Part shown: piece after piece, positions 1 through 32,000 of the stretch
Layout of the letters: every line of letters begins with the position of its first letter
Numbering within the stretch: the first letter of the stretch is position 1
Source of the DNA: Halomicrobium mukohataei DSM 12286
Lineage (GTDB): Archaea > Halobacteriota > Halobacteria > Halobacteriales > Haloarculaceae
Assembly: GCF_000023965.1 (NCBI RefSeq)
Contig: NC_013202.1
Span: 2,340,001 to 2,372,000, forward strand
Reading direction: 5' to 3'
Length of the DNA stretch: 32,000 bases
Position numbers and translations under genes: made by a program
Notes under the pieces: generated by a model
What the model saw: only the letters and a program-made list of their open reading frames with translations
Told to the model about the DNA's origin: nothing
The model's database searches: none

Positions 1-69
1 GGCCTGAACCGCCTCGTCACGAGCCGCGACGACGCGGACCGGTGAGCGCGGCGAAAGCCACCCGAACGC

Positions 70-369
70 TCAGGACTGGGAGTGTGCGGCCTCGACGTGT
101 GCCAGTGCCTCCTCGGGCGTCATCCCGCGGACGCCACAGGCACACGAGCGCAGCTCCGGATCGGTGAGCTCGTCGACTTCGACCGTCCGGGCGCGCTGGA
201 GTCCCTCTTCCGGGTCGTAGTCGTAGTAGAGCCGGTAGTTCACCTGTGTGACGCCCTCGATGCGATGGTCGGCGTCGGGATCGGGATTCTCGATCGCGTC
301 CTCGTGTTCGGCCCGCATCTCCGCTTGCCACTGTTCGAGCGTCGCCTCCGGATCGCGGTCGTCGGTCAT
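70..369 (-). CDS. small acidic hypothetical protein (99 aa)
   Basis: Uses the internal ATG (cat at 367-369) of track ORF 70..759. The product MTDDRDPEATLEQW... is strongly acidic. The upstream part of the long ORF is Arg/Ser/Pro-rich and overlaps the ADH gene. No family recognised. Confidence 0.55.
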   Translation of the reverse strand: MTDDRDPEATLEQWQAEMRAEHEDAIENPDPDADHRIEGVTQVNYRLYYDYDPEEGLQRARTVEVDELTDPELRSCACGVRGMTPEEALAHVEAAHSQS

Positions 370-424
370 ACCTCGTCCTCGCCGCGACGCCTGAAAAATC
401 ACCGGCCCGTCTCCTCGCTCGCGG

Positions 425-1468
425 TCAGGGCTCGACGAGCACTTTGATCGCGTCGCGTTCGTCCATCGCCCGATAGCCCGCGGCGATCTCCTCCAGGGAG
501 ACGGTCTTGGTGAAGATCGGCGACGGATCGAGCGTCCCGCCGAGCACGTCTTCGAGCAGGTCGTCGGCGTACGCCCGTACCGGTGCAACGCCCCCTCTGA
601 GGGCGATGTTGTCGCCGAACATGTCGAAGATCGGCACACCGGCGTCGTCGACGCCGTGGGGGACGCCGACGTAGCCGACGGTCCCGCCCGGCCGACAGAC
701 CTCGACGGCCTGCTCCATCGCGCTGGCGGCACCCACGCATTCGAGCACGTGCTCGGCACCGCCGTAGGTCAGTTCGCGCACGCGATCGACGACGTCGGTG
801 CCGTCGCCGCCCAGCACCGTCTCGGTCGCCCCGAACTCGGCGGCCAGCGCCAGCCGATCGGGATGGTGTCCGACGGCGACGATCCGTGACGCCCCGAGCC
901 GTCGCGCAGCCAGGACGCCACAGAGCCCGACCGCACCGTCTCCGACGACCACGCAGGTGTCGCCCGCGCCGACGCCCGCACTGACCGCCGCGTGGTGGCC
1001 CGTCCCCATCACGTCGGTCAGCGGGAGCACGGATTCGAGCACGTCCTCGTCGTCGGCGTACCGATCCGGGACGCGGACCAGCGTCCCGTCGGCGTGGGGC
1101 GATCGGACGTACTCGCCCTGCGCGCCGCCGTTGTCCCCGCCCCAGCTGTCGCCGTTGACACAGGAGGTGTGGAGTCCGCGACGGCAGTACTCGCAGTAGC
1201 CACAGCTGACGACGAAGGGCGCGAACACGTGATCGCCCGGCCGGACGCTGTCGACGTCGTCGCCCACGGCCTCGACGACCCCCATCGGCTCGTGACCGAC
1301 GCGTGAGCCCGCCTCGCGGTCACTCTCCCCGCGGTAGAACCAGAGGTCCGAGCCACAGACCGCGGTGTGTGTCACGCGGACGATGGCGTCGCCGGGGTCT
1401 TCGATCTCCGGCCGCGGTACCTCCTCGACACTGATCTCGCCTGGTCCGTCGTAGATGGCAGCACGCAT
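425..1468 (-). CDS. zinc-dependent alcohol dehydrogenase (medium-chain dehydrogenase/reductase family)
   Basis: 347-aa ORF with the catalytic-Zn GHEPMG motif, the structural-Zn cysteine cluster CGYCEYCRRGLHTSC, and the Rossmann motif VVGDGAVG. A TATA-like CTTTAG lies 24-29 nt upstream of the ATG. Confidence 0.9.
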   Translation of the reverse strand: MRAAIYDGPGEISVEEVPRPEIEDPGDAIVRVTHTAVCGSDLWFYRGESDREAGSRVGHEPMGVVEAVGDDVDSVRPGDHVFAPFVVSCGYCEYCRRGLHTSCVNGDSWGGDNGGAQGEYVRSPHADGTLVRVPDRYADDEDVLESVLPLTDVMGTGHHAAVSAGVGAGDTCVVVGDGAVGLCGVLAARRLGASRIVAVGHHPDRLALAAEFGATETVLGGDGTDVVDRVRELTYGGAEHVLECVGAASAMEQAVEVCRPGGTVGYVGVPHGVDDAGVPIFDMFGDNIALRGGVAPVRAYADDLLEDVLGGTLDPSPIFTKTVSLEEIAAGYRAMDERDAIKVLVEP

Positions 1469-1759
1469 GTGTACTCACACGGCGACGAGGCCCTAAAGTG
1501 GGACGCCTACGTCCGCCGAAGCCGGCTGTGAGAACGAGCGTTCGTCCCAGGTCCTTTCCGTGTCTTCGTTCCGCAAATGACTCTCTGAGCCGTTTCAGAA
1601 ACGAGCGCTATAGCGCTGCATATTTGGACCAACTTGAGGTAAATCGCCCTTCGCTCTTGGGAAGTAGATGGGCGTGTTTAGACGCTATAGTAACAATTGA
1701 AACGATTTACACACCGATCGCACTGCTGCCGTGCGATCGGGTGTGCATTGACTTTCGAT

Positions 1760-1876
1760 CGACTCCCCAGAGTCGACGACGAGCGTGTCGAGGCCGTGGC
1801 GGGCGGTGAACGTCGCTGCCGAGAGCCCGGCGACGCCGCCACCGACCACGACCACATCCGATCGAACGGTGCTCAT
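1760..1876 (-). pseudogene. 5' remnant (about 39 codons) of an FAD/NAD(P)-dependent oxidoreductase, thioredoxin-reductase-like
   Basis: MSTVRSDVVVVGGGVAGLSAATFTARHGLDTLVVDSGES is a classic N-terminal GxGxxG dinucleotide-binding beta-alpha-beta unit. Similarity then stops, and the 63-aa track ORF 1685..1876 runs into AT-richer non-coding-looking DNA. Confidence 0.6.
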
Positions 1877-1879
1877 GGG

Positions 1880-3148
1880 TCAGAGGTCGCCGTTGATAAT
1901 GTCTCGGACGCGTTCTCGATCAAATAGCTGGTGTTCCTCAGCACTGTCGAACGGATTTTCTGGATCAAACTCTCCAAACTGCTTGGGATATACCTGCTGA
2001 GCAAGTATCTCCGTATTGTAGAGATTCGTCAACGGTCCCTGTCGACTCACTCCGCCCGGCTCGATCCTGTTTTCCTGAACAGCAGTCACCTTCTGACCGA
2101 CCGAATTATCCTCCATTGGCAGAACGTAATTTTTGCGGAATTGGTCAAGATCAAATACTGCTTCACCGTTCTCGTCGGAGACAAGATTTCCGGTGTATTC
2201 TAGAGCTCCCTGAATAATGATTACGTCGGGATCGGCTTGTAGAAGCCCCTCGTAGTCGGTCTGCTCGGAGATTTCAAATGCGTTGACGGCTTCAAGGTCT
2301 CGGAAGTGCTTCGACTGTCCTAATTCTCCGTCGAAGCCGACCGGATAAATATTCCCTCTGTTAGGGTCACTCGCATCGCTGAGATACGCGATAGTCGGTC
2401 GTTCCTCCTCGGGTGGTAGTTTCGAGTTCACGGTCCGGATCATCTGGTCGTGAACCTCGACGAACGCCTCGTACCTGGCTTCCTCCTTGAAAACCCGTGC
2501 GAGCTTTTCAAAGGCCTCGTAGATGGATGGTTGGTCGTAGTTCAGGCTTGAATTGTTCCGATAAACGTTCGTGCCGAAAATTGGGGCTACGTTCTCCGAG
2601 ATTTCTTCCAAATCACCCTCGTCCCACGCTTTGTTATACACCAAGCGTCGTTGCGGAAAGAACATCAGGAGATCGGGCTCGACTTCGTATACGTACTCTT
2701 TTCCGTCGTAGTCCGCTTCTCCTTCCTTCCACGTGTATGGGTCAGAATTGGGGTAACGACTGCGAAGGTCTACACCGAGATGTTCGAAGTAGTTGAAACT
2801 CCGCAGTGGTGTCGGAATCCATCCATCGATTTGACCGAGACAGAACGCCATGTCAGTCAATTCCGAGTCTGTACTGAGCCAGGTAGTTGGAACTCCCTCA
2901 AATGTAACCTCTCCTACTGGTTCCATCGTCACCGAGTACGACGTGTCTTCGGGAGTTTTGGTTTCTTCAGGACTGTCCGTCTCACCGCCGGTTGATTCTT
3001 CGATCTTCGGGCTGTCGGTATCAGCGTTGTCGCCATCAGCGCTGTTTCCCGTACAGCCGGCCAGTAGCCCACCGCCAATGACCGCCCCGCCGTACTTCAC
3101 GTAGTCTCTGCGCGTCGGTGCCTCGTGTGTCGTATCGTCTCTCGACAT
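1880..3148 (-). CDS. ABC transporter substrate-binding lipoprotein (iron-siderophore/cobalamin-type periplasmic binding protein), Tat signal plus lipobox
   Basis: 422-aa ORF. The N-terminus TRRDYVKYGGAVIGGGLLAGC carries a twin-arginine motif and a LAGC lipobox, followed by an acidic Ser/Thr/Asp linker. It sits next to the FecCD permease and ATPase. It is markedly AT-richer than its neighbours. Confidence 0.8.
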   Translation of the reverse strand: MSRDDTTHEAPTRRDYVKYGGAVIGGGLLAGCTGNSADGDNADTDSPKIEESTGGETDSPEETKTPEDTSYSVTMEPVGEVTFEGVPTTWLSTDSELTDMAFCLGQIDGWIPTPLRSFNYFEHLGVDLRSRYPNSDPYTWKEGEADYDGKEYVYEVEPDLLMFFPQRRLVYNKAWDEGDLEEISENVAPIFGTNVYRNNSSLNYDQPSIYEAFEKLARVFKEEARYEAFVEVHDQMIRTVNSKLPPEEERPTIAYLSDASDPNRGNIYPVGFDGELGQSKHFRDLEAVNAFEISEQTDYEGLLQADPDVIIIQGALEYTGNLVSDENGEAVFDLDQFRKNYVLPMEDNSVGQKVTAVQENRIEPGGVSRQGPLTNLYNTEILAQQVYPKQFGEFDPENPFDSAEEHQLFDRERVRDIINGDL

Positions 3149-3153
3149 ACTAG

Positions 3154-3178
3154 TTTAGGTCTACCTAAAACACTTAAA
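3154..3178 (-). promoter_or_regulatory. TATA-like box (TTTAAG, 3173..3178) plus 7-2-7 palindrome TTTAGGT-CT-ACCTAAA (3154..3169) just upstream of the binding-protein ATG
   Basis: The TATA-like box starts 30 nt upstream of the ATG at 3148, consistent with a leaderless transcript. The palindrome fills the space between the TATA box and the start, which is a repressor-type position. The same layout recurs at 5681..5704. Confidence 0.4.
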
Positions 3179-3189
3179 CCCGCCGGTTT

Positions 3190-3540
3190 TTAGCCCCCGC
3201 CTAAAATCCACTGTGCGCTGGCATGTCCACGGGAAGCCCGCTCGACGAACTCCTCGGGCAGGTCGTCGATCTCCCCTGCCTGGACGCCCCAAAGGTTCGC
3301 GTACAGCCCGTCGGCCGCGAGCAGCTCCCCGCGGTTGCCGCGCTCGACGATCCAGCTGTCCCCTAGCACGAGGATGGTGTCAGCGTCCTTGATCGTCGAG
3401 AGCCGATGCGCGATGGCGACCGTGGTCCGATCGGCGGTCAGCCGGTCCAGTGACCGCTGGATGAAGTACTCCGTCTTGTTTTCGACGCGGTCACGGTAGG
3501 CGTCCAGCTCCGTCTCGAACGCCTCGAACTCGCCACCCAT
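3190..3540 (-). pseudogene. stranded C-terminal fragment of an ABC exporter nucleotide-binding domain (MsbA/multidrug type)
   Basis: TVAIAHRLSTIKDADTILVLGDSWIVERGNRGELLAADGLYANLW is the H-loop to C-terminus region of type-I ABC exporters. Walker A, the signature motif and Walker B are absent. Its ATG (3538-3540) overlaps the ATPase stop by 1 nt (TGATG). Confidence 0.6.
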
Positions 3541-4490
3541 CACTCGGCTTCGAGTACCTCCGGCGGAGAGCCCTCGGCCTCTTCGGCGTCGCCGCCTGCT
3601 CGGTCGACATCGTCGTGCCGCGCCCGAAGCGGCGTGACCCGCGGCCCGCGCTCGATGACATCGACTTCGGCGTCGATCTCGAACACGTCCGCGAGCAACT
3701 CCTCGGTGACGACCTCTTCGGGGGTCCCGCGCGCCCGGATCGCGCCGTCCTTGAGTGCGACCATCTCGTCGGCGAGCCGGGCCGCCTGCTCGATGTCGTG
3801 GAGGACGACCACGACCGTGATGTCGCTCTCGTCACGCAGCGTCTCGACGATTTCCATCACTTCGAGTTGGTGATGAAGGTCGAGGAACGTCGTTGGTTCG
3901 TCGAGCAGTAACACGTCGGTGTCCTGTGCGAGCACCATCGCGATCCACGCGAGCTGTTTCTGCCCGCCCGAGAGGCTCCCGACCTCGCGGTCACGGAGGT
4001 GTCCGCAGCCGGCGAGGTCGATCGCCCGGTCGACCGCGCGGTTGTCCTCCTCGGTGGTAGTCTCGAAGAATCCCCGGTGGGGATATCGGCCGTGGTAGAC
4101 GAGGTCCTCAACCGTGATCGACTCCGGCGACGTGCTCTCCTGGGAGAGCAGCCCGAGCTTGCGAGCCAGCTCCTTCGTTCCCATCGAGTGAACGTCGCGG
4201 CCGTCCAAAAGTACCGTCCCCTCGTCGGGCGTGAGCTGCTTGGCGAGCCCCTTCAACAGCGTGCTCTTGCCGGAGCCGTTCGGCCCGACTAAGGCGGTGA
4301 CCGCTCCCGGCGTCGCGACGAGCCGCTCGCCGTCGATCACTGGCTCGTCCATCGAGGGGTATCTGAGGACGAGATCCTCTCCCGAGAGCTCGCTCGCCTG
4401 CTTCGAGCCGATAGCGTCGGCGGCCGACTCGTTCGAGAGCGCTTCCTCGCTGCCGTTCCGCTGCCGTGTCTCGGTAGTGTTGCGTGCCAT
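3540..4490 (-). CDS. ABC transporter ATP-binding protein (FecE/FhuC/BtuD-like)
   Basis: Walker A GPNGSGKST, signature LSGGQKQ, Walker B VLLLDEPT, H-loop VVLHD. It starts 2 nt after the permease stop. Confidence 0.9.
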   Translation of the reverse strand: MARNTTETRQRNGSEEALSNESAADAIGSKQASELSGEDLVLRYPSMDEPVIDGERLVATPGAVTALVGPNGSGKSTLLKGLAKQLTPDEGTVLLDGRDVHSMGTKELARKLGLLSQESTSPESITVEDLVYHGRYPHRGFFETTTEEDNRAVDRAIDLAGCGHLRDREVGSLSGGQKQLAWIAMVLAQDTDVLLLDEPTTFLDLHHQLEVMEIVETLRDESDITVVVVLHDIEQAARLADEMVALKDGAIRARGTPEEVVTEELLADVFEIDAEVDVIERGPRVTPLRARHDDVDRAGGDAEEAEGSPPEVLEAE

Positions 4491-4491
4491 C

Positions 4492-5616
4492 TCAGATCTC
4501 TCCCATGTTCTGCTTCTTTCGCATCAGGTACAGGAAGTAGGGACCACCGACGAGCCCGGTGACGATCCCGACCGGGATCTGGACCGGGTTGAGCGCGAGC
4601 CGCGCGCCCACGTCAGCGCCGACCATCAGCGCGGGGCCCACGAACAGACAGCCGACGATCACCTTCTTGTAGTCGCTACCGACGAGGTTTCGCACCATGT
4701 GCGGGACGATCAGCCCGACGAAGCCGACGATACCGGCGACGGCGATCGACGCCGCAGCGGCAAGCACGGCCACGCCCGAGAGCGCGAACCGCACCTTCTC
4801 GATCGACATCCCGAGCGACTTCGCAGTCTGCTCGCCGAGCAGCATCACGTTACACTGCCGCGCGCCGGTGATCGCCAGCAGGATCGCGACGATCGACCAC
4901 GGCAGCGCCATCCGCACCTGCTCCCAGTCGGTCCCCGTCAGTGACCCAGTCGTCCACGCGATCGCCGACTGGACGATGCCGATGTCGTCGGCGAAGAAGA
5001 ACAGCCCCGTCTGGACGCTGCCGAAGACGGTCCCGACGATCACGCCCGCGAGGACGAGCCTGACCGGCGACGTGCCGTTCTTCCAGGCGATAGCGTAGAC
5101 GATCAAAAAGGCGACTGCGCCGCCGACGGCGGCGATGAGGGGCAGGAAGGCCGCCAGCCCGCCGAAGACGACGAGCACGAGCAGGATCATCAGTCCCGCA
5201 CCCGAGGAGACGCCGAGAATGAACGGGCTCGCCAGTTCGTTGCGAGTGATCGCTTGGAAGATCGCACCGGAGACGCCGAGATTCATCCCGACGATAGCCC
5301 CGACGAATACTCGGGGTAAGCGAATGTTCCAGACGATGAGGCTCTCCTTGCCCATCTCCGGCATCTCCCCGCCCAACAGGAACGCGTGCCACGCCTGTTG
5401 GTTAAAGATCACGTCGGGGTTGAACACGGCTGCCCACGCCTGACCGATACTCATCGTGTACGCACCGAAGCTCACTTGCACGAGCCCGGCGACGACGATG
5501 ATGACGACACTACCGATCGCGGTCGTCACGAGTTTCGGGTCGAGCAACCAGACGAATCGACGGGTGTCGCGGGTGCCGCTCGACTGTTCAGTTCCGGTGA
5601 CGGGTTCGCCGCTCAT
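4492..5616 (-). CDS. FecCD/BtuC-family ABC transporter permease
   Basis: Uses the internal ATG (cat 5614-5616) of track ORF 4492..5811, giving 374 aa. The protein is polytopic with typical FecCD sequence (LLGGEMPE..., RLPRVFVGAIVGMNLGVSGAIFQAITRNELASPFILGVSSGAG). The upstream 65 codons of the track ORF are Arg-rich shadow. Confidence 0.9.
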   Translation of the reverse strand: MSGEPVTGTEQSSGTRDTRRFVWLLDPKLVTTAIGSVVIIVVAGLVQVSFGAYTMSIGQAWAAVFNPDVIFNQQAWHAFLLGGEMPEMGKESLIVWNIRLPRVFVGAIVGMNLGVSGAIFQAITRNELASPFILGVSSGAGLMILLVLVVFGGLAAFLPLIAAVGGAVAFLIVYAIAWKNGTSPVRLVLAGVIVGTVFGSVQTGLFFFADDIGIVQSAIAWTTGSLTGTDWEQVRMALPWSIVAILLAITGARQCNVMLLGEQTAKSLGMSIEKVRFALSGVAVLAAAASIAVAGIVGFVGLIVPHMVRNLVGSDYKKVIVGCLFVGPALMVGADVGARLALNPVQIPVGIVTGLVGGPYFLYLMRKKQNMGEI

Positions 5617-5680
5617 CGGTGTCTCCCCGCCTCTACGAGTCCGTCGACGGCGCTCTCGTCGTCGTCTCTCAGCATGTGCT

Positions 5681-5704
5681 TTAGTCTCGCCTAATCCTTC
5701 TAAA
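5681..5704 (-). promoter_or_regulatory. TATA-like box (TTTAGA, 5699..5704), 4-nt spacer, then TTAG-N6-CTAA element (5681..5694) upstream of the permease/ATPase unit
   Basis: Geometry matches 3154..3178: a 6-nt TATA-like box, a 4-nt spacer, a 14-bp TTAG-N6-CTAA element, then an ATG 5-6 nt further on (here the ATG at 5675). Confidence 0.35.
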
Positions 5705-6106
5705 GGTTTCCGAATTTTAGGGCAGCCGAAATCTTCTGTCAGCGCGATGCGCCACACCGCGGACACATCAGTGGCGCACCTTCCGGAAGCGCGGGTCCAC
5801 AGTGCGGACACCCATCGTGTCGGGCGTCGTCATCGCGTCGGCGACCACCTCGGTTCCACTCCAGATCGAGTCGAGTGTTCCAACGTCGTCGGGTCTATCG
5901 ACTGTGTTCTGTCTGTGTGCCCCGGAGAAGCGCGAGTCTCGGGCCGACGAACTCGGCGGCCTCGTCCCCATCAACATCGATCTCGGCGGGTACGGTCACG
6001 GTCTCACCGTCGACGCACGCCAATAGCCCCAGCGTCCCGGCAGCCGACCGCGAGTGTAAGGATTCACGATACGAAGACCGGATCGCAGGTCGTCCGCCGA
6101 AACGCT

Positions 6107-6409
6107 GACGACCTGCAGTCCGTCGCCGCCGATAACGGCTTCCAAGACTGGCATCCCGAGTACGAAATCGCCGCACACGACGTTGAGTGCCTTGTTCACT
6201 ACCGTGGTTCATCAGCGAAAGCAGCCGCGAACAACGCGCTTAATCGAGCAAATGGCTACGCTCGGCGGTGGATGGCCGAAACGTCCGACTCGACAACGAA
6301 GCGCTCGCTCGGCGATACCGTGCGAGCGCTGGGCTGGTATCGGCAGTTCCGTGAAACTGTCCTGATGCTTGCCATCATCAACATAGAACCGGTGTGTGAA
6401 CCGCTGTAA
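6107..6409 (+). mobile_element. C-terminal remnant of an IS4/IS5-superfamily DDE transposase
   Basis: The tail of track ORF 5456..6409 reads AADNGFQDW ... YARRWMAETSDSTTKRSLGDTVRALGWYRQFRE. This is an exact Y-x2-R-x3-E-x6-K (YREK) signature (6257..6301), about 49 aa after a D(N/K)G(F/Y) motif. No N-terminal two-thirds and no recognisable inverted repeats are present. Confidence 0.6.
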
Positions 6410-6809
6410 CCGTAACTCAGCAGCTATTCAACACAGCATGAAAATCAACAACGTGCTTCACAAGAGCGTTGATCGGTATCGTAGCCTTCGGCGGAACGCC
6501 TCCGAGAGATCATCAGGACGTTCTTCGCCCTCTCCTTCGCCTGATTCCGCTTCGAAGCGATCTTCGCGTTCCTTATGTATAGATAGTTTCAGTCACACCA
6601 GAGACGATCTCGTCTCGAAAACGAGTCGCCCAGAATACCCATCTATACCAGCAATTTCCCCCGGTAATAAGCGGTCGTCGAATGTGGAATGATGTCTGCC
6701 GTGAGTGTCGTGTGTCTGTCGAGCTCAGGTGGTCGTGCTGAATATACGGCGCGTCTCTCTCACAGGGCTAGAGACACGGACTCGGGACGAAGAGCCGTTC
6801 GAACCGTGG

Positions 6810-7712
6810 TCACTCTGTCCGCCGATACCACTTTGCGAGGCCGGCACTCGTCGCCATCTCAACGACACCGAATGCTACCGCTGGAAGTGAGGCTATCGTT
6901 GGGAGACCAGCTGCGATTACGAGCGCCGCCGCGATCGCAAAATCACGCATCCCAACCGAGAGCACCGACGCAATGTGCGTAGACCGAGATCCAGCACGGC
7001 TCAGAACGAAGCCGATACCGTATCCAAGCGTGTTGAGAACGACGACGCCAACTCCGATGCCAGTCAGAAGTCCTGTATTTAATCTGATAGTTGCGGCGTT
7101 TGCGGCTGTTACCCCGCCGATGATGAGGACGACCATCGTTGCCGAGATAGCCGGATAGTAGGCATCATACACGCCGACACGCTCCGGTTGCCACGCCCGA
7201 ACGCAGACGGCGGCCAGCATAGGGACGACGACTGCCACGATCAACTGTTCGATTATCGGCATCGTCGGGACGGCGACCTCACCAACGAGGAGAGCCACCA
7301 CAGCCGGGATGAATCCGACACTCCCCACACCGATGACGACCAGTGCAGTCGTCGAGAGGGCTGTCTCACCCCCGGCGAGTTCCGTCATTACTGGTGTCAC
7401 GAGTTCCGGCGTCGCCGCTCCGAGGACGACAAATCCGACGGTCAACTCCGGCGACAATCCAAGTCTGCGCGCGACCCCGAATGCGAGAAAGGGCATCGTG
7501 ACGTGACCCACGAGTACGAGTCCCAACGTCCGGGCGCGAATCTGCCTGAACTGTTTGACCGAAAGCGTTAACGAGACACTCCCGATCATCACCGCCAAGA
7601 TGAGCGTCGACGCCCGTGTTACGACTGCAATCTCCGGGATGGCAATCCCGAGTCCAACCGCGAGGAGAATCCACAGCAAGAGATAGTCTTCAATGAGGTC
7701 GGTCACACTCAT
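6810..7712 (-). CDS. bile acid:sodium symporter (BASS/SBF-like) family transporter
   Basis: 300-aa polytopic protein. The N-terminus DYLLLWILLAVGLGIAIP and overall length and composition fit the SBF-like fold. Confidence 0.7.
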   Translation of the reverse strand: MSVTDLIEDYLLLWILLAVGLGIAIPEIAVVTRASTLILAVMIGSVSLTLSVKQFRQIRARTLGLVLVGHVTMPFLAFGVARRLGLSPELTVGFVVLGAATPELVTPVMTELAGGETALSTTALVVIGVGSVGFIPAVVALLVGEVAVPTMPIIEQLIVAVVVPMLAAVCVRAWQPERVGVYDAYYPAISATMVVLIIGGVTAANAATIRLNTGLLTGIGVGVVVLNTLGYGIGFVLSRAGSRSTHIASVLSVGMRDFAIAAALVIAAGLPTIASLPAVAFGVVEMATSAGLAKWYRRTE

Positions 7713-7967
7713 CGGTATCGGGTGGCTTGTCGTTCGAGCAGTCGTCGTATCACGTCGTCGATCCCGCTCCGGTGTGCAACGTGTCCGATAGAGATTCTGG
7801 ACGAGAAGTACCGCCGTTGTGCATCGCCCGCTCGAACACGGCGCGCTCGGATTCGACGAACTCTCTGAGGCAGCCGGGCCGACTCCGAACAGGGGGACTC
7901 TCGAACACCCTCAAGATCGACGCGGAGCCACCGCCGCATTCAACCGGATGCCCGCTCTACGTGACGT

Positions 7968-8759
7968 ATGTCGATCGTTCGTTCGGTTGTCACGCTCGCT
8001 CGCGACCGGAACGTTACGTTCCTCGCGGCGGGCATCGCCTACTACGCGTTCGTGTCTATCGTTCCCCTGCTGCTCCTGGCGATCGCCGTCGCCTCGACGC
8101 TCGGCGGCCAGGCGTTCGCAGACCGGGTCGTCGCAGTGCTGGGCCGGATGCTCTCGGCGTCGGGCCAGGACCTCGTGACGGGTGCACTCACCGACACCGC
8201 CGGGCGGGGGACGGCCTCGCTGGTCGGCTTCCTGGTGTTGCTCTGGAGCGGACTGAAGCTCTTTCGTGGACTCGATCAGGCGTTCGACGAAGTGTACGCC
8301 GCCGAGGTCCACACGTCGCTCCTCCAGCAGGTGCGGAACGGACTGGTCGTCGTCGTCGGCATCGCACTCGCGGTCGGGACCGCGGTCCTCGTCGGTATCG
8401 CGCTCTCGATCCAGCCCTGGGAAATCCCGCTCGTCAACGTCTTCGGGACCGTCGCGCTCGTCGTCGTCATCACCCTCGCCTTCCTGCCGATCTACTACGT
8501 CCTGCCGCCGGTCGACGTGTCGCTGCGAGAGATTCTCCCCGGCGCGGTGATCGCTGCTGGCGGGTGGGTCCTGCTCCAGCTCGGATTTCGCATCTACGCG
8601 GCCAGTGCCGGGCAGTACGCTGCCTACGGTATCCTCGGGGCCGTCCTGCTGTTCGTCACGTGGCTGTACTTCGCGAGCATCGTCGTCCTGATCGGCGTCG
8701 TCGTCAACGTCGTCTTGCGGGAAGCCGGGATCGGTTCCTCGTCGGAGCCGGCCGGGTAG
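7968..8759 (+). CDS. YihY/BrkB-family membrane protein
   Basis: 263 aa. The N-terminus RDRNVTFLAAGIAYYAFVSIVPLLLL is the hallmark of the YihY/virulence-factor-BrkB family. About six hydrophobic spans. Confidence 0.8.
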   Translation: MSIVRSVVTLARDRNVTFLAAGIAYYAFVSIVPLLLLAIAVASTLGGQAFADRVVAVLGRMLSASGQDLVTGALTDTAGRGTASLVGFLVLLWSGLKLFRGLDQAFDEVYAAEVHTSLLQQVRNGLVVVVGIALAVGTAVLVGIALSIQPWEIPLVNVFGTVALVVVITLAFLPIYYVLPPVDVSLREILPGAVIAAGGWVLLQLGFRIYAASAGQYAAYGILGAVLLFVTWLYFASIVVLIGVVVNVVLREAGIGSSSEPAG

Positions 8760-8826
8760 CTGGCGTCTCCCTCGTTGCGTCTGCGATCCTCGCAGGAACC
8801 TGTGGCCCGGTGTCGGGGCGTCGTTC

Positions 8827-8906
8827 ATACTATCGGCTGTGAATCTGTGAACGATTTCGCCACCCCGGGGTGGCGAAGATCTTCACGAAGTTACAGCCGG
8901 CAGTAT
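8827..8906. repeat. 80-bp modular palindromic element, copy 1 (14-bp arm, 15, 22-bp perfect palindrome, 15, 14-bp arm)
   Basis: Left arm atactatcggctgt (8827..8840). Perfect 22-bp palindrome ttcgccaccccggggtggcgaa (8856..8877). Right arm acagccggcagtat (8893..8906). It lies between convergent genes, and its last base is the T of the TGA stop of the minus-strand gene. Confidence 0.85.
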
Positions 8907-10732
8907 CACTTCTGGAGCCCGAGATCACTGCCTTCGACCGAGCCGTCGTCGATGCGGAACCAGCCGTCGTGTACTGCCCGCTCGGTCGCCTCGGGATCGT
9001 TGCAGTACCTGTCCATGACTGTCGGACCGTCGATCAGGACGTCGCTGTCGGCCGAGAGCCCGACGGTAACGCCGGGCAGTGCCTCCCCGACACTGTCGCG
9101 CTCGAAGTCGTCGGGGCCGTTGATCGTTCCGACGGCGCTCGTCTCGGTGGTCCCGGACAGTTCACACAGGGGGACACCGAGGCCGTGGAAGAAATCGAGG
9201 AGGTGATCGTCGAGGCGACCGGTGCTCGACAGTGCGTAGGTCAGATCGTCGAGCCCGAACTCCTGGCGCAGCGGCCGGTAGGCCAGTCGTTCCGCTGCCG
9301 CGTACTTCAGCGGCGTGCCGCTGCCGTCGATCACGTCGCGCCCGTACCCGGTGACGCTCCCGGCGACCTTGCGCTTGGCCCAGCCGAAGGTGCCGATCCG
9401 GTCCTGAAGCTCGCCGTACAGCTGCTGGTACAGCTTGGGGACGCCGATCAGTACCTCCGGGCCGAGTGCCGGCAGTGCCTCGACACTGCTGGCCCGGTCG
9501 GTGTACGCGACGGTGGCCCCGGCGTCCCAGAGGTAGTAGGCCCCGACGCGCTGGTAGACGTGTGCGACCGGCAGGAGCGCGGTCCCCGTCGCACCGGGGT
9601 CCAGTGGGAGCGCGTCGCTCAGTGCCGCGATGGCCGCCCGGAGGTTCCGGTGGGTCAACGCGACGCCGGTCGGCTCGTCGTCTGCGGGGACCTGATAGAC
9701 GATCGTCGCGAGATCGGTCCCGCGGCGATTCAACCCCGGCAGGGAGCGCTGTGGCGACGCTGGCAGCGGCTCCGTGTCGACGACCACGTCGACTGCCCGC
9801 TCGACGGCCGAAGGCGGGTCATCGGGTGACGCGAACCCGTCGATGTCGGCGGTCGTGACGATCGATCGCAGCTGTTCGTCGTCGAACGAGGGATACAGCG
9901 GAACAGAGACGAGCCCGGCGAGGTGGCTGGCGAGGTCGAAGAGCAGCGACTCGCCGTTCGATTCGAGGTCGATCGCCAGCCGGTCGCCCGGCGTGAGCTC
10001 CGTCTCCAGTAGCCCGCCAGCGACCGTCGTCGCACGCTCGTACAGCGACTCGAAGCTCCGTTCCGTCCGCTCGTCGCCGCCGTGTTCGACCGTAGCCACA
10101 CGGTCTCCGTGTGTCGTCGCCACCTGTTCGAACCACGACGCGATCGGGCCGGCGGGAACGGACAGCTCGCCGCCGTCTAAGACCGCTTCTTCCACGGAGA
10201 CCGTCGTCGTCGGCTGGTCGTCGGTCGTCTCGGGGGGTGACTCCGAGCGGCGACGCTGCCGGAGCGTTCCGGGCGTGTACTCGTAGGTCTCGTCGACGTC
10301 CGTCTGGTAGTACTCGCTGTAGCGCTGGTCTTCGTCACCCGCGGCGATGTGGCTGTCGAGCCAGTCCCGGAGGAAGGTGAGGACCTCCATCGTGACGTAC
10401 TCGCCGTCCTCGTGACGTTCGCGAAAGTCGCTGACCGTCGACGCGAACTCCTCGTGCATCTCTCGGTGGTCGTAGAAACAGTCGGCACAGTCCATCGCGT
10501 AGCCACAGTCTTGCATGAACTCTTCCTCGTCGCCGAAGTGGTACTCGGTGTACCGTTCGAGCTCTCGGAGGATGTCACCGATCTCGTCCTGTGAGTGGCC
10601 CTCGTCCATGGCCGTGTGGAGATCGTTCAGCAGGCCGAACAGCCGCTTGTGCTGTTCGTCGAAGCGGTCGATCTGTGTGCTGTAGCGCTCGTCGTCCCAC
10701 CGGGCGAACGCGTCCTCGGACTCTAGTTGCAT
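8906..10732 (-). CDS. hemerythrin-like domain fused to a degenerate, C-terminally truncated AMP-dependent synthetase/ligase (ANL) domain
   Basis: The start was chosen at ATG 10732 (MQLESEDAFARW...), with a TATA-like CTTTTGA 25-31 nt upstream. The N-terminal 140 aa carry the hemerythrin ligand set (QHKRLF, YHFGDEE, HREMHEEF, WLDSHIAAGD). The rest aligns by eye to long-chain acyl-CoA-synthetase-like ANL enzymes (LTHRNL, GTTETS, DGWF). Confidence 0.8.
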   Translation of the reverse strand: MQLESEDAFARWDDERYSTQIDRFDEQHKRLFGLLNDLHTAMDEGHSQDEIGDILRELERYTEYHFGDEEEFMQDCGYAMDCADCFYDHREMHEEFASTVSDFRERHEDGEYVTMEVLTFLRDWLDSHIAAGDEDQRYSEYYQTDVDETYEYTPGTLRQRRRSESPPETTDDQPTTTVSVEEAVLDGGELSVPAGPIASWFEQVATTHGDRVATVEHGGDERTERSFESLYERATTVAGGLLETELTPGDRLAIDLESNGESLLFDLASHLAGLVSVPLYPSFDDEQLRSIVTTADIDGFASPDDPPSAVERAVDVVVDTEPLPASPQRSLPGLNRRGTDLATIVYQVPADDEPTGVALTHRNLRAAIAALSDALPLDPGATGTALLPVAHVYQRVGAYYLWDAGATVAYTDRASSVEALPALGPEVLIGVPKLYQQLYGELQDRIGTFGWAKRKVAGSVTGYGRDVIDGSGTPLKYAAAERLAYRPLRQEFGLDDLTYALSSTGRLDDHLLDFFHGLGVPLCELSGTTETSAVGTINGPDDFERDSVGEALPGVTVGLSADSDVLIDGPTVMDRYCNDPEATERAVHDGWFRIDDGSVEGSDLGLQK

Positions 10733-10837
10733 ACTCTGGGCTGGCTCCACCATCCTCAAAAGCACCCCCTCCAGTTCTCGGCGGATGAAAACAGAGCGAC
10801 ACGCACAACAGGGAATCGGTCGATCACGCAGACAGCG

Positions 10838-11269
10838 ATGCGTCAACTCACCGACGAAGCGATCGCCGAGGTCCTCGCGGCGAACGGTATCGGCGTCCTC
10901 GCCTTTGGCGAGACCGGTCGCTATCCCTACGCCATCCCCGTCGCCTTCGGGTACGACGCGGACGCCGACGTCTTGGCTCTCCAGCTCGAAGGCGGGACGG
11001 ACAGTGAGAAACACCGGGCGCTGGAGCGACACCCGTACGTGTCGATCACCGTCTTCGAAGAGACCGAGCCGCGAGACACCTGGCGCAGCGCAGTGGTCAG
11101 AGGGAAACTGGTCGAAACGAGCTACGAGGCAGTCGAGACGGCCTTCGCGACACTGGCAAAGCGGACGCGCTCTGCACCGAACCCCGTCGTCTGGGGAGAT
11201 TCGGCGAGCGTGACGCCCTACGAACTACAGATCGAGGAGTGGAGCGGTCGGTCGTTTCCGATCAACTGA
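10838..11269 (+). CDS. pyridoxamine 5'-phosphate oxidase (PPOX)-family FMN-binding protein
   Basis: Uses the internal ATG 10838 of track ORF 10727..11269, giving 143 aa. The pattern MRQLTDEAIAEVLAANGIGVLAFGETGRYPYAIPVAFGY ... WRSAVVRGKL is typical of this split-barrel family. It is a paralog of 19696..20160. Confidence 0.75.
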   Translation: MRQLTDEAIAEVLAANGIGVLAFGETGRYPYAIPVAFGYDADADVLALQLEGGTDSEKHRALERHPYVSITVFEETEPRDTWRSAVVRGKLVETSYEAVETAFATLAKRTRSAPNPVVWGDSASVTPYELQIEEWSGRSFPIN

Positions 11270-11278
11270 ACGACGAGC

Positions 11279-11473
11279 CTACGTCTGGGCCGAGTAGCCC
11301 GCTTGCTCGACTGCTTCGACCAGGGCCGCCACGTCGGCGTCACCCTCGACGCTGGCACGCTCGTCTTCGTGGTCGGCGCTGGCGTCAGTGACGCCACTGA
11401 CGGCTTCGAGAGCCTCTTCGACCGTCTGTTCACAGTGCTCGCAGGACATTCCTTCGACGGACAGTGTCGTCAT
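11279..11473 (-). CDS. heavy-metal-associated (HMA) domain copper chaperone
   Basis: 64 aa starting at the internal ATG (cat 11471-11473). MTTLSVEGMSCEHCEQTVEEAL contains the GMxCxxC metal-binding motif. A TATA-like AATAAA lies about 26 nt upstream. Confidence 0.85.
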   Translation of the reverse strand: MTTLSVEGMSCEHCEQTVEEALEAVSGVTDASADHEDERASVEGDADVAALVEAVEQAGYSAQT

Positions 11474-11579
11474 ACGTTCGCCCGTAGGGACGGCTCGTTT
11501 ATTCGGGTTGCGCCTCGGTCCCCGCCCGCGGCGGGCCGTGGATGGCAAACCGTTTTTCCGTGCGGTCCGAACGACGGGT

Positions 11580-12854
11580 ATGAACGTACGACGCGTCGGA
11601 GACCTCGGTCCGGACGAGCGCCGCGCGCTGTTCGAGCGCGATGCCGGCGTCGACGAGGTCCGCGACGACGTGCAGGAGATCGTCGATCGGGTCCGAAAAG
11701 AGGGCGACGTTGCGCTGCGGGAGTTCGCCGAAGAGTTCGACGGCGTCACCGTCGGTAACGTCGACATCACCGACGACGCCGAACGCGCCGTCGAGGAGAT
11801 CGATGCGGCGACACTGTCGGCCATCGAGGACGCCGCCGAAAACGTCAGAGCGTTCCACGAGGCACAGTTGCCGACCGACTGGCGCGACTCCTTCGAGGGG
11901 CGCGAACTCGGTCGTCGATATCGCCCGATCGAGAGCGCCGGTGCGTACGTCCCCGGCGGGACCGCAGCGTACCCCTCCAGCGCGCTGATGGGCGTTATCC
12001 CGGCGAAAGTCGCCGGTGTCGAACACGTCGCCGTCGCGACCCCGCCCGCCGAGGAGATCAACCCGGTGACGCTCGCGGCCATCCACGTCGCCGGTGCGGA
12101 CGTGGTGTACCAGGCCGGCGGCGCGCAGGCGATCGCCGCACTCGCCTACGGGACCGAGTCCGTCGACGCCGTCGACAAGGTCGTCGGGCCGGGCAACCGG
12201 TGGGTGACCGCCGCCAAGTCGATCGTCCGGGGCGACGTGGCGATCGATTTCCTCGCCGGCCCCTCCGAGATCATGGTCGTCGCCGACGAGAGCGCCGACC
12301 CGGAACTGGTCGCCGCCGATCTCGTCGCCCAGGCCGAACACGACGAGAACGCCTCCGTCGTCGCCGTGACCGACGACGAGGAGCTCGCGGAGGCCGTCGC
12401 AGCGGCCGTCGACAGCCAGGCCGACGCGCGCGACCGCGAGGCCGTGATTCGCGGGGCCCTCGACAGCGCGGCCTCCGGGGTCTTCCTCGCGCGGTCGATG
12501 AGCGAGGCGGTGCTGTTCGCCGAAGAGTACGCGGCGGAGCACCTCTCGATCGTCGCCGAGGACGACGAGTCGATACTCGACCGCATCCCCTCGGCCGGGT
12601 CGGCGTTTCTCGGCCCCCACAGCGCCGTGGCCGCCGGTGACTACGCCAGCGGACCGAACCACGTGCTACCGACGGGCGGCCACGCGCGCGTCACCGGCGG
12701 ACTCTCCGTGGACTCGTTCCTGCGCTCGACGACCGTACAGCGCCTCTCCGAGGAGTCACTGGCCGACATCGAGTCGACGATCACCACGCTCGCGGAGGCC
12801 GAGGGGCTCGAAGCCCACGCAGAGAGCGTCCGCAAGCGATTCGACGACGCCTGA
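11580..12854 (+). CDS. hisD: histidinol dehydrogenase
   Basis: 424 aa from the internal ATG 11580. Full-length similarity by eye to HisD (VRKEGD.AL..F...FD, GPGNRWVTAAK, QAEHD, EHL, GDYASGPNHVLPT). Confidence 0.93.
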   Translation: MNVRRVGDLGPDERRALFERDAGVDEVRDDVQEIVDRVRKEGDVALREFAEEFDGVTVGNVDITDDAERAVEEIDAATLSAIEDAAENVRAFHEAQLPTDWRDSFEGRELGRRYRPIESAGAYVPGGTAAYPSSALMGVIPAKVAGVEHVAVATPPAEEINPVTLAAIHVAGADVVYQAGGAQAIAALAYGTESVDAVDKVVGPGNRWVTAAKSIVRGDVAIDFLAGPSEIMVVADESADPELVAADLVAQAEHDENASVVAVTDDEELAEAVAAAVDSQADARDREAVIRGALDSAASGVFLARSMSEAVLFAEEYAAEHLSIVAEDDESILDRIPSAGSAFLGPHSAVAAGDYASGPNHVLPTGGHARVTGGLSVDSFLRSTTVQRLSEESLADIESTITTLAEAEGLEAHAESVRKRFDDA

Positions 12855-12868
12855 GCGCCCACTCCCAG

Positions 12869-13363
12869 ATGACGGTCGCGACACCGATCGAGCGAGCGAC
12901 GATCCAGGACCTCCCCGCGATCCAGCGGGTCGCCGACTGGAGCTTCCACGCGGCCTACGCCGGGCTGGTCGACGAACAGCTGCTCGACGCCGTCGTCGAC
13001 CAGTGGTACGCGACCGAACGACTCCGCGAGCAGATCACCGATCCCGACAGCCTGTTCCTCGTCGCACGTCGCGGCGGCCGCGTTCGTGGCTACGCCAACG
13101 TCGAACCGGACGACCAATCCGAGACGTACTATCTCTCGCGACTCTACGTCGAGCCGCTGCTGTGGGGCAACGGCATCGGCACCGAACTGCTCGCCGCCGT
13201 CGACCGCCGACTGTCGGCGGAATCGCTCTGGCTCACCGTTCTGGCCGGCAACGAGCGGGCCATCGGCTTCTACGAGCGACAGGGGTTCGAGTACGTCACC
13301 ACGGAGACGACGACCTTCGGTCCGACTGTGGTCGAGGAGCACGTCTATCGCAAGCCGCTGTGA
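12869..13363 (+). CDS. GNAT-family N-acetyltransferase
   Basis: 164 aa. The acetyl-CoA-binding core is LYVEPLLWGNGIGTELL ... NERAIGFYERQGFE. It starts 14 nt after the hisD stop. Confidence 0.85.
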   Translation: MTVATPIERATIQDLPAIQRVADWSFHAAYAGLVDEQLLDAVVDQWYATERLREQITDPDSLFLVARRGGRVRGYANVEPDDQSETYYLSRLYVEPLLWGNGIGTELLAAVDRRLSAESLWLTVLAGNERAIGFYERQGFEYVTTETTTFGPTVVEEHVYRKPL

Positions 13364-13406
13364 TCCCGGCGTCACTGTTAACACGTTCGGGAGCGACTGT
13401 ATCCGT

Positions 13407-13772
13407 ATGAGCAGCACCGTAGACGCGGACCCTGGGGGGACAGGTATCGACGTGACCGAGCCGGCGGCTGCGGAGGCCGTCGATCTCATGGAGGGCGAAC
13501 AGATGGACGTCGACGAGGCGGGGCTTCGGCTGTTCGTCCAACAGGGCGGCTGTGCCGGGCTGTCGTACGGCATGCGCTTCGAGCACGAGCCCGAGCCCGA
13601 CGACCAGGTGTACGAACACCACGGCCTCCGCGTGTTCATCGACCAGTCCAGCCTCAACTACATCGAGGGCTCCGTGCTGGACTTCGAGGGAGGTCTACAG
13701 GGCGAAGGGTTCCACGTTCGCAACCCCAACGTCGAGAGCGAGTGTGGGTGTGGCGAGTCGTTCCGGACCTGA
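13407..13772 (+). CDS. iron-sulfur cluster assembly accessory protein (HesB/IscA/SufA family)
   Basis: 121 aa from the internal ATG 13407. Motifs GGCAGLSYGM and C-terminal CGCGESF are diagnostic for A-type carriers. Confidence 0.9.
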   Translation: MSSTVDADPGGTGIDVTEPAAAEAVDLMEGEQMDVDEAGLRLFVQQGGCAGLSYGMRFEHEPEPDDQVYEHHGLRVFIDQSSLNYIEGSVLDFEGGLQGEGFHVRNPNVESECGCGESFRT

Positions 13773-13775
13773 TCG

Positions 13776-13976
13776 TCACTCCTCTAGCTCGAAGGCCACC
13801 TCGACTTCGGCCTGGTATTCCCGGCCCTCGACGCCTGCGATCTCGACGCCCATTTCCTCGACTTCCGCCCACTTGAGATTGTCCAGCGTCGCTTCCGCGC
13901 GGCCGACGGCGTCGTCGACGGCGTCGTCGAAGCTCTCGGCACTGGTCCCGATCAGCGTGATCTTTTTGAAGACCAT
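13776..13976 (-). CDS. dodecin (flavin-binding/storage protein)
   Basis: The 66-aa product [47 protein letters not shown]...[10 protein letters not shown] matches the haloarchaeal dodecin sequence pattern along its whole length. Confidence 0.9.
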
Positions 13977-14056
13977 GTTCCTCGTTCACAGCCACCAGTG
14001 ATAAAGATCGGGACCACCCCGGTATCGGGGACAGCACGCAAGGACGGCCGGCAGTG

Positions 14057-14716
14057 TCAGGCCGACCGCGTGTTCAGCGTCTCCGAGAGGATGCCGACCA
14101 CGTCGGTGAGGTACGCCGTTCCCCACACTGCGACGAGGACGGCACCGATCGTGTCGAAGACGAGATCCAGCATCGTGTCCCCCAGTCCGTACTGCGTGAG
14201 GACGGTTCCGGTTCCCATCATCGCCGCGGCCGTGCTGACGGCGAACTCGATGACCTCCCAGAAGACGCCGAACGCGAGCACGAACAGGAGGATGAACACG
14301 AACATGAACCGCGGCGGAATGTGGATCCCGTCGCTGTGCTGGTCGAGCGACCGCACCGTCGTGTACCCCGCCGCGGCGACGATCGACGACGAGAGGGCGT
14401 GCGTGAGATGATCCCACCACCAGATCGTCGCGTAGAAGTTCGCCTCTGCGCCGGGGAGGCCGACCGTGCCCAGCGCGTGAAGCCAGACGGCACCGGTGAT
14501 CCACAGCGTCAGTCCGGCGTCGAGCGGGATCTCGTAGTCCCGTTCGAGGACGGCCGGCAGCTGGGCGACCAGCAGACCGATTCCGGTGTTGACGATGATC
14601 CCGGTCGAACCGCGTTCGATGCCGACAAAGAGCATCCCGATCAGCGACAGCTGCATGAGGCGCGTGAGCCGCCGCTGTGTCGGCGTCGAGACGCCGATTC
14701 GGTCTCTGAGTCTCAT
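14057..14716 (-). CDS. polytopic membrane protein, unknown function
   Basis: 219 aa from the internal ATG (cat 14714-14716) of track ORF 14057..15274, with an ATGA overlap with the upstream gene. About 6 hydrophobic spans. Conserved-looking WWWDHLTHALSS and FWEVIEFA motifs. Confidence 0.7.
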   Translation of the reverse strand: MRLRDRIGVSTPTQRRLTRLMQLSLIGMLFVGIERGSTGIIVNTGIGLLVAQLPAVLERDYEIPLDAGLTLWITGAVWLHALGTVGLPGAEANFYATIWWWDHLTHALSSSIVAAAGYTTVRSLDQHSDGIHIPPRFMFVFILLFVLAFGVFWEVIEFAVSTAAAMMGTGTVLTQYGLGDTMLDLVFDTIGAVLVAVWGTAYLTDVVGILSETLNTRSA

Positions 14717-15330
14717 CGCGTCACCTCTGTCGGGAGACGGTCGGTCGCCTCGACCTGCCGGCGCACGTAGAACGCGAAGATCAGACCGGCAGCGACACCG
14801 GCGACCGTCGACGCGACGAACTCGACCATCAGCGCGTGTTCGATCTCCGCCTCGGGGACGCCGCGCTTCAACAGCAGCGTCGTCCCGAACAGGATATCTG
14901 CCGACCACCGAACGACGGCCCAGACACCCGCCATCGCAAGCGTCGTGACGACGACGAAGGCGACGGCGAAGCCGTCCGTCATCCGGACCGGGGTAAAGAG
15001 GTGCAGTTCCACCACGACGACCAGCGAGATCGCCGCGACGGAGAGATACGTCGCGACCTGTCCGGTCACCGGGACCGTCGCGTAGGCCCGCCCGAGCACC
15101 GGGAGGGCGGCGAGACCCGTCACTTCCCACGGGAGCGTCGTCTGCCAGCTCTGAAAGCGGACGGGTGGCAGTACCGCCAGCGCGACGACGGCCAGCGCGA
15201 AGGCCGCCCACCAGAGCCGGTCGCGCCAGACGCTCGTCGCGACCGCGATCACGAGCAACCCGATCAACAGCCATGAGAGTACGGCGTTCGTTCGCTGGTG
15301 GCGGAGGAGCCGCCCGATATCGCTACTCAT
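14713..15330 (-). CDS. polytopic membrane protein, unknown function
   Basis: 205 aa from ATG 15330 (the track ORF begins at a GTG 9 nt upstream). 5-6 hydrophobic spans. Translationally coupled to 14057..14716. Confidence 0.65.
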   Translation of the reverse strand: MSSDIGRLLRHQRTNAVLSWLLIGLLVIAVATSVWRDRLWWAAFALAVVALAVLPPVRFQSWQTTLPWEVTGLAALPVLGRAYATVPVTGQVATYLSVAAISLVVVVELHLFTPVRMTDGFAVAFVVVTTLAMAGVWAVVRWSADILFGTTLLLKRGVPEAEIEHALMVEFVASTVAGVAAGLIFAFYVRRQVEATDRLPTEVTR

Positions 15331-15373
15331 ATTTGGCACCCATGTCGTCCGCGGTTGAAACAGTGTCGACCGT

Positions 15374-16303
15374 TCACAGCACCGCGAGGTAGACGACCAG
15401 ATACGAGAGCGCAGCCGCCGTCACCGCGCCCAGTCCCGTCGCGCACGCTCTGGGCCAGTCGACCGCCCGAAGCTGTCTACTCAGCAGTTGGCGCTGGGTG
15501 GCCCCGATCACTCCGAACGCCAGGATCGTGAACACGAACTGGTACGACGCTTCCAGCGTCGGGGCCGGCAGCGCGACCGCCGCACCGGCATACGAGAGCC
15601 CGAGCACGGCTTTGCGGTCGATCTGTGGTCGACTCGCCCGACCGGTCAGGCGCAAGTAGACCACGAGCCCGAGCCAGAGGGTCGCCAGCTCGATCCCGAA
15701 CGCGCCAAGCAGGTGCAGGGTCGGATCGGCCGCGAGCGCGACTCGCTCCGTGACGACCGGTACGTCGAACGGGTACAGAAACACCGGCGGCTCGCCGGTG
15801 AACAGGTCGCCAAAGGGGTGTGTGACGAGTCCCACGAGCGCCGTCGCGAGCACGGCACCAGAGGAGAGCCCGCGACGAGCGGCGAACTGGGTGATCACGA
15901 GCCCACCGATCCCGAACAGCACCGTGACCGCGCCGGCCACGGAGCCGCCGGTCGCCGTCGCAACGGCCGACAGACCGACCAGCACGGTGGCAGCGACGAC
16001 GCGGCCCGCGCTCGACCGACGCCACAGCGAGAACGCGGCCGCTGCGGTGCCGGCGAACACCAGCGAGTGGGTCGGACCGCGATGGACGACGTTCCCCGTC
16101 GACCAGAACGCGTCGGTCGCATCGAACACACCGGAGACGCCGTTGAGCAGTCCCAGCGGCCCGTAGAGGATGTCGATATCCGGGAGCGTCGCGAACAGGC
16201 CGGCGACGATCGCTAACTGGAGCGCCCGGTGGCTGTCGATCTCGCGAGACAGCGCCACGGCTCCGACCAGCGCGAACGCCGCGACGCCGTGGCCAACGAA
16301 CAT
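15374..16303 (-). CDS. membrane-bound metal-dependent hydrolase (YdjM/DUF457-like)
   Basis: 309 aa. MFVGHG..., LPDIDILYG, GPTHSLVF and VTHPFGDLFT are the His/Asp motifs of the DUF457 family. A TATA-like CTTATA (16327..16332) lies about 26 nt upstream of the ATG. Confidence 0.75.
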   Translation of the reverse strand: MFVGHGVAAFALVGAVALSREIDSHRALQLAIVAGLFATLPDIDILYGPLGLLNGVSGVFDATDAFWSTGNVVHRGPTHSLVFAGTAAAAFSLWRRSSAGRVVAATVLVGLSAVATATGGSVAGAVTVLFGIGGLVITQFAARRGLSSGAVLATALVGLVTHPFGDLFTGEPPVFLYPFDVPVVTERVALAADPTLHLLGAFGIELATLWLGLVVYLRLTGRASRPQIDRKAVLGLSYAGAAVALPAPTLEASYQFVFTILAFGVIGATQRQLLSRQLRAVDWPRACATGLGAVTAAALSYLVVYLAVL

Positions 16304-16468
16304 ACGCTGTGTTTGACCGCGAGCGCGTATAAGTGTCTCGCGCCCGTGATAACACGACTCTCGGCACCGGCCGGTCGTCGTGCCGGGCGGGCAGTTGCCC
16401 CCGTCGAGGCTCGTACGGACGGTCGTAGTCGCTTCTGCTCCGACTCTACGACTCCGTCCGGCGGATCC

Positions 16469-16494
16469 GAGACGGAACTACAACGTTCCGTCTC
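16469..16494 (-). terminator. perfect 10-bp stem / 6-nt loop hairpin (gagacggaac-tacaac-gttccgtctc)
   Basis: Seen directly. It lies in the 3' region of the minus-strand gene 16576..16875, immediately after the 82-bp palindrome. A terminator function is inferred. Confidence 0.4.
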
Positions 16495-16576
16495 ATACGG
16501 ATTATTGTAGCCGTTTACCCGTTCAACCGCAAGACAGCGTGCGGTCGATCCGGTAAAGATCTACAACAATCCGTAT
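16495..16576. repeat. 82-bp extended palindrome with ATAC...GTAT termini, abutting a TGA stop codon
   Basis: Arms atacggattattgtag (16495..16510) and ctacaacaatccgtat (16561..16576) match 15/16; the mismatch is a G-U pair in the minus-strand RNA. Inner pairs are tttacc/ggtaaa and accgca/tgcggt. The last base is the T of the stop codon of 16576..16875. Confidence 0.8.
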
Positions 16577-16875
16577 CAGGCAGAGGGTCGATACACCGCG
16601 TACTCGCCGTCGTCGTCGACGCCGAGGACGGCCCAGTCGTACGACGGGCTCTCGACGGAGAGCCGGCGGTAGGTGGTCACCGCGTCCTCCATCTCGGTGA
16701 CGAAACACCGGTGACGCCCGTCTGTCGGGATCGTCGAGGGTTCGGAACACGTGACGCGGACGACGCGCCACTTGCGCTCCGCTCGTAGTTCGCCGTCTGT
16801 ACGCGACACTGAGTAGCCGAGGTCTGCGAAAATCGACGAAGCCTGATCGGCCAGCGAGGTGGTTACGGCCGCCAT
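16576..16875 (-). CDS. conserved-looking hypothetical protein (99 aa)
   Basis: Uses the internal ATG (cat 16873-16875), giving MAAVTTSLADQASSIFADLGYSV.... Composition is balanced. A TATA-like element lies about 30 nt upstream. No family recognised. Confidence 0.55.
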   Translation of the reverse strand: MAAVTTSLADQASSIFADLGYSVSRTDGELRAERKWRVVRVTCSEPSTIPTDGRHRCFVTEMEDAVTTYRRLSVESPSYDWAVLGVDDDGEYAVYRPSA

Positions 16876-16966
16876 CTGACAATCGATACCACGGCACACG
16901 TCTTAAGTATTTTGACCGTCAGGATGTCCGACAGTATTCGGTCGTCGGCCGTCTGCGGTCAGGCGC

Positions 16967-17206
16967 TCACTCGTGGGCGGCGTCCCACTGGTCGGGCTTG
17001 CGAACGTTGCTACACTCGTTGCACTGCACCCGTCCCATCGCGTCCATCGCGTTGTCGACGCTCTCGCAGTTCGAACAGAAGTATCCCCAGCGCGTCGTCC
17101 CCTCGTCGTCGCTGTACACCAGGTAGAACGGCCCCTTCGAACCGATCTCCGACTCCGACCGGTTCACGAACAGCACCTGCCCGTCCGGACTGTCGTGTCG
17201 TTCCAT
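16967..17206 (-). CDS. small zinc-ribbon protein
   Basis: 79 aa with two CxxC pairs (CSNC ... CNEC) 15 residues apart. Acidic. ATG confirmed at 17204-17206. Confidence 0.65.
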   Translation of the reverse strand: MERHDSPDGQVLFVNRSESEIGSKGPFYLVYSDDEGTTRWGYFCSNCESVDNAMDAMGRVQCNECSNVRKPDQWDAAHE

Positions 17207-17328
17207 GGAGAGTGGTGGACGCGGCAGGGGTATAGACGTTGTCTTCCCGTGGGTTACCCGGGCAACGGCGACGCGACTCCGTAGCAGAGCACAACACTTG
17301 TACGAGCGAGCGTGCTACCCACCACGAC

Positions 17329-17733
17329 ATGACTCTCGTCGTCGTCCCGGTCAGGTACCCGCTGTCCGGGCACTCGCGAACGACTCTGGAGACGGCGATT
17401 CGCGTCGCCGAGGAACGCGACGCCGACCTGACGGTCCTGCACGTCAACCTCTACCAGAACGGTCGCCGCGTCACGCGGGCGGAACTGCGCGACGCAGTCC
17501 AGTCTGAGTTCGGACGACTGCCACGGACCCGATACGCCGTCGCGTCTGGCCTCCTCGTCGAGGAGACCATCCTCGAAGAGGTCGTCAGCCTGAACGCGGA
17601 TCTCGTCGTGATCGGACGCAAACAGGCCGGTCGCTGGCGATCGATGGTTCGGCGGCTCACCGACGAGACCGACGTGGGAGACTTCCTCCGGCACGAACTC
17701 GACTGCGAGATCGTCACCGCACCGATCGAGTGA
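17329..17733 (+). CDS. universal stress protein (UspA family)
   Basis: 134 aa from the internal ATG 17329. The pattern MTLVVVPVRYP... LTVLHV ... ADLVVIGRK ... is a typical Usp alpha/beta fold pattern. Confidence 0.8.
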   Translation: MTLVVVPVRYPLSGHSRTTLETAIRVAEERDADLTVLHVNLYQNGRRVTRAELRDAVQSEFGRLPRTRYAVASGLLVEETILEEVVSLNADLVVIGRKQAGRWRSMVRRLTDETDVGDFLRHELDCEIVTAPIE

Positions 17734-17742
17734 CTCGCCGGG

Positions 17743-19521
17743 CTACCGATCCGCGGGCTTTCCGCCGTTCTCCGTCGGGGATCGGTCCTCTGTCTCTGCT
17801 TCGGGACGGCCACCGTCCGCGACCGCGGGAGAGCGTGCGTTGCCGGACTGTTGGGCCGTCGTCTCCGTCTCGAACGAGCGCAACATTCCGAGCAGTTCGT
17901 CGGCGCGGTCCGCGACGGTCCCGATGTCCTCCGAGACGGTCTCGACGGTCTCGGTCTGTTGCTGAGTGGCCGCCGAGGCCTGCTCGGCCTCGTCGCGGGT
18001 CTGTTCGCTCACCGCGGTCAGATCGTCGACCACCTTGGCGACCTCTTCGGTCGTCTTCGCCTGCTCGCCGGTCGCGTCGGAGATCTCCTGCATCGAGTCG
18101 TCGACTTCGCCGACGACGGTGACGAGCTCCTCGAAGTCTCGGAGCGCCGCCGCGATCGTCGTCGTCGAGCTCGCTACCTGTTCGTCCATCGCTCTGACCT
18201 CGGTGACCGTCTCGTCGGCTTCCTCGCTCACCGACTCGACCAGCGTAGCGATCTCGTCGGCCGACGCGCGCGTTTCCTCGGCCAGGGCCTTCACCTCGTC
18301 GGCGACCACTGCGAACCCGTCGCCGGTTCCGTCGGCCCGTGCGGCCTCGATCGAGGCGTTCAGTGCCAGCATGTTCGTCTGCTCGGCGATCTCGGTGATC
18401 ACGTCGACGATCTCCTCGACCGCGGCGATCTGCTCTCCGAGGTCCGCGACCGCGGTCGCGATGTGGTCGATCTTCGACTCCAGTTCGTCGAGTTCGTCCA
18501 GCGCCTCGATCGCGTCTTCTCGACCGTTCTCTCCGCGCTCTGCGGCGTCTCTGGCAGTCTGTGCGGCCTCGTCTGCCGTCGCTGCGATCTCTTCGACGGT
18601 CGCCGAGAGCTTGCTCATCTCCCGTGCCACGTCCTCGTGGCGCTCGGTCTGTCTGGTCGCGCCGGTCGAGATCTCGTCGACGGACGCCGCGATCTCCTCG
18701 CTCGCCCTGTCGACCTCGTTCATGTTCTCGTCGACGCGATCACTCGCCGTCGCGACCGACGCGGCGAAGTCGGTCACGTCACCGACCGTCTGGTCGAGGT
18801 TCGAGATCAGATCGTTGTAGTTGGTGACGACCTCGTCGAACACCGCCTCGTCGCCGTCGATCTCGTCGGCGTCGATTCGCGCCGTCAGATCTCCGGCCTC
18901 CGCTCGCTCGGCCGCCGCTCCGAACGTCTCGACGAGCCGCTGGAGATTCTCCGACCGTCGTTCGAGCCGGTCGGTCATCTGCTGGAGCTCGTCGGTGTAC
19001 TGCTCCAGATTGTCCGCCATGTGATCGAGCGACTCGCCCATCTCTCCGGGCACTTCTTCGTCCAGTGCAGCCGCGTCGAACTCCTGGCGAGCGAGGGCGT
19101 CCGCCTGCCGGGAGACGGTGTCGAAGTAGCCGTGAACGCGCGAGAACGAGGACACGAGCGTCCCGATCTCGTCGGGCTGGTCGCTGTCCGGTACGTCGAT
19201 GTCGACGGTCCCGCTGGCGATCGCGTCCGCGCGGTCTGCCAGCGTCGTGATGGGGCCGACGATGTCCTCTCTCGTGATGAAGATCGTGTTCACGAAGACG
19301 AGCACGGCACCGAGCAACAGAGCGATCGTCAGCGCGAACTGCGTGATCCCCGAGAGAAACAGCGAGACGACGACGAGCGTCAGCGAGACACCGAACTGAA
19401 TCGCGACGGCAGCGATGATCTTTCGTTCCAGGGACTTGTCGACACCGACGAGTGTCAGCGACCTGCGTATCTGGCGCTTGTACCAACCGACGAGCGTCGA
19501 GAGCATAGGTGTGCGAGACAT
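17743..19521 (-). CDS. methyl-accepting chemotaxis protein / halobacterial transducer (Htr)
   Basis: 592 aa with two adjacent TM helices, a HAMP region, long coiled-coil heptads, and the highly conserved signalling tip [34 protein letters not shown]. Confidence 0.92.
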
Positions 19522-19695
19522 CGACCACGACGAAGGTCAAAGGATCGGGTCGTTCTCAATTATTGAAAACATCTCTTGGGATCGATTTACCGCCAGTCTC
19601 CGTGGTTTTCGCACGAAATTTGGATATTACAATCGATACTACCCGCCCAGACGCGCCGGGGCGTCGCCGGACCACGATGATCCAGCGAGCGGACG

Positions 19696-20160
19696 CTACT
19701 CGTGGGCGTAGCCCGGCGGAAGACTACTCTGCTCGAAACCATCCTGTCGTTCGATGTCGAGTCGATAGACGGAGATCTCGCCCTCGGTCACTGCCGCCTC
19801 GAACGCCGCCGGTCGCCACCCGTCGGATAGCTCGTCCCCGAGACTGTCCCACTCATCCTCTGGCACTCGCTCGATCGGCCCGCGGACGACGACACTGCGC
19901 CAGGAGAACGGCGACGGCGCATCGAAGACCAGGAAACTGGCCGCCGTCGCTCGCTCCGTTAGCGCCCGCTTCTCGCTGTGGTCGCCCGCAACGTACGTGA
20001 AGTACAGCGTTCCCTCGCCGTCGGAGCCGAACGACATCGGGAGCAGGTACGGTGGGCCGTCCGTCGGAAGTCCGAGGACGCCGACACCGCGACTCCGCAG
20101 AAACGCTCGAATCGATTCGTCGTCCATCGGTCGTACACCGAGTGATTCGAGGTCTGTCAT
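19696..20160 (-). CDS. pyridoxamine 5'-phosphate oxidase (PPOX)-family FMN-binding protein
   Basis: 154 aa from ATG 20160. IRAFLRSRGVGVLGLPTDGPPYLLPMSFG ... WRSVVVRGPIE parallels the 10838..11269 product. Confidence 0.75.
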   Translation of the reverse strand: MTDLESLGVRPMDDESIRAFLRSRGVGVLGLPTDGPPYLLPMSFGSDGEGTLYFTYVAGDHSEKRALTERATAASFLVFDAPSPFSWRSVVVRGPIERVPEDEWDSLGDELSDGWRPAAFEAAVTEGEISVYRLDIERQDGFEQSSLPPGYAHE

Positions 20161-20282
20161 ACATCTCACAACTGTGGGTTCGTCGCTCTCTCCGATAAGT
20201 GAACTGTCGATTATTGCTCACCGATAATTGTGCGCTTCCGTGCGGTTTCACTCGCTCTGGCGACCGCCTGTCCACACCAGTA

Positions 20283-20317
20283 GTTCTCGTCGGCTGAGAA
20301 CGCGGTGCTGTTTATAT
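20283..20317 (+). promoter_or_regulatory. GTTCTC-N7-GAGAAC palindrome (20283..20301) followed by TATA box TTTATAT (20311..20317) upstream of the DoxX gene
   Basis: The TATA box lies about 40-46 nt upstream of ATG 20357, leaving a short leader that contains GAGGGAG. The palindrome sits 9 nt upstream of the TATA box, which is an activator or BRE-proximal position. Confidence 0.3.
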
Positions 20318-20356
20318 CCCGTATCAACGCCAACTCGCACATGTGAGGGAGAGATT

Positions 20357-20881
20357 ATGGCAACCAACACGGCGAACCCACTGGCGACGGACTTCGAGCT
20401 CGAGTTAGACGGGCCGCTGACGAGCTACTGGCTGGCCCTGCTGCGGGTCATCACGGGCTGGTGGTTCTTCCACGCGGGCGTGACCAAGCTCGTCGAGGAC
20501 GGGCTGGCCTACAGCTACGGGCCGATGTACATGCAGGAGATGACGGGCACGGCCCTGGGGCCGATCCCGGTCTGGATGGGCAACAACCTGGCGTGGTTGA
20601 TCGCGCCCGGCGTCCCGCTGTTCGAGACGCTGATCGGGCTGGCGCTGATGGCCGGCCTGCTGACGCGGCTGGCGTCCATCGGCGGGGTCATCTTCATGAC
20701 CCTGTTCTGGATCGGCAACGCCGAGTTCGGCCACGGCCTGGTCAACAGCGACCTGATGGGGCTGCTGTTGTTCCTGACCGTGATCGTGCTGGGCGCGGGC
20801 CGGTACTACGGCCTCGACGCCATCGTCGAGCAGACGAAGCTGGTGAAACGCCACCCGAAACTGCGCTATATCCTCGGCTAA
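20357..20881 (+). CDS. DoxX-family membrane protein
   Basis: 174 aa from the internal ATG 20357. WLALLRVITGWWFFHAGVTKL is the DoxX signature region. Four hydrophobic spans. Confidence 0.7.
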   Translation: MATNTANPLATDFELELDGPLTSYWLALLRVITGWWFFHAGVTKLVEDGLAYSYGPMYMQEMTGTALGPIPVWMGNNLAWLIAPGVPLFETLIGLALMAGLLTRLASIGGVIFMTLFWIGNAEFGHGLVNSDLMGLLLFLTVIVLGAGRYYGLDAIVEQTKLVKRHPKLRYILG

Positions 20882-20895
20882 CGAGGTGACCGACA

Positions 20896-21189
20896 ATGAC
20901 TGACACCACAACGATCGTCGACCGCATCGCGCTGGGACTGAGCGGTGCCCTGTTCGTGCTGGGTATCGTCGTCATGGGCGTGCTGGAACTGCTGGCGGGC
21001 AAACCCTACAGCCCGACCGCGCTGACCAACGACGCCGGTGAAGTGATCGCGACGCCGCTGATCGACCCGACGCTGCGAACCGGGATCGTCATCGCCGCGC
21101 TGCTCGTGCTGGCCGTCTGGGGTGCCTACAAGCTCGTCACGCCGATGGCCACCGACGCCGCCGACCGCGCCGAGATGCCCGCCGACTGA
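20896..21189 (+). CDS. small two-span membrane protein
   Basis: 97 aa. A strong Shine-Dalgarno GAGGTGA (20883..20889) lies 6 nt before the ATG, which is 14 nt after the DoxX stop. Two clear hydrophobic helices. Confidence 0.6.
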   Translation: MTDTTTIVDRIALGLSGALFVLGIVVMGVLELLAGKPYSPTALTNDAGEVIATPLIDPTLRTGIVIAALLVLAVWGAYKLVTPMATDAADRAEMPAD

Positions 21190-21268
21190 TACGGCCGGCT
21201 GTCGCCGTTTCGAGATATTCGCGACCGCGGGGTCGCGAAATGCTGTACAGACGGACAGCCGGCAGTAT
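21189..21268. repeat. 80-bp modular palindromic element, copy 2
   Basis: Left arm atacggccggctgt (21189..21202). Hairpin ttcgcgacc-gcgg-ggtcgcgaa (21218..21239). Right arm acagccggcagtat (21255..21268). It has the same 14-15-22-15-14 spacing as copy 1 and starts on the last base of the TGA stop of 20896..21189. Confidence 0.85.
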
Positions 21269-21418
21269 GGGTCTCCGCTTCGTTTCGCTGCCGTCGAACT
21301 GATTCCTCGCGACTGACAGCGCCGCTCTGACTGTGACCGCCGGCAGTGTCGCCGGACGGTAGACTCCACGGCGATGGTCTCGCTGGCCGCCTGAGAAGGG
21401 GAACGAACAGAGCGGTGG

Positions 21419-22669
21419 CTACTCCCCAGAGGGCCTGATCGTCGCCAGTACCCAGTCGTCGGGGGTCGCTCGGCGCACTTCGAAGGGGTCGAACGCCGCC
21501 CGTGGAGCGTCGGCCAGGCGGCCGAGGAAGTTCCCCACCGGCGTCGGGTCCCGGTCACTGACGAGGACGAACGGCTCGCCGCCGTCGAGCGCGGTGAATC
21601 GCTCGCGGACTCGGGCTTTCCGTTCTTCCGGCGCGAGGCCGCGGATGTCGACGGCGGCGTCCGGTACGTCGACCTCGCCGGCGGTCGCGATCGCGGCGTC
21701 GACTTCGCTGGCGAGATCGGCCACGGGCGCTGGCACGTCGCCGGGCGTCGGCGTCCCTTGCAGGTCGTGAGTGAAGGGGAGTTCGGCGAGGACCGCCGCG
21801 TCGAGGTCCCCGACCGCTTCCTCTGGGAAGAGGTCGTTTGGCTCGCCACAGCAGTCACAGACGTACTCGGCCATGTTGACGACGGTCCCGAGGACTGGCA
21901 CGTCGTTGTCCCGGAACAGTTCGACGGTGCGACTCGTGTCGCTGACGCTGGCGTGGAACGGCGTGGTGACGACGACGACGCCGTCGACGGGAACTTCCTG
22001 GAGCGTCGTCAGCACTACGTCGCCGGTCCCCGGCGGGAGGTCGATCACGAGCACGTCGTCGTTGCGCCACGCGGTGTTCGTAAAGAGGTCGTCCAGCGCG
22101 TCGTGGGCCATCGCGCCTCGCCAGGCCAGCGGCGCGCCCGACTCCATCAGGCCGACGCTCATCACGTCCAGCCCGCCGACCGACACGGGGAGAGGATCGC
22201 CCTCCTCGCTGGACTGGACCGGTCCGCTCACGTCGAGCAGTTCCGGCACGTTCGGGCCGTGGATGTCGGCGTCGAACAGCGCCACGTCGTCGTCGGCCGC
22301 CAGCGCACAGGCGAGGTAGGTCGCCGTCGTCGACTTGCCGACGCCGCCCTTCGCGCTGGCGACGGCGATCACGTGGTCGAACTCCCGGACGCTCGCCCGG
22401 TCGTCACTGGAGGGTGTCGTCCGCTCGACGTGGACGCCTTCGACGCCGGCCACGTCGTCGACAGCGCGTAACATGGCCTGGACGACCTGATTCGCCGTGT
22501 CGCCGTCCAGTGCGGTCATGTCCGTTTCGATGGTCACGTCGGCGTCCTCGACGACGACGTTCTCGACGAAGCCGGCCTCGAACACGGAGAGGTCGGCCTG
22601 TGGGTCGCGAACCGCACGCAACGCCGCTTCGACGCGATCGGTCACGGTGTCTGTGTTCGTATCTGTCAT
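21419..22669 (-). CDS. three-domain fusion: DUF59/MIP18-like domain, Mrp/NBP35/ApbC-type P-loop Fe-S carrier ATPase, DUF2249-like domain
   Basis: 416 aa. The N-terminal roughly 90 aa resemble DUF59 (RVEAALRAVRDPQADLSVFEAGFV). Deviant Walker A ASAKGGVGKST, and VIDLPPGTGD. Cysteine motif CDCC. The C-terminus VDIRGLAPEERK...FVLVSDRDPTPV follows the DUF2249 pattern. Confidence 0.88.
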   Translation of the reverse strand: MTDTNTDTVTDRVEAALRAVRDPQADLSVFEAGFVENVVVEDADVTIETDMTALDGDTANQVVQAMLRAVDDVAGVEGVHVERTTPSSDDRASVREFDHVIAVASAKGGVGKSTTATYLACALAADDDVALFDADIHGPNVPELLDVSGPVQSSEEGDPLPVSVGGLDVMSVGLMESGAPLAWRGAMAHDALDDLFTNTAWRNDDVLVIDLPPGTGDVVLTTLQEVPVDGVVVVTTPFHASVSDTSRTVELFRDNDVPVLGTVVNMAEYVCDCCGEPNDLFPEEAVGDLDAAVLAELPFTHDLQGTPTPGDVPAPVADLASEVDAAIATAGEVDVPDAAVDIRGLAPEERKARVRERFTALDGGEPFVLVSDRDPTPVGNFLGRLADAPRAAFDPFEVRRATPDDWVLATIRPSGE

Positions 22670-22670
22670 C

Positions 22671-23537
22671 TTAGAGATCCGGCATCCTGTTGAGGCGGTC
22701 CTCGCCGGGCAACAGGCGACTGTCGTTTTCCAGCGCGCCGCCGAACTGGCGGCGGAAGCGACGCGGCTCGACTTCCAGGGCGCGCTCGGCCGTCTGGCGG
22801 ACCACCGTCGCGGGATCGTCCGTCAGCTCCCGCAGGCGATCGCGGGCCCGGTCCTCGTCGACGCCCCCGAGCATGTGTGCGGCCCACTCGCGGACGCGCT
22901 CGCTGTCGTCGCGGCTCTGTTCGAGCAACAGGTCGGCCATCGCCTCGCCACGGAGCTTGAACAGCGAGATGGCCGCGTTCCGGCGGACGGCGTGGTGGTC
23001 GTCGTCGAGTGCCGTTTCGAGGTCGGACTCGTGGGCCTCGCGGTCGAGATTGTCGAGCGCCACGACGGCCTCCGATCGGACCCACGGGTCGGGATCGTCG
23101 AGCAGTTCGACCGCGACCGCTGCGGCCGCTTCGCCGGTCTCCGTCCCGGAACCGGCGTCGGTCCCGTGGGCGGTCAGTGCCTCGACGGCGAACTGGCGCA
23201 CGTCGTCGTCCGGGTCGTTGGTCGCGGCGTAGGCCAGTCCCGCGACGATCGTCTCCGTCGTCGCCCGGTCTTTCAGCGCGAGCGCGGCCCGACGACGGTC
23301 GATCTCGCTGTCGGCCGCCAGATCGGCCAGTAGTTCACTGGGATCGTCGCCCTCCACCGGCTCGGTGTCGGCGGCCGCCAGCTCCGCGGGCGTCGCCTCG
23401 CCGATGGTAACGTCGGCACGGCTCACTTCGATGTCTTCGAGCGCGTCGATGTCGGCGTGGAGGCCGGGGCTCCGTTCGGGATCGAGCTGGGGGTCCGGCT
23501 CCTCTTCGAGGTGCTTCTCGAACTCGTCGTCGGTCAT
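22671..23537 (-). CDS. HEAT/PBS-lyase-like repeat protein with acidic N-terminal region
   Basis: 288 aa from the internal ATG (cat 23535-23537) of track ORF 22671..24557. Repeated D(D/P)xxxVR(xx)A(vxaL) units: DDVRQFAVEAL, DPWVRSEAVVAL, HHAVRRNAAISL, SERVREWAAHML, ATVVRQTAERAL. Confidence 0.8.
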   Translation of the reverse strand: MTDDEFEKHLEEEPDPQLDPERSPGLHADIDALEDIEVSRADVTIGEATPAELAAADTEPVEGDDPSELLADLAADSEIDRRRAALALKDRATTETIVAGLAYAATNDPDDDVRQFAVEALTAHGTDAGSGTETGEAAAAVAVELLDDPDPWVRSEAVVALDNLDREAHESDLETALDDDHHAVRRNAAISLFKLRGEAMADLLLEQSRDDSERVREWAAHMLGGVDEDRARDRLRELTDDPATVVRQTAERALEVEPRRFRRQFGGALENDSRLLPGEDRLNRMPDL

Positions 23538-24361
23538 CGCTCCACCTCCAGCGAGAGCAGCGTGGCGATCCCGAGGGCGAACGGGACGGCCCGCGGGAGC
23601 GTCGCCGGCACGCCAGCGAAGGCGAGCAACGCGACGCCGGCAAGCAGGGCGAAGCGTTGCTCTCGGAGCGCCACGCTCGCCGCCGTCACCACGCCAGCGA
23701 CGGCCAGCCCGACGACGACCAGCGACGTGCCCACGACGCCGCTGCCGACGAGGGTGGTCGCGCCCGCGACGAACGGATTCGCGAGGCCGACGGCCACTAC
23801 GACGGCGAACGCGCCCGCGCCGACCCCGACCGCCCGCGGGCCAGCGCCAGCGAACAGTGGCGTCGCCGCGATGCCGAGCAGCGCGAGCGTCGAACCGATC
23901 GGTCTGAGTTCGGGCCAGCCGAAGCTGGCCGCGAGCGCGACTGCGACGGCCGCGACGAGCAACGCGGTCGCCGCGCCCGTCCAGACGGTGAGTCGGCGGC
24001 GGAAGCCGACCGCGACGACGCCGGTCCCCGTGGCGACGGCGACGGCCGCGGGCGTGGCGAGGCCGACGGCGGCCGCGAGCAGCCCGAACACGCCGACGAA
24101 GAGGAGACCGACGCCCGCGAGGGGGTCGTCCTCGCTCGCCCCGAGCCACAGTGCGACCAGTGCGGCCAGTCCCGTGGTCACGCCCGCGATCGGCTCCCGT
24201 GGGAGCGTCGCCGGTGCCGCCGGTGCGTTGACGAGGATCGCCGCAGCGAACCGCGCGCCGACTGCGAGCGCGACGACGGTGGTCGCGACGATTGCGACCG
24301 TCCGTCGCCCGAACGAGGCCGGACGCGCGACGGCGGGCCGCTCGATCTCGCTCGCGGTCAT
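23534..24361 (-). CDS. Ala/Gly/Val-rich polytopic membrane protein, unknown function
   Basis: 275 aa with about 7-8 hydrophobic spans. It fits exactly between narJ and the HEAT gene, with ATGA overlaps at both ends (24358-24361 and 23534-23537). Competing frames here give only Arg/Pro-rich shadows. Confidence 0.65.
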   Translation of the reverse strand: MTASEIERPAVARPASFGRRTVAIVATTVVALAVGARFAAAILVNAPAAPATLPREPIAGVTTGLAALVALWLGASEDDPLAGVGLLFVGVFGLLAAAVGLATPAAVAVATGTGVVAVGFRRRLTVWTGAATALLVAAVAVALAASFGWPELRPIGSTLALLGIAATPLFAGAGPRAVGVGAGAFAVVVAVGLANPFVAGATTLVGSGVVGTSLVVVGLAVAGVVTAASVALREQRFALLAGVALLAFAGVPATLPRAVPFALGIATLLSLEVER

Positions 24362-25032
24362 GCTCCCTCCAGCCGTGCCGCCAGGTCGTTTCGGTCCGCG
24401 CGGACGACTCGCTCCATGAACTGTCCGAGGCGGCCGTACACGCCGGTGCCGGGTTCGTCGGCGAGGCGATCGGCGACGCCGGCCGCGAGATGCCCGAGGT
24501 GGCGGTCGTGAAAGTCCAGCCGGGCGGCCGCTGCGCTCTCGTCGACGGCGGCCTCACGGCGGGCGAGAAACGCCGCGAACTCCAGTTCGTAGGCCAGCGC
24601 GTCGTGGTTGTCTCGATCGTCCTGATCGATCGCGAGCCCGTAGTAGTCGTAGGCCCGTGCCAGATCGAGGTTCACGTCGTTCCAGGACCGATCCGGCCGG
24701 TACTTCGACTCGTACAGCGGCACCGGCGGTCCCCGTGCGTCGAGCGAGCCGTCGGTCCGGTCCGTGTACTCGCTGTACCCCAGCTCGAAGATGTCGTTGT
24801 ATCGGGCCGCCAGGGTCTCGTAGCCGTCGTCGGTCGTGCAGTCGGGAGCCGCCACGTCCAGCGTCGTCTGTGCGACACACGCCTCGATGTCGGCGTCGAG
24901 TGTCCCCTCCGTGGCGGCCTCGTGGAACGCCTCGTCGGGATGCCGGAAGGCGTGTGCCAGGGTCCGGTACAGCGTCGCTCGGGCCGCCGCGTCCACGTCG
25001 AGATCGTCGGGCGCGTCGGTGACGGTCGCCAT
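24358..25032 (-). CDS. narJ: nitrate reductase assembly chaperone (NarJ/TorD family)
   Basis: 224 aa from the internal ATG (cat 25030-25032), 1-nt overlap with the upstream stop. TorD-like pattern (LYRTLAHAF..P, YNDIFELG, PLYESKY, DHDALAYELEFAAFL). Positioned downstream of narGH. Confidence 0.8.
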   Translation of the reverse strand: MATVTDAPDDLDVDAAARATLYRTLAHAFRHPDEAFHEAATEGTLDADIEACVAQTTLDVAAPDCTTDDGYETLAARYNDIFELGYSEYTDRTDGSLDARGPPVPLYESKYRPDRSWNDVNLDLARAYDYYGLAIDQDDRDNHDALAYELEFAAFLARREAAVDESAAAARLDFHDRHLGHLAAGVADRLADEPGTGVYGRLGQFMERVVRADRNDLAARLEGA

Positions 25033-25874
25033 CAGTTCGGCCCTCCTCCCGCTCGGTAGACGCCGAACGCGGTGACGGCAGTCACCGCGACGATCGCGAG
25101 TCCGGCCAGCGTCCACAGCAGCGTCTGGTAAGGCGGTCCGCCCGGCCCACCGCTCATCGGGAAGTAGTACCACTCGCTGACAGCCTTCTGTCCGGCGCGC
25201 TCGCCGTTGGAGCCGTTCCAGACCGCGAAGGCAACGTCGAGGTCGCCGTCGTCGCTGATCGCGGTCCGGTTCTCGCTGGTCGCGTCGAGGGGGCGCGAGT
25301 AGACGACGGTCCAGGTGGCGTTCTCGCCGGTCCCCTCGTGGGTGGCCGTCGCGTCGATCGCCGGCTCGTCGAACGGCGTCGTCGAGCCGGCACCGCCCGC
25401 CAGTAGCTCCTGGGTACCGGTGTCGCCGGACCAGTACCAGACGTTGACCCTGTTGTCCTGTCCGCCCATCGCGATTGGCGGGCGGGCGCTGCGGTTGGCC
25501 GGGAACTGCACGGCGACGGCGTCGGCGAACGCCCGCACGTCGCTGGCGCTCTCGTCTCTGGTCTGGTCGTGCCACTCCAGACGGACGAAGAGCCGGTCGT
25601 CGGTCGTCGCCGCCTGTACGTTCACCTCCTCTATCGTGGTGTCGTCGGCGTTTGGCACGCTCGACGGCGCGCTGGTCAGGGGCACGTCACTGGCGGGCAC
25701 CGCCTCCCAGCCGTCGGCGTCGGGTCCGTCGAGTGGACCGTCGGGACGCTCGACCACGGGGATCTCGTGGGCCGGCCGCGCGCTCGCCAGCGGCGTCGCG
25801 ACGGTCGAAACGACCACCAGCGTCGCCACGAGGACCGCCGCGACGAGGGCACGTCGATGCCGGCGGTCAGTCAT
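25032..25874 (-). CDS. heme-b gamma-like subunit (ethylbenzene-dehydrogenase gamma / DMSO-reductase type II heme-b family) with signal peptide and C-terminal membrane anchor
   Basis: 280 aa from ATG 25874 (MTDRRHRRALVAAVLVATLVVV...). Motifs FVRLEWHD, AVQFP, PPIAMGG, NVWYWS and NGERAGQKAVSEWYYF fit the EB_dh heme-b domain, including candidate Met and Lys ligands. C-terminal helix LLWTLAGLAIVAVTAVTAFGVY. An in-frame upstream ATG exists at 25952. Confidence 0.78.
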   Translation of the reverse strand: MTDRRHRRALVAAVLVATLVVVSTVATPLASARPAHEIPVVERPDGPLDGPDADGWEAVPASDVPLTSAPSSVPNADDTTIEEVNVQAATTDDRLFVRLEWHDQTRDESASDVRAFADAVAVQFPANRSARPPIAMGGQDNRVNVWYWSGDTGTQELLAGGAGSTTPFDEPAIDATATHEGTGENATWTVVYSRPLDATSENRTAISDDGDLDVAFAVWNGSNGERAGQKAVSEWYYFPMSGGPGGPPYQTLLWTLAGLAIVAVTAVTAFGVYRAGGGPN

Positions 25875-25963
25875 CCTCGAACACCGGGCGACTTCGCGGT
25901 GTTCGTCTCCCGAGCTCGAAGATGACTGCCGTCGCTGTGCTTTGTCAGTCATCTTCGAACACC
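25866..25963. repeat. triple repeat at the narH/orf7 junction: 20-bp direct repeat (25866..25885 and 25944..25963, 19/20) plus an inverted 13-mer (25916..25928)
   Basis: gtcagtcatcCtcgaacacc versus gtcagtcatcTtcgaacacc. tcgaagatgactg at 25916..25928 is the exact reverse complement of 25946..25958, and pairs with 25868..25880 with a single G-U in the mRNA. Confidence 0.85.
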
Positions 25964-27021
25964 TCCAACCGGTACTGTTCGGCCGGATTCTTGTCCTGGA
26001 GGATCTCCATGAGTTCGCTGTCGGCTCCCTGTCTCGCCCGCTGGCGCTCCCGTTCGATCGTGTCCAGTGCCTCGTCGACGCGGTCGCCGAACAGCTCTCG
26101 AAGGTACTGGCGGGGGATACGGTCCACGTCGACCGACTCGCCCTCGTCGGTGTGCTGGGGCGGTGCGAACGGCGGGATGTAGTAGACGTTGGGCTGGGTC
26201 TGGAACTCCGGATGCAGCGGGAGCGCGACCTCGTACTCCTCGACGAGCTTGTAGATGGGTCCGTCTTCGTCGTCGAGAAAGCCCACCAGCCGGAGCTGAG
26301 GGGGACACTCCTCGGCACAGGCGGGCGCGAACGTCTCGCCGTCCGGCCCCTCGCCCTCGATGCGGGGGTAACAGAAGATGCACTTCTCCGATTTCTTCGA
26401 GACGGTGTTGTAGTACACCTTCTTGTAGGGGCACCCCTCGACGCAGTAGCGGTAGCCCCGACAGCGGTCCTGGTCGACGAGGACGATGCCGTCCTCCTCG
26501 CGCTTGTACAGCGCCGATCGCGGGCAGGCCTCGACACAGGAGGGGTGGGTACAGTGGTTGCAGATCCGCGGGAGGTAGAAGTAGTAGCTGTTGGGGTACT
26601 CGCCGGCACCCTCGTCCTCGTCCCAGTTGGGACCCCACTCCGCGCCGTCGCGGGGGCGCAGCGGCTCGTCGCTGCCCTCGTACATGATCTCTTCGTGGTT
26701 GAACTCCCAGGCCCGGCCGTAGTCCTCGCGATCGGGGATCTCGCCGGTCTGGCGGTCCGTGTGTTCCCCGGACTGCCAGCCGCCACCCGACTCCTCCCAG
26801 CCTCGCGGGTAGCCTTCGCCGGGCTTGGTCTCGACGTTGTTCCAGTACATGTACTCGCTGCCGCCGTCCTCCGTCCAGAGGCTCTTGCAGGCGATCGTAC
26901 ACGTCTGGCAGCCGATACACTTGTTGAGGTCCATCACCATCGCCACCTGGTGGTCGACGCCGTCGGCGACGTTGATCAGGGTGTCCTCGTCCTCGCCGTC
27001 GTTCTGGGTGTTCGAGCTCAT
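25945..27021 (-). CDS. narH: respiratory nitrate reductase beta subunit (4-cluster Fe-S protein)
   Basis: 358 aa. Cys groups CIGCQTCTIAC, CNHCTHPSCVEAC, CRGYRYCVEGC and CIFCYPR. ATGA overlap with narG. Confidence 0.93.
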   Translation of the reverse strand: MSSNTQNDGEDEDTLINVADGVDHQVAMVMDLNKCIGCQTCTIACKSLWTEDGGSEYMYWNNVETKPGEGYPRGWEESGGGWQSGEHTDRQTGEIPDREDYGRAWEFNHEEIMYEGSDEPLRPRDGAEWGPNWDEDEGAGEYPNSYYFYLPRICNHCTHPSCVEACPRSALYKREEDGIVLVDQDRCRGYRYCVEGCPYKKVYYNTVSKKSEKCIFCYPRIEGEGPDGETFAPACAEECPPQLRLVGFLDDEDGPIYKLVEEYEVALPLHPEFQTQPNVYYIPPFAPPQHTDEGESVDVDRIPRQYLRELFGDRVDEALDTIERERQRARQGADSELMEILQDKNPAEQYRLEVFEDD

Positions 27022-29936
27022 TGGTCGTCACCTCCTGCGGGGCGCACACCGACAGACTCGCGCTGCTCGTCTCCCGAGCCCGACTGCCCGTCGGTCAGTC
27101 GGACGTCCACGTTCACGTCGCTGTTGACGCCGGTCGGACCCCAGTAGTTCGGGAAGAAGTAGAGGTGTTCGCCGGTGTCCTCGGGGTACTGGACCAGCTG
27201 CGTGGGCTTCATGTACATCGGGACGAGCGTGTTGAAGTTGTCTCGGCCCGGATACTGGAACTTCTCCCACGAGAAGAAGTGCCGGACCGTTCCGGGGTCA
27301 CCCGACGGGTAGATCTTCGCCTGTACCTCGACGCTGCCCATGTCGTTGTACACCTCGACGGTGTCGCCGTCCTCGATCCCGCGCTCCTCGGCGTCCTCGG
27401 GATTGAGGAAGACCGTCGGTTCGCCCCGCTGGAGCCGGAGCATCTTCGTGTTCTCGCGCCACGTCGAGTGGATCGACCAGCGGCTGTGGGGCGTGTTGTA
27501 GGAGAGGGGGTAGTCGCCGCCGGTGTCCTGTGGCCCCTCCTTGTGCGTGGGCAACTCCTCGCCGAGTTCGAGGAACCAGTCGTGGTCGACGTAGTACTGC
27601 TGGCGGCCGGTGAAGGTGGGCCAGGGCTGTTTGTCCTGGACGTAGTCCTGCCAGGGGACGTACGGTGCTCCGTCCTCGATGTCGGAGGTCCAGTGATCCC
27701 CCGCCGCTTCGAGACGCTGGGGCTGCTCGACGGTGTCGGCGAACGTGATCTGCTCGTCGCTGTCTGCGGGGTTGGACTCCTCGCTGTGTTCGAGGACGAA
27801 CTCGGAGGCCTCGCGGCCGTCTTCGAGGGCTCCCTCCTCGCCGGTCTCCCAGTCGCGCACGTAGTCGTCGTAGATCGTCGTCAGGTCGATCTCGCGGTCG
27901 AACGATCGGTCCTCGACCGGTTCGACCCCCCGTTCCTGGGCCCGCTCCTGGATCTTCTCGGCCAGCAGGCGGAAGATCTCCCAGTCAGACTTGGCCTCGC
28001 CCAGCGGCTCGACGGCGGGCGTGAACGGGTGGACGTACGTGTGCATGTCGGTCATGTTCAGGTCGTGCTTCTCGTAGTGGCTCGCCGCCGGGAGGACGAT
28101 GTCGGAGTACATCGCCGTCGAGTCCATCCGGAAGTTGATGTCCACGACCAGATCCAGTTTCGGCCAGAGCTGTTCCTCGACGGCGACGTTGCCCTTGGCC
28201 TGGTTGAAGTAGTTGCCACGCCAGACGAACATCGTCGAGGGGTCCGGCCAGGACCCGTCCTCGCGCTCCTCGGGGTACACCGGCATCCAGCCCTCGTCGA
28301 TGGACTCGCGGATCTTCTCGGCGGTGTCGGGATCGGTGTTGTCGAGGATGCCGGCGTGGAAGTAGGTCCACAGCGTCGTCGGCACGCCCCGCACGCTGCC
28401 GGTCGGGAACGAGAGCGTCTTCCAGCCGTGGAACGTCCAGATCTTCTCCTGGCCGACGTAGTGATCCAGCCCGGTGCCGGGTTCGCCGAGGTTCCCGGTC
28501 AGGGTCACGAGCAACTGGATCGCCCGGTTCCCCAGGTCGTTGTGGTACCAGTCGTTGACGCCCTTGCCGTGGATGATCTTGGCCGCGTCGGCGTCGGCGA
28601 ACTCTCGGGCGACGCGCTGGTAGGTGTTCTCGCCGACCCCGGTCTCCTCGTGGACGAACGCGGGCGTGTACTGTGACAGTTCCTCACGGAGGTTCTCCCA
28701 GACCGACCGGACCGCCACCTCGCCGTCGTCGGTCTCGACGCTCCGCTCGACGCCCAGCTGGGGGTCGAAGTCGAGTTCGATGCTCGACTCGGGGTCGTGC
28801 TGGCCGTCGCGCTCGCCGAGCGAACCGGGCGCGGGCCGGAGCTCCCCGTCCTCGTCGACCATCACGAACACCTTGTCCGGGTCGTCGGCGTCCGCCGCGA
28901 GACCGACCTCGCCCGCCCGGAGGAACTTCCCGGTGTCTTCTCGCACGAGCAGCGGCATGTCGGTCTGCTCTTTGAGGTGGGACTCGTCGTACAGCTCCTC
29001 GTCGACGATCGTCTGGGCCATCCCGAGCGCGAGCGCGGTGTCGGTGCCACCCTCCGGCGCGAGCCACTCGTCGGTGTGGATCGCGGTCTGGGAGTAGTCG
29101 GTGAAGATCCCGACGCGTTTCGCTCCCTCGTAGCCGGCGTCGAGGAAGTACTTGGCGTCGGGGATACGGGTGACGTTGATGTTCGACCCCCAGGCGATGA
29201 TGTAGTCGGCGTTGTGCCAGTCGGCGGACTCGGCGTTGTCCGTCTGGGTCCCCCAGGTGATCGGCTGACCCGGCGGCAGGTCGGAGTACCAGTCGTAGAA
29301 GCTGTGGGACACGCCGCCCAGCAGGTTCACGAGCCGGGAGCCGCTGGCGAACGACACGGGCGACATGGCCGGGATCGGCGTAAAGCCCGAGATTGCGTCG
29401 TACCGGCCCGCCTGCACCTCGTCGATGACGTGGTCGGCGATCTCCGTCAGTGCCTCGTCCCAGGAGATGCGCTCCCACTGGCCCTCGCCGCGTTCGCCGG
29501 TGCGGCGCAGCGGGTGGAGCACGCGCTGGTCGGCGTTGACGTAGTCCGTGTAGCAGGCCCCTTTCTGGCAGCCCCGCGGGTTGGGATCTGGGAGGTCCTC
29601 GTCGATCACGGGGTAGTCGCCGGCCTGTTCCTCGCGCCAGACCTGCCCGTCCTTGACGTAGACGTTCCACGAACAGGAGCCGGTGCAGTTGACGCTGTGG
29701 GTCGACCGCGCCACGGAGTCCCAGTCCCACTCCTCGCGGTAGAGGTCCTCCCACTCGCGGTAGGGGTACGATCCGATCGGATCGTCGACCGCCTGCAGCC
29801 CGTCCATCTCTTCGTCGGCGAACGACAGGCCGGTCGCGCCGACGATCGAGGCGGCCCCGAGGCCGCGGACGAAGTCGCGTCGGGTAATTCCGGAACTGTC
29901 CATCCACCGGTCGTCGTCGATGTCGTGTTCACTCAT
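27018..29936 (-). CDS. narG: respiratory nitrate reductase catalytic subunit (molybdopterin, DMSO-reductase type II), Tat-exported
   Basis: 972 aa. Twin-arginine signal SGITRRDFVRGLGAASIVGATGLSFA. FS0 motif HSVNCTGSCSW (H-x3-C-x3-C). Full-length molybdopterin oxidoreductase similarity by eye. Confidence 0.93.
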   Translation of the reverse strand: MSEHDIDDDRWMDSSGITRRDFVRGLGAASIVGATGLSFADEEMDGLQAVDDPIGSYPYREWEDLYREEWDWDSVARSTHSVNCTGSCSWNVYVKDGQVWREEQAGDYPVIDEDLPDPNPRGCQKGACYTDYVNADQRVLHPLRRTGERGEGQWERISWDEALTEIADHVIDEVQAGRYDAISGFTPIPAMSPVSFASGSRLVNLLGGVSHSFYDWYSDLPPGQPITWGTQTDNAESADWHNADYIIAWGSNINVTRIPDAKYFLDAGYEGAKRVGIFTDYSQTAIHTDEWLAPEGGTDTALALGMAQTIVDEELYDESHLKEQTDMPLLVREDTGKFLRAGEVGLAADADDPDKVFVMVDEDGELRPAPGSLGERDGQHDPESSIELDFDPQLGVERSVETDDGEVAVRSVWENLREELSQYTPAFVHEETGVGENTYQRVAREFADADAAKIIHGKGVNDWYHNDLGNRAIQLLVTLTGNLGEPGTGLDHYVGQEKIWTFHGWKTLSFPTGSVRGVPTTLWTYFHAGILDNTDPDTAEKIRESIDEGWMPVYPEEREDGSWPDPSTMFVWRGNYFNQAKGNVAVEEQLWPKLDLVVDINFRMDSTAMYSDIVLPAASHYEKHDLNMTDMHTYVHPFTPAVEPLGEAKSDWEIFRLLAEKIQERAQERGVEPVEDRSFDREIDLTTIYDDYVRDWETGEEGALEDGREASEFVLEHSEESNPADSDEQITFADTVEQPQRLEAAGDHWTSDIEDGAPYVPWQDYVQDKQPWPTFTGRQQYYVDHDWFLELGEELPTHKEGPQDTGGDYPLSYNTPHSRWSIHSTWRENTKMLRLQRGEPTVFLNPEDAEERGIEDGDTVEVYNDMGSVEVQAKIYPSGDPGTVRHFFSWEKFQYPGRDNFNTLVPMYMKPTQLVQYPEDTGEHLYFFPNYWGPTGVNSDVNVDVRLTDGQSGSGDEQRESVGVRPAGGDDQ

Positions 29937-30111
29937 GAGTCAGAAACACCGTAAGCATCGCACAGAGAGCGCCGACGACGGCGAGCGCGAACCCGGTCGG
30001 CGTCGAGCCACCGGCTTCGAGGCCCAGCGCGACGAGGCCGAGCCCGAGCAGTTTGCTCGCCGTGTCCAGCAGTCGATACTGTCGCTCCGAGAGAGTGGCG
30101 GCGTCAGTCAT
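29929..30111 (-). CDS. small two-span membrane protein of the nar operon
   Basis: 60 aa from the internal ATG (cat 30109-30111). It has 8-nt overlaps with narC (ATGACTGA) and narG (ATGAGTGA). Two hydrophobic helices. Confidence 0.6.
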
Positions 30112-31501
30112 CGTCGCCACCCCCGTCGGACGACCTCGCTGGTCCGCCGTCGGCCGCAACGTCTTCACCGTCCGTCTCCGGGGGCGTCGCGGGATCGTCC
30201 TCGCGCAACAGCAGGTACGTGGCGATCCCGAACAGCGTCGGCACGATCAGCAGCGCGGCCGCGAGGATCGGATTGACGACGCTGGTCGAGACGTCGAGCA
30301 CCTGGTTCGCGAGGATGTTGTTCATCCCCGCGATGGAGGCGATCATGACGAACGCCACCGCCGCGACGCCGACGGCGGTCTGCCAGGGCCGGTCCAGCGG
30401 ATCGGCGGTGAAGTGAACTTCCGGCGTCCGGTCGATAAAGGGCCAGGCCAGGATCGCCGCGAACACGAGGCCGGGCAGCACGATGCCACCGAGGAACTCG
30501 CTGTTGATGTGGATCGGGCCGAGGTCGATGGCGATGCCCGGAAGCAGCTTCAAGAAGCCGTAGACCCACATCAGGAACCAGTCCGGCATGATGAGCTCCG
30601 GCGTCGCTGCGGGGTCGTTGGGGCCGTACTCGGCGACGTTGTGGACCGGGAGCAGGCCGGCCAGCAGCGACAGCGTCGCGGCCGTCAGGAAGAACACGAC
30701 CGCCGACACCGCGGCCTGGTTGGGGACCGCCGGGAGCCCGACGATCACGTCGTCGTTCTCCCGGTCGATCGCCTCGCGGCCGGTCTCGACGTCGTCTTCG
30801 CGGGGTGCCTCGGTGTGTTTCTGGCGAACCAGGATGAACATGTGCAGGGCCAGCCCCCCCATGATCAGCAGGGGGATCACGAGCACGTGCAGGAAGTACA
30901 GCCGCGGGATCGTCGCGCTCGTGGGGAACTCGCCCCCGAAGACGATCTCGGCGAGGAAGTCACCGACCAGCGGCACCGAGACCGTGAGATTGTACCCGAT
31001 CCCCGTCGCCGTCGCGGCGAACTCGTCGAACGGCAGCGCGTAGCCGGTGTAGGCCGCCCCCATCGCCAGCACGGCCAGCCCGGTGCCGACGACCCAGTTC
31101 GGTTCCCGGGGGTTCCGGTAGGCCCCGGTGAAGAACACCCGGAGCATGTGGAGCCCGATCGAGGCCACGAACAGGTGGGCCGCCCAGTGGTGGAGCCGCC
31201 GGATGAACATCCCGAACGGGACGGTGTAGGTGATGTGCAGCACCGAGACGAACGCTTCTGGCATCTCCTCGCCCTGGAACTGGGCGACGCTGCCGTCGTA
31301 CTGGACGGCGCTGGTCGACGGCTCGTAGAAGAAGCCGAGGAACACGCCGGTCAGGATCAAGAGGAGGAAACAGAAGACCGCGACCTCCCCCAGCAGGAAC
31401 GAGTCCTCGGCCGGGAACGCCTTCCCGAGGAACGTCTGGCCGTTCTCCAGGTCGAGTCGGCTGTCGAACCAGTCGTAGACCTGCTTCGCTCGGGACATCA
31501 T
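30104..31501 (-). CDS. narC: cytochrome b (bc1/b6-type) subunit of the nitrate reductase complex
   Basis: 465 aa, polytopic. [28 protein letters not shown] and the later His-containing helices match the cytochrome b N- and C-terminal domains. ATGA overlap with the Rieske gene. Confidence 0.9.
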
Positions 31502-32000
31502 TCACCTCCGGGACCGACGGTCCCTTCGAAGTCTCCGGTCGCGACGAGTTCCCCCTCGCTGGTCATCGTGATCGGGAGCTGTGGCAGCGCTCGTCCCGGC
31601 GGCCCGTCGGTCACCGCGGCACCCGACAGCGGATCGAACTTCCCGAAGTGACACGGGCAGACGAGCGCGTTCCCCTCTCGGTTCGAGACCATACAGCCCG
31701 CGTGCGTACAGACTTTCGAGTAGGCGGCGTAGCCGTCGACGGTGAAGGCCATGTTCGTGTCGCCGCCGTAGTCGTCCTCCGAGAAGCGCACCAGCAGCGT
31801 CGGAGCGTCCTCGATCCCCGGTCGCGGCTCGGGGAACACCGTCATCTGCTCGCCCGCCGACAGCGCGCTCTCGGTGACGCGGTTGCCGTCCCCGTCGACG
31901 AGGTTGATCCCGTCGGAGTAGATCGGGCCGCTGTACCCGCGCTCGAACACCTGTGTCAGGCCCGCCAGCGGCGCGGCGAGGCTCGCGACGGCAGTCAGCC
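31498..32000 (-). CDS. narB: Rieske [2Fe-2S] protein, 5' end outside the window
   Basis: Rieske boxes CTHAGC and CPCH(F)G. The reading frame stays open upstream of the track start (a GTG at 31950) to the window edge and encodes a hydrophobic [14 protein letters not shown] segment, so the true N-terminus lies beyond 32000. Confidence 0.85.

Follow-up and report, generated by a model that had tools for sequence, protein, structure and literature searches.

A palindromic intergenic repeat of Halomicrobium mukohataei is very probably a 78-bp MITE with ends akin to those of IS630-family elements

RESULTS

Structure of the Element and Its Copies in the Window

The 80-bp modular palindrome reported twice in our window (the whole 32,000-nucleotide stretch of Halomicrobium mukohataei DNA analyzed here, with a GC content of ∼66%) is very probably, at about 0.92 by our own estimate, a 78-bp non-coding MITE whose ends are akin to those of IS630-family IS of 1068–1070 bp. 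The element reads TAC-NGCCGGC-NGT ... AC-NGCCGGC-NGTA, and a 3-bp target duplication, TNA, lies on each flank. Its 13-nt ends (TACNGCCGGCNGT) contain the 12-bp box on which the initial annotation had been built, and this box is the terminal inverted repeat (TIR) of the MITE; the modular look of the unit is that of inverted-repeat ends combined with a conserved central palindrome. The stretches described at 8827–8906 and 21189–21268 are real, both with the 14-15-22-15-14 layout and the perfect 22-bp central palindrome, and the arm and hairpin identities given for the two copies were correct. The true unit is nevertheless 78 bp plus the 3-bp duplications, the earlier 80 bp being made up of the element itself (8828–8905 and 21190–21267) and one base from each duplication.

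Our pooled sample comprises 64 copies from Halomicrobium, Haloarcula, Halovenus, Natronomonas, Natribaculum, and other genera. Exactly 78 bp is the length of 36 of them, and the element has no coding capacity. Copy 1 of the window aligns without gaps with the 35 other 78-bp copies, and across these 36 sequences the terminal inverted repeats (columns 1–13 versus 66–78) are paired in 93.6% of cells. The features in and around copy 1 are as follows.

7968–8759, plus strand: BrkB/YihY gene, upstream of copy 1
8825–8827: left target duplication of copy 1, TCA, the same as the TCA at 8906–8908
8828–8905, plus strand: MITE copy 1, 78 bp, nhmmer 91.4 this way and 52.8 reversed
8828–8840: left TIR of copy 1
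8841–8855: left subterminal region of copy 1
8856–8877: central 22-bp palindrome of copy 1
8878–8892: right subterminal region of copy 1
8893–8905: right TIR of copy 1
8906–8908, minus strand: right target duplication of copy 1, TCA, the TGA stop of the hemerythrin/AMP-binding gene
8906–11032, minus strand: hemerythrin and AMP-binding protein gene, its stop codon adjoining copy 1

Copy 1 had been described as flush with a stop codon, which holds for its right end (TCA at 8906–8908) but not for the left, where the BrkB/YihY stop (8759) is 68 bp away. Copy 2 has a comparable setting:

20228–20881, plus strand: DoxX gene, near copy 2
20896–21189, plus strand: gene of a 97-aa protein, its stop adjoining the left end of copy 2
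21187–21189, plus strand: target duplication of copy 2, TGA, the stop of the 97-aa gene
21190–21267, minus strand: MITE copy 2, 78 bp, nhmmer 74.2 on the minus strand and 36.4 on the plus strand
21268–21270: second duplication of copy 2, decayed to TGG (CCA on the other strand) rather than TGA/TCA
21419–22669, minus strand: gene of an Mrp/ParA-DUF2249 protein, near copy 2

The oriented nhmmer profile places copy 2 in inverted orientation relative to copy 1. It also belongs to a different subfamily, with a central stem TTCGCGACC..GGTCGCGAA and the spacers ACGTCTGTGAAGAAT and TATCTTGAAACAGTG, and when correctly oriented these spacers match their own subfamily at 11/15 and 12/15 positions. The “unrelated spacers” of the two window copies are thus an artifact, which arose because copy 2 had been aligned the wrong way round and against a copy of another subfamily.

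Exact protein matches put the window at roughly 2.98–3.01 Mb on chromosome CP045142.1, and its closest named relatives belong to Halomicrobium. Other parts of the window drew our attention in passing. The HEAT-repeat, DUF8068, and Mrp-DUF2249 genes (21419–24557) stand beside a gene cluster encoding a molybdopterin oxidoreductase, a 4Fe-4S subunit, and a cytochrome b (25945–31501), which is syntenic in Halomicrobium and Haloarcula relatives, where its neighbors include Nitrate_red_del and EB_dh. Positions 2001–3000 have a GC content of 51%, against ∼66% elsewhere, over a periplasmic-binding protein gene (1880–3148, minus strand), and this segment may be foreign DNA.

Distribution of the Family

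When 8 kb of the window was compared with plasmids by megablast, almost only the element matched, with 92.9% identity in pLC1Hm-01 of Halomicrobium sp. LC1Hm. A sensitive BLAST search with the element itself gave 64 places in 11 plasmids of Halomicrobium, Haloarcula, and Natribaculum, with 13 places in pLC1Hm-01 and 25 in a Natribaculum breve plasmid. We also scanned a one-genome-per-species collection for the right end and applied an nhmmer profile built from eight copies, which together yielded at least 72 places in ∼10 genera, at least 63 of them full length; the genera among the matches listed are Halomicrobium, Halovenus, Natronomonas, Haloarcula, Salinirussus, Halapricum, Haloplanus, Halostella, Natrarchaeobius, and Salinibaculum. 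Each copy scores ∼40 bits better in one orientation than in the other with the oriented model. Outside the haloarchaea, the 16-mer matches listed were single chance matches, and a scan of viral contigs returned 38 matches, all likewise due to chance and with no convincing copy among them, the sole nhmmer match being weak and partial (locus L137, E = 0.0058). A literature search found no paper naming a 78-bp element family of this kind, which may perhaps have been catalogued already under some name.

The family is not uniform at its ends. The Natribaculum subfamily ends in TACTRYCGGACGT, which is not palindromic, and therefore a palindromic box is not essential. Elements of 93–120 bp with the same 13-nt ends and TNA duplications, but with unrelated interiors, occur at three Natronomonas loci (L007, L048, and L067) and three loci of Halobacteriales MAGs (L035, L102, and L112), so several MITE families share the ends of this transposase. 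Another recurring, TNA-flanked terminus, TACGGTCGTGCGT...ACGCACGACCGTA, seen at locus L070 (2587–2701) and also at L033, L059, L061, and L023, probably marks a further related MITE family. At locus L023 (300–420) a partial left end is followed by TAA and then by a full copy, in a nested or tandem arrangement; the arrangement lies inside an apparent TnpB (IS605-type) gene, and the motif GVDLGIKNIA follows a short way downstream. Halovenus amylolytica carries a 14-bp solo end, TACAGCCGGCAGTA, with TTA on both sides (locus L044, 2826–2845), which would be the product expected from recombination between the two boxes of one element.

Target Duplication and Empty Sites

Identical triplets flank 44 of the 64 copies (TCA in 20, TGA in 18, TAA in 5, and TTA in 1). 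The base before the triplet is C in 40/60 cases and the base after it is G in 39/62. The target is thus roughly C-TNA-G, and the duplication is the 3-bp TNA, with N the same on both sides.

Two empty sites bear directly on this assignment. At the first, the copy at 12941–13018 of pLC1Hm-01 is missing from the syntenic plasmid of H. mukohataei JP60, leaving an exact 81-bp gap in the alignment, and JP60 has a single TGA there, with which the upstream CDS ends. The second concerns copy 2 of the window, which is missing from the chromosome of LC1Hm (CP044129.1) as an 81-bp presence/absence difference; a single TCA is kept, again a stop codon, that of the 97-aa gene. The Mrp protein beside this site is 96% identical in LC1Hm, and the intergenic region there measures 50 bp versus 229 bp in the window. 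A third candidate, an empty site in pLC1Hm-01 for a JP60 copy, was rejected, the region being too diverged to call.

Elements of the IS630 family and of the Tc1/mariner group are known to duplicate TA, and a TA target duplication had been suggested for the present element if it were a MITE. Neither empty site has TA, and a TA duplication is therefore excluded; the actual duplication is TNA, and the conserved TA is part of the element itself.

A Candidate Partner Element of the IS630 Family

An end search of the N. breve plasmid CP095391.1 (295 kb fetched), the replicon richest in MITE copies, identified two elements of 1070 bp, 98.5% identical to each other and flanked by TCA/TCA and TGA/TGA. 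Both carry HTH_33/HTH_32 and DDE_3 domains (Pfam) in two overlapping frames, which score 104.6 and 149.3 bits with the NCBIfam model for IS630 family transposases (NF033545, cut-off 100) and cover profile positions 3–135 and 133–299. Such a split over two frames is common in the family. With tblastn, relatives were found on 60 haloarchaeal plasmids, many of them annotated as IS630 family transposase; a search for transposase homologues returned mostly metagenomic fragments. Four further IS copies of 1068–1070 bp, from Haloarcula sinaiiensis, Halovenus salina, Halorubrum ezzemoulense, and Haloarcula sp. GH36, have the ends TACTGTCGGCTGA... and TACTCACGGACATAAGTACG..., three of them with TGA/TGA flanks and one with TAA/TGA. 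Overall, five of the six IS copies have identical TNA flanks.

Over 30 nt, the IS ends (TACTGTCGGCTGA and TACTCACGGACATAAGT) match the MITE ends at 20–24 positions, the first 13 nt being TACTGCCGGCTGT in the MITE and TACTGTCGGCTGA in the IS. The local pair of MITE and IS within N. breve matches at 24/30, and the Halomicrobium MITE ends match those of the partner IS at only ∼70% over the same length; the likeness covers the 13-nt ends and ∼15 further subterminal bases. We infer that the transposase found here, rather than a close relative of it, mobilizes the Halomicrobium copies. The IS630-family transposase would be supplied in trans and bind both MITE ends, excise the element, and integrate it at C-TNA-G with a 3-nt staggered cut, repair of which would duplicate the TNA.

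No full-length partner was found in Halomicrobium itself, in the 32 kb of the source chromosome or in the 224-kb pLC1Hm-01, which is without an annotated transposase and whose unannotated gap has no credible ORFs; nor was one present in the 40-kb regions around MITE copies in N. breve and H. hispanica plasmids. In the fetched loci (∼0.7 Mb), paired MITE-like ends lying 130–4000 bp apart with equal TNA flanks were chance pairs around ordinary genes, and TNA-flanked 18-nt inverted repeats 0.5–3.5 kb apart marked only an unrelated, Tn5/IS50-like IS of 1.67 kb with the ends AGGGCTGTCTCTTACCCA, at an N. breve plasmid locus (L171, 97–1772). All-against-all clustering of 1876 ORFs gave kinases and ABC transporters and no transposase cluster.

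A 3-bp duplication raises the question of another mover, since TNA within C-TNA-G is typical of the IS5 family (IS1031/ISL2/IS427-type) and of PIF/Harbinger-like groups, which duplicate TNA; the MITE could then be moved by one of their transposases and its likeness to the IS630 ends be coincidental. We regard this as very unlikely. The IS630-family elements share the TAC...GTA termini, have ∼20–24/30 end similarity, and carry TNA flanks in 5/6 cases, whereas ∼1.1 Mb of haloarchaeal DNA yielded no IS5-type element that had such ends or TNA-flanked inverted repeats. Moreover, IS5-family ends normally start with G, which those of the present element do not. An IS630-family mover therefore stays our preferred reading. 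The initial annotation had held a Tc1/IS630-type MITE in reserve, which proved essentially right, full-length IS630-family elements with matching termini having now been found; the same parents tell against its preference for a selected structure or binding site over a repeat.

The 12-bp Box and Other Box-bearing Stretches

Five exact copies of ACNGCCGGCNGT had been counted in the window, at 8893, 14044, 21191, 21255, and 21336, and all five are there. Dinucleotide shuffles give an expectation of 0.06 per window, and none of 100 shuffles reached five. The claim that the box is intergenic fared less evenly: all five window copies do lie between ORFs taken as genes, but the rule is broken in the 224-kb plasmid pLC1Hm-01, where 4 of 18 exact boxes are inside annotated genes, and the box is therefore not strictly intergenic.

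Two of the stretches with a box lie outside the 78-bp copies:

13987–14056: degenerate relative or relic, with a TIR-like box ACAGCCACCAGT at 13988 and an exact box ACGGCCGGCAGT at 14044
21313–21411 (boundaries approximate): extra stretch of ∼98 bp with the fifth box, ACCGCCGGCAGT, at 21336–21347

In the first, the boxes are spaced by 56 nt, not 64, and the nhmmer match is weak (E = 4). The TCA directly after it (14057–14059) is the stop of a minus-strand gene (14057–15274), and a comparable box by a stop codon, at 17045 within 17041–17110 of pLC1Hm-01, is kept in H. mukohataei JP60. These two stretches (window 13987–14059 and pLC1Hm-01 17041–17110) and locus L132 follow the pattern TGA-C-ACTGCCGGCSGT, in which the box begins one base past the stop, and such single boxes have a weak second box, CCACCAGT, 54–56 nt distant. 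Such boxes may represent decayed copies, or else a sister family that is shorter and older. Also within the window relic is a TATA-like TTTAT (minus strand, ∼14001–14005), with a possible ATG (13976) ∼27 nt downstream of it. As for the second stretch, alignment shows that Halomicrobium sp. LC1Hm lacks these ∼98 bp in its orthologous intergenic region. The stretch probably represents another small element, now decayed, that has a related terminus, CACTGCCGGCGGTC; neither its ends nor a duplication could be defined.

The initial annotation favored selection on structure or binding, and in the case of binding the box could serve a dimeric transcription factor as its operator, with the elements as paired sites of a regulon. 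The palindromic form of the box, its strong over-representation, and the position of several copies near redox, stress, or metal genes would all suit such a role. Against this, the boxes bound an element with target duplications and empty sites, and the same ends bound transposase-encoding IS; many copies sit between convergent genes, downstream of both, and in the Natribaculum copies the box (TACTRYCGGACGT) is not palindromic. Taken together, these observations leave the operator reading extremely improbable, and we treat the box as the end of a MITE.

Abutment on Stop Codons

In ∼32 of the 64 copies the duplication also serves as the stop of an ORF with 90 codons or more, a figure to be set against the 27–33% of non-coding TNA or CTNAG sites that pass the same crude stop test. 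Specific targeting of stop codons was considered and rejected: the enrichment over control TNA sites is only ∼1.5–1.9-fold, and therefore no special targeting mechanism is needed. Rather, copies would come to lie flush with stop codons because the TNA target includes them (TGA and TAA, or TCA and TTA on the other strand, fit it), because the duplication would restore the stop beside the gene, so that an insertion exactly at the stop would be tolerated, and because selection would remove insertions within genes.

The Central Hairpin and Possible Use by the Host

Selection on structure or binding had been proposed from the conserved boxes, the diverged spacers, and the covarying stem of the two window copies. 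The spacer argument fails, as described above, but covariation of the central stem does hold for the family as a whole. In the 36 gap-free copies pairing within this stem reaches 89%, and six of its nine pairs have changed on both sides (pair 34–45, for example, being C:G in 23 of the copies but G:C in 7); the subterminal regions are paired in only 57% of cells. Folded as RNA, both strands give −40 to −44 kcal/mol (z −4.8 to −7.4), copy 1 forming one long hairpin at −43.3 kcal/mol. The element is presumably co-transcribed as a 3′ UTR hairpin.

These features could mean that the MITE has been adopted by its host, with the GC-rich central hairpin, or the hairpin of all 78 nt, acting in the transcript just after stop codons, as a means of 3′-end stabilization or as a processing, termination, or protein-binding signal, and with selection maintaining the stem. 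Approximately one copy in two follows directly on a stop codon, as this would have it, but both orientations are represented, and there are copies upstream of genes as well. For the structure as a whole, the covariation score is higher than in any of 500 shuffles or any slid control, although related sequences are known to exceed this shuffle control. The double changes in the stem, moreover, trace to a few subfamilies and hence to few independent events, and palindromes can self-correct by intrastrand templating without selection.

A further point comes from the orthologue of copy 1 in a metagenomic relative with a 94% identical BrkB (locus L177, 3793–3937, versus window 8760–8905). The element is identical at 74 of 78 positions (95%) and the adjacent 64 nt of intergenic DNA at ∼67%, and in this single orthologous comparison, the only one behind the contrast, conservation exceeds what would be expected of a neutral relic. 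As for termination, the known haloarchaeal signals would require a T run. Of the features of an intrinsic terminator the element has the GC-rich hairpin, but no T/U run directly follows it on either strand of the two window copies, and the whole window has no Rfam match at the gathering threshold. On balance we consider adoption by the host unlikely, and an ordinary IS630-type MITE remains the reading we prefer.

The covarying stem and the well-conserved orthologous copy are, all the same, not required by a purely selfish element. They would be accounted for by host-level selection in a broader and rather doubtful scheme, in which a haloarchaeal IS630 subgroup cuts with a 3-nt stagger (TNA in CTNAG), in place of the TA otherwise characteristic of the entire Tc1/mariner/IS630 superfamily, and its MITE, surviving preferentially on stop codons, is selected by the host as a 3′ UTR hairpin.

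DISCUSSION

The element resembles IS630-family (Tc1/mariner superfamily) MITEs such as MITEEc1 of E. coli, which are likewise short, non-coding, multi-copy, and mostly intergenic, with inverted-repeat ends, and like them it has ends similar to those of an IS, here one of ∼1.07 kb with an IS630 transposase in two frames. It departs from them in its target: the norm of the IS630 family is TA, whereas both the present MITE and the partner IS have a 3-bp TNA within CTNAG, with the conserved TA in their ends, and our literature search found no paper linking IS630 with TNA. In the 3-bp TNA/TWA duplication, the small palindromes, and the single hairpin it resembles Tourist-like PIF/Harbinger MITEs and to those of the IS5 family (IS1031/ISL2), from which it differs in having a candidate partner of the IS630 family and ends that start with TAC instead of G.

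The bacterial REP/BIME, ERIC, and Correia elements are, like the present one, intergenic palindromic repeats; they are co-transcribed with their neighbors and can act as RNA hairpins. REP sequences differ in lacking a target duplication and in their dependence on transposases of the RAYT (Y1) type, whereas the element described here has the TNA duplication and a DDE transposase as its candidate mover.

Among haloarchaeal elements, Haloquadratum is reported to carry the IS630-type/ISSod10-type ISHwa7 and ISHwa16, the latter of 1070 bp with an ITR of 17/27 (PMC3119063, Table S8). The partner IS matches the tabulated length and imperfect ITR of ISHwa16, as judged by table entries rather than by sequence (PMC3119063). 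Haloquadratum walsbyi also has small mobile repeats (SMR), for example HqIRS41, of 79–80 bp, which share with the present family the haloarchaeal host, a length of ∼80 bp, and prominent terminal inverted repeats, and which are sometimes found within other mobile elements (PMC3119063), as is the locus L023 copy in a TnpB gene. They are described as having no target duplication and ends unrelated to any transposon (PMC3119063), in contrast to the duplication and the candidate partner found here, and it is by this description that we set the two apart.

We conclude that the palindrome is an ordinary MITE of an IS630-family IS, widespread in Haloarculaceae and neighboring families. The 78-bp family explains many of the conserved palindromes that abut stop codons in these organisms, copies of which can be mistaken for terminators or operator sites. 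The repeat probably also breaks short-read assemblies; one public contig (Logan SRR017869, 2431 bp, locus L130), which has the identical BrkB gene, ends ∼112 bp past its stop, inside copy 1. For transposon biology, an IS630-family element and a MITE that duplicate TNA and not TA are a useful detail, and a 3-nt stagger, if true, would offer a natural variant for the study of how Tc1/mariner-type transposases set the stagger at their target. Finally, the covariation of the stem and the conserved orthologous copy bear on the effects that a MITE may have at the 3′ ends of haloarchaeal mRNAs.

Follow-up and report, generated by a model that had tools for sequence, protein, structure and literature searches.

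A hemerythrin joined to a truncated, P-loop-less acyl-CoA-synthetase-like domain is conserved across Haloarculaceae

Hemerythrin domains occur together with a second domain in several proteins of taxis or O2 context, among them the DcrH chemoreceptor and the hemerythrin-GGDEF and hemerythrin-HD-GYP proteins (PMC9388753). A term search of that review for AMP-binding, acyl-CoA or ligase gave no occurrence. The combination of Hemerythrin and AMP-binding in one euryarchaeal protein is recorded in a single sentence of a 2016 hemerythrin survey, where it is attributed to Methanococci (PMC4919030); these are the two Pfam domains of the protein described here, and the survey does not go into motif loss, truncation, context or function. 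Beyond that sentence, we found no literature on such a protein in Haloarcula or Halomicrobium. We examined a 32,000-nt window of the Halomicrobium mukohataei DSM 12286 genome (NC_013202.1, positions 2,340,001 to 2,372,000), in which one gene, here termed Hr-ANL, encodes a bacteriohemerythrin followed by the N-terminal domain of an ANL (acyl-CoA-synthetase-like) enzyme. Its parts are the following.

8906..10732, minus strand: Hr-ANL(N) fusion gene, 608 aa plus stop codon (8906-8908), an architecture common to 63 homologues
10322..10711, minus strand: bacteriohemerythrin domain, aa 8-137, from profile matches and alignment to McHr (4xpx)
10478..10507, minus strand: invariant C76-x5-C82-x2-C85 motif of the loop that connects helices 2 and 3
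10250..10321, minus strand: conserved aromatic-acidic tail, aa 138-161, directly after the hemerythrin domain
10178..10249, minus strand: variable acidic linker, aa 162-185, mean column identity 0.37
8909..10177, minus strand: ANL N-terminal domain, aa 186-608, ending at the A8 hinge
9665..9697, minus strand: degenerate P-loop (A3) position YQVPADDEPTG, aa 346-356; YTSGTTGxPKG in full-length relatives
9137..9160, minus strand: A5 remnant LSGTTETS; family consensus YGxTE, Tyr lost in the window protein
8945..8968, minus strand: A7 remnant DGWFRIDD

Translation starts at the ATG at 10732, in agreement with all homologues and with the promoter geometry; a GTG start at 11032, giving a 708-aa open reading frame, was rejected because it overlaps the PPOX gene and promoter and its extension is present in 0 homologues. 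At curated cutoffs, Pfam matches in the 608-aa protein are confined to Hemerythrin (PF01814, aa 21-133, E = 4.8e-13, 50.1 bits versus a cutoff of 25.3) and AMP-binding (PF00501, aa 201-560, E = 5.4e-32, aligned to positions 1-356 of a 384-position profile), with no recognized signalling output domain (MCP, GGDEF, HD-GYP or kinase). The AF2 model of the whole protein has a pLDDT of 85 and a pTM of 0.70, with pLDDT below 50 for aa 157-175. Database names for these proteins are ‘long-chain fatty acid--CoA ligase’ or just ‘bacteriohemerythrin’.

The hemerythrin part scores above the cutoffs of NCBIfam bacteriohemerythrin NF033749 (114.8 bits versus 84) and of TIGR02481 (97.8 bits versus 51.75), so that the assignment made from the letters by an earlier note on this DNA is upheld by profile search. 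That note had also read every metal ligand as kept, and the diiron set H, HxxxE, HxxxH, HxxxxD is indeed complete in the window protein (H28, H65, E69, H89, H93, H128 and D133), the first six being invariant across all 63 relatives. At the canonical seventh ligand, D133, 25 of 63 relatives have Asn instead, and the metal-site chemistry may therefore differ from that of classical hemerythrin; D135 is invariant, and it may be D135 rather than D133 that serves as the bridging Asp of the family. AF2 places helices at residues 22-43, 48-80, 83-108 and 115-130 in a four-helix bundle (pLDDT ~65-90); the Cys motif occupies and flanks a stretch where 5 residues are inserted compared with McHr. The aromatic-acidic tail is modelled with low confidence, contains eight invariant residues (Y138, Y141, Y150, Y152, P154, G155, L157 and R161) and is the counterpart of the C-terminus of stand-alone hemerythrins.

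The ANL part is modelled with the ANL fold: Foldseek superposed it, at target-normalized TM scores of 0.77-0.84, on crystal structures of the ANL N-terminal domain or of chains in which hardly more than that domain is resolved (for example FACL13, 3t5c, and VinN). The best NCBIfam ligase model, FadD11, remained below threshold at 122 bits versus a cutoff of 950. A canonical P-loop is found in 0 of 63 family members, as is a Lys at the PKG position. The protein ends in DGWFRIDDGSVEGSDLGLQK, followed by the stop codon, at the A8 hinge, where full-length relatives read GRKKE and continue for ~150 residues; all 62 relatives likewise terminate at the hinge, without the C-terminal subdomain that carries the A10 Lys. 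A tblastn search of the window with three C-subdomains gave no match below E = 0.1 elsewhere, and no C-subdomain open reading frame lies beside the orthologues. The two defects that the earlier note had described, a lost P-loop and a missing C-terminal subdomain, are thus both real, although the stop lies 16 residues after DGWF rather than about 10, and the TGD motif it called degenerate has become IDD while retaining its Asp. Across its A5 and A7 remnants (SGTTETS and FRIDD) the window protein keeps the Thr, Glu and Asp and has lost the Tyr, Thr and Gly; within the family, some clades preserve these motifs whole and others have lost them, with VGT in Haloarcula and Halosimplex. The adenosine-contacting residues kept in many members leave some room for a nucleotide-like ligand or for residual chemistry. 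With the P-loop and the C-terminal subdomain gone, the ANL part would be unable to adenylate or thioesterify by the ANL mechanism, and on motif evidence the name ‘long-chain fatty acid--CoA ligase’ is incorrect for Hr-ANL.

The family comprises 63 clusters and is represented in 39 species-level genomes, all Haloarculaceae, with 42-94% identity. The earlier note had proposed that the same fusion and truncation in relatives would speak for function, and full-length orthologues with canonical P-loops for decay: P-loop loss and truncation at the hinge are both present in 63 of 63 members, and no orthologue is full length or carries a canonical P-loop. By region, from 56-57 of 58 pairs, dN/dS was lowest in the hemerythrin part (0.03), slightly higher in the tail (0.05) and highest in the ANL part (0.12-0.14); both halves are under purifying selection. 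Because both losses are fixed in every member under such selection, the ANL part is best described, as far as sequence can tell, as a pseudo-enzyme domain that has been conserved, not as a pseudogene, in line with the earlier view that it is probably not an enzyme. Hr-ANL itself is an intact, conserved gene, predicted to encode a functional protein and found only in Haloarculaceae. When 1.84 billion representative proteins were searched exhaustively with a HMMER profile, only this family covered both domains among the best 150 matches listed, and none of those matches was a dead, truncated ANL domain outside the fusion. Four short ANL matches have intact P-loops; their sequence ends, or its similarity fades, at the hinge or shortly beyond it, and they look like incomplete or frameshifted predictions; outside the family, a query with the ANL part alone returned full-length enzymes only.

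We then compared each half with its nearest relatives. Stand-alone haloarchaeal hemerythrins (loci L046 and L048-L062) are 61-76% identical to the hemerythrin part and have the same Cys motif and the same terminal tail motif, and in 15 of 16 loci the gene lies directly upstream of one for a HemAT-type (Protoglobin+MCPsignal) transducer. In a tree, all fusion hemerythrin domains form one clade that is sister to these proteins, and the hemerythrin part descends from a HemAT-linked stand-alone haloarchaeal hemerythrin. The ANL part is recognizable as the N-terminal domain of a FadD11/FAA1-type long-chain acyl-CoA synthetase, cut at the inter-domain hinge. Its nearest full-length ligases are the haloarchaeal proteins P0068/P0117 and P0287, with 38% identity across the ANL part; P0068 and P0287 have the same N-terminal extension motif, and the A4 and A6 motifs also match in the alignment. 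Unlike Hr-ANL, the full-length ligases have TSGTTGxPKG, a ~150-aa C-terminal subdomain (PF23562) and no hemerythrin. P0068 was considered as a pre-fusion neighbour of a hemerythrin gene and rejected, as its locus has no hemerythrin.

The surroundings of the gene contain the following features.

8827..8906, no strand: imperfect palindrome/hairpin of 80 nt, right after the stop, with a perfect core at 8856-8877
10775..10791, minus strand: promoter palindrome TTTTCATCCGCCGAGAA, beginning 59 nt upstream of the ATG; TATA-like TTTTGA at 10756-10761
10838..11269, plus strand: PPOX1, a 143-aa PF12900 (Pyridox_ox_2) split-barrel flavoprotein, divergent from Hr-ANL
17743..19521, minus strand: MCP, a HAMP + MCPsignal transducer with a hydrophobic N-terminal stretch
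19553..19569, minus strand: second palindrome copy, upstream of the MCP gene
19696..20169, minus strand: PPOX2, a second PF12900 paralogue, 37% identical to PPOX1 over 91 aa
20284..20300, no strand: third palindrome copy, GTTCTC-N7-GAGAAC, preceding the DoxX TTTATA box by 10 nt
20357..20881, plus strand: DoxX-family membrane protein, a putative member of the palindrome regulon

In 32 of 39 Hr-ANL promoters the palindrome TTYYCA-N6-GRGAA (also given as TTCYCA-N5-TGRGAA) precedes the TATA box by ~11 nt, a fixed position that holds also for loci without a PPOX neighbour. Exact sites number 3 in the window versus 0.03 expected. The second (MCP) and third (in the divergent region common to DoxX and PPOX2) copies have the same spacing to the TATA box as in the Hr-ANL promoter. 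Upstream regions of MCP orthologues carry a strict site in Halorientalis and degenerate copies in Halosimplex, Halorussus and Halobacterium; elements resembling it also lie ahead of hemerythrin-HemAT operons. The same operator type would also stand before Usp, SHOCT, Mrp/NUBPL and hemerythrin-HemAT genes in relatives, and Hr-ANL would be transcribed from a leaderless promoter controlled by a dimeric regulator. The palindrome is not a CsmR site, the CsmR motif being TATCA-N4-TGATA.

The divergent PPOX-family flavoprotein and the nitrate respiration genes to which the earlier note drew attention are both there, the latter as a nar-type cluster within the window. The PF12900 flavoprotein is the divergent neighbour of Hr-ANL in 26 of 39 genomes and is found at 0 of 16 stand-alone hemerythrin loci; it is specific to the fusion. 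Loci without PPOX show no conserved substitute neighbour (Na/H exchanger, PAS-GAF kinase, penicillin amidase and SRP54 were seen). Pfam detects no sensor domain in the window MCP, which is 51% identical over its full length to a Halovenus MCP encoded immediately downstream of Hr-ANL. This adjacency is confined to Halovenus, and the MCP family with the shared operator has a much wider distribution than the fusion (Halorubrum, Halorussus and Halobacterium), ruling out the MCP as an exclusive Hr-ANL partner. On the 3′ side, 146 nt separate the stop from a convergent BrkB/YihY gene, close to the ~150 nt of palindrome-bearing non-coding DNA noted earlier; the 80-nt element folds at -42.6 kcal/mol (z = -5.5) and looks like a hairpin of the convergent intergenic region. 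The idea that this element had replaced the 3′ end of the gene does not hold, because orthologues with unrelated downstream genes also stop within a few residues of the hinge.

Taken as a whole, Hr-ANL probably serves oxygen/redox sensing, not fatty-acid activation. Our preferred reading, to which we assign a probability of about 0.5, is an O2- or redox-sensing hemerythrin carried on an ANL domain that serves as a non-catalytic scaffold, the gene being regulated together with those of taxis transducers. The diiron site would report O2 or redox state, the dead ANL domain would provide a ligand pocket, a dimerization surface or a docking surface, and the protein would act in the oxygen/energy-sensing network of the cell. 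What points, indirectly, to sensing is the HemAT linkage of the relatives together with the promoter element shared with a taxis transducer. The earlier note had pictured an O2/NO/iron-sensing hemerythrin coupled to a ligand-binding pseudo-enzyme; the pseudo-enzyme is upheld, and the sensing and the ligand binding are suggestions. Against the sensing model, ANL domains are not known as signalling outputs, and it leaves PF12900 unexplained.

The flavoprotein finds a place if the hemerythrin is instead an O2 (or iron) store or carrier for a partner, with the ANL domain tethering or oligomerizing it and PF12900 re-reducing the auto-oxidized met form. O2 binding and release for a partner has been proposed for McHr and pMMO. 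We consider this unlikely for Hr-ANL but deserving of weight: the hemerythrin appears to belong with the O2-binding proteins and has McHr and DcrH-Hr as its nearest sequences, the flavoprotein is conserved in 26 of 39 loci, and the habitat is O2-poor brine, with a nar cluster in the window. In contrast, the stand-alone relatives are paired with a signalling HemAT rather than an oxygenase and are without the flavoprotein neighbour, no O2-consuming enzyme is among the conserved neighbours of the fusion, and Hr-ANL is under a specific operator common to a transducer.

We are more doubtful that Hr-ANL is the input subunit of a two-protein taxis receptor, docked on HemAT or on the MCP in which Pfam detects no sensor domain, and conferring O2/redox sensitivity on it much as CetB does for CetA. 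Bipartite aerotaxis receptors have precedent (PMC12442639), an MCP orthologue adjoins Hr-ANL in Halovenus loci, both genes are under the same operator in the window, and hemerythrin relatives are operonic with HemAT. The MCP family nevertheless occurs in many genera without the fusion, the adjacency is confined to one genus, and co-regulation is not proof of physical interaction. A bolder picture, which we regard as similarly doubtful, is that the dead adenylating domain is the adaptor plugging a hemerythrin O2/redox sensor into taxis through HemAT or the MCP with no sensor domain detected, that the palindrome marks a previously undescribed halobacterial oxygen/redox regulon (hemerythrin, HemAT, MCP, DoxX, Usp, Mrp/NUBPL and PF12900), and that the CX5CX2C loop is a second redox or metal site tuning the diiron centre.

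Still less probable is a new enzyme, in which the ANL pocket would bind a carboxylate, fatty-acyl or adenosine-type ligand, the diiron site and Cys loop would carry out O2 chemistry, and PF12900 would be the reductase. Consistent with this, the A4 His/Arg persists, A5 (YGxTE) and A7 (TGD) persist in many members, the ANL part is under purifying selection, the three invariant Cys could hold a redox cofactor and a flavoprotein gene is linked. But A5 and A7 are degenerate in several clades, that of the window included, and the invariant ANL residues are mostly structural Gly, Pro, Trp and Tyr, largely common to the aligned ordinary ligases, with no new family-specific polar cluster evident in the ANL alignment; the hemerythrin part, moreover, is nearly identical in type to the stand-alone HemAT-linked proteins. 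A decaying or recently truncated gene, or a split enzyme supplied with its C-terminal subdomain in trans, which the truncation and lost P-loop on their own might suggest, can be set aside almost entirely, given that both defects are fixed in 63 members at 42-94% identity and dN/dS of 0.12-0.14, that every member stops at the hinge with no C-subdomain open reading frame in the window or next to orthologues, and that a C-domain in trans could not restore the P-loop.

The family offers a clean natural pseudo-enzyme, in which one domain of a two-domain metabolic enzyme, stripped of its catalytic loop and its partner domain, is kept behind an O2-binding module and has since persisted through hundreds of millions of codon-substitution opportunities. 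Its naming as a ligase could mislead metabolic reconstructions of Haloarcula and relatives. Haloarchaeal oxygen sensing is poorly understood, and the HemAT-tied hemerythrin clade, its fusion derivative, the flavoprotein neighbour and the palindrome provide testable handles. Haloarcula hispanica is genetically tractable, making knock-outs and reporter assays feasible.

Among solved structures, the best matches to the hemerythrin part are McHr of Methylococcus capsulatus (4xpx) and the DcrH hemerythrin domain (2avk), with E values of 1e-13 to 7e-12. Hr-ANL has their H/HxxxE/HxxxH/HxxxxD ligand pattern and a modelled helical bundle, and differs from them in the 5-residue insertion with three invariant Cys, the aromatic-acidic tail, the ANL fusion, and an H+5 Asp that is variable where the H+7 Asp is invariant. 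The stand-alone haloarchaeal hemerythrins are nearer still, having the CX5CX2C loop, the tail motif and a similar upstream palindrome, whereas they are ~145 aa long, have no ANL domain, are operonic with HemAT, have no PF12900 neighbour and, unlike the fusion, occur also outside Haloarculaceae (Halobellus and Halohasta). Hr-ANL is a variation on known hemerythrin fusion proteins: in DcrH and the GGDEF and HD-GYP proteins the partner domain is a recognized output (MCP, cyclase or phosphodiesterase), whereas in Hr-ANL it is a dead metabolic-enzyme domain.

HMM matches and alignments confirmed, with small corrections, the earlier note's claim that Hr-ANL (8906-10732, minus strand) fuses an intact hemerythrin to a defective acyl-CoA-synthetase-like (ANL) domain. 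The minus-strand ORF spans 11032 to 8906, with the true start at ATG 10732 (608 aa), because every homologue begins at the same point in the alignment and a TATA-like box lies ~25 nt upstream of a conserved GTATG start context. The NCBIfam bacteriohemerythrin model matched at 114.8 bits, well above its cutoff of 84, bearing out the hemerythrin assignment, and alignment to the solved structure of the Methylococcus capsulatus bacteriohemerythrin (McHr, 4xpx) found every proposed diiron ligand position filled (H28, H65, E69, H89, H93, H128 and D133). All NCBIfam ligase models fell far below cutoff (top match FadD11, 122 bits versus 950).

Domains and motifs of Hr-ANL
aa 21-133: Hemerythrin domain (Pfam, E 4.8e-13)
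10478-10507, aa 76-85: CX5CX2C motif in the helix 2-3 loop, within and flanking a 5-residue insertion that McHr lacks
10334-10336: D133
10328-10330: D135
10250-10321, aa 138-161: invariant aromatic-acidic tail YxxY...YEYxPGxL...R (low AF2 confidence)
aa 201-560: AMP-binding domain (Pfam, E 5.4e-32; profile positions 1-356 of 384 covered)

Aligned with full-length relatives, Hr-ANL reads YQVPADDEPTG at the P-loop position instead of YTSGTTGxPKG, SGTTETS at A5 and IDD at TGD, so that the last motif is degenerate as claimed but keeps its Asp. The C-terminal end (...DLGLQK*) coincides with the A8 hinge (GRKKE), beyond which full-length relatives carry ~150 residues of C-terminal subdomain, and the rest of the window encodes no such subdomain; the early stop after DGWF is real, at a distance of 16 residues rather than about 10. 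With the P-loop lost and this subdomain absent, Hr-ANL cannot be a canonical ANL ligase, in line with the suggestion that the ANL part is probably no enzyme.

A homologue search covering 5.8 billion proteins found ~67 clusters with the hemerythrin and AMP-binding architecture, mostly 605-650 aa where free of contig-end loss, and all organism-named clusters belong to Haloarculaceae (Halomicrobium, Haloarcula, Halorientalis, Halosimplex, Salinibaculum and Halovenus). With each species represented by a single genome, a scan yielded 39 fusion loci; in it, Halomicrobium katesii DSM 19301 was 99% identical to the window. Across an alignment of 63 family members, the canonical P-loop is missing throughout, as is any Lys where the PKG motif would place it, and each protein ends no more than a few residues from the hinge. 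Some clades still retain A5 and A7 residues. Codon-based dN/dS over 58 pairs at 70-93% identity was 0.03 for the hemerythrin domain, 0.05 for the tail after it and 0.12-0.14 for the ANL domain. Constraint is therefore strongest on the hemerythrin half, and it acts on the ANL part too, yet not for ligase chemistry. The earlier note had held that full-length orthologues with canonical P-loops would mark a decaying gene; with both defects in all 63 members and low dN/dS, a pseudogene is excluded, and the ligase features were lost long ago, a loss that is both fixed and selected.

The earlier note also asked whether a palindromic element had replaced the 3' end. The convergent spacer 3' of Hr-ANL measures 146 nt, close to the ~150 nt of non-coding DNA described, and holds this element.

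8827-8906: imperfect palindrome, 80 nt, with a perfect 22-nt core at 8856-8877, TTCGCCACCCCGGGGTGGCGAA

Folded as RNA, it forms a long hairpin (-42.6 kcal/mol, z = -5.5) that begins directly behind the stop codon. We rejected it as the cause of truncation, since orthologues whose downstream sequence is unrelated also end within a few residues of the same hinge. A related palindrome, TTCGCGACCGCGGGGTCGCGAA, lies at 21218-21239, with three mismatches to the hairpin core.

An AF2 model built from the family alignment was confident (pLDDT 85.2, pTM 0.70), and its large domain superposed on FACL13 (3t5c), VinN and MenE with target-normalised TM-scores of 0.77-0.84, the matched structures being crystallised N-terminal domains or chains resolved for little beyond that domain. 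No dead truncated ANL domain outside the fusion was found when only the ANL part served as query, or among the best 150 matches when 1.84 billion representative proteins were searched exhaustively with an HMMER profile; the few short ANL proteins among those 150 have intact P-loops, and at the hinge or slightly beyond it they end or cease to be similar, so that they look like incomplete or frameshifted predictions.

Of the surroundings described earlier, the divergent PPOX-family flavoprotein is real, and for the nitrate-respiration setting the window holds a nar-type cluster.

Neighbouring features in the window
5456-6409, plus: ORF that partly matches an IS5-family transposase (55 bits versus a cutoff of 140)
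10838-11269, plus: PPOX1, a PF12900 split-barrel flavoprotein of 143 aa, divergent to Hr-ANL
11279-11500, minus: small heavy-metal-associated (HMA) copper-chaperone-like gene
21419-31651 (21.4-31.6 kb): nar-type respiratory cluster, also holding a HEAT-repeat protein and a NarJ-like protein
21419-22669: Mrp/NUBPL-DUF2249 fusion, in this cluster
25945-27021: 4Fe-4S subunit, in this cluster
27018-29936: NarG-like molybdopterin oxidoreductase, in this cluster
30104-31501: cytochrome b, in this cluster

The transposase-like ORF overlaps the 5' end of an opposite-strand FecCD permease ORF in an iron-type ABC transporter cluster (1880-5811). A 267-aa ORF at 11279-12082 was rejected as an over-extension of the HMA gene that overlaps hisD (11388-12854, plus).

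PPOX1 shows weak similarity to F420/Nim-type PPOX proteins and is 37% identical over 91 aa to the second PF12900 protein, PPOX2 (19696-20169, minus). Orthologues of PPOX1 (48-58% identity) occupy the same divergent position at 26 of 39 fusion loci and at none of 16 stand-alone hemerythrin loci; loci lacking it have no other conserved neighbour. Sensing leaves this link unexplained, which weakens the reading of Hr-ANL as a sensor; that Hr-ANL is instead an O2 carrier with a flavoprotein reductase is unlikely.

The genome scan also gave 16 stand-alone hemerythrins, which match the hemerythrin part of the fusion at 61-76% identity and, when full length, measure ~145 aa. In 15 of the 16 loci (L046, L048-L059, L061 and L062 of the relatives' neighbourhoods, positions ~4000-6150) the next same-strand gene encodes a cytoplasmic protein of ~500 aa with Protoglobin and MCPsignal domains, which is a HemAT-type globin-coupled aerotaxis transducer. 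The arrangement pairs two proteins of O2-binding type, and literature searches found no description of it. Fusion and stand-alone hemerythrins share an invariant C76-x5-C82-x2-C85, a candidate for an additional metal, Fe-S or redox-switch site. The stand-alone proteins end in an aromatic-acidic tail (..EVDDYEF-E/D) that runs on in the fusion as the invariant YEYxPGxL...R segment and may be a docking motif. The canonical H+5 Asp (D133) is Asn in 25 of 63 members and the H+7 Asp (D135) is invariant; the bridging carboxylate of the fusion clade may thus have shifted by two residues. All fusion hemerythrins form one clade beside the stand-alone ones in a neighbour-joining tree without bootstrap values, consistent with a single fusion event.

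The Hr-ANL promoter carries a palindrome, TTYYCA-N6-GRGAA (extended form GTTYTC-N7-GRGAAC), in a fixed intergenic order of palindrome, ~11 nt, TATA-like TTTT(C/A)(A/G), ~25 nt and ATG. In 32 of 39 loci, flavoprotein-less ones included, a strict copy precedes the ATG by 58-66 nt, and near-matching variants occupy this position in four more. The window holds three strict copies against 0.03 expected.

Promoter palindromes
10775-10791: copy 1, upstream of Hr-ANL
19553-19569: copy 2, upstream of the HAMP-MCP transducer gene (17743-19521, minus)
20284-20300: copy 3, between divergent PPOX2 and DoxX (ATG 20357), 10 nt from a TTTATA box
Relatives: L001-L045 (Hr-ANL promoters), L046-L062 and L066-L069

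Both PF12900 paralogues are divergent from palindrome-bearing promoters, PPOX1 with Hr-ANL and PPOX2 with DoxX. Compared over its full length, the window transducer shares 51% identity with a Halovenus MCP encoded directly downstream of Hr-ANL; its Halorientalis orthologue has a strict palindrome at the same spacing, and orthologues in Halosimplex, Halorussus and Halobacterium have degenerate upstream copies. Further copies precede a SHOCT gene in Haloarcula and Usp, Mrp/NUBPL and MCP genes in Halovenus, and similar elements precede the hemerythrin-HemAT operons. Identity with the published CsmR site was rejected; the palindrome seems to be an operator, that of a haloarchaeal regulon not described before.

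We infer that the hemerythrin half would read O2 or redox state, that the ANL half would serve as scaffold, pocket or docking module, and that Hr-ANL would be part of an oxygen/energy-sensing network, because its hemerythrin's closest relatives are operonic with HemAT, its promoter and that of a taxis transducer have a specific operator in common, and the two genes adjoin in one genus. This reading is weakened because Hr-ANL has no known output domain and the transducer family is far wider than the fusion; that Hr-ANL is the input subunit of a bipartite receptor seems improbable. The surviving A5/A7 residues and the Asn at H+5 beside an invariant H+7 Asp also weaken the sensing reading, and that Hr-ANL is a new O2-dependent enzyme is improbable.

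Public annotation calls these proteins "bacteriohemerythrin" or "long-chain fatty acid--CoA ligase". A 2016 survey (PMC4919030) gives the hemerythrin and AMP-binding architecture a single sentence, which assigns it to six 'Methanococci' species; among the matches listed here, proteins spanning both domains come from Haloarculaceae only, and that attribution may be a labelling slip. A term search of a 2022 hemerythrin-sensor review (PMC9388753) returned no mention of the architecture, and literature searches found no paper on a haloarchaeal hemerythrin-ANL protein and no report of the ANL pseudo-enzyme, the HemAT-linked origin of the fusion's hemerythrin, the Cys loop or the shared palindrome. 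The kind to which Hr-ANL is best assigned, hemerythrins fused to a second domain, is already known. The nearest full-length enzymes to its ANL part, the long-chain acyl-CoA-synthetase-type proteins P0068/P0117 (Halobacteriales MAG, 38% identity) and P0287, share an N-terminal extension motif with the start of that part and, unlike Hr-ANL, carry TSGTTGxPKG and a C-terminal subdomain.

Follow-up and report, generated by a model that had tools for sequence, protein, structure and literature searches.

The haloarchaeal nar operon continues past narJ through three conserved genes that may assist assembly of the exported nitrate reductase

Introduction

Where does the nar operon of haloarchaea end, and what might the genes at its end do? 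In the older literature the operon ends at narJ (PMC2483277). In the window, by which we mean the whole stretch of DNA analysed (32,000 nt of Halomicrobium mukohataei DSM 12286, NC_013202.1 positions 2,340,001-2,372,000), narJ is followed on the minus strand by genes for a DUF8068 membrane protein, a HEAT_2 protein and a DUF59-Mrp/NUBPL-DUF2249 fusion, in that order. A first-pass annotation read this trio as an undescribed module for cofactor loading or cluster repair. "Undescribed" holds for the older papers, which stop at narJ, but not for a 2024 study (PMC11218638) that lists all three genes and discusses the DUF2249 fusion; its nar gene-cluster table includes Haloferax mediterranei E6P09_17425, 17420 and 17415. 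We find that the haloarchaeal nar operon extends past narJ through three conserved, co-regulated genes, which probably aid assembly of the enzyme before its export.

Results

The three reading frames and their junctions were as the first-pass annotation had given them (Table 1). The narJ stop TGA (24358-24360) is overlapped by the ATG of the DUF8068 gene (24359-24361), and the TGA of that gene (23534-23536) is overlapped by the ATG of the HEAT gene (23535-23537). One base separates the TAA of the HEAT gene (22671-22673) from the ATG of the fusion (22667-22669). At its own start, narJ shares 1 nt with the stop codon of the heme-b gamma subunit gene. GC3 is 0.87-0.89 in each of the three ORFs, the same as in narG and narH, and these are therefore coding frames.

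Table 1. Features of the nar locus in the window, in the order of transcription of the operon
Feature	Position	Strand	Basis
Upstream part of nar cluster	25032..31950	-	profile matches and gene order
narB, Rieske (probably cut by window end)	31498 to at least 31950	-	
narC, cytochrome b	30104-31501	-	
small orf4/DUF8120-like	29929-30111	-	
narG, with Tat signal	27018-29936	-	
narH	25945-27021	-	
heme-b gamma subunit/Orf7	25032-25874	-	
narJ, TorD-like chaperone, 224 aa	24358..25032	-	TIGR03482, PF02613
DUF8068 polytopic membrane protein, 275 aa	23534..24361	-	PF26265 on orthologues, AlphaFold
HEAT-repeat protein, 288 aa	22671..23537	-	HEAT_2 5.4e-23
DUF59-Mrp/NUBPL-DUF2249 fusion, 416 aa, last gene of the unit	21419..22669	-	three Pfam domains
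DUF59/FeS_assembly_P domain, aa 11-81	22427..22639	-	PF01883 1.7e-8, 35.1 bits, cut-off 23.5
Mrp/NBP35/NUBPL P-loop ATPase core, aa 98-304	21758..22378	-	ParA/NUBPL PF10609 3.6e-63
Deviant Walker A SAKGGVGKST	22328-22357	-	invariant in 20 orthologues
C271-D-C-C274 (CxxC)	21848..21859	-	C271 and C274 invariant in 20 orthologues
DUF2249 tail, aa 340-409	21443..21652	-	PF10006 6e-15, 55.3 bits, cut-off 29.5
229-nt gap 3' of the fusion stop	21190..21418	.	
Small membrane ORF, convergent	20896-21189	+	
DoxX gene, convergent	20357-20881	+	

The upstream gene order is common to loci L001, L003, L086 and L088-L090. NarJ matched TIGR03482, the chaperone of the type II DMSO-reductase family, at 2.8e-61 (206.9 bits, cut-off 152.3) and PF02613 at 4.7e-10. 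NarG carries the twin-arginine motif GITRRDFVRGLG, which agrees with the earlier claim that the nitrate reductase is exported.

A scan for TATA-like AT-rich elements (8-mers with at least 7/8 A/T) found none from narB through the end of the fusion gene, and none anywhere in 20319-32000. The gap after the fusion is followed by convergent plus-strand genes, and the nar transcription unit therefore ends at the fusion in this genome. The trio belongs to the same transcription unit as the structural genes, and its translation is coupled to that of narJ. Close to where the operon ends, both the window and the metagenomic locus L125 have methyl-accepting transducer genes.

Published RNA-seq of Haloferax mediterranei (PMC11218638, Table S2) gives log2 fold changes of 5.34 for narG, 4.88 for narH, 5.18 for gamma and 4.74 for narJ, followed by 4.53 for DUF8068, 4.23 for HEAT and 3.60 for the fusion. 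The trio is thus co-induced with nar 12- to 23-fold under denitrifying conditions. The fold change falls toward the 3' end of the operon, which fits operon polarity but would also fit a weak internal constitutive promoter.

The order narJ-DUF8068-HEAT-fusion was found in 13 of the 14 fusion or DUF8068 loci sampled from isolates and contigs of different haloarchaeal genera: Halomicrobium, Haloarcula, Haloferax, Halogeometricum, Halorussus, Halosimplex, Halomarina, Salinirubrum, Haloarchaeobius, Halogranum and Halobonum, plus a MAG and a metagenome contig. In 12 loci other than the window, the junctions of the trio were overlaps of 1-14 nt or spacers of 1-25 nt. Among 65 metagenomic narJ loci, wherever the position could be evaluated, narJ was followed by DUF8068 in 54/54, by HEAT in 51/51 and by the fusion in 42/44 (31/33 after de-duplication). 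This gene arrangement is not chance, and dedication of the trio to nar is well supported.

The claim that the trio is bound to nar stood for near-universal coupling; strict binding did not stand for the fusion. Two metagenomic operons (L125 and L150) end after the HEAT gene, and one isolate, Haloplanus salinarum, has a free-standing fusion adjoined by succinyl-CoA ligase genes, with no nar within the 21 kb examined. The fusion is therefore less nar-bound than DUF8068 and HEAT. The last 50 HEAT codons are kept before the Haloplanus fusion and overlap its start in ATGA; the locus is what a deletion left of the ancestral nar arrangement.

Between Halomicrobium and Haloferax or Halorussus, identity is 59-63% for the HEAT protein and the fusion and 54-58% for NarJ. 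By these values neither protein is less conserved than NarJ. The adjacent dms operon of Haloarcula marismortui has its own TorD-type chaperone and lacks the trio. Since Dms is Fe-S-rich, Tat-exported and present in the same genomes, Fe-S demand alone leaves the module of nar unexplained. In several genera the next genes after the fusion, overlapping it or 3-12 nt away, encode a small Oxidored_molyb protein and/or a MobA-like NTP transferase. Such Moco-type genes are appended in Haloferax, Halomarina, Salinirubrum, Halogranum, Halobonum, Haloarchaeobius and several metagenome contigs, and in Halosimplex MoeA, MobB-MoaE and MobA lie near the trio. This suggests maturation as the theme of the operon tail across several genera.

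The DUF8068 protein is 65% Ala/Gly/Val/Leu and contains no Cys and no His. The window protein had no match in the Pfam copy searched, and PF26265 (DUF8068) is precomputed on its 91%-identical orthologue P0131 and on all 105 relatives. The family is rare (141 matches among 1.84 billion representatives), and every match with a named source is haloarchaeal, as scored by organism name and not by nar carriage. The AlphaFold model (pLDDT 91.4, pTM 0.89) is all-helical. It bears out a polytopic protein but not the 7-8 spans first counted, as it has 11-12 helices, several in tight hairpins. Searched against PDB structures, the model gave no match (best E 0.9, TM below 0.3).

The HEAT assignment of the second protein was borne out by Pfam (Table 1). 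Asp and Glu make up 26% of its residues. An alignment of 10 orthologues had a mean column identity of 66% with both termini conserved: the N-terminal non-HEAT segment reads PDPQLDPERSPG..EDIEV.R.DVTIGEA..EL..DTEPV and the C-terminal tail FRRQF...LPGEDxLNRxPDL.

Each of the three domains assigned to the fusion at first pass scored above its Pfam cut-off. The motifs KGGVGKST and CDCC are present as named, and the core also has DADIHGPN and DLPPGTGD; Walker A, switch motifs, DLPPGTGD and CxxC are invariant across 20 orthologues. The CxxC pair presumably bridges a [4Fe-4S] cluster in a dimer, as in ApbC and Nbp35. All the nearest proteins of solved structure carry Fe-S clusters (8zkc, 3kb1/6oby, 2ph1 and CFD1 6g2g). 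Among NCBIfam models the fusion came closest to ApbC (174.8 vs 348) and MrpORP (184.7 vs 450), with scores under the equivalog cut-offs of both. The DUF2249 tail has a TusA/SirA-like beta-alpha-beta-alpha-beta-beta fold (AlphaFold domain pLDDT about 90). Foldseek matched it to SirA-like 3hz7 (TMt 0.66), TusA 3lvj_C/3lvk_B (0.61-0.67) and YeeD/TsuB 8j4c/8k1r, with prob 0.98-1.0 and E only about 1e-2 for the set. Its invariant motif set is D..R......R / SDRDP / W. The tail has neither Cys nor the His residues of DrpA-type proteins, and therefore gives no direct hint of cofactor chemistry.

Discussion

We favour a reading to which we give about an even chance: the trio is a nar-dedicated, membrane-tethered module that loads cofactor together with NarJ before Tat export. 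Fe-S loading is suggested by domain content. The module would sit on the cytoplasmic face of the membrane, where a dimer of the Mrp-type ATPase would carry a [4Fe-4S] cluster transiently, bound by the invariant CxxC pair, and hand clusters to apo-NarG (FS0) and apo-NarH. NarJ would meanwhile hold the Tat signal of NarG and delay export. The HEAT solenoid, with its conserved terminal peptides, could be the adaptor between carrier, chaperone and client, and the DUF59 and TusA-like DUF2249 domains may be docking modules of the carrier. DUF8068, having no redox or metal ligands, would anchor the assembly close to the export site. A precedent comes from Thermus, where a double mutant in the DUF2249 genes drpAB makes NarG protein but shows little nitrate-reductase activity (PMC6282519). 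Repair of the mature enzyme, the other function first proposed, is topologically implausible, because NarGH lies outside the membrane and the HEAT and Mrp proteins lack an export signal.

The trio could also be structural. DUF8068, perhaps with a cytoplasmic HEAT protein, would then be a subunit without redox function, or an assembly factor, and would stabilise or dock the NarGH-Orf7-NarC-NarB supercomplex or serve its Tat export; the Mrp fusion would be a looser, separable add-on. This would explain why DUF8068 and HEAT form an invariable pair while the fusion is dispensable in some operons, and why DUF8068, an orphan family seen only beside this enzyme type, offers no ligands of the Cys, His or Met kind and is poor in polar residues, as a scaffold would be. 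We nevertheless hold it to be rather unlikely. The HEAT protein is strongly acidic, soluble and without export signal, and NarGH is extracellular, so that any stable contact must pass through the membrane subunits. The peptide left beside the Haloplanus fusion hints that HEAT works with the carrier. In the main text of a membrane-proteomics study on Nar fractions from Haloferax mediterranei, the trio is not named among proteins co-enriching with Nar activity, which counts weakly against this reading as well as against the favoured one. Handling of Mo-bisMGD as the main job of HEAT and DUF8068 seems quite improbable. They would hold the cofactor or channel it to NarJ-bound NarG, with the fusion supplying only FS0, which must precede Moco insertion. 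The coupling of FS0 and Moco insertion by E. coli NarJ and the Moco-type genes at the operon tail, including those of Halosimplex, fit such a role. Those genes are absent, however, from the window and from the Haloarcula/Halomicrobium lineage, Dms enzymes use the same cofactor without these proteins, and in profile and structure searches HEAT and DUF8068 resembled no known Moco-binding or Moco-biosynthetic family.

A sensor or regulatory module is unlikely as well. Here DUF2249, possibly with an O2- or NO-labile cluster on Mrp, would sense nitrate, NO or oxygen, and HEAT and DUF8068 would relay the signal at the membrane, tuning denitrification gene expression or Nar activity. DUF2249 proteins have been proposed as N-species sensors (PMC11218638) and are reported alongside hemerythrin and heme-copper oxidase/NOR genes. 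Directly downstream of the Thermus thermophilus nar operon, DrpA (a stand-alone DUF2249) and DrpB (DUF1858 and two DUF2249) are encoded from their own promoter and induced by anoxia and nitrate; they alter nar/dnr expression and are proposed nitrate sensors (PMC6282519). Neither Drp protein has an ATPase. The transducer genes near the operon end could also be counted here. The conserved DrpA-type His residues, however, are missing from our fusion tail, and the fusion keeps invariant every catalytic and cluster-binding motif that a working carrier ATPase has. In profile searches none of the three proteins showed a DNA-binding domain or a signalling output domain, and the genes appended downstream are Mo-cofactor genes, not regulators. 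A sensor must be present before its signal, and a distal, induced position with translational coupling to a chaperone is the wrong setting for one. Genomic hitch-hiking, with a general Fe-S carrier beside nar and two unrelated passengers, is very improbable. It could point to the intact Haloplanus fusion, nar-free over the 21 kb examined, whose locus is itself visibly a deletion scar. Synteny already largely refutes it, as nearly all loci, spanning more than 11 genera and 51 narJ sequence clusters, show the linkage with conserved overlapping junctions; the co-induction with nar and the haloarchaeal names (organism, not nar carriage) of all named DUF8068 sources also speak against it.

The closest comparison is Haloferax mediterranei, whose E6P09_17425, 17420 and 17415 are direct orthologues (41%, 59% and 61% identity) in the same order after narJ (L001). 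There the fusion was placed in the nar operon and only its DUF2249 aspect discussed, as a possible sensor; HEAT and DUF8068 are table rows only (PMC11218638). Haloferax has a fourth gene, the small Oxidored_molyb protein, which the window lacks. The window fusion has the deviant Walker A ATPase core and CxxC in common with ApbC/Mrp, Ind1/NUBPL, HCF101 and MrpORP, and an N-terminal DUF59 like bacterial Mrp and HCF101; the C-terminal domain of HCF101 is DUF971 instead of DUF2249. Mrp-family carriers for a single complex exist: Ind1/NUBPL serves complex I and HCF101 photosystem I. Unlike these carriers, ours has its gene coupled within an operon to those of a TorD-type chaperone, a HEAT protein and an orphan membrane protein, and its presumed client is Tat-exported.

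In E. coli, NarJ is needed for insertion of FS0 and Mo-bisMGD into NarG before final assembly. A TorD-family chaperone is encoded in both nar operons, but haloarchaeal NarJ falls in the type II (EbdD/SerD-like) branch, TIGR03482, unlike that of E. coli. The E. coli narGHJI operon lacks a Fe-S carrier of its own as well as a HEAT protein and an additional membrane protein, and its enzyme faces the cytoplasm whereas ours is exported. In the eukaryotic CIA system, the NBP35-CFD1 scaffold, CIA2/MIP18 (DUF59) and MMS19 (HEAT) jointly pass Fe-S clusters to clients. The trio has the same three domain types, and the solved structures nearest to its ATPase core include CFD1. The parallel is one of analogy only: the HEAT protein matches generic HEAT_2 and not the MMS19 families, the CIA1 WD40 partner has no counterpart in the trio, and the membrane partner and DUF2249 tail have none in CIA. 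DUF59 is joined to the ATPase in the window protein as in bacterial Mrp, unlike in CIA.

Three genes follow narJ in the haloarchaeal nar operon

On the minus strand, the window (high-GC, haloarchaeal DNA) carries a complete pNar-type nitrate reductase cluster, as assigned with Pfam and NCBIfam models. Directly after narJ come genes for a DUF8068 membrane protein, a HEAT-repeat protein and a fusion protein that joins DUF59, an Mrp/NUBPL P-loop ATPase and a C-terminal DUF2249 domain (the tail). We find that these three genes are conserved, translationally coupled, co-induced and, as a set, specific to the pNar operon of haloarchaea. The coordinates and overlaps of the first-pass annotation were re-read from the sequence and agreed exactly. 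GC3 is 0.87-0.89 in all three ORFs, matching narG and narH, and the fusion protein is 96% identical to a protein of Halomicrobium sp. LC1Hm. Upstream, the conserved and easily missed orf4 micro-protein gene shares 8 nt with the narC stop at one end and 8 nt with the narG start at the other.

Genes of the nar cluster in the window, and cofactor genes that follow the fusion gene at compared loci (L-numbers; L001, Haloferax mediterranei)
Feature	Position	Strand	Remarks
narB (Rieske)	31498 onwards	-	probably cut by window end
narC (cytochrome b)	30104-31501	-	
orf4	29929-30111	-	60 codons, hydrophobic; DUF8120 in orthologous loci
narG	27018-29936	-	twin-arginine signal GITRRDFVRGLG
narH	25945-27021	-	
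heme-b gamma subunit	25032-25874	-	EB_dh; TIGR03477, 7e-73
narJ	24358-25032	-	TIGR03482, 2.8e-61
DUF8068 gene	23534-24361	-	275 codons; ATG overlapped by narJ TGA
HEAT gene	22671-23537	-	288 codons; ATG overlapped by DUF8068 TGA
fusion gene	21419-22669	-	416 codons; ATG 1 base past HEAT TAA
small Oxidored_molyb genes	L001:11318-11902; L089:11962-12471; L090:12074-12559; L157:6394-6903; L158:2641-3138		overlap fusion stop or 3-12-nt spacer
MobA-like NTP transferase genes	L087:9166-9762; L156:6302-7027; L157:6900-7604		overlap or closely follow fusion or small Oxidored_molyb gene

Conservation of the linkage to narJ

To compare synteny, we looked up where orthologues of the fusion and of DUF8068 lie in different genera and ran a reciprocal metagenome scan from narJ. 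The order narJ-DUF8068-HEAT-fusion was found in Haloferax mediterranei, Haloarcula marismortui, a Haloferacaceae MAG, Halogeometricum borinquense, Halorussus marinus, an ENA metagenome contig, Halosimplex halophilum, Halomarina pelagica, Salinirubrum litoreum, Haloarchaeobius amylolyticus and Halogranum gelatinilyticum. Halobonum tyrrellensis is listed with the same order, its contig being cut inside the DUF8068 gene. At the corresponding junctions in these loci, the genes overlap by 1-14 nt (mostly 4) or stand 1-25 nt apart. A scan of a genome collection with the fusion alignment was keyed on the generic motifs [IV]AVASAKGG and DLPPGTGD and returned ordinary bacterial Mrp at 79 of 80 loci; the Haloferacaceae MAG (L004) alone was informative.

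The metagenome scan used a NarJ alignment and gave 65 loci, all with haloarchaeal-type NarJ, whose six-frame ORFs were searched with HMMs built from our own alignments. Loci reaching far enough downstream of narJ were taken as evaluable. DUF8068 was present in 54 of 54 and HEAT in 51 of 51 such loci, whereas the fusion was present in 42 of 44 (31 of 33 after narJ sequences at least 95% identical were collapsed); all linkage figures given here are per locus, drawn from looked-up contigs and from the metagenome sequences. At both loci that lack the fusion gene (L125 and L150), the operon ends past the HEAT gene. Thus narJ has two obligate partners, DUF8068 and HEAT, and a third, the fusion, that is near-obligate. 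The dms operon next to nar in Haloarcula marismortui served as internal control: it includes a TorD-type chaperone of its own and none of the three genes.

The sole exception among the looked-up loci is Haloplanus salinarum, where the fusion gene adjoins succinyl-CoA ligase genes. The 150 nt before this gene encode the last 50 HEAT residues at 84% identity (tblastn), with an ATGA overlap to the fusion start. The first-pass annotation had held that occurrence of the three genes away from nar would count against a nar function. One free-standing fusion gene does exist, but the HEAT remnant marks its locus as a deletion scar of the nar arrangement and not an independent context.

In the same Haloplanus locus (CP184342.1, L085:9852-10003), the remnant forms a 50-codon ORF, MTDDPATVV...LPGEDRLNRMPDR, with an acquired ATG. 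The remaining nar cluster is gone and the succinyl-CoA ligase genes lie upstream. This ORF could be translated as a mini-protein that retains the conserved HEAT C-terminal peptide.

Halogeometricum borinquense (RZHH01000003.1, L084:2806-5489) has no called narG; tblastn finds NarG from residue 91 on, with the Tat-signal region missing. PaaB and radical-SAM/SPASM genes stand in place of the upstream narB and narC, and the stretch from narH to the fusion gene is intact. The nar cluster at this locus may be in decay or have been rearranged.

Transcription unit and expression

Because bacterial sigma-70 and intrinsic-terminator scanners are inapplicable to archaea, we scanned for AT-richness and T-runs. 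Between 20319 and 32000, 8-mers with 7 or more A/T and A/T runs of 5 or longer were both absent. By these criteria no promoter or terminator separates narJ from the three genes: the junctions overlap or are 1 nt long, and no TATA-like element occurs anywhere in that interval. With no intergenic DNA either, the sequence predicts that the three genes share one transcription unit with narGHJ. A 229-nt gap separates the fusion stop from DoxX and a small membrane ORF, both convergent on the plus strand, so the nar unit ends with the fusion gene in this genome. The published denitrification promoter motif CGAAYATDKTYG has two 1-mismatch matches in the window, which is chance level (46 of 100 shuffles), and none near the three genes.

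RNA-seq of denitrifying Haloferax mediterranei gave log2 fold changes of 5.34 for narG, 4.88 for narH, 5.18 for the gamma subunit and 4.74 for narJ, followed by 4.53 for DUF8068, 4.23 for HEAT, 3.60 for the fusion and 2.46 for the next gene (PMC11218638, Table S2). This smooth gradient fits a single polar transcript; a weak internal promoter would be compatible with it too.

Reviews up to 2008 describe eight nar ORFs, the last of which is narJ (PMC2483277), and for these the first-pass statement that described clusters end at narJ is correct. A transcriptome paper of 2024 has since included the three orthologues in its nar cluster and places the DUF2249-bearing NTPase in the nar operon (PMC11218638). 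The arrangement is therefore undescribed only in part. Our literature search found no functional study on DUF8068, or on HEAT or Mrp proteins with narJ in haloarchaea.

The fusion protein

A Pfam search placed all three proposed domains of the fusion over cut-off: DUF59 (PF01883, FeS_assembly_P) at aa 11-81 with 35.1 bits (cut-off 23.5), the Mrp/NUBPL core (PF10609) at aa 98-304 with 213.7 bits (cut-off 27.1; 3.6e-63) and DUF2249 (PF10006) at aa 340-409 with 55.3 bits (cut-off 29.5; 6e-15). In an alignment of 20 orthologues, with identity down to 58%, the deviant Walker A SAKGGVGKST with its signature lysine, DLPPGTGD, DADIHGPN and WRGAMAHDA are invariant. So is the CxxC pair C271/C274, which reads CDCC in the window and CPSC or CECC elsewhere. 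In Mrp/NBP35/ApbC carriers the C-terminal CxxC is the ligand pair for a bridging [4Fe-4S] cluster. The closest PDB relatives are Fe-S cluster carriers (8zkc, 3kb1/6oby, 2ph1 and CFD1 6g2g). All functional motifs of a carrier-type ATPase are intact in the fusion, which is predicted to be an Fe-S carrier. The nearest NCBIfam models are ApbC (NF008669, 174.8 against an equivalog cut-off of 348) and MrpORP (NF041136, 184.7 against 450). As the scores fall well short of both thresholds, the fusion represents a separate subfamily and is not an ApbC or MrpORP equivalent.

The tail was modelled by AlphaFold as beta-alpha-beta-alpha-beta-beta with a pLDDT of about 90. Foldseek aligned this model with 3hz7, TusA (3lvj/3lvk) and YeeD (8k1r) at probabilities of 0.98-1.0 and TMt of 0.61-0.67, with weak E-values of about 1e-2; a sequence search of the tail against the PDB returned nothing. 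The model thus gives moderate support for a TusA/SirA/YeeD-like fold. Across the 20 orthologues the invariant tail motifs are D341, R343, R350, SDRDP and W406. There is no Cys in the tail and no invariant His in its alignment. Among the DUF2249 proteins considered in the transcriptome study, only E6P09_00795 keeps the DrpA-type histidines (PMC11218638). With neither Cys nor DrpA-type His, the tail looks more like a module for interactions than like a carrier of sulfur or metal.

The HEAT protein

The middle protein matches HEAT_2 (PF13646) in three stretches with 81.5 bits (cut-off 27.7; 5.4e-23), and is strongly acidic (Asp plus Glu, 26%). Its earlier label, HEAT/PBS-lyase-like, stands for the repeats only: the phycobilin lyase and NblB equivalogs (CpcE, CpcF, NblB) scored 15.7-23.6 bits against cut-offs of 200-330, reflecting the common generic repeat. 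Outside the repeats, an N-terminal stretch (PDPQLDPERSPG...EDIEV.R.DVTIGEA..EL..DTEPV) is strongly conserved, as is a C-terminal tail (FRRQF...LPGEDxLNRxPDL). The piece that survives beside the Haloplanus fusion gene is exactly this C-terminal tail. Both segments probably act as docking peptides.

The HEAT protein of the Haloferacaceae MAG (L004:9087-9200) has a lineage-specific Cys/His-rich N-terminal insertion, DDGHDCGDECGCGGHDG, and that of Haloarcula (L003:9147-9170) has a shorter GCH. The insertion may be a metal-binding add-on.

The DUF8068 membrane protein

The membrane protein of the window had no match in local Pfam or NCBIfam searches, and its family membership rests on precomputed annotations of relatives. 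PF26265.1 is precomputed on 105 of 105 relatives, including P0131 (91% identical), and on the orthologue at each compared locus. These 105 clusters came from a word-indexed search, and every cluster carrying an organism name is haloarchaeal. When 1.84 billion representative proteins were searched with a profile, just 141 relatives emerged; the cut-off was sharp, and remote families were absent. The protein is 65% Ala/Gly/Val/Leu and contains no Cys and no His. Its AlphaFold model is confident and all-helical (pLDDT 91.4, pTM 0.89), and a Foldseek search of the PDB turned up no related structure (best E 0.9, TM below 0.3). Taken together, the composition, the small isolated family and the unmatched modelled fold point to a scaffolding or anchoring protein more than to a redox subunit or a transporter.

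Matches of the model to NarI (1y5l, 1q16) had E-values of 6-8 and TM of about 0.2, and were judged chance; DUF8068 has no heme-binding His. A role of DUF8068 and HEAT in handling heme for the extracellular heme-b subunit was also rejected, as DUF8068 lacks any His, Cys, Met or Trp-rich motif and the lyase scores lie far under cut-off.

NCBI and UniRef name many DUF8068 proteins (P0127, P0128, P0131, P0136-P0138 and others) "phosphate ABC transporter permease". We rejected this identity: there was no BPD_transp_1 or PstC-PstA match in Pfam or NCBIfam, no transporter structure match and no adjoining ABC gene. The name looks like a propagated annotation error, unsupported by sequence, structure or context.

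Cofactor genes beyond the fusion gene

In Haloferax, Halomarina, Salinirubrum, Halogranum and Halobonum, the fusion gene is followed by a gene for a small Oxidored_molyb-domain protein (161-194 aa). This protein holds little besides the sulfite-oxidase-type Moco-binding domain; its shortness excludes a full enzyme, and it could be a Moco carrier. An HMM of it found no copy in the 65 metagenome loci, so this fourth gene is lineage-restricted. Haloarchaeobius, Halogranum, locus L087 and 6 of 40 metagenome loci have a MobA-like NTP transferase gene after the fusion gene. By its family (molybdenum cofactor guanylyltransferase), this gene is predicted to carry the nar operon into Mo-bisMGD synthesis in some lineages. 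In Halosimplex, MoeA, MobB-MoaE and MobA genes are close to the operon. No relic of a small Oxidored_molyb or MobA gene was found downstream of the fusion gene in the window. That cofactor genes are appended after the fusion gene supports the view that the operon's distal half is concerned with maturation.

Proposed function

Cofactor loading (Fe-S and Mo-bisMGD) and the pre-export check of Tat-exported respiratory molybdoenzymes are known mostly from E. coli, where general Fe-S machinery and one TorD-type chaperone are used. FS0 and Moco insertion there depends on NarJ. The three haloarchaeal genes very probably form an accessory set dedicated to nar; that this set is an Fe-S or cofactor-loading module we consider about an even call. 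In such a module, an Mrp-type dimer of the fusion would carry a [4Fe-4S] cluster on its CxxC and, with the Tat signal held by NarJ, pass clusters to apo-NarG/NarH. The HEAT protein would serve as adaptor, the DUF59 and DUF2249 domains would dock partners, and DUF8068 would anchor the assembly at the membrane. Besides the NarJ dependence in E. coli, Mrp carriers that serve a single client, Ind1 and HCF101 among them, are precedents for this. Another is a Thermus drpAB (DUF2249) double mutant, which makes NarG protein with little nitrate reductase activity (PMC6282519). The eukaryotic CIA targeting complex combines NBP35, DUF59 and HEAT, domain types that match the fusion and its HEAT partner. 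A more specific version is tentative and on balance doubtful: NarJ and the three proteins might form a membrane-anchored pre-export platform, an archaeal enzyme-specific counterpart of CIA, that couples insertion of Fe-S (in some lineages Mo-bisMGD) to Tat release of folded NarGH, with DUF8068 as a new fold evolved solely for it. The first-pass annotation had also offered cluster repair, which is unlikely because mature NarGH lies outside the membrane.

Other readings were weighed against cofactor loading. DUF8068 and HEAT could be structural or biogenesis partners of the membrane complex; this reading, which the anchor-like features of DUF8068 would suit, we regard as unlikely. A sensor or regulatory module is rather improbable. 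The RNA-seq authors prefer a sensor role for DUF2249 proteins (PMC11218638); the fusion tail does not have the histidines conserved in DrpA-type proteins, which are the proposed nitrate sensors, and has R350, SDRDP and W406 instead. Less probable still is a Moco-centred role, to which the appended cofactor genes point in some lineages; the small Oxidored_molyb gene among them is lineage-restricted.

Maturation factors encoded in operons were known already, as were Mrp carriers devoted to one client, so the results hold no categorical surprise and address specialists in denitrification and metalloenzyme biogenesis. New here are the breadth and near-invariance of the linkage to narJ, its hierarchy (DUF8068 and HEAT obligate, fusion near-obligate), the Haloplanus scar, the Moco-gene extensions, the orphan status and unmatched modelled fold of DUF8068, and, with moderate support from its model, the TusA-like tail. 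The accepted haloarchaeal nar operon is lengthened by three genes, and a propagated mis-annotation is corrected. If cofactor loading is the true role, the set would provide a tractable genetic case of client-specific Fe-S delivery in archaea, since Haloferax is genetically tractable, as well as a first function for DUF8068 and a concrete biochemical context for the widespread DUF2249 domain. The three genes are probably required for heterologous production of active haloarchaeal nitrate or (per)chlorate reductase for bioremediation.

Neighbouring genes

About 2 kb past the operon end, the window encodes a methyl-accepting chemotaxis transducer (HAMP and MCPsignal; 17743-19521, minus strand). 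At L125, one of the metagenome loci without the fusion gene, a chemotaxis transducer gene (7811-9304, minus strand) lies convergent directly after the HEAT gene. These operon-end transducers might serve nitrate or redox taxis. About 10 kb from the nar cluster (8909-11032, minus strand) is an unusual 708-aa fusion of a hemerythrin HHE domain (aa 121-233) with an AMP-binding, acyl-CoA synthetase-like domain (aa 301-660). Two AT-segment-rich islands (1600-3000 and 6000-7700) have a GC of 0.51-0.60, against about 0.66 elsewhere. They overlap an SBF-family transporter gene and the Peripla_BP_2 gene of an iron/cobalamin-type ABC transporter (1883-5811), and may have been acquired horizontally.
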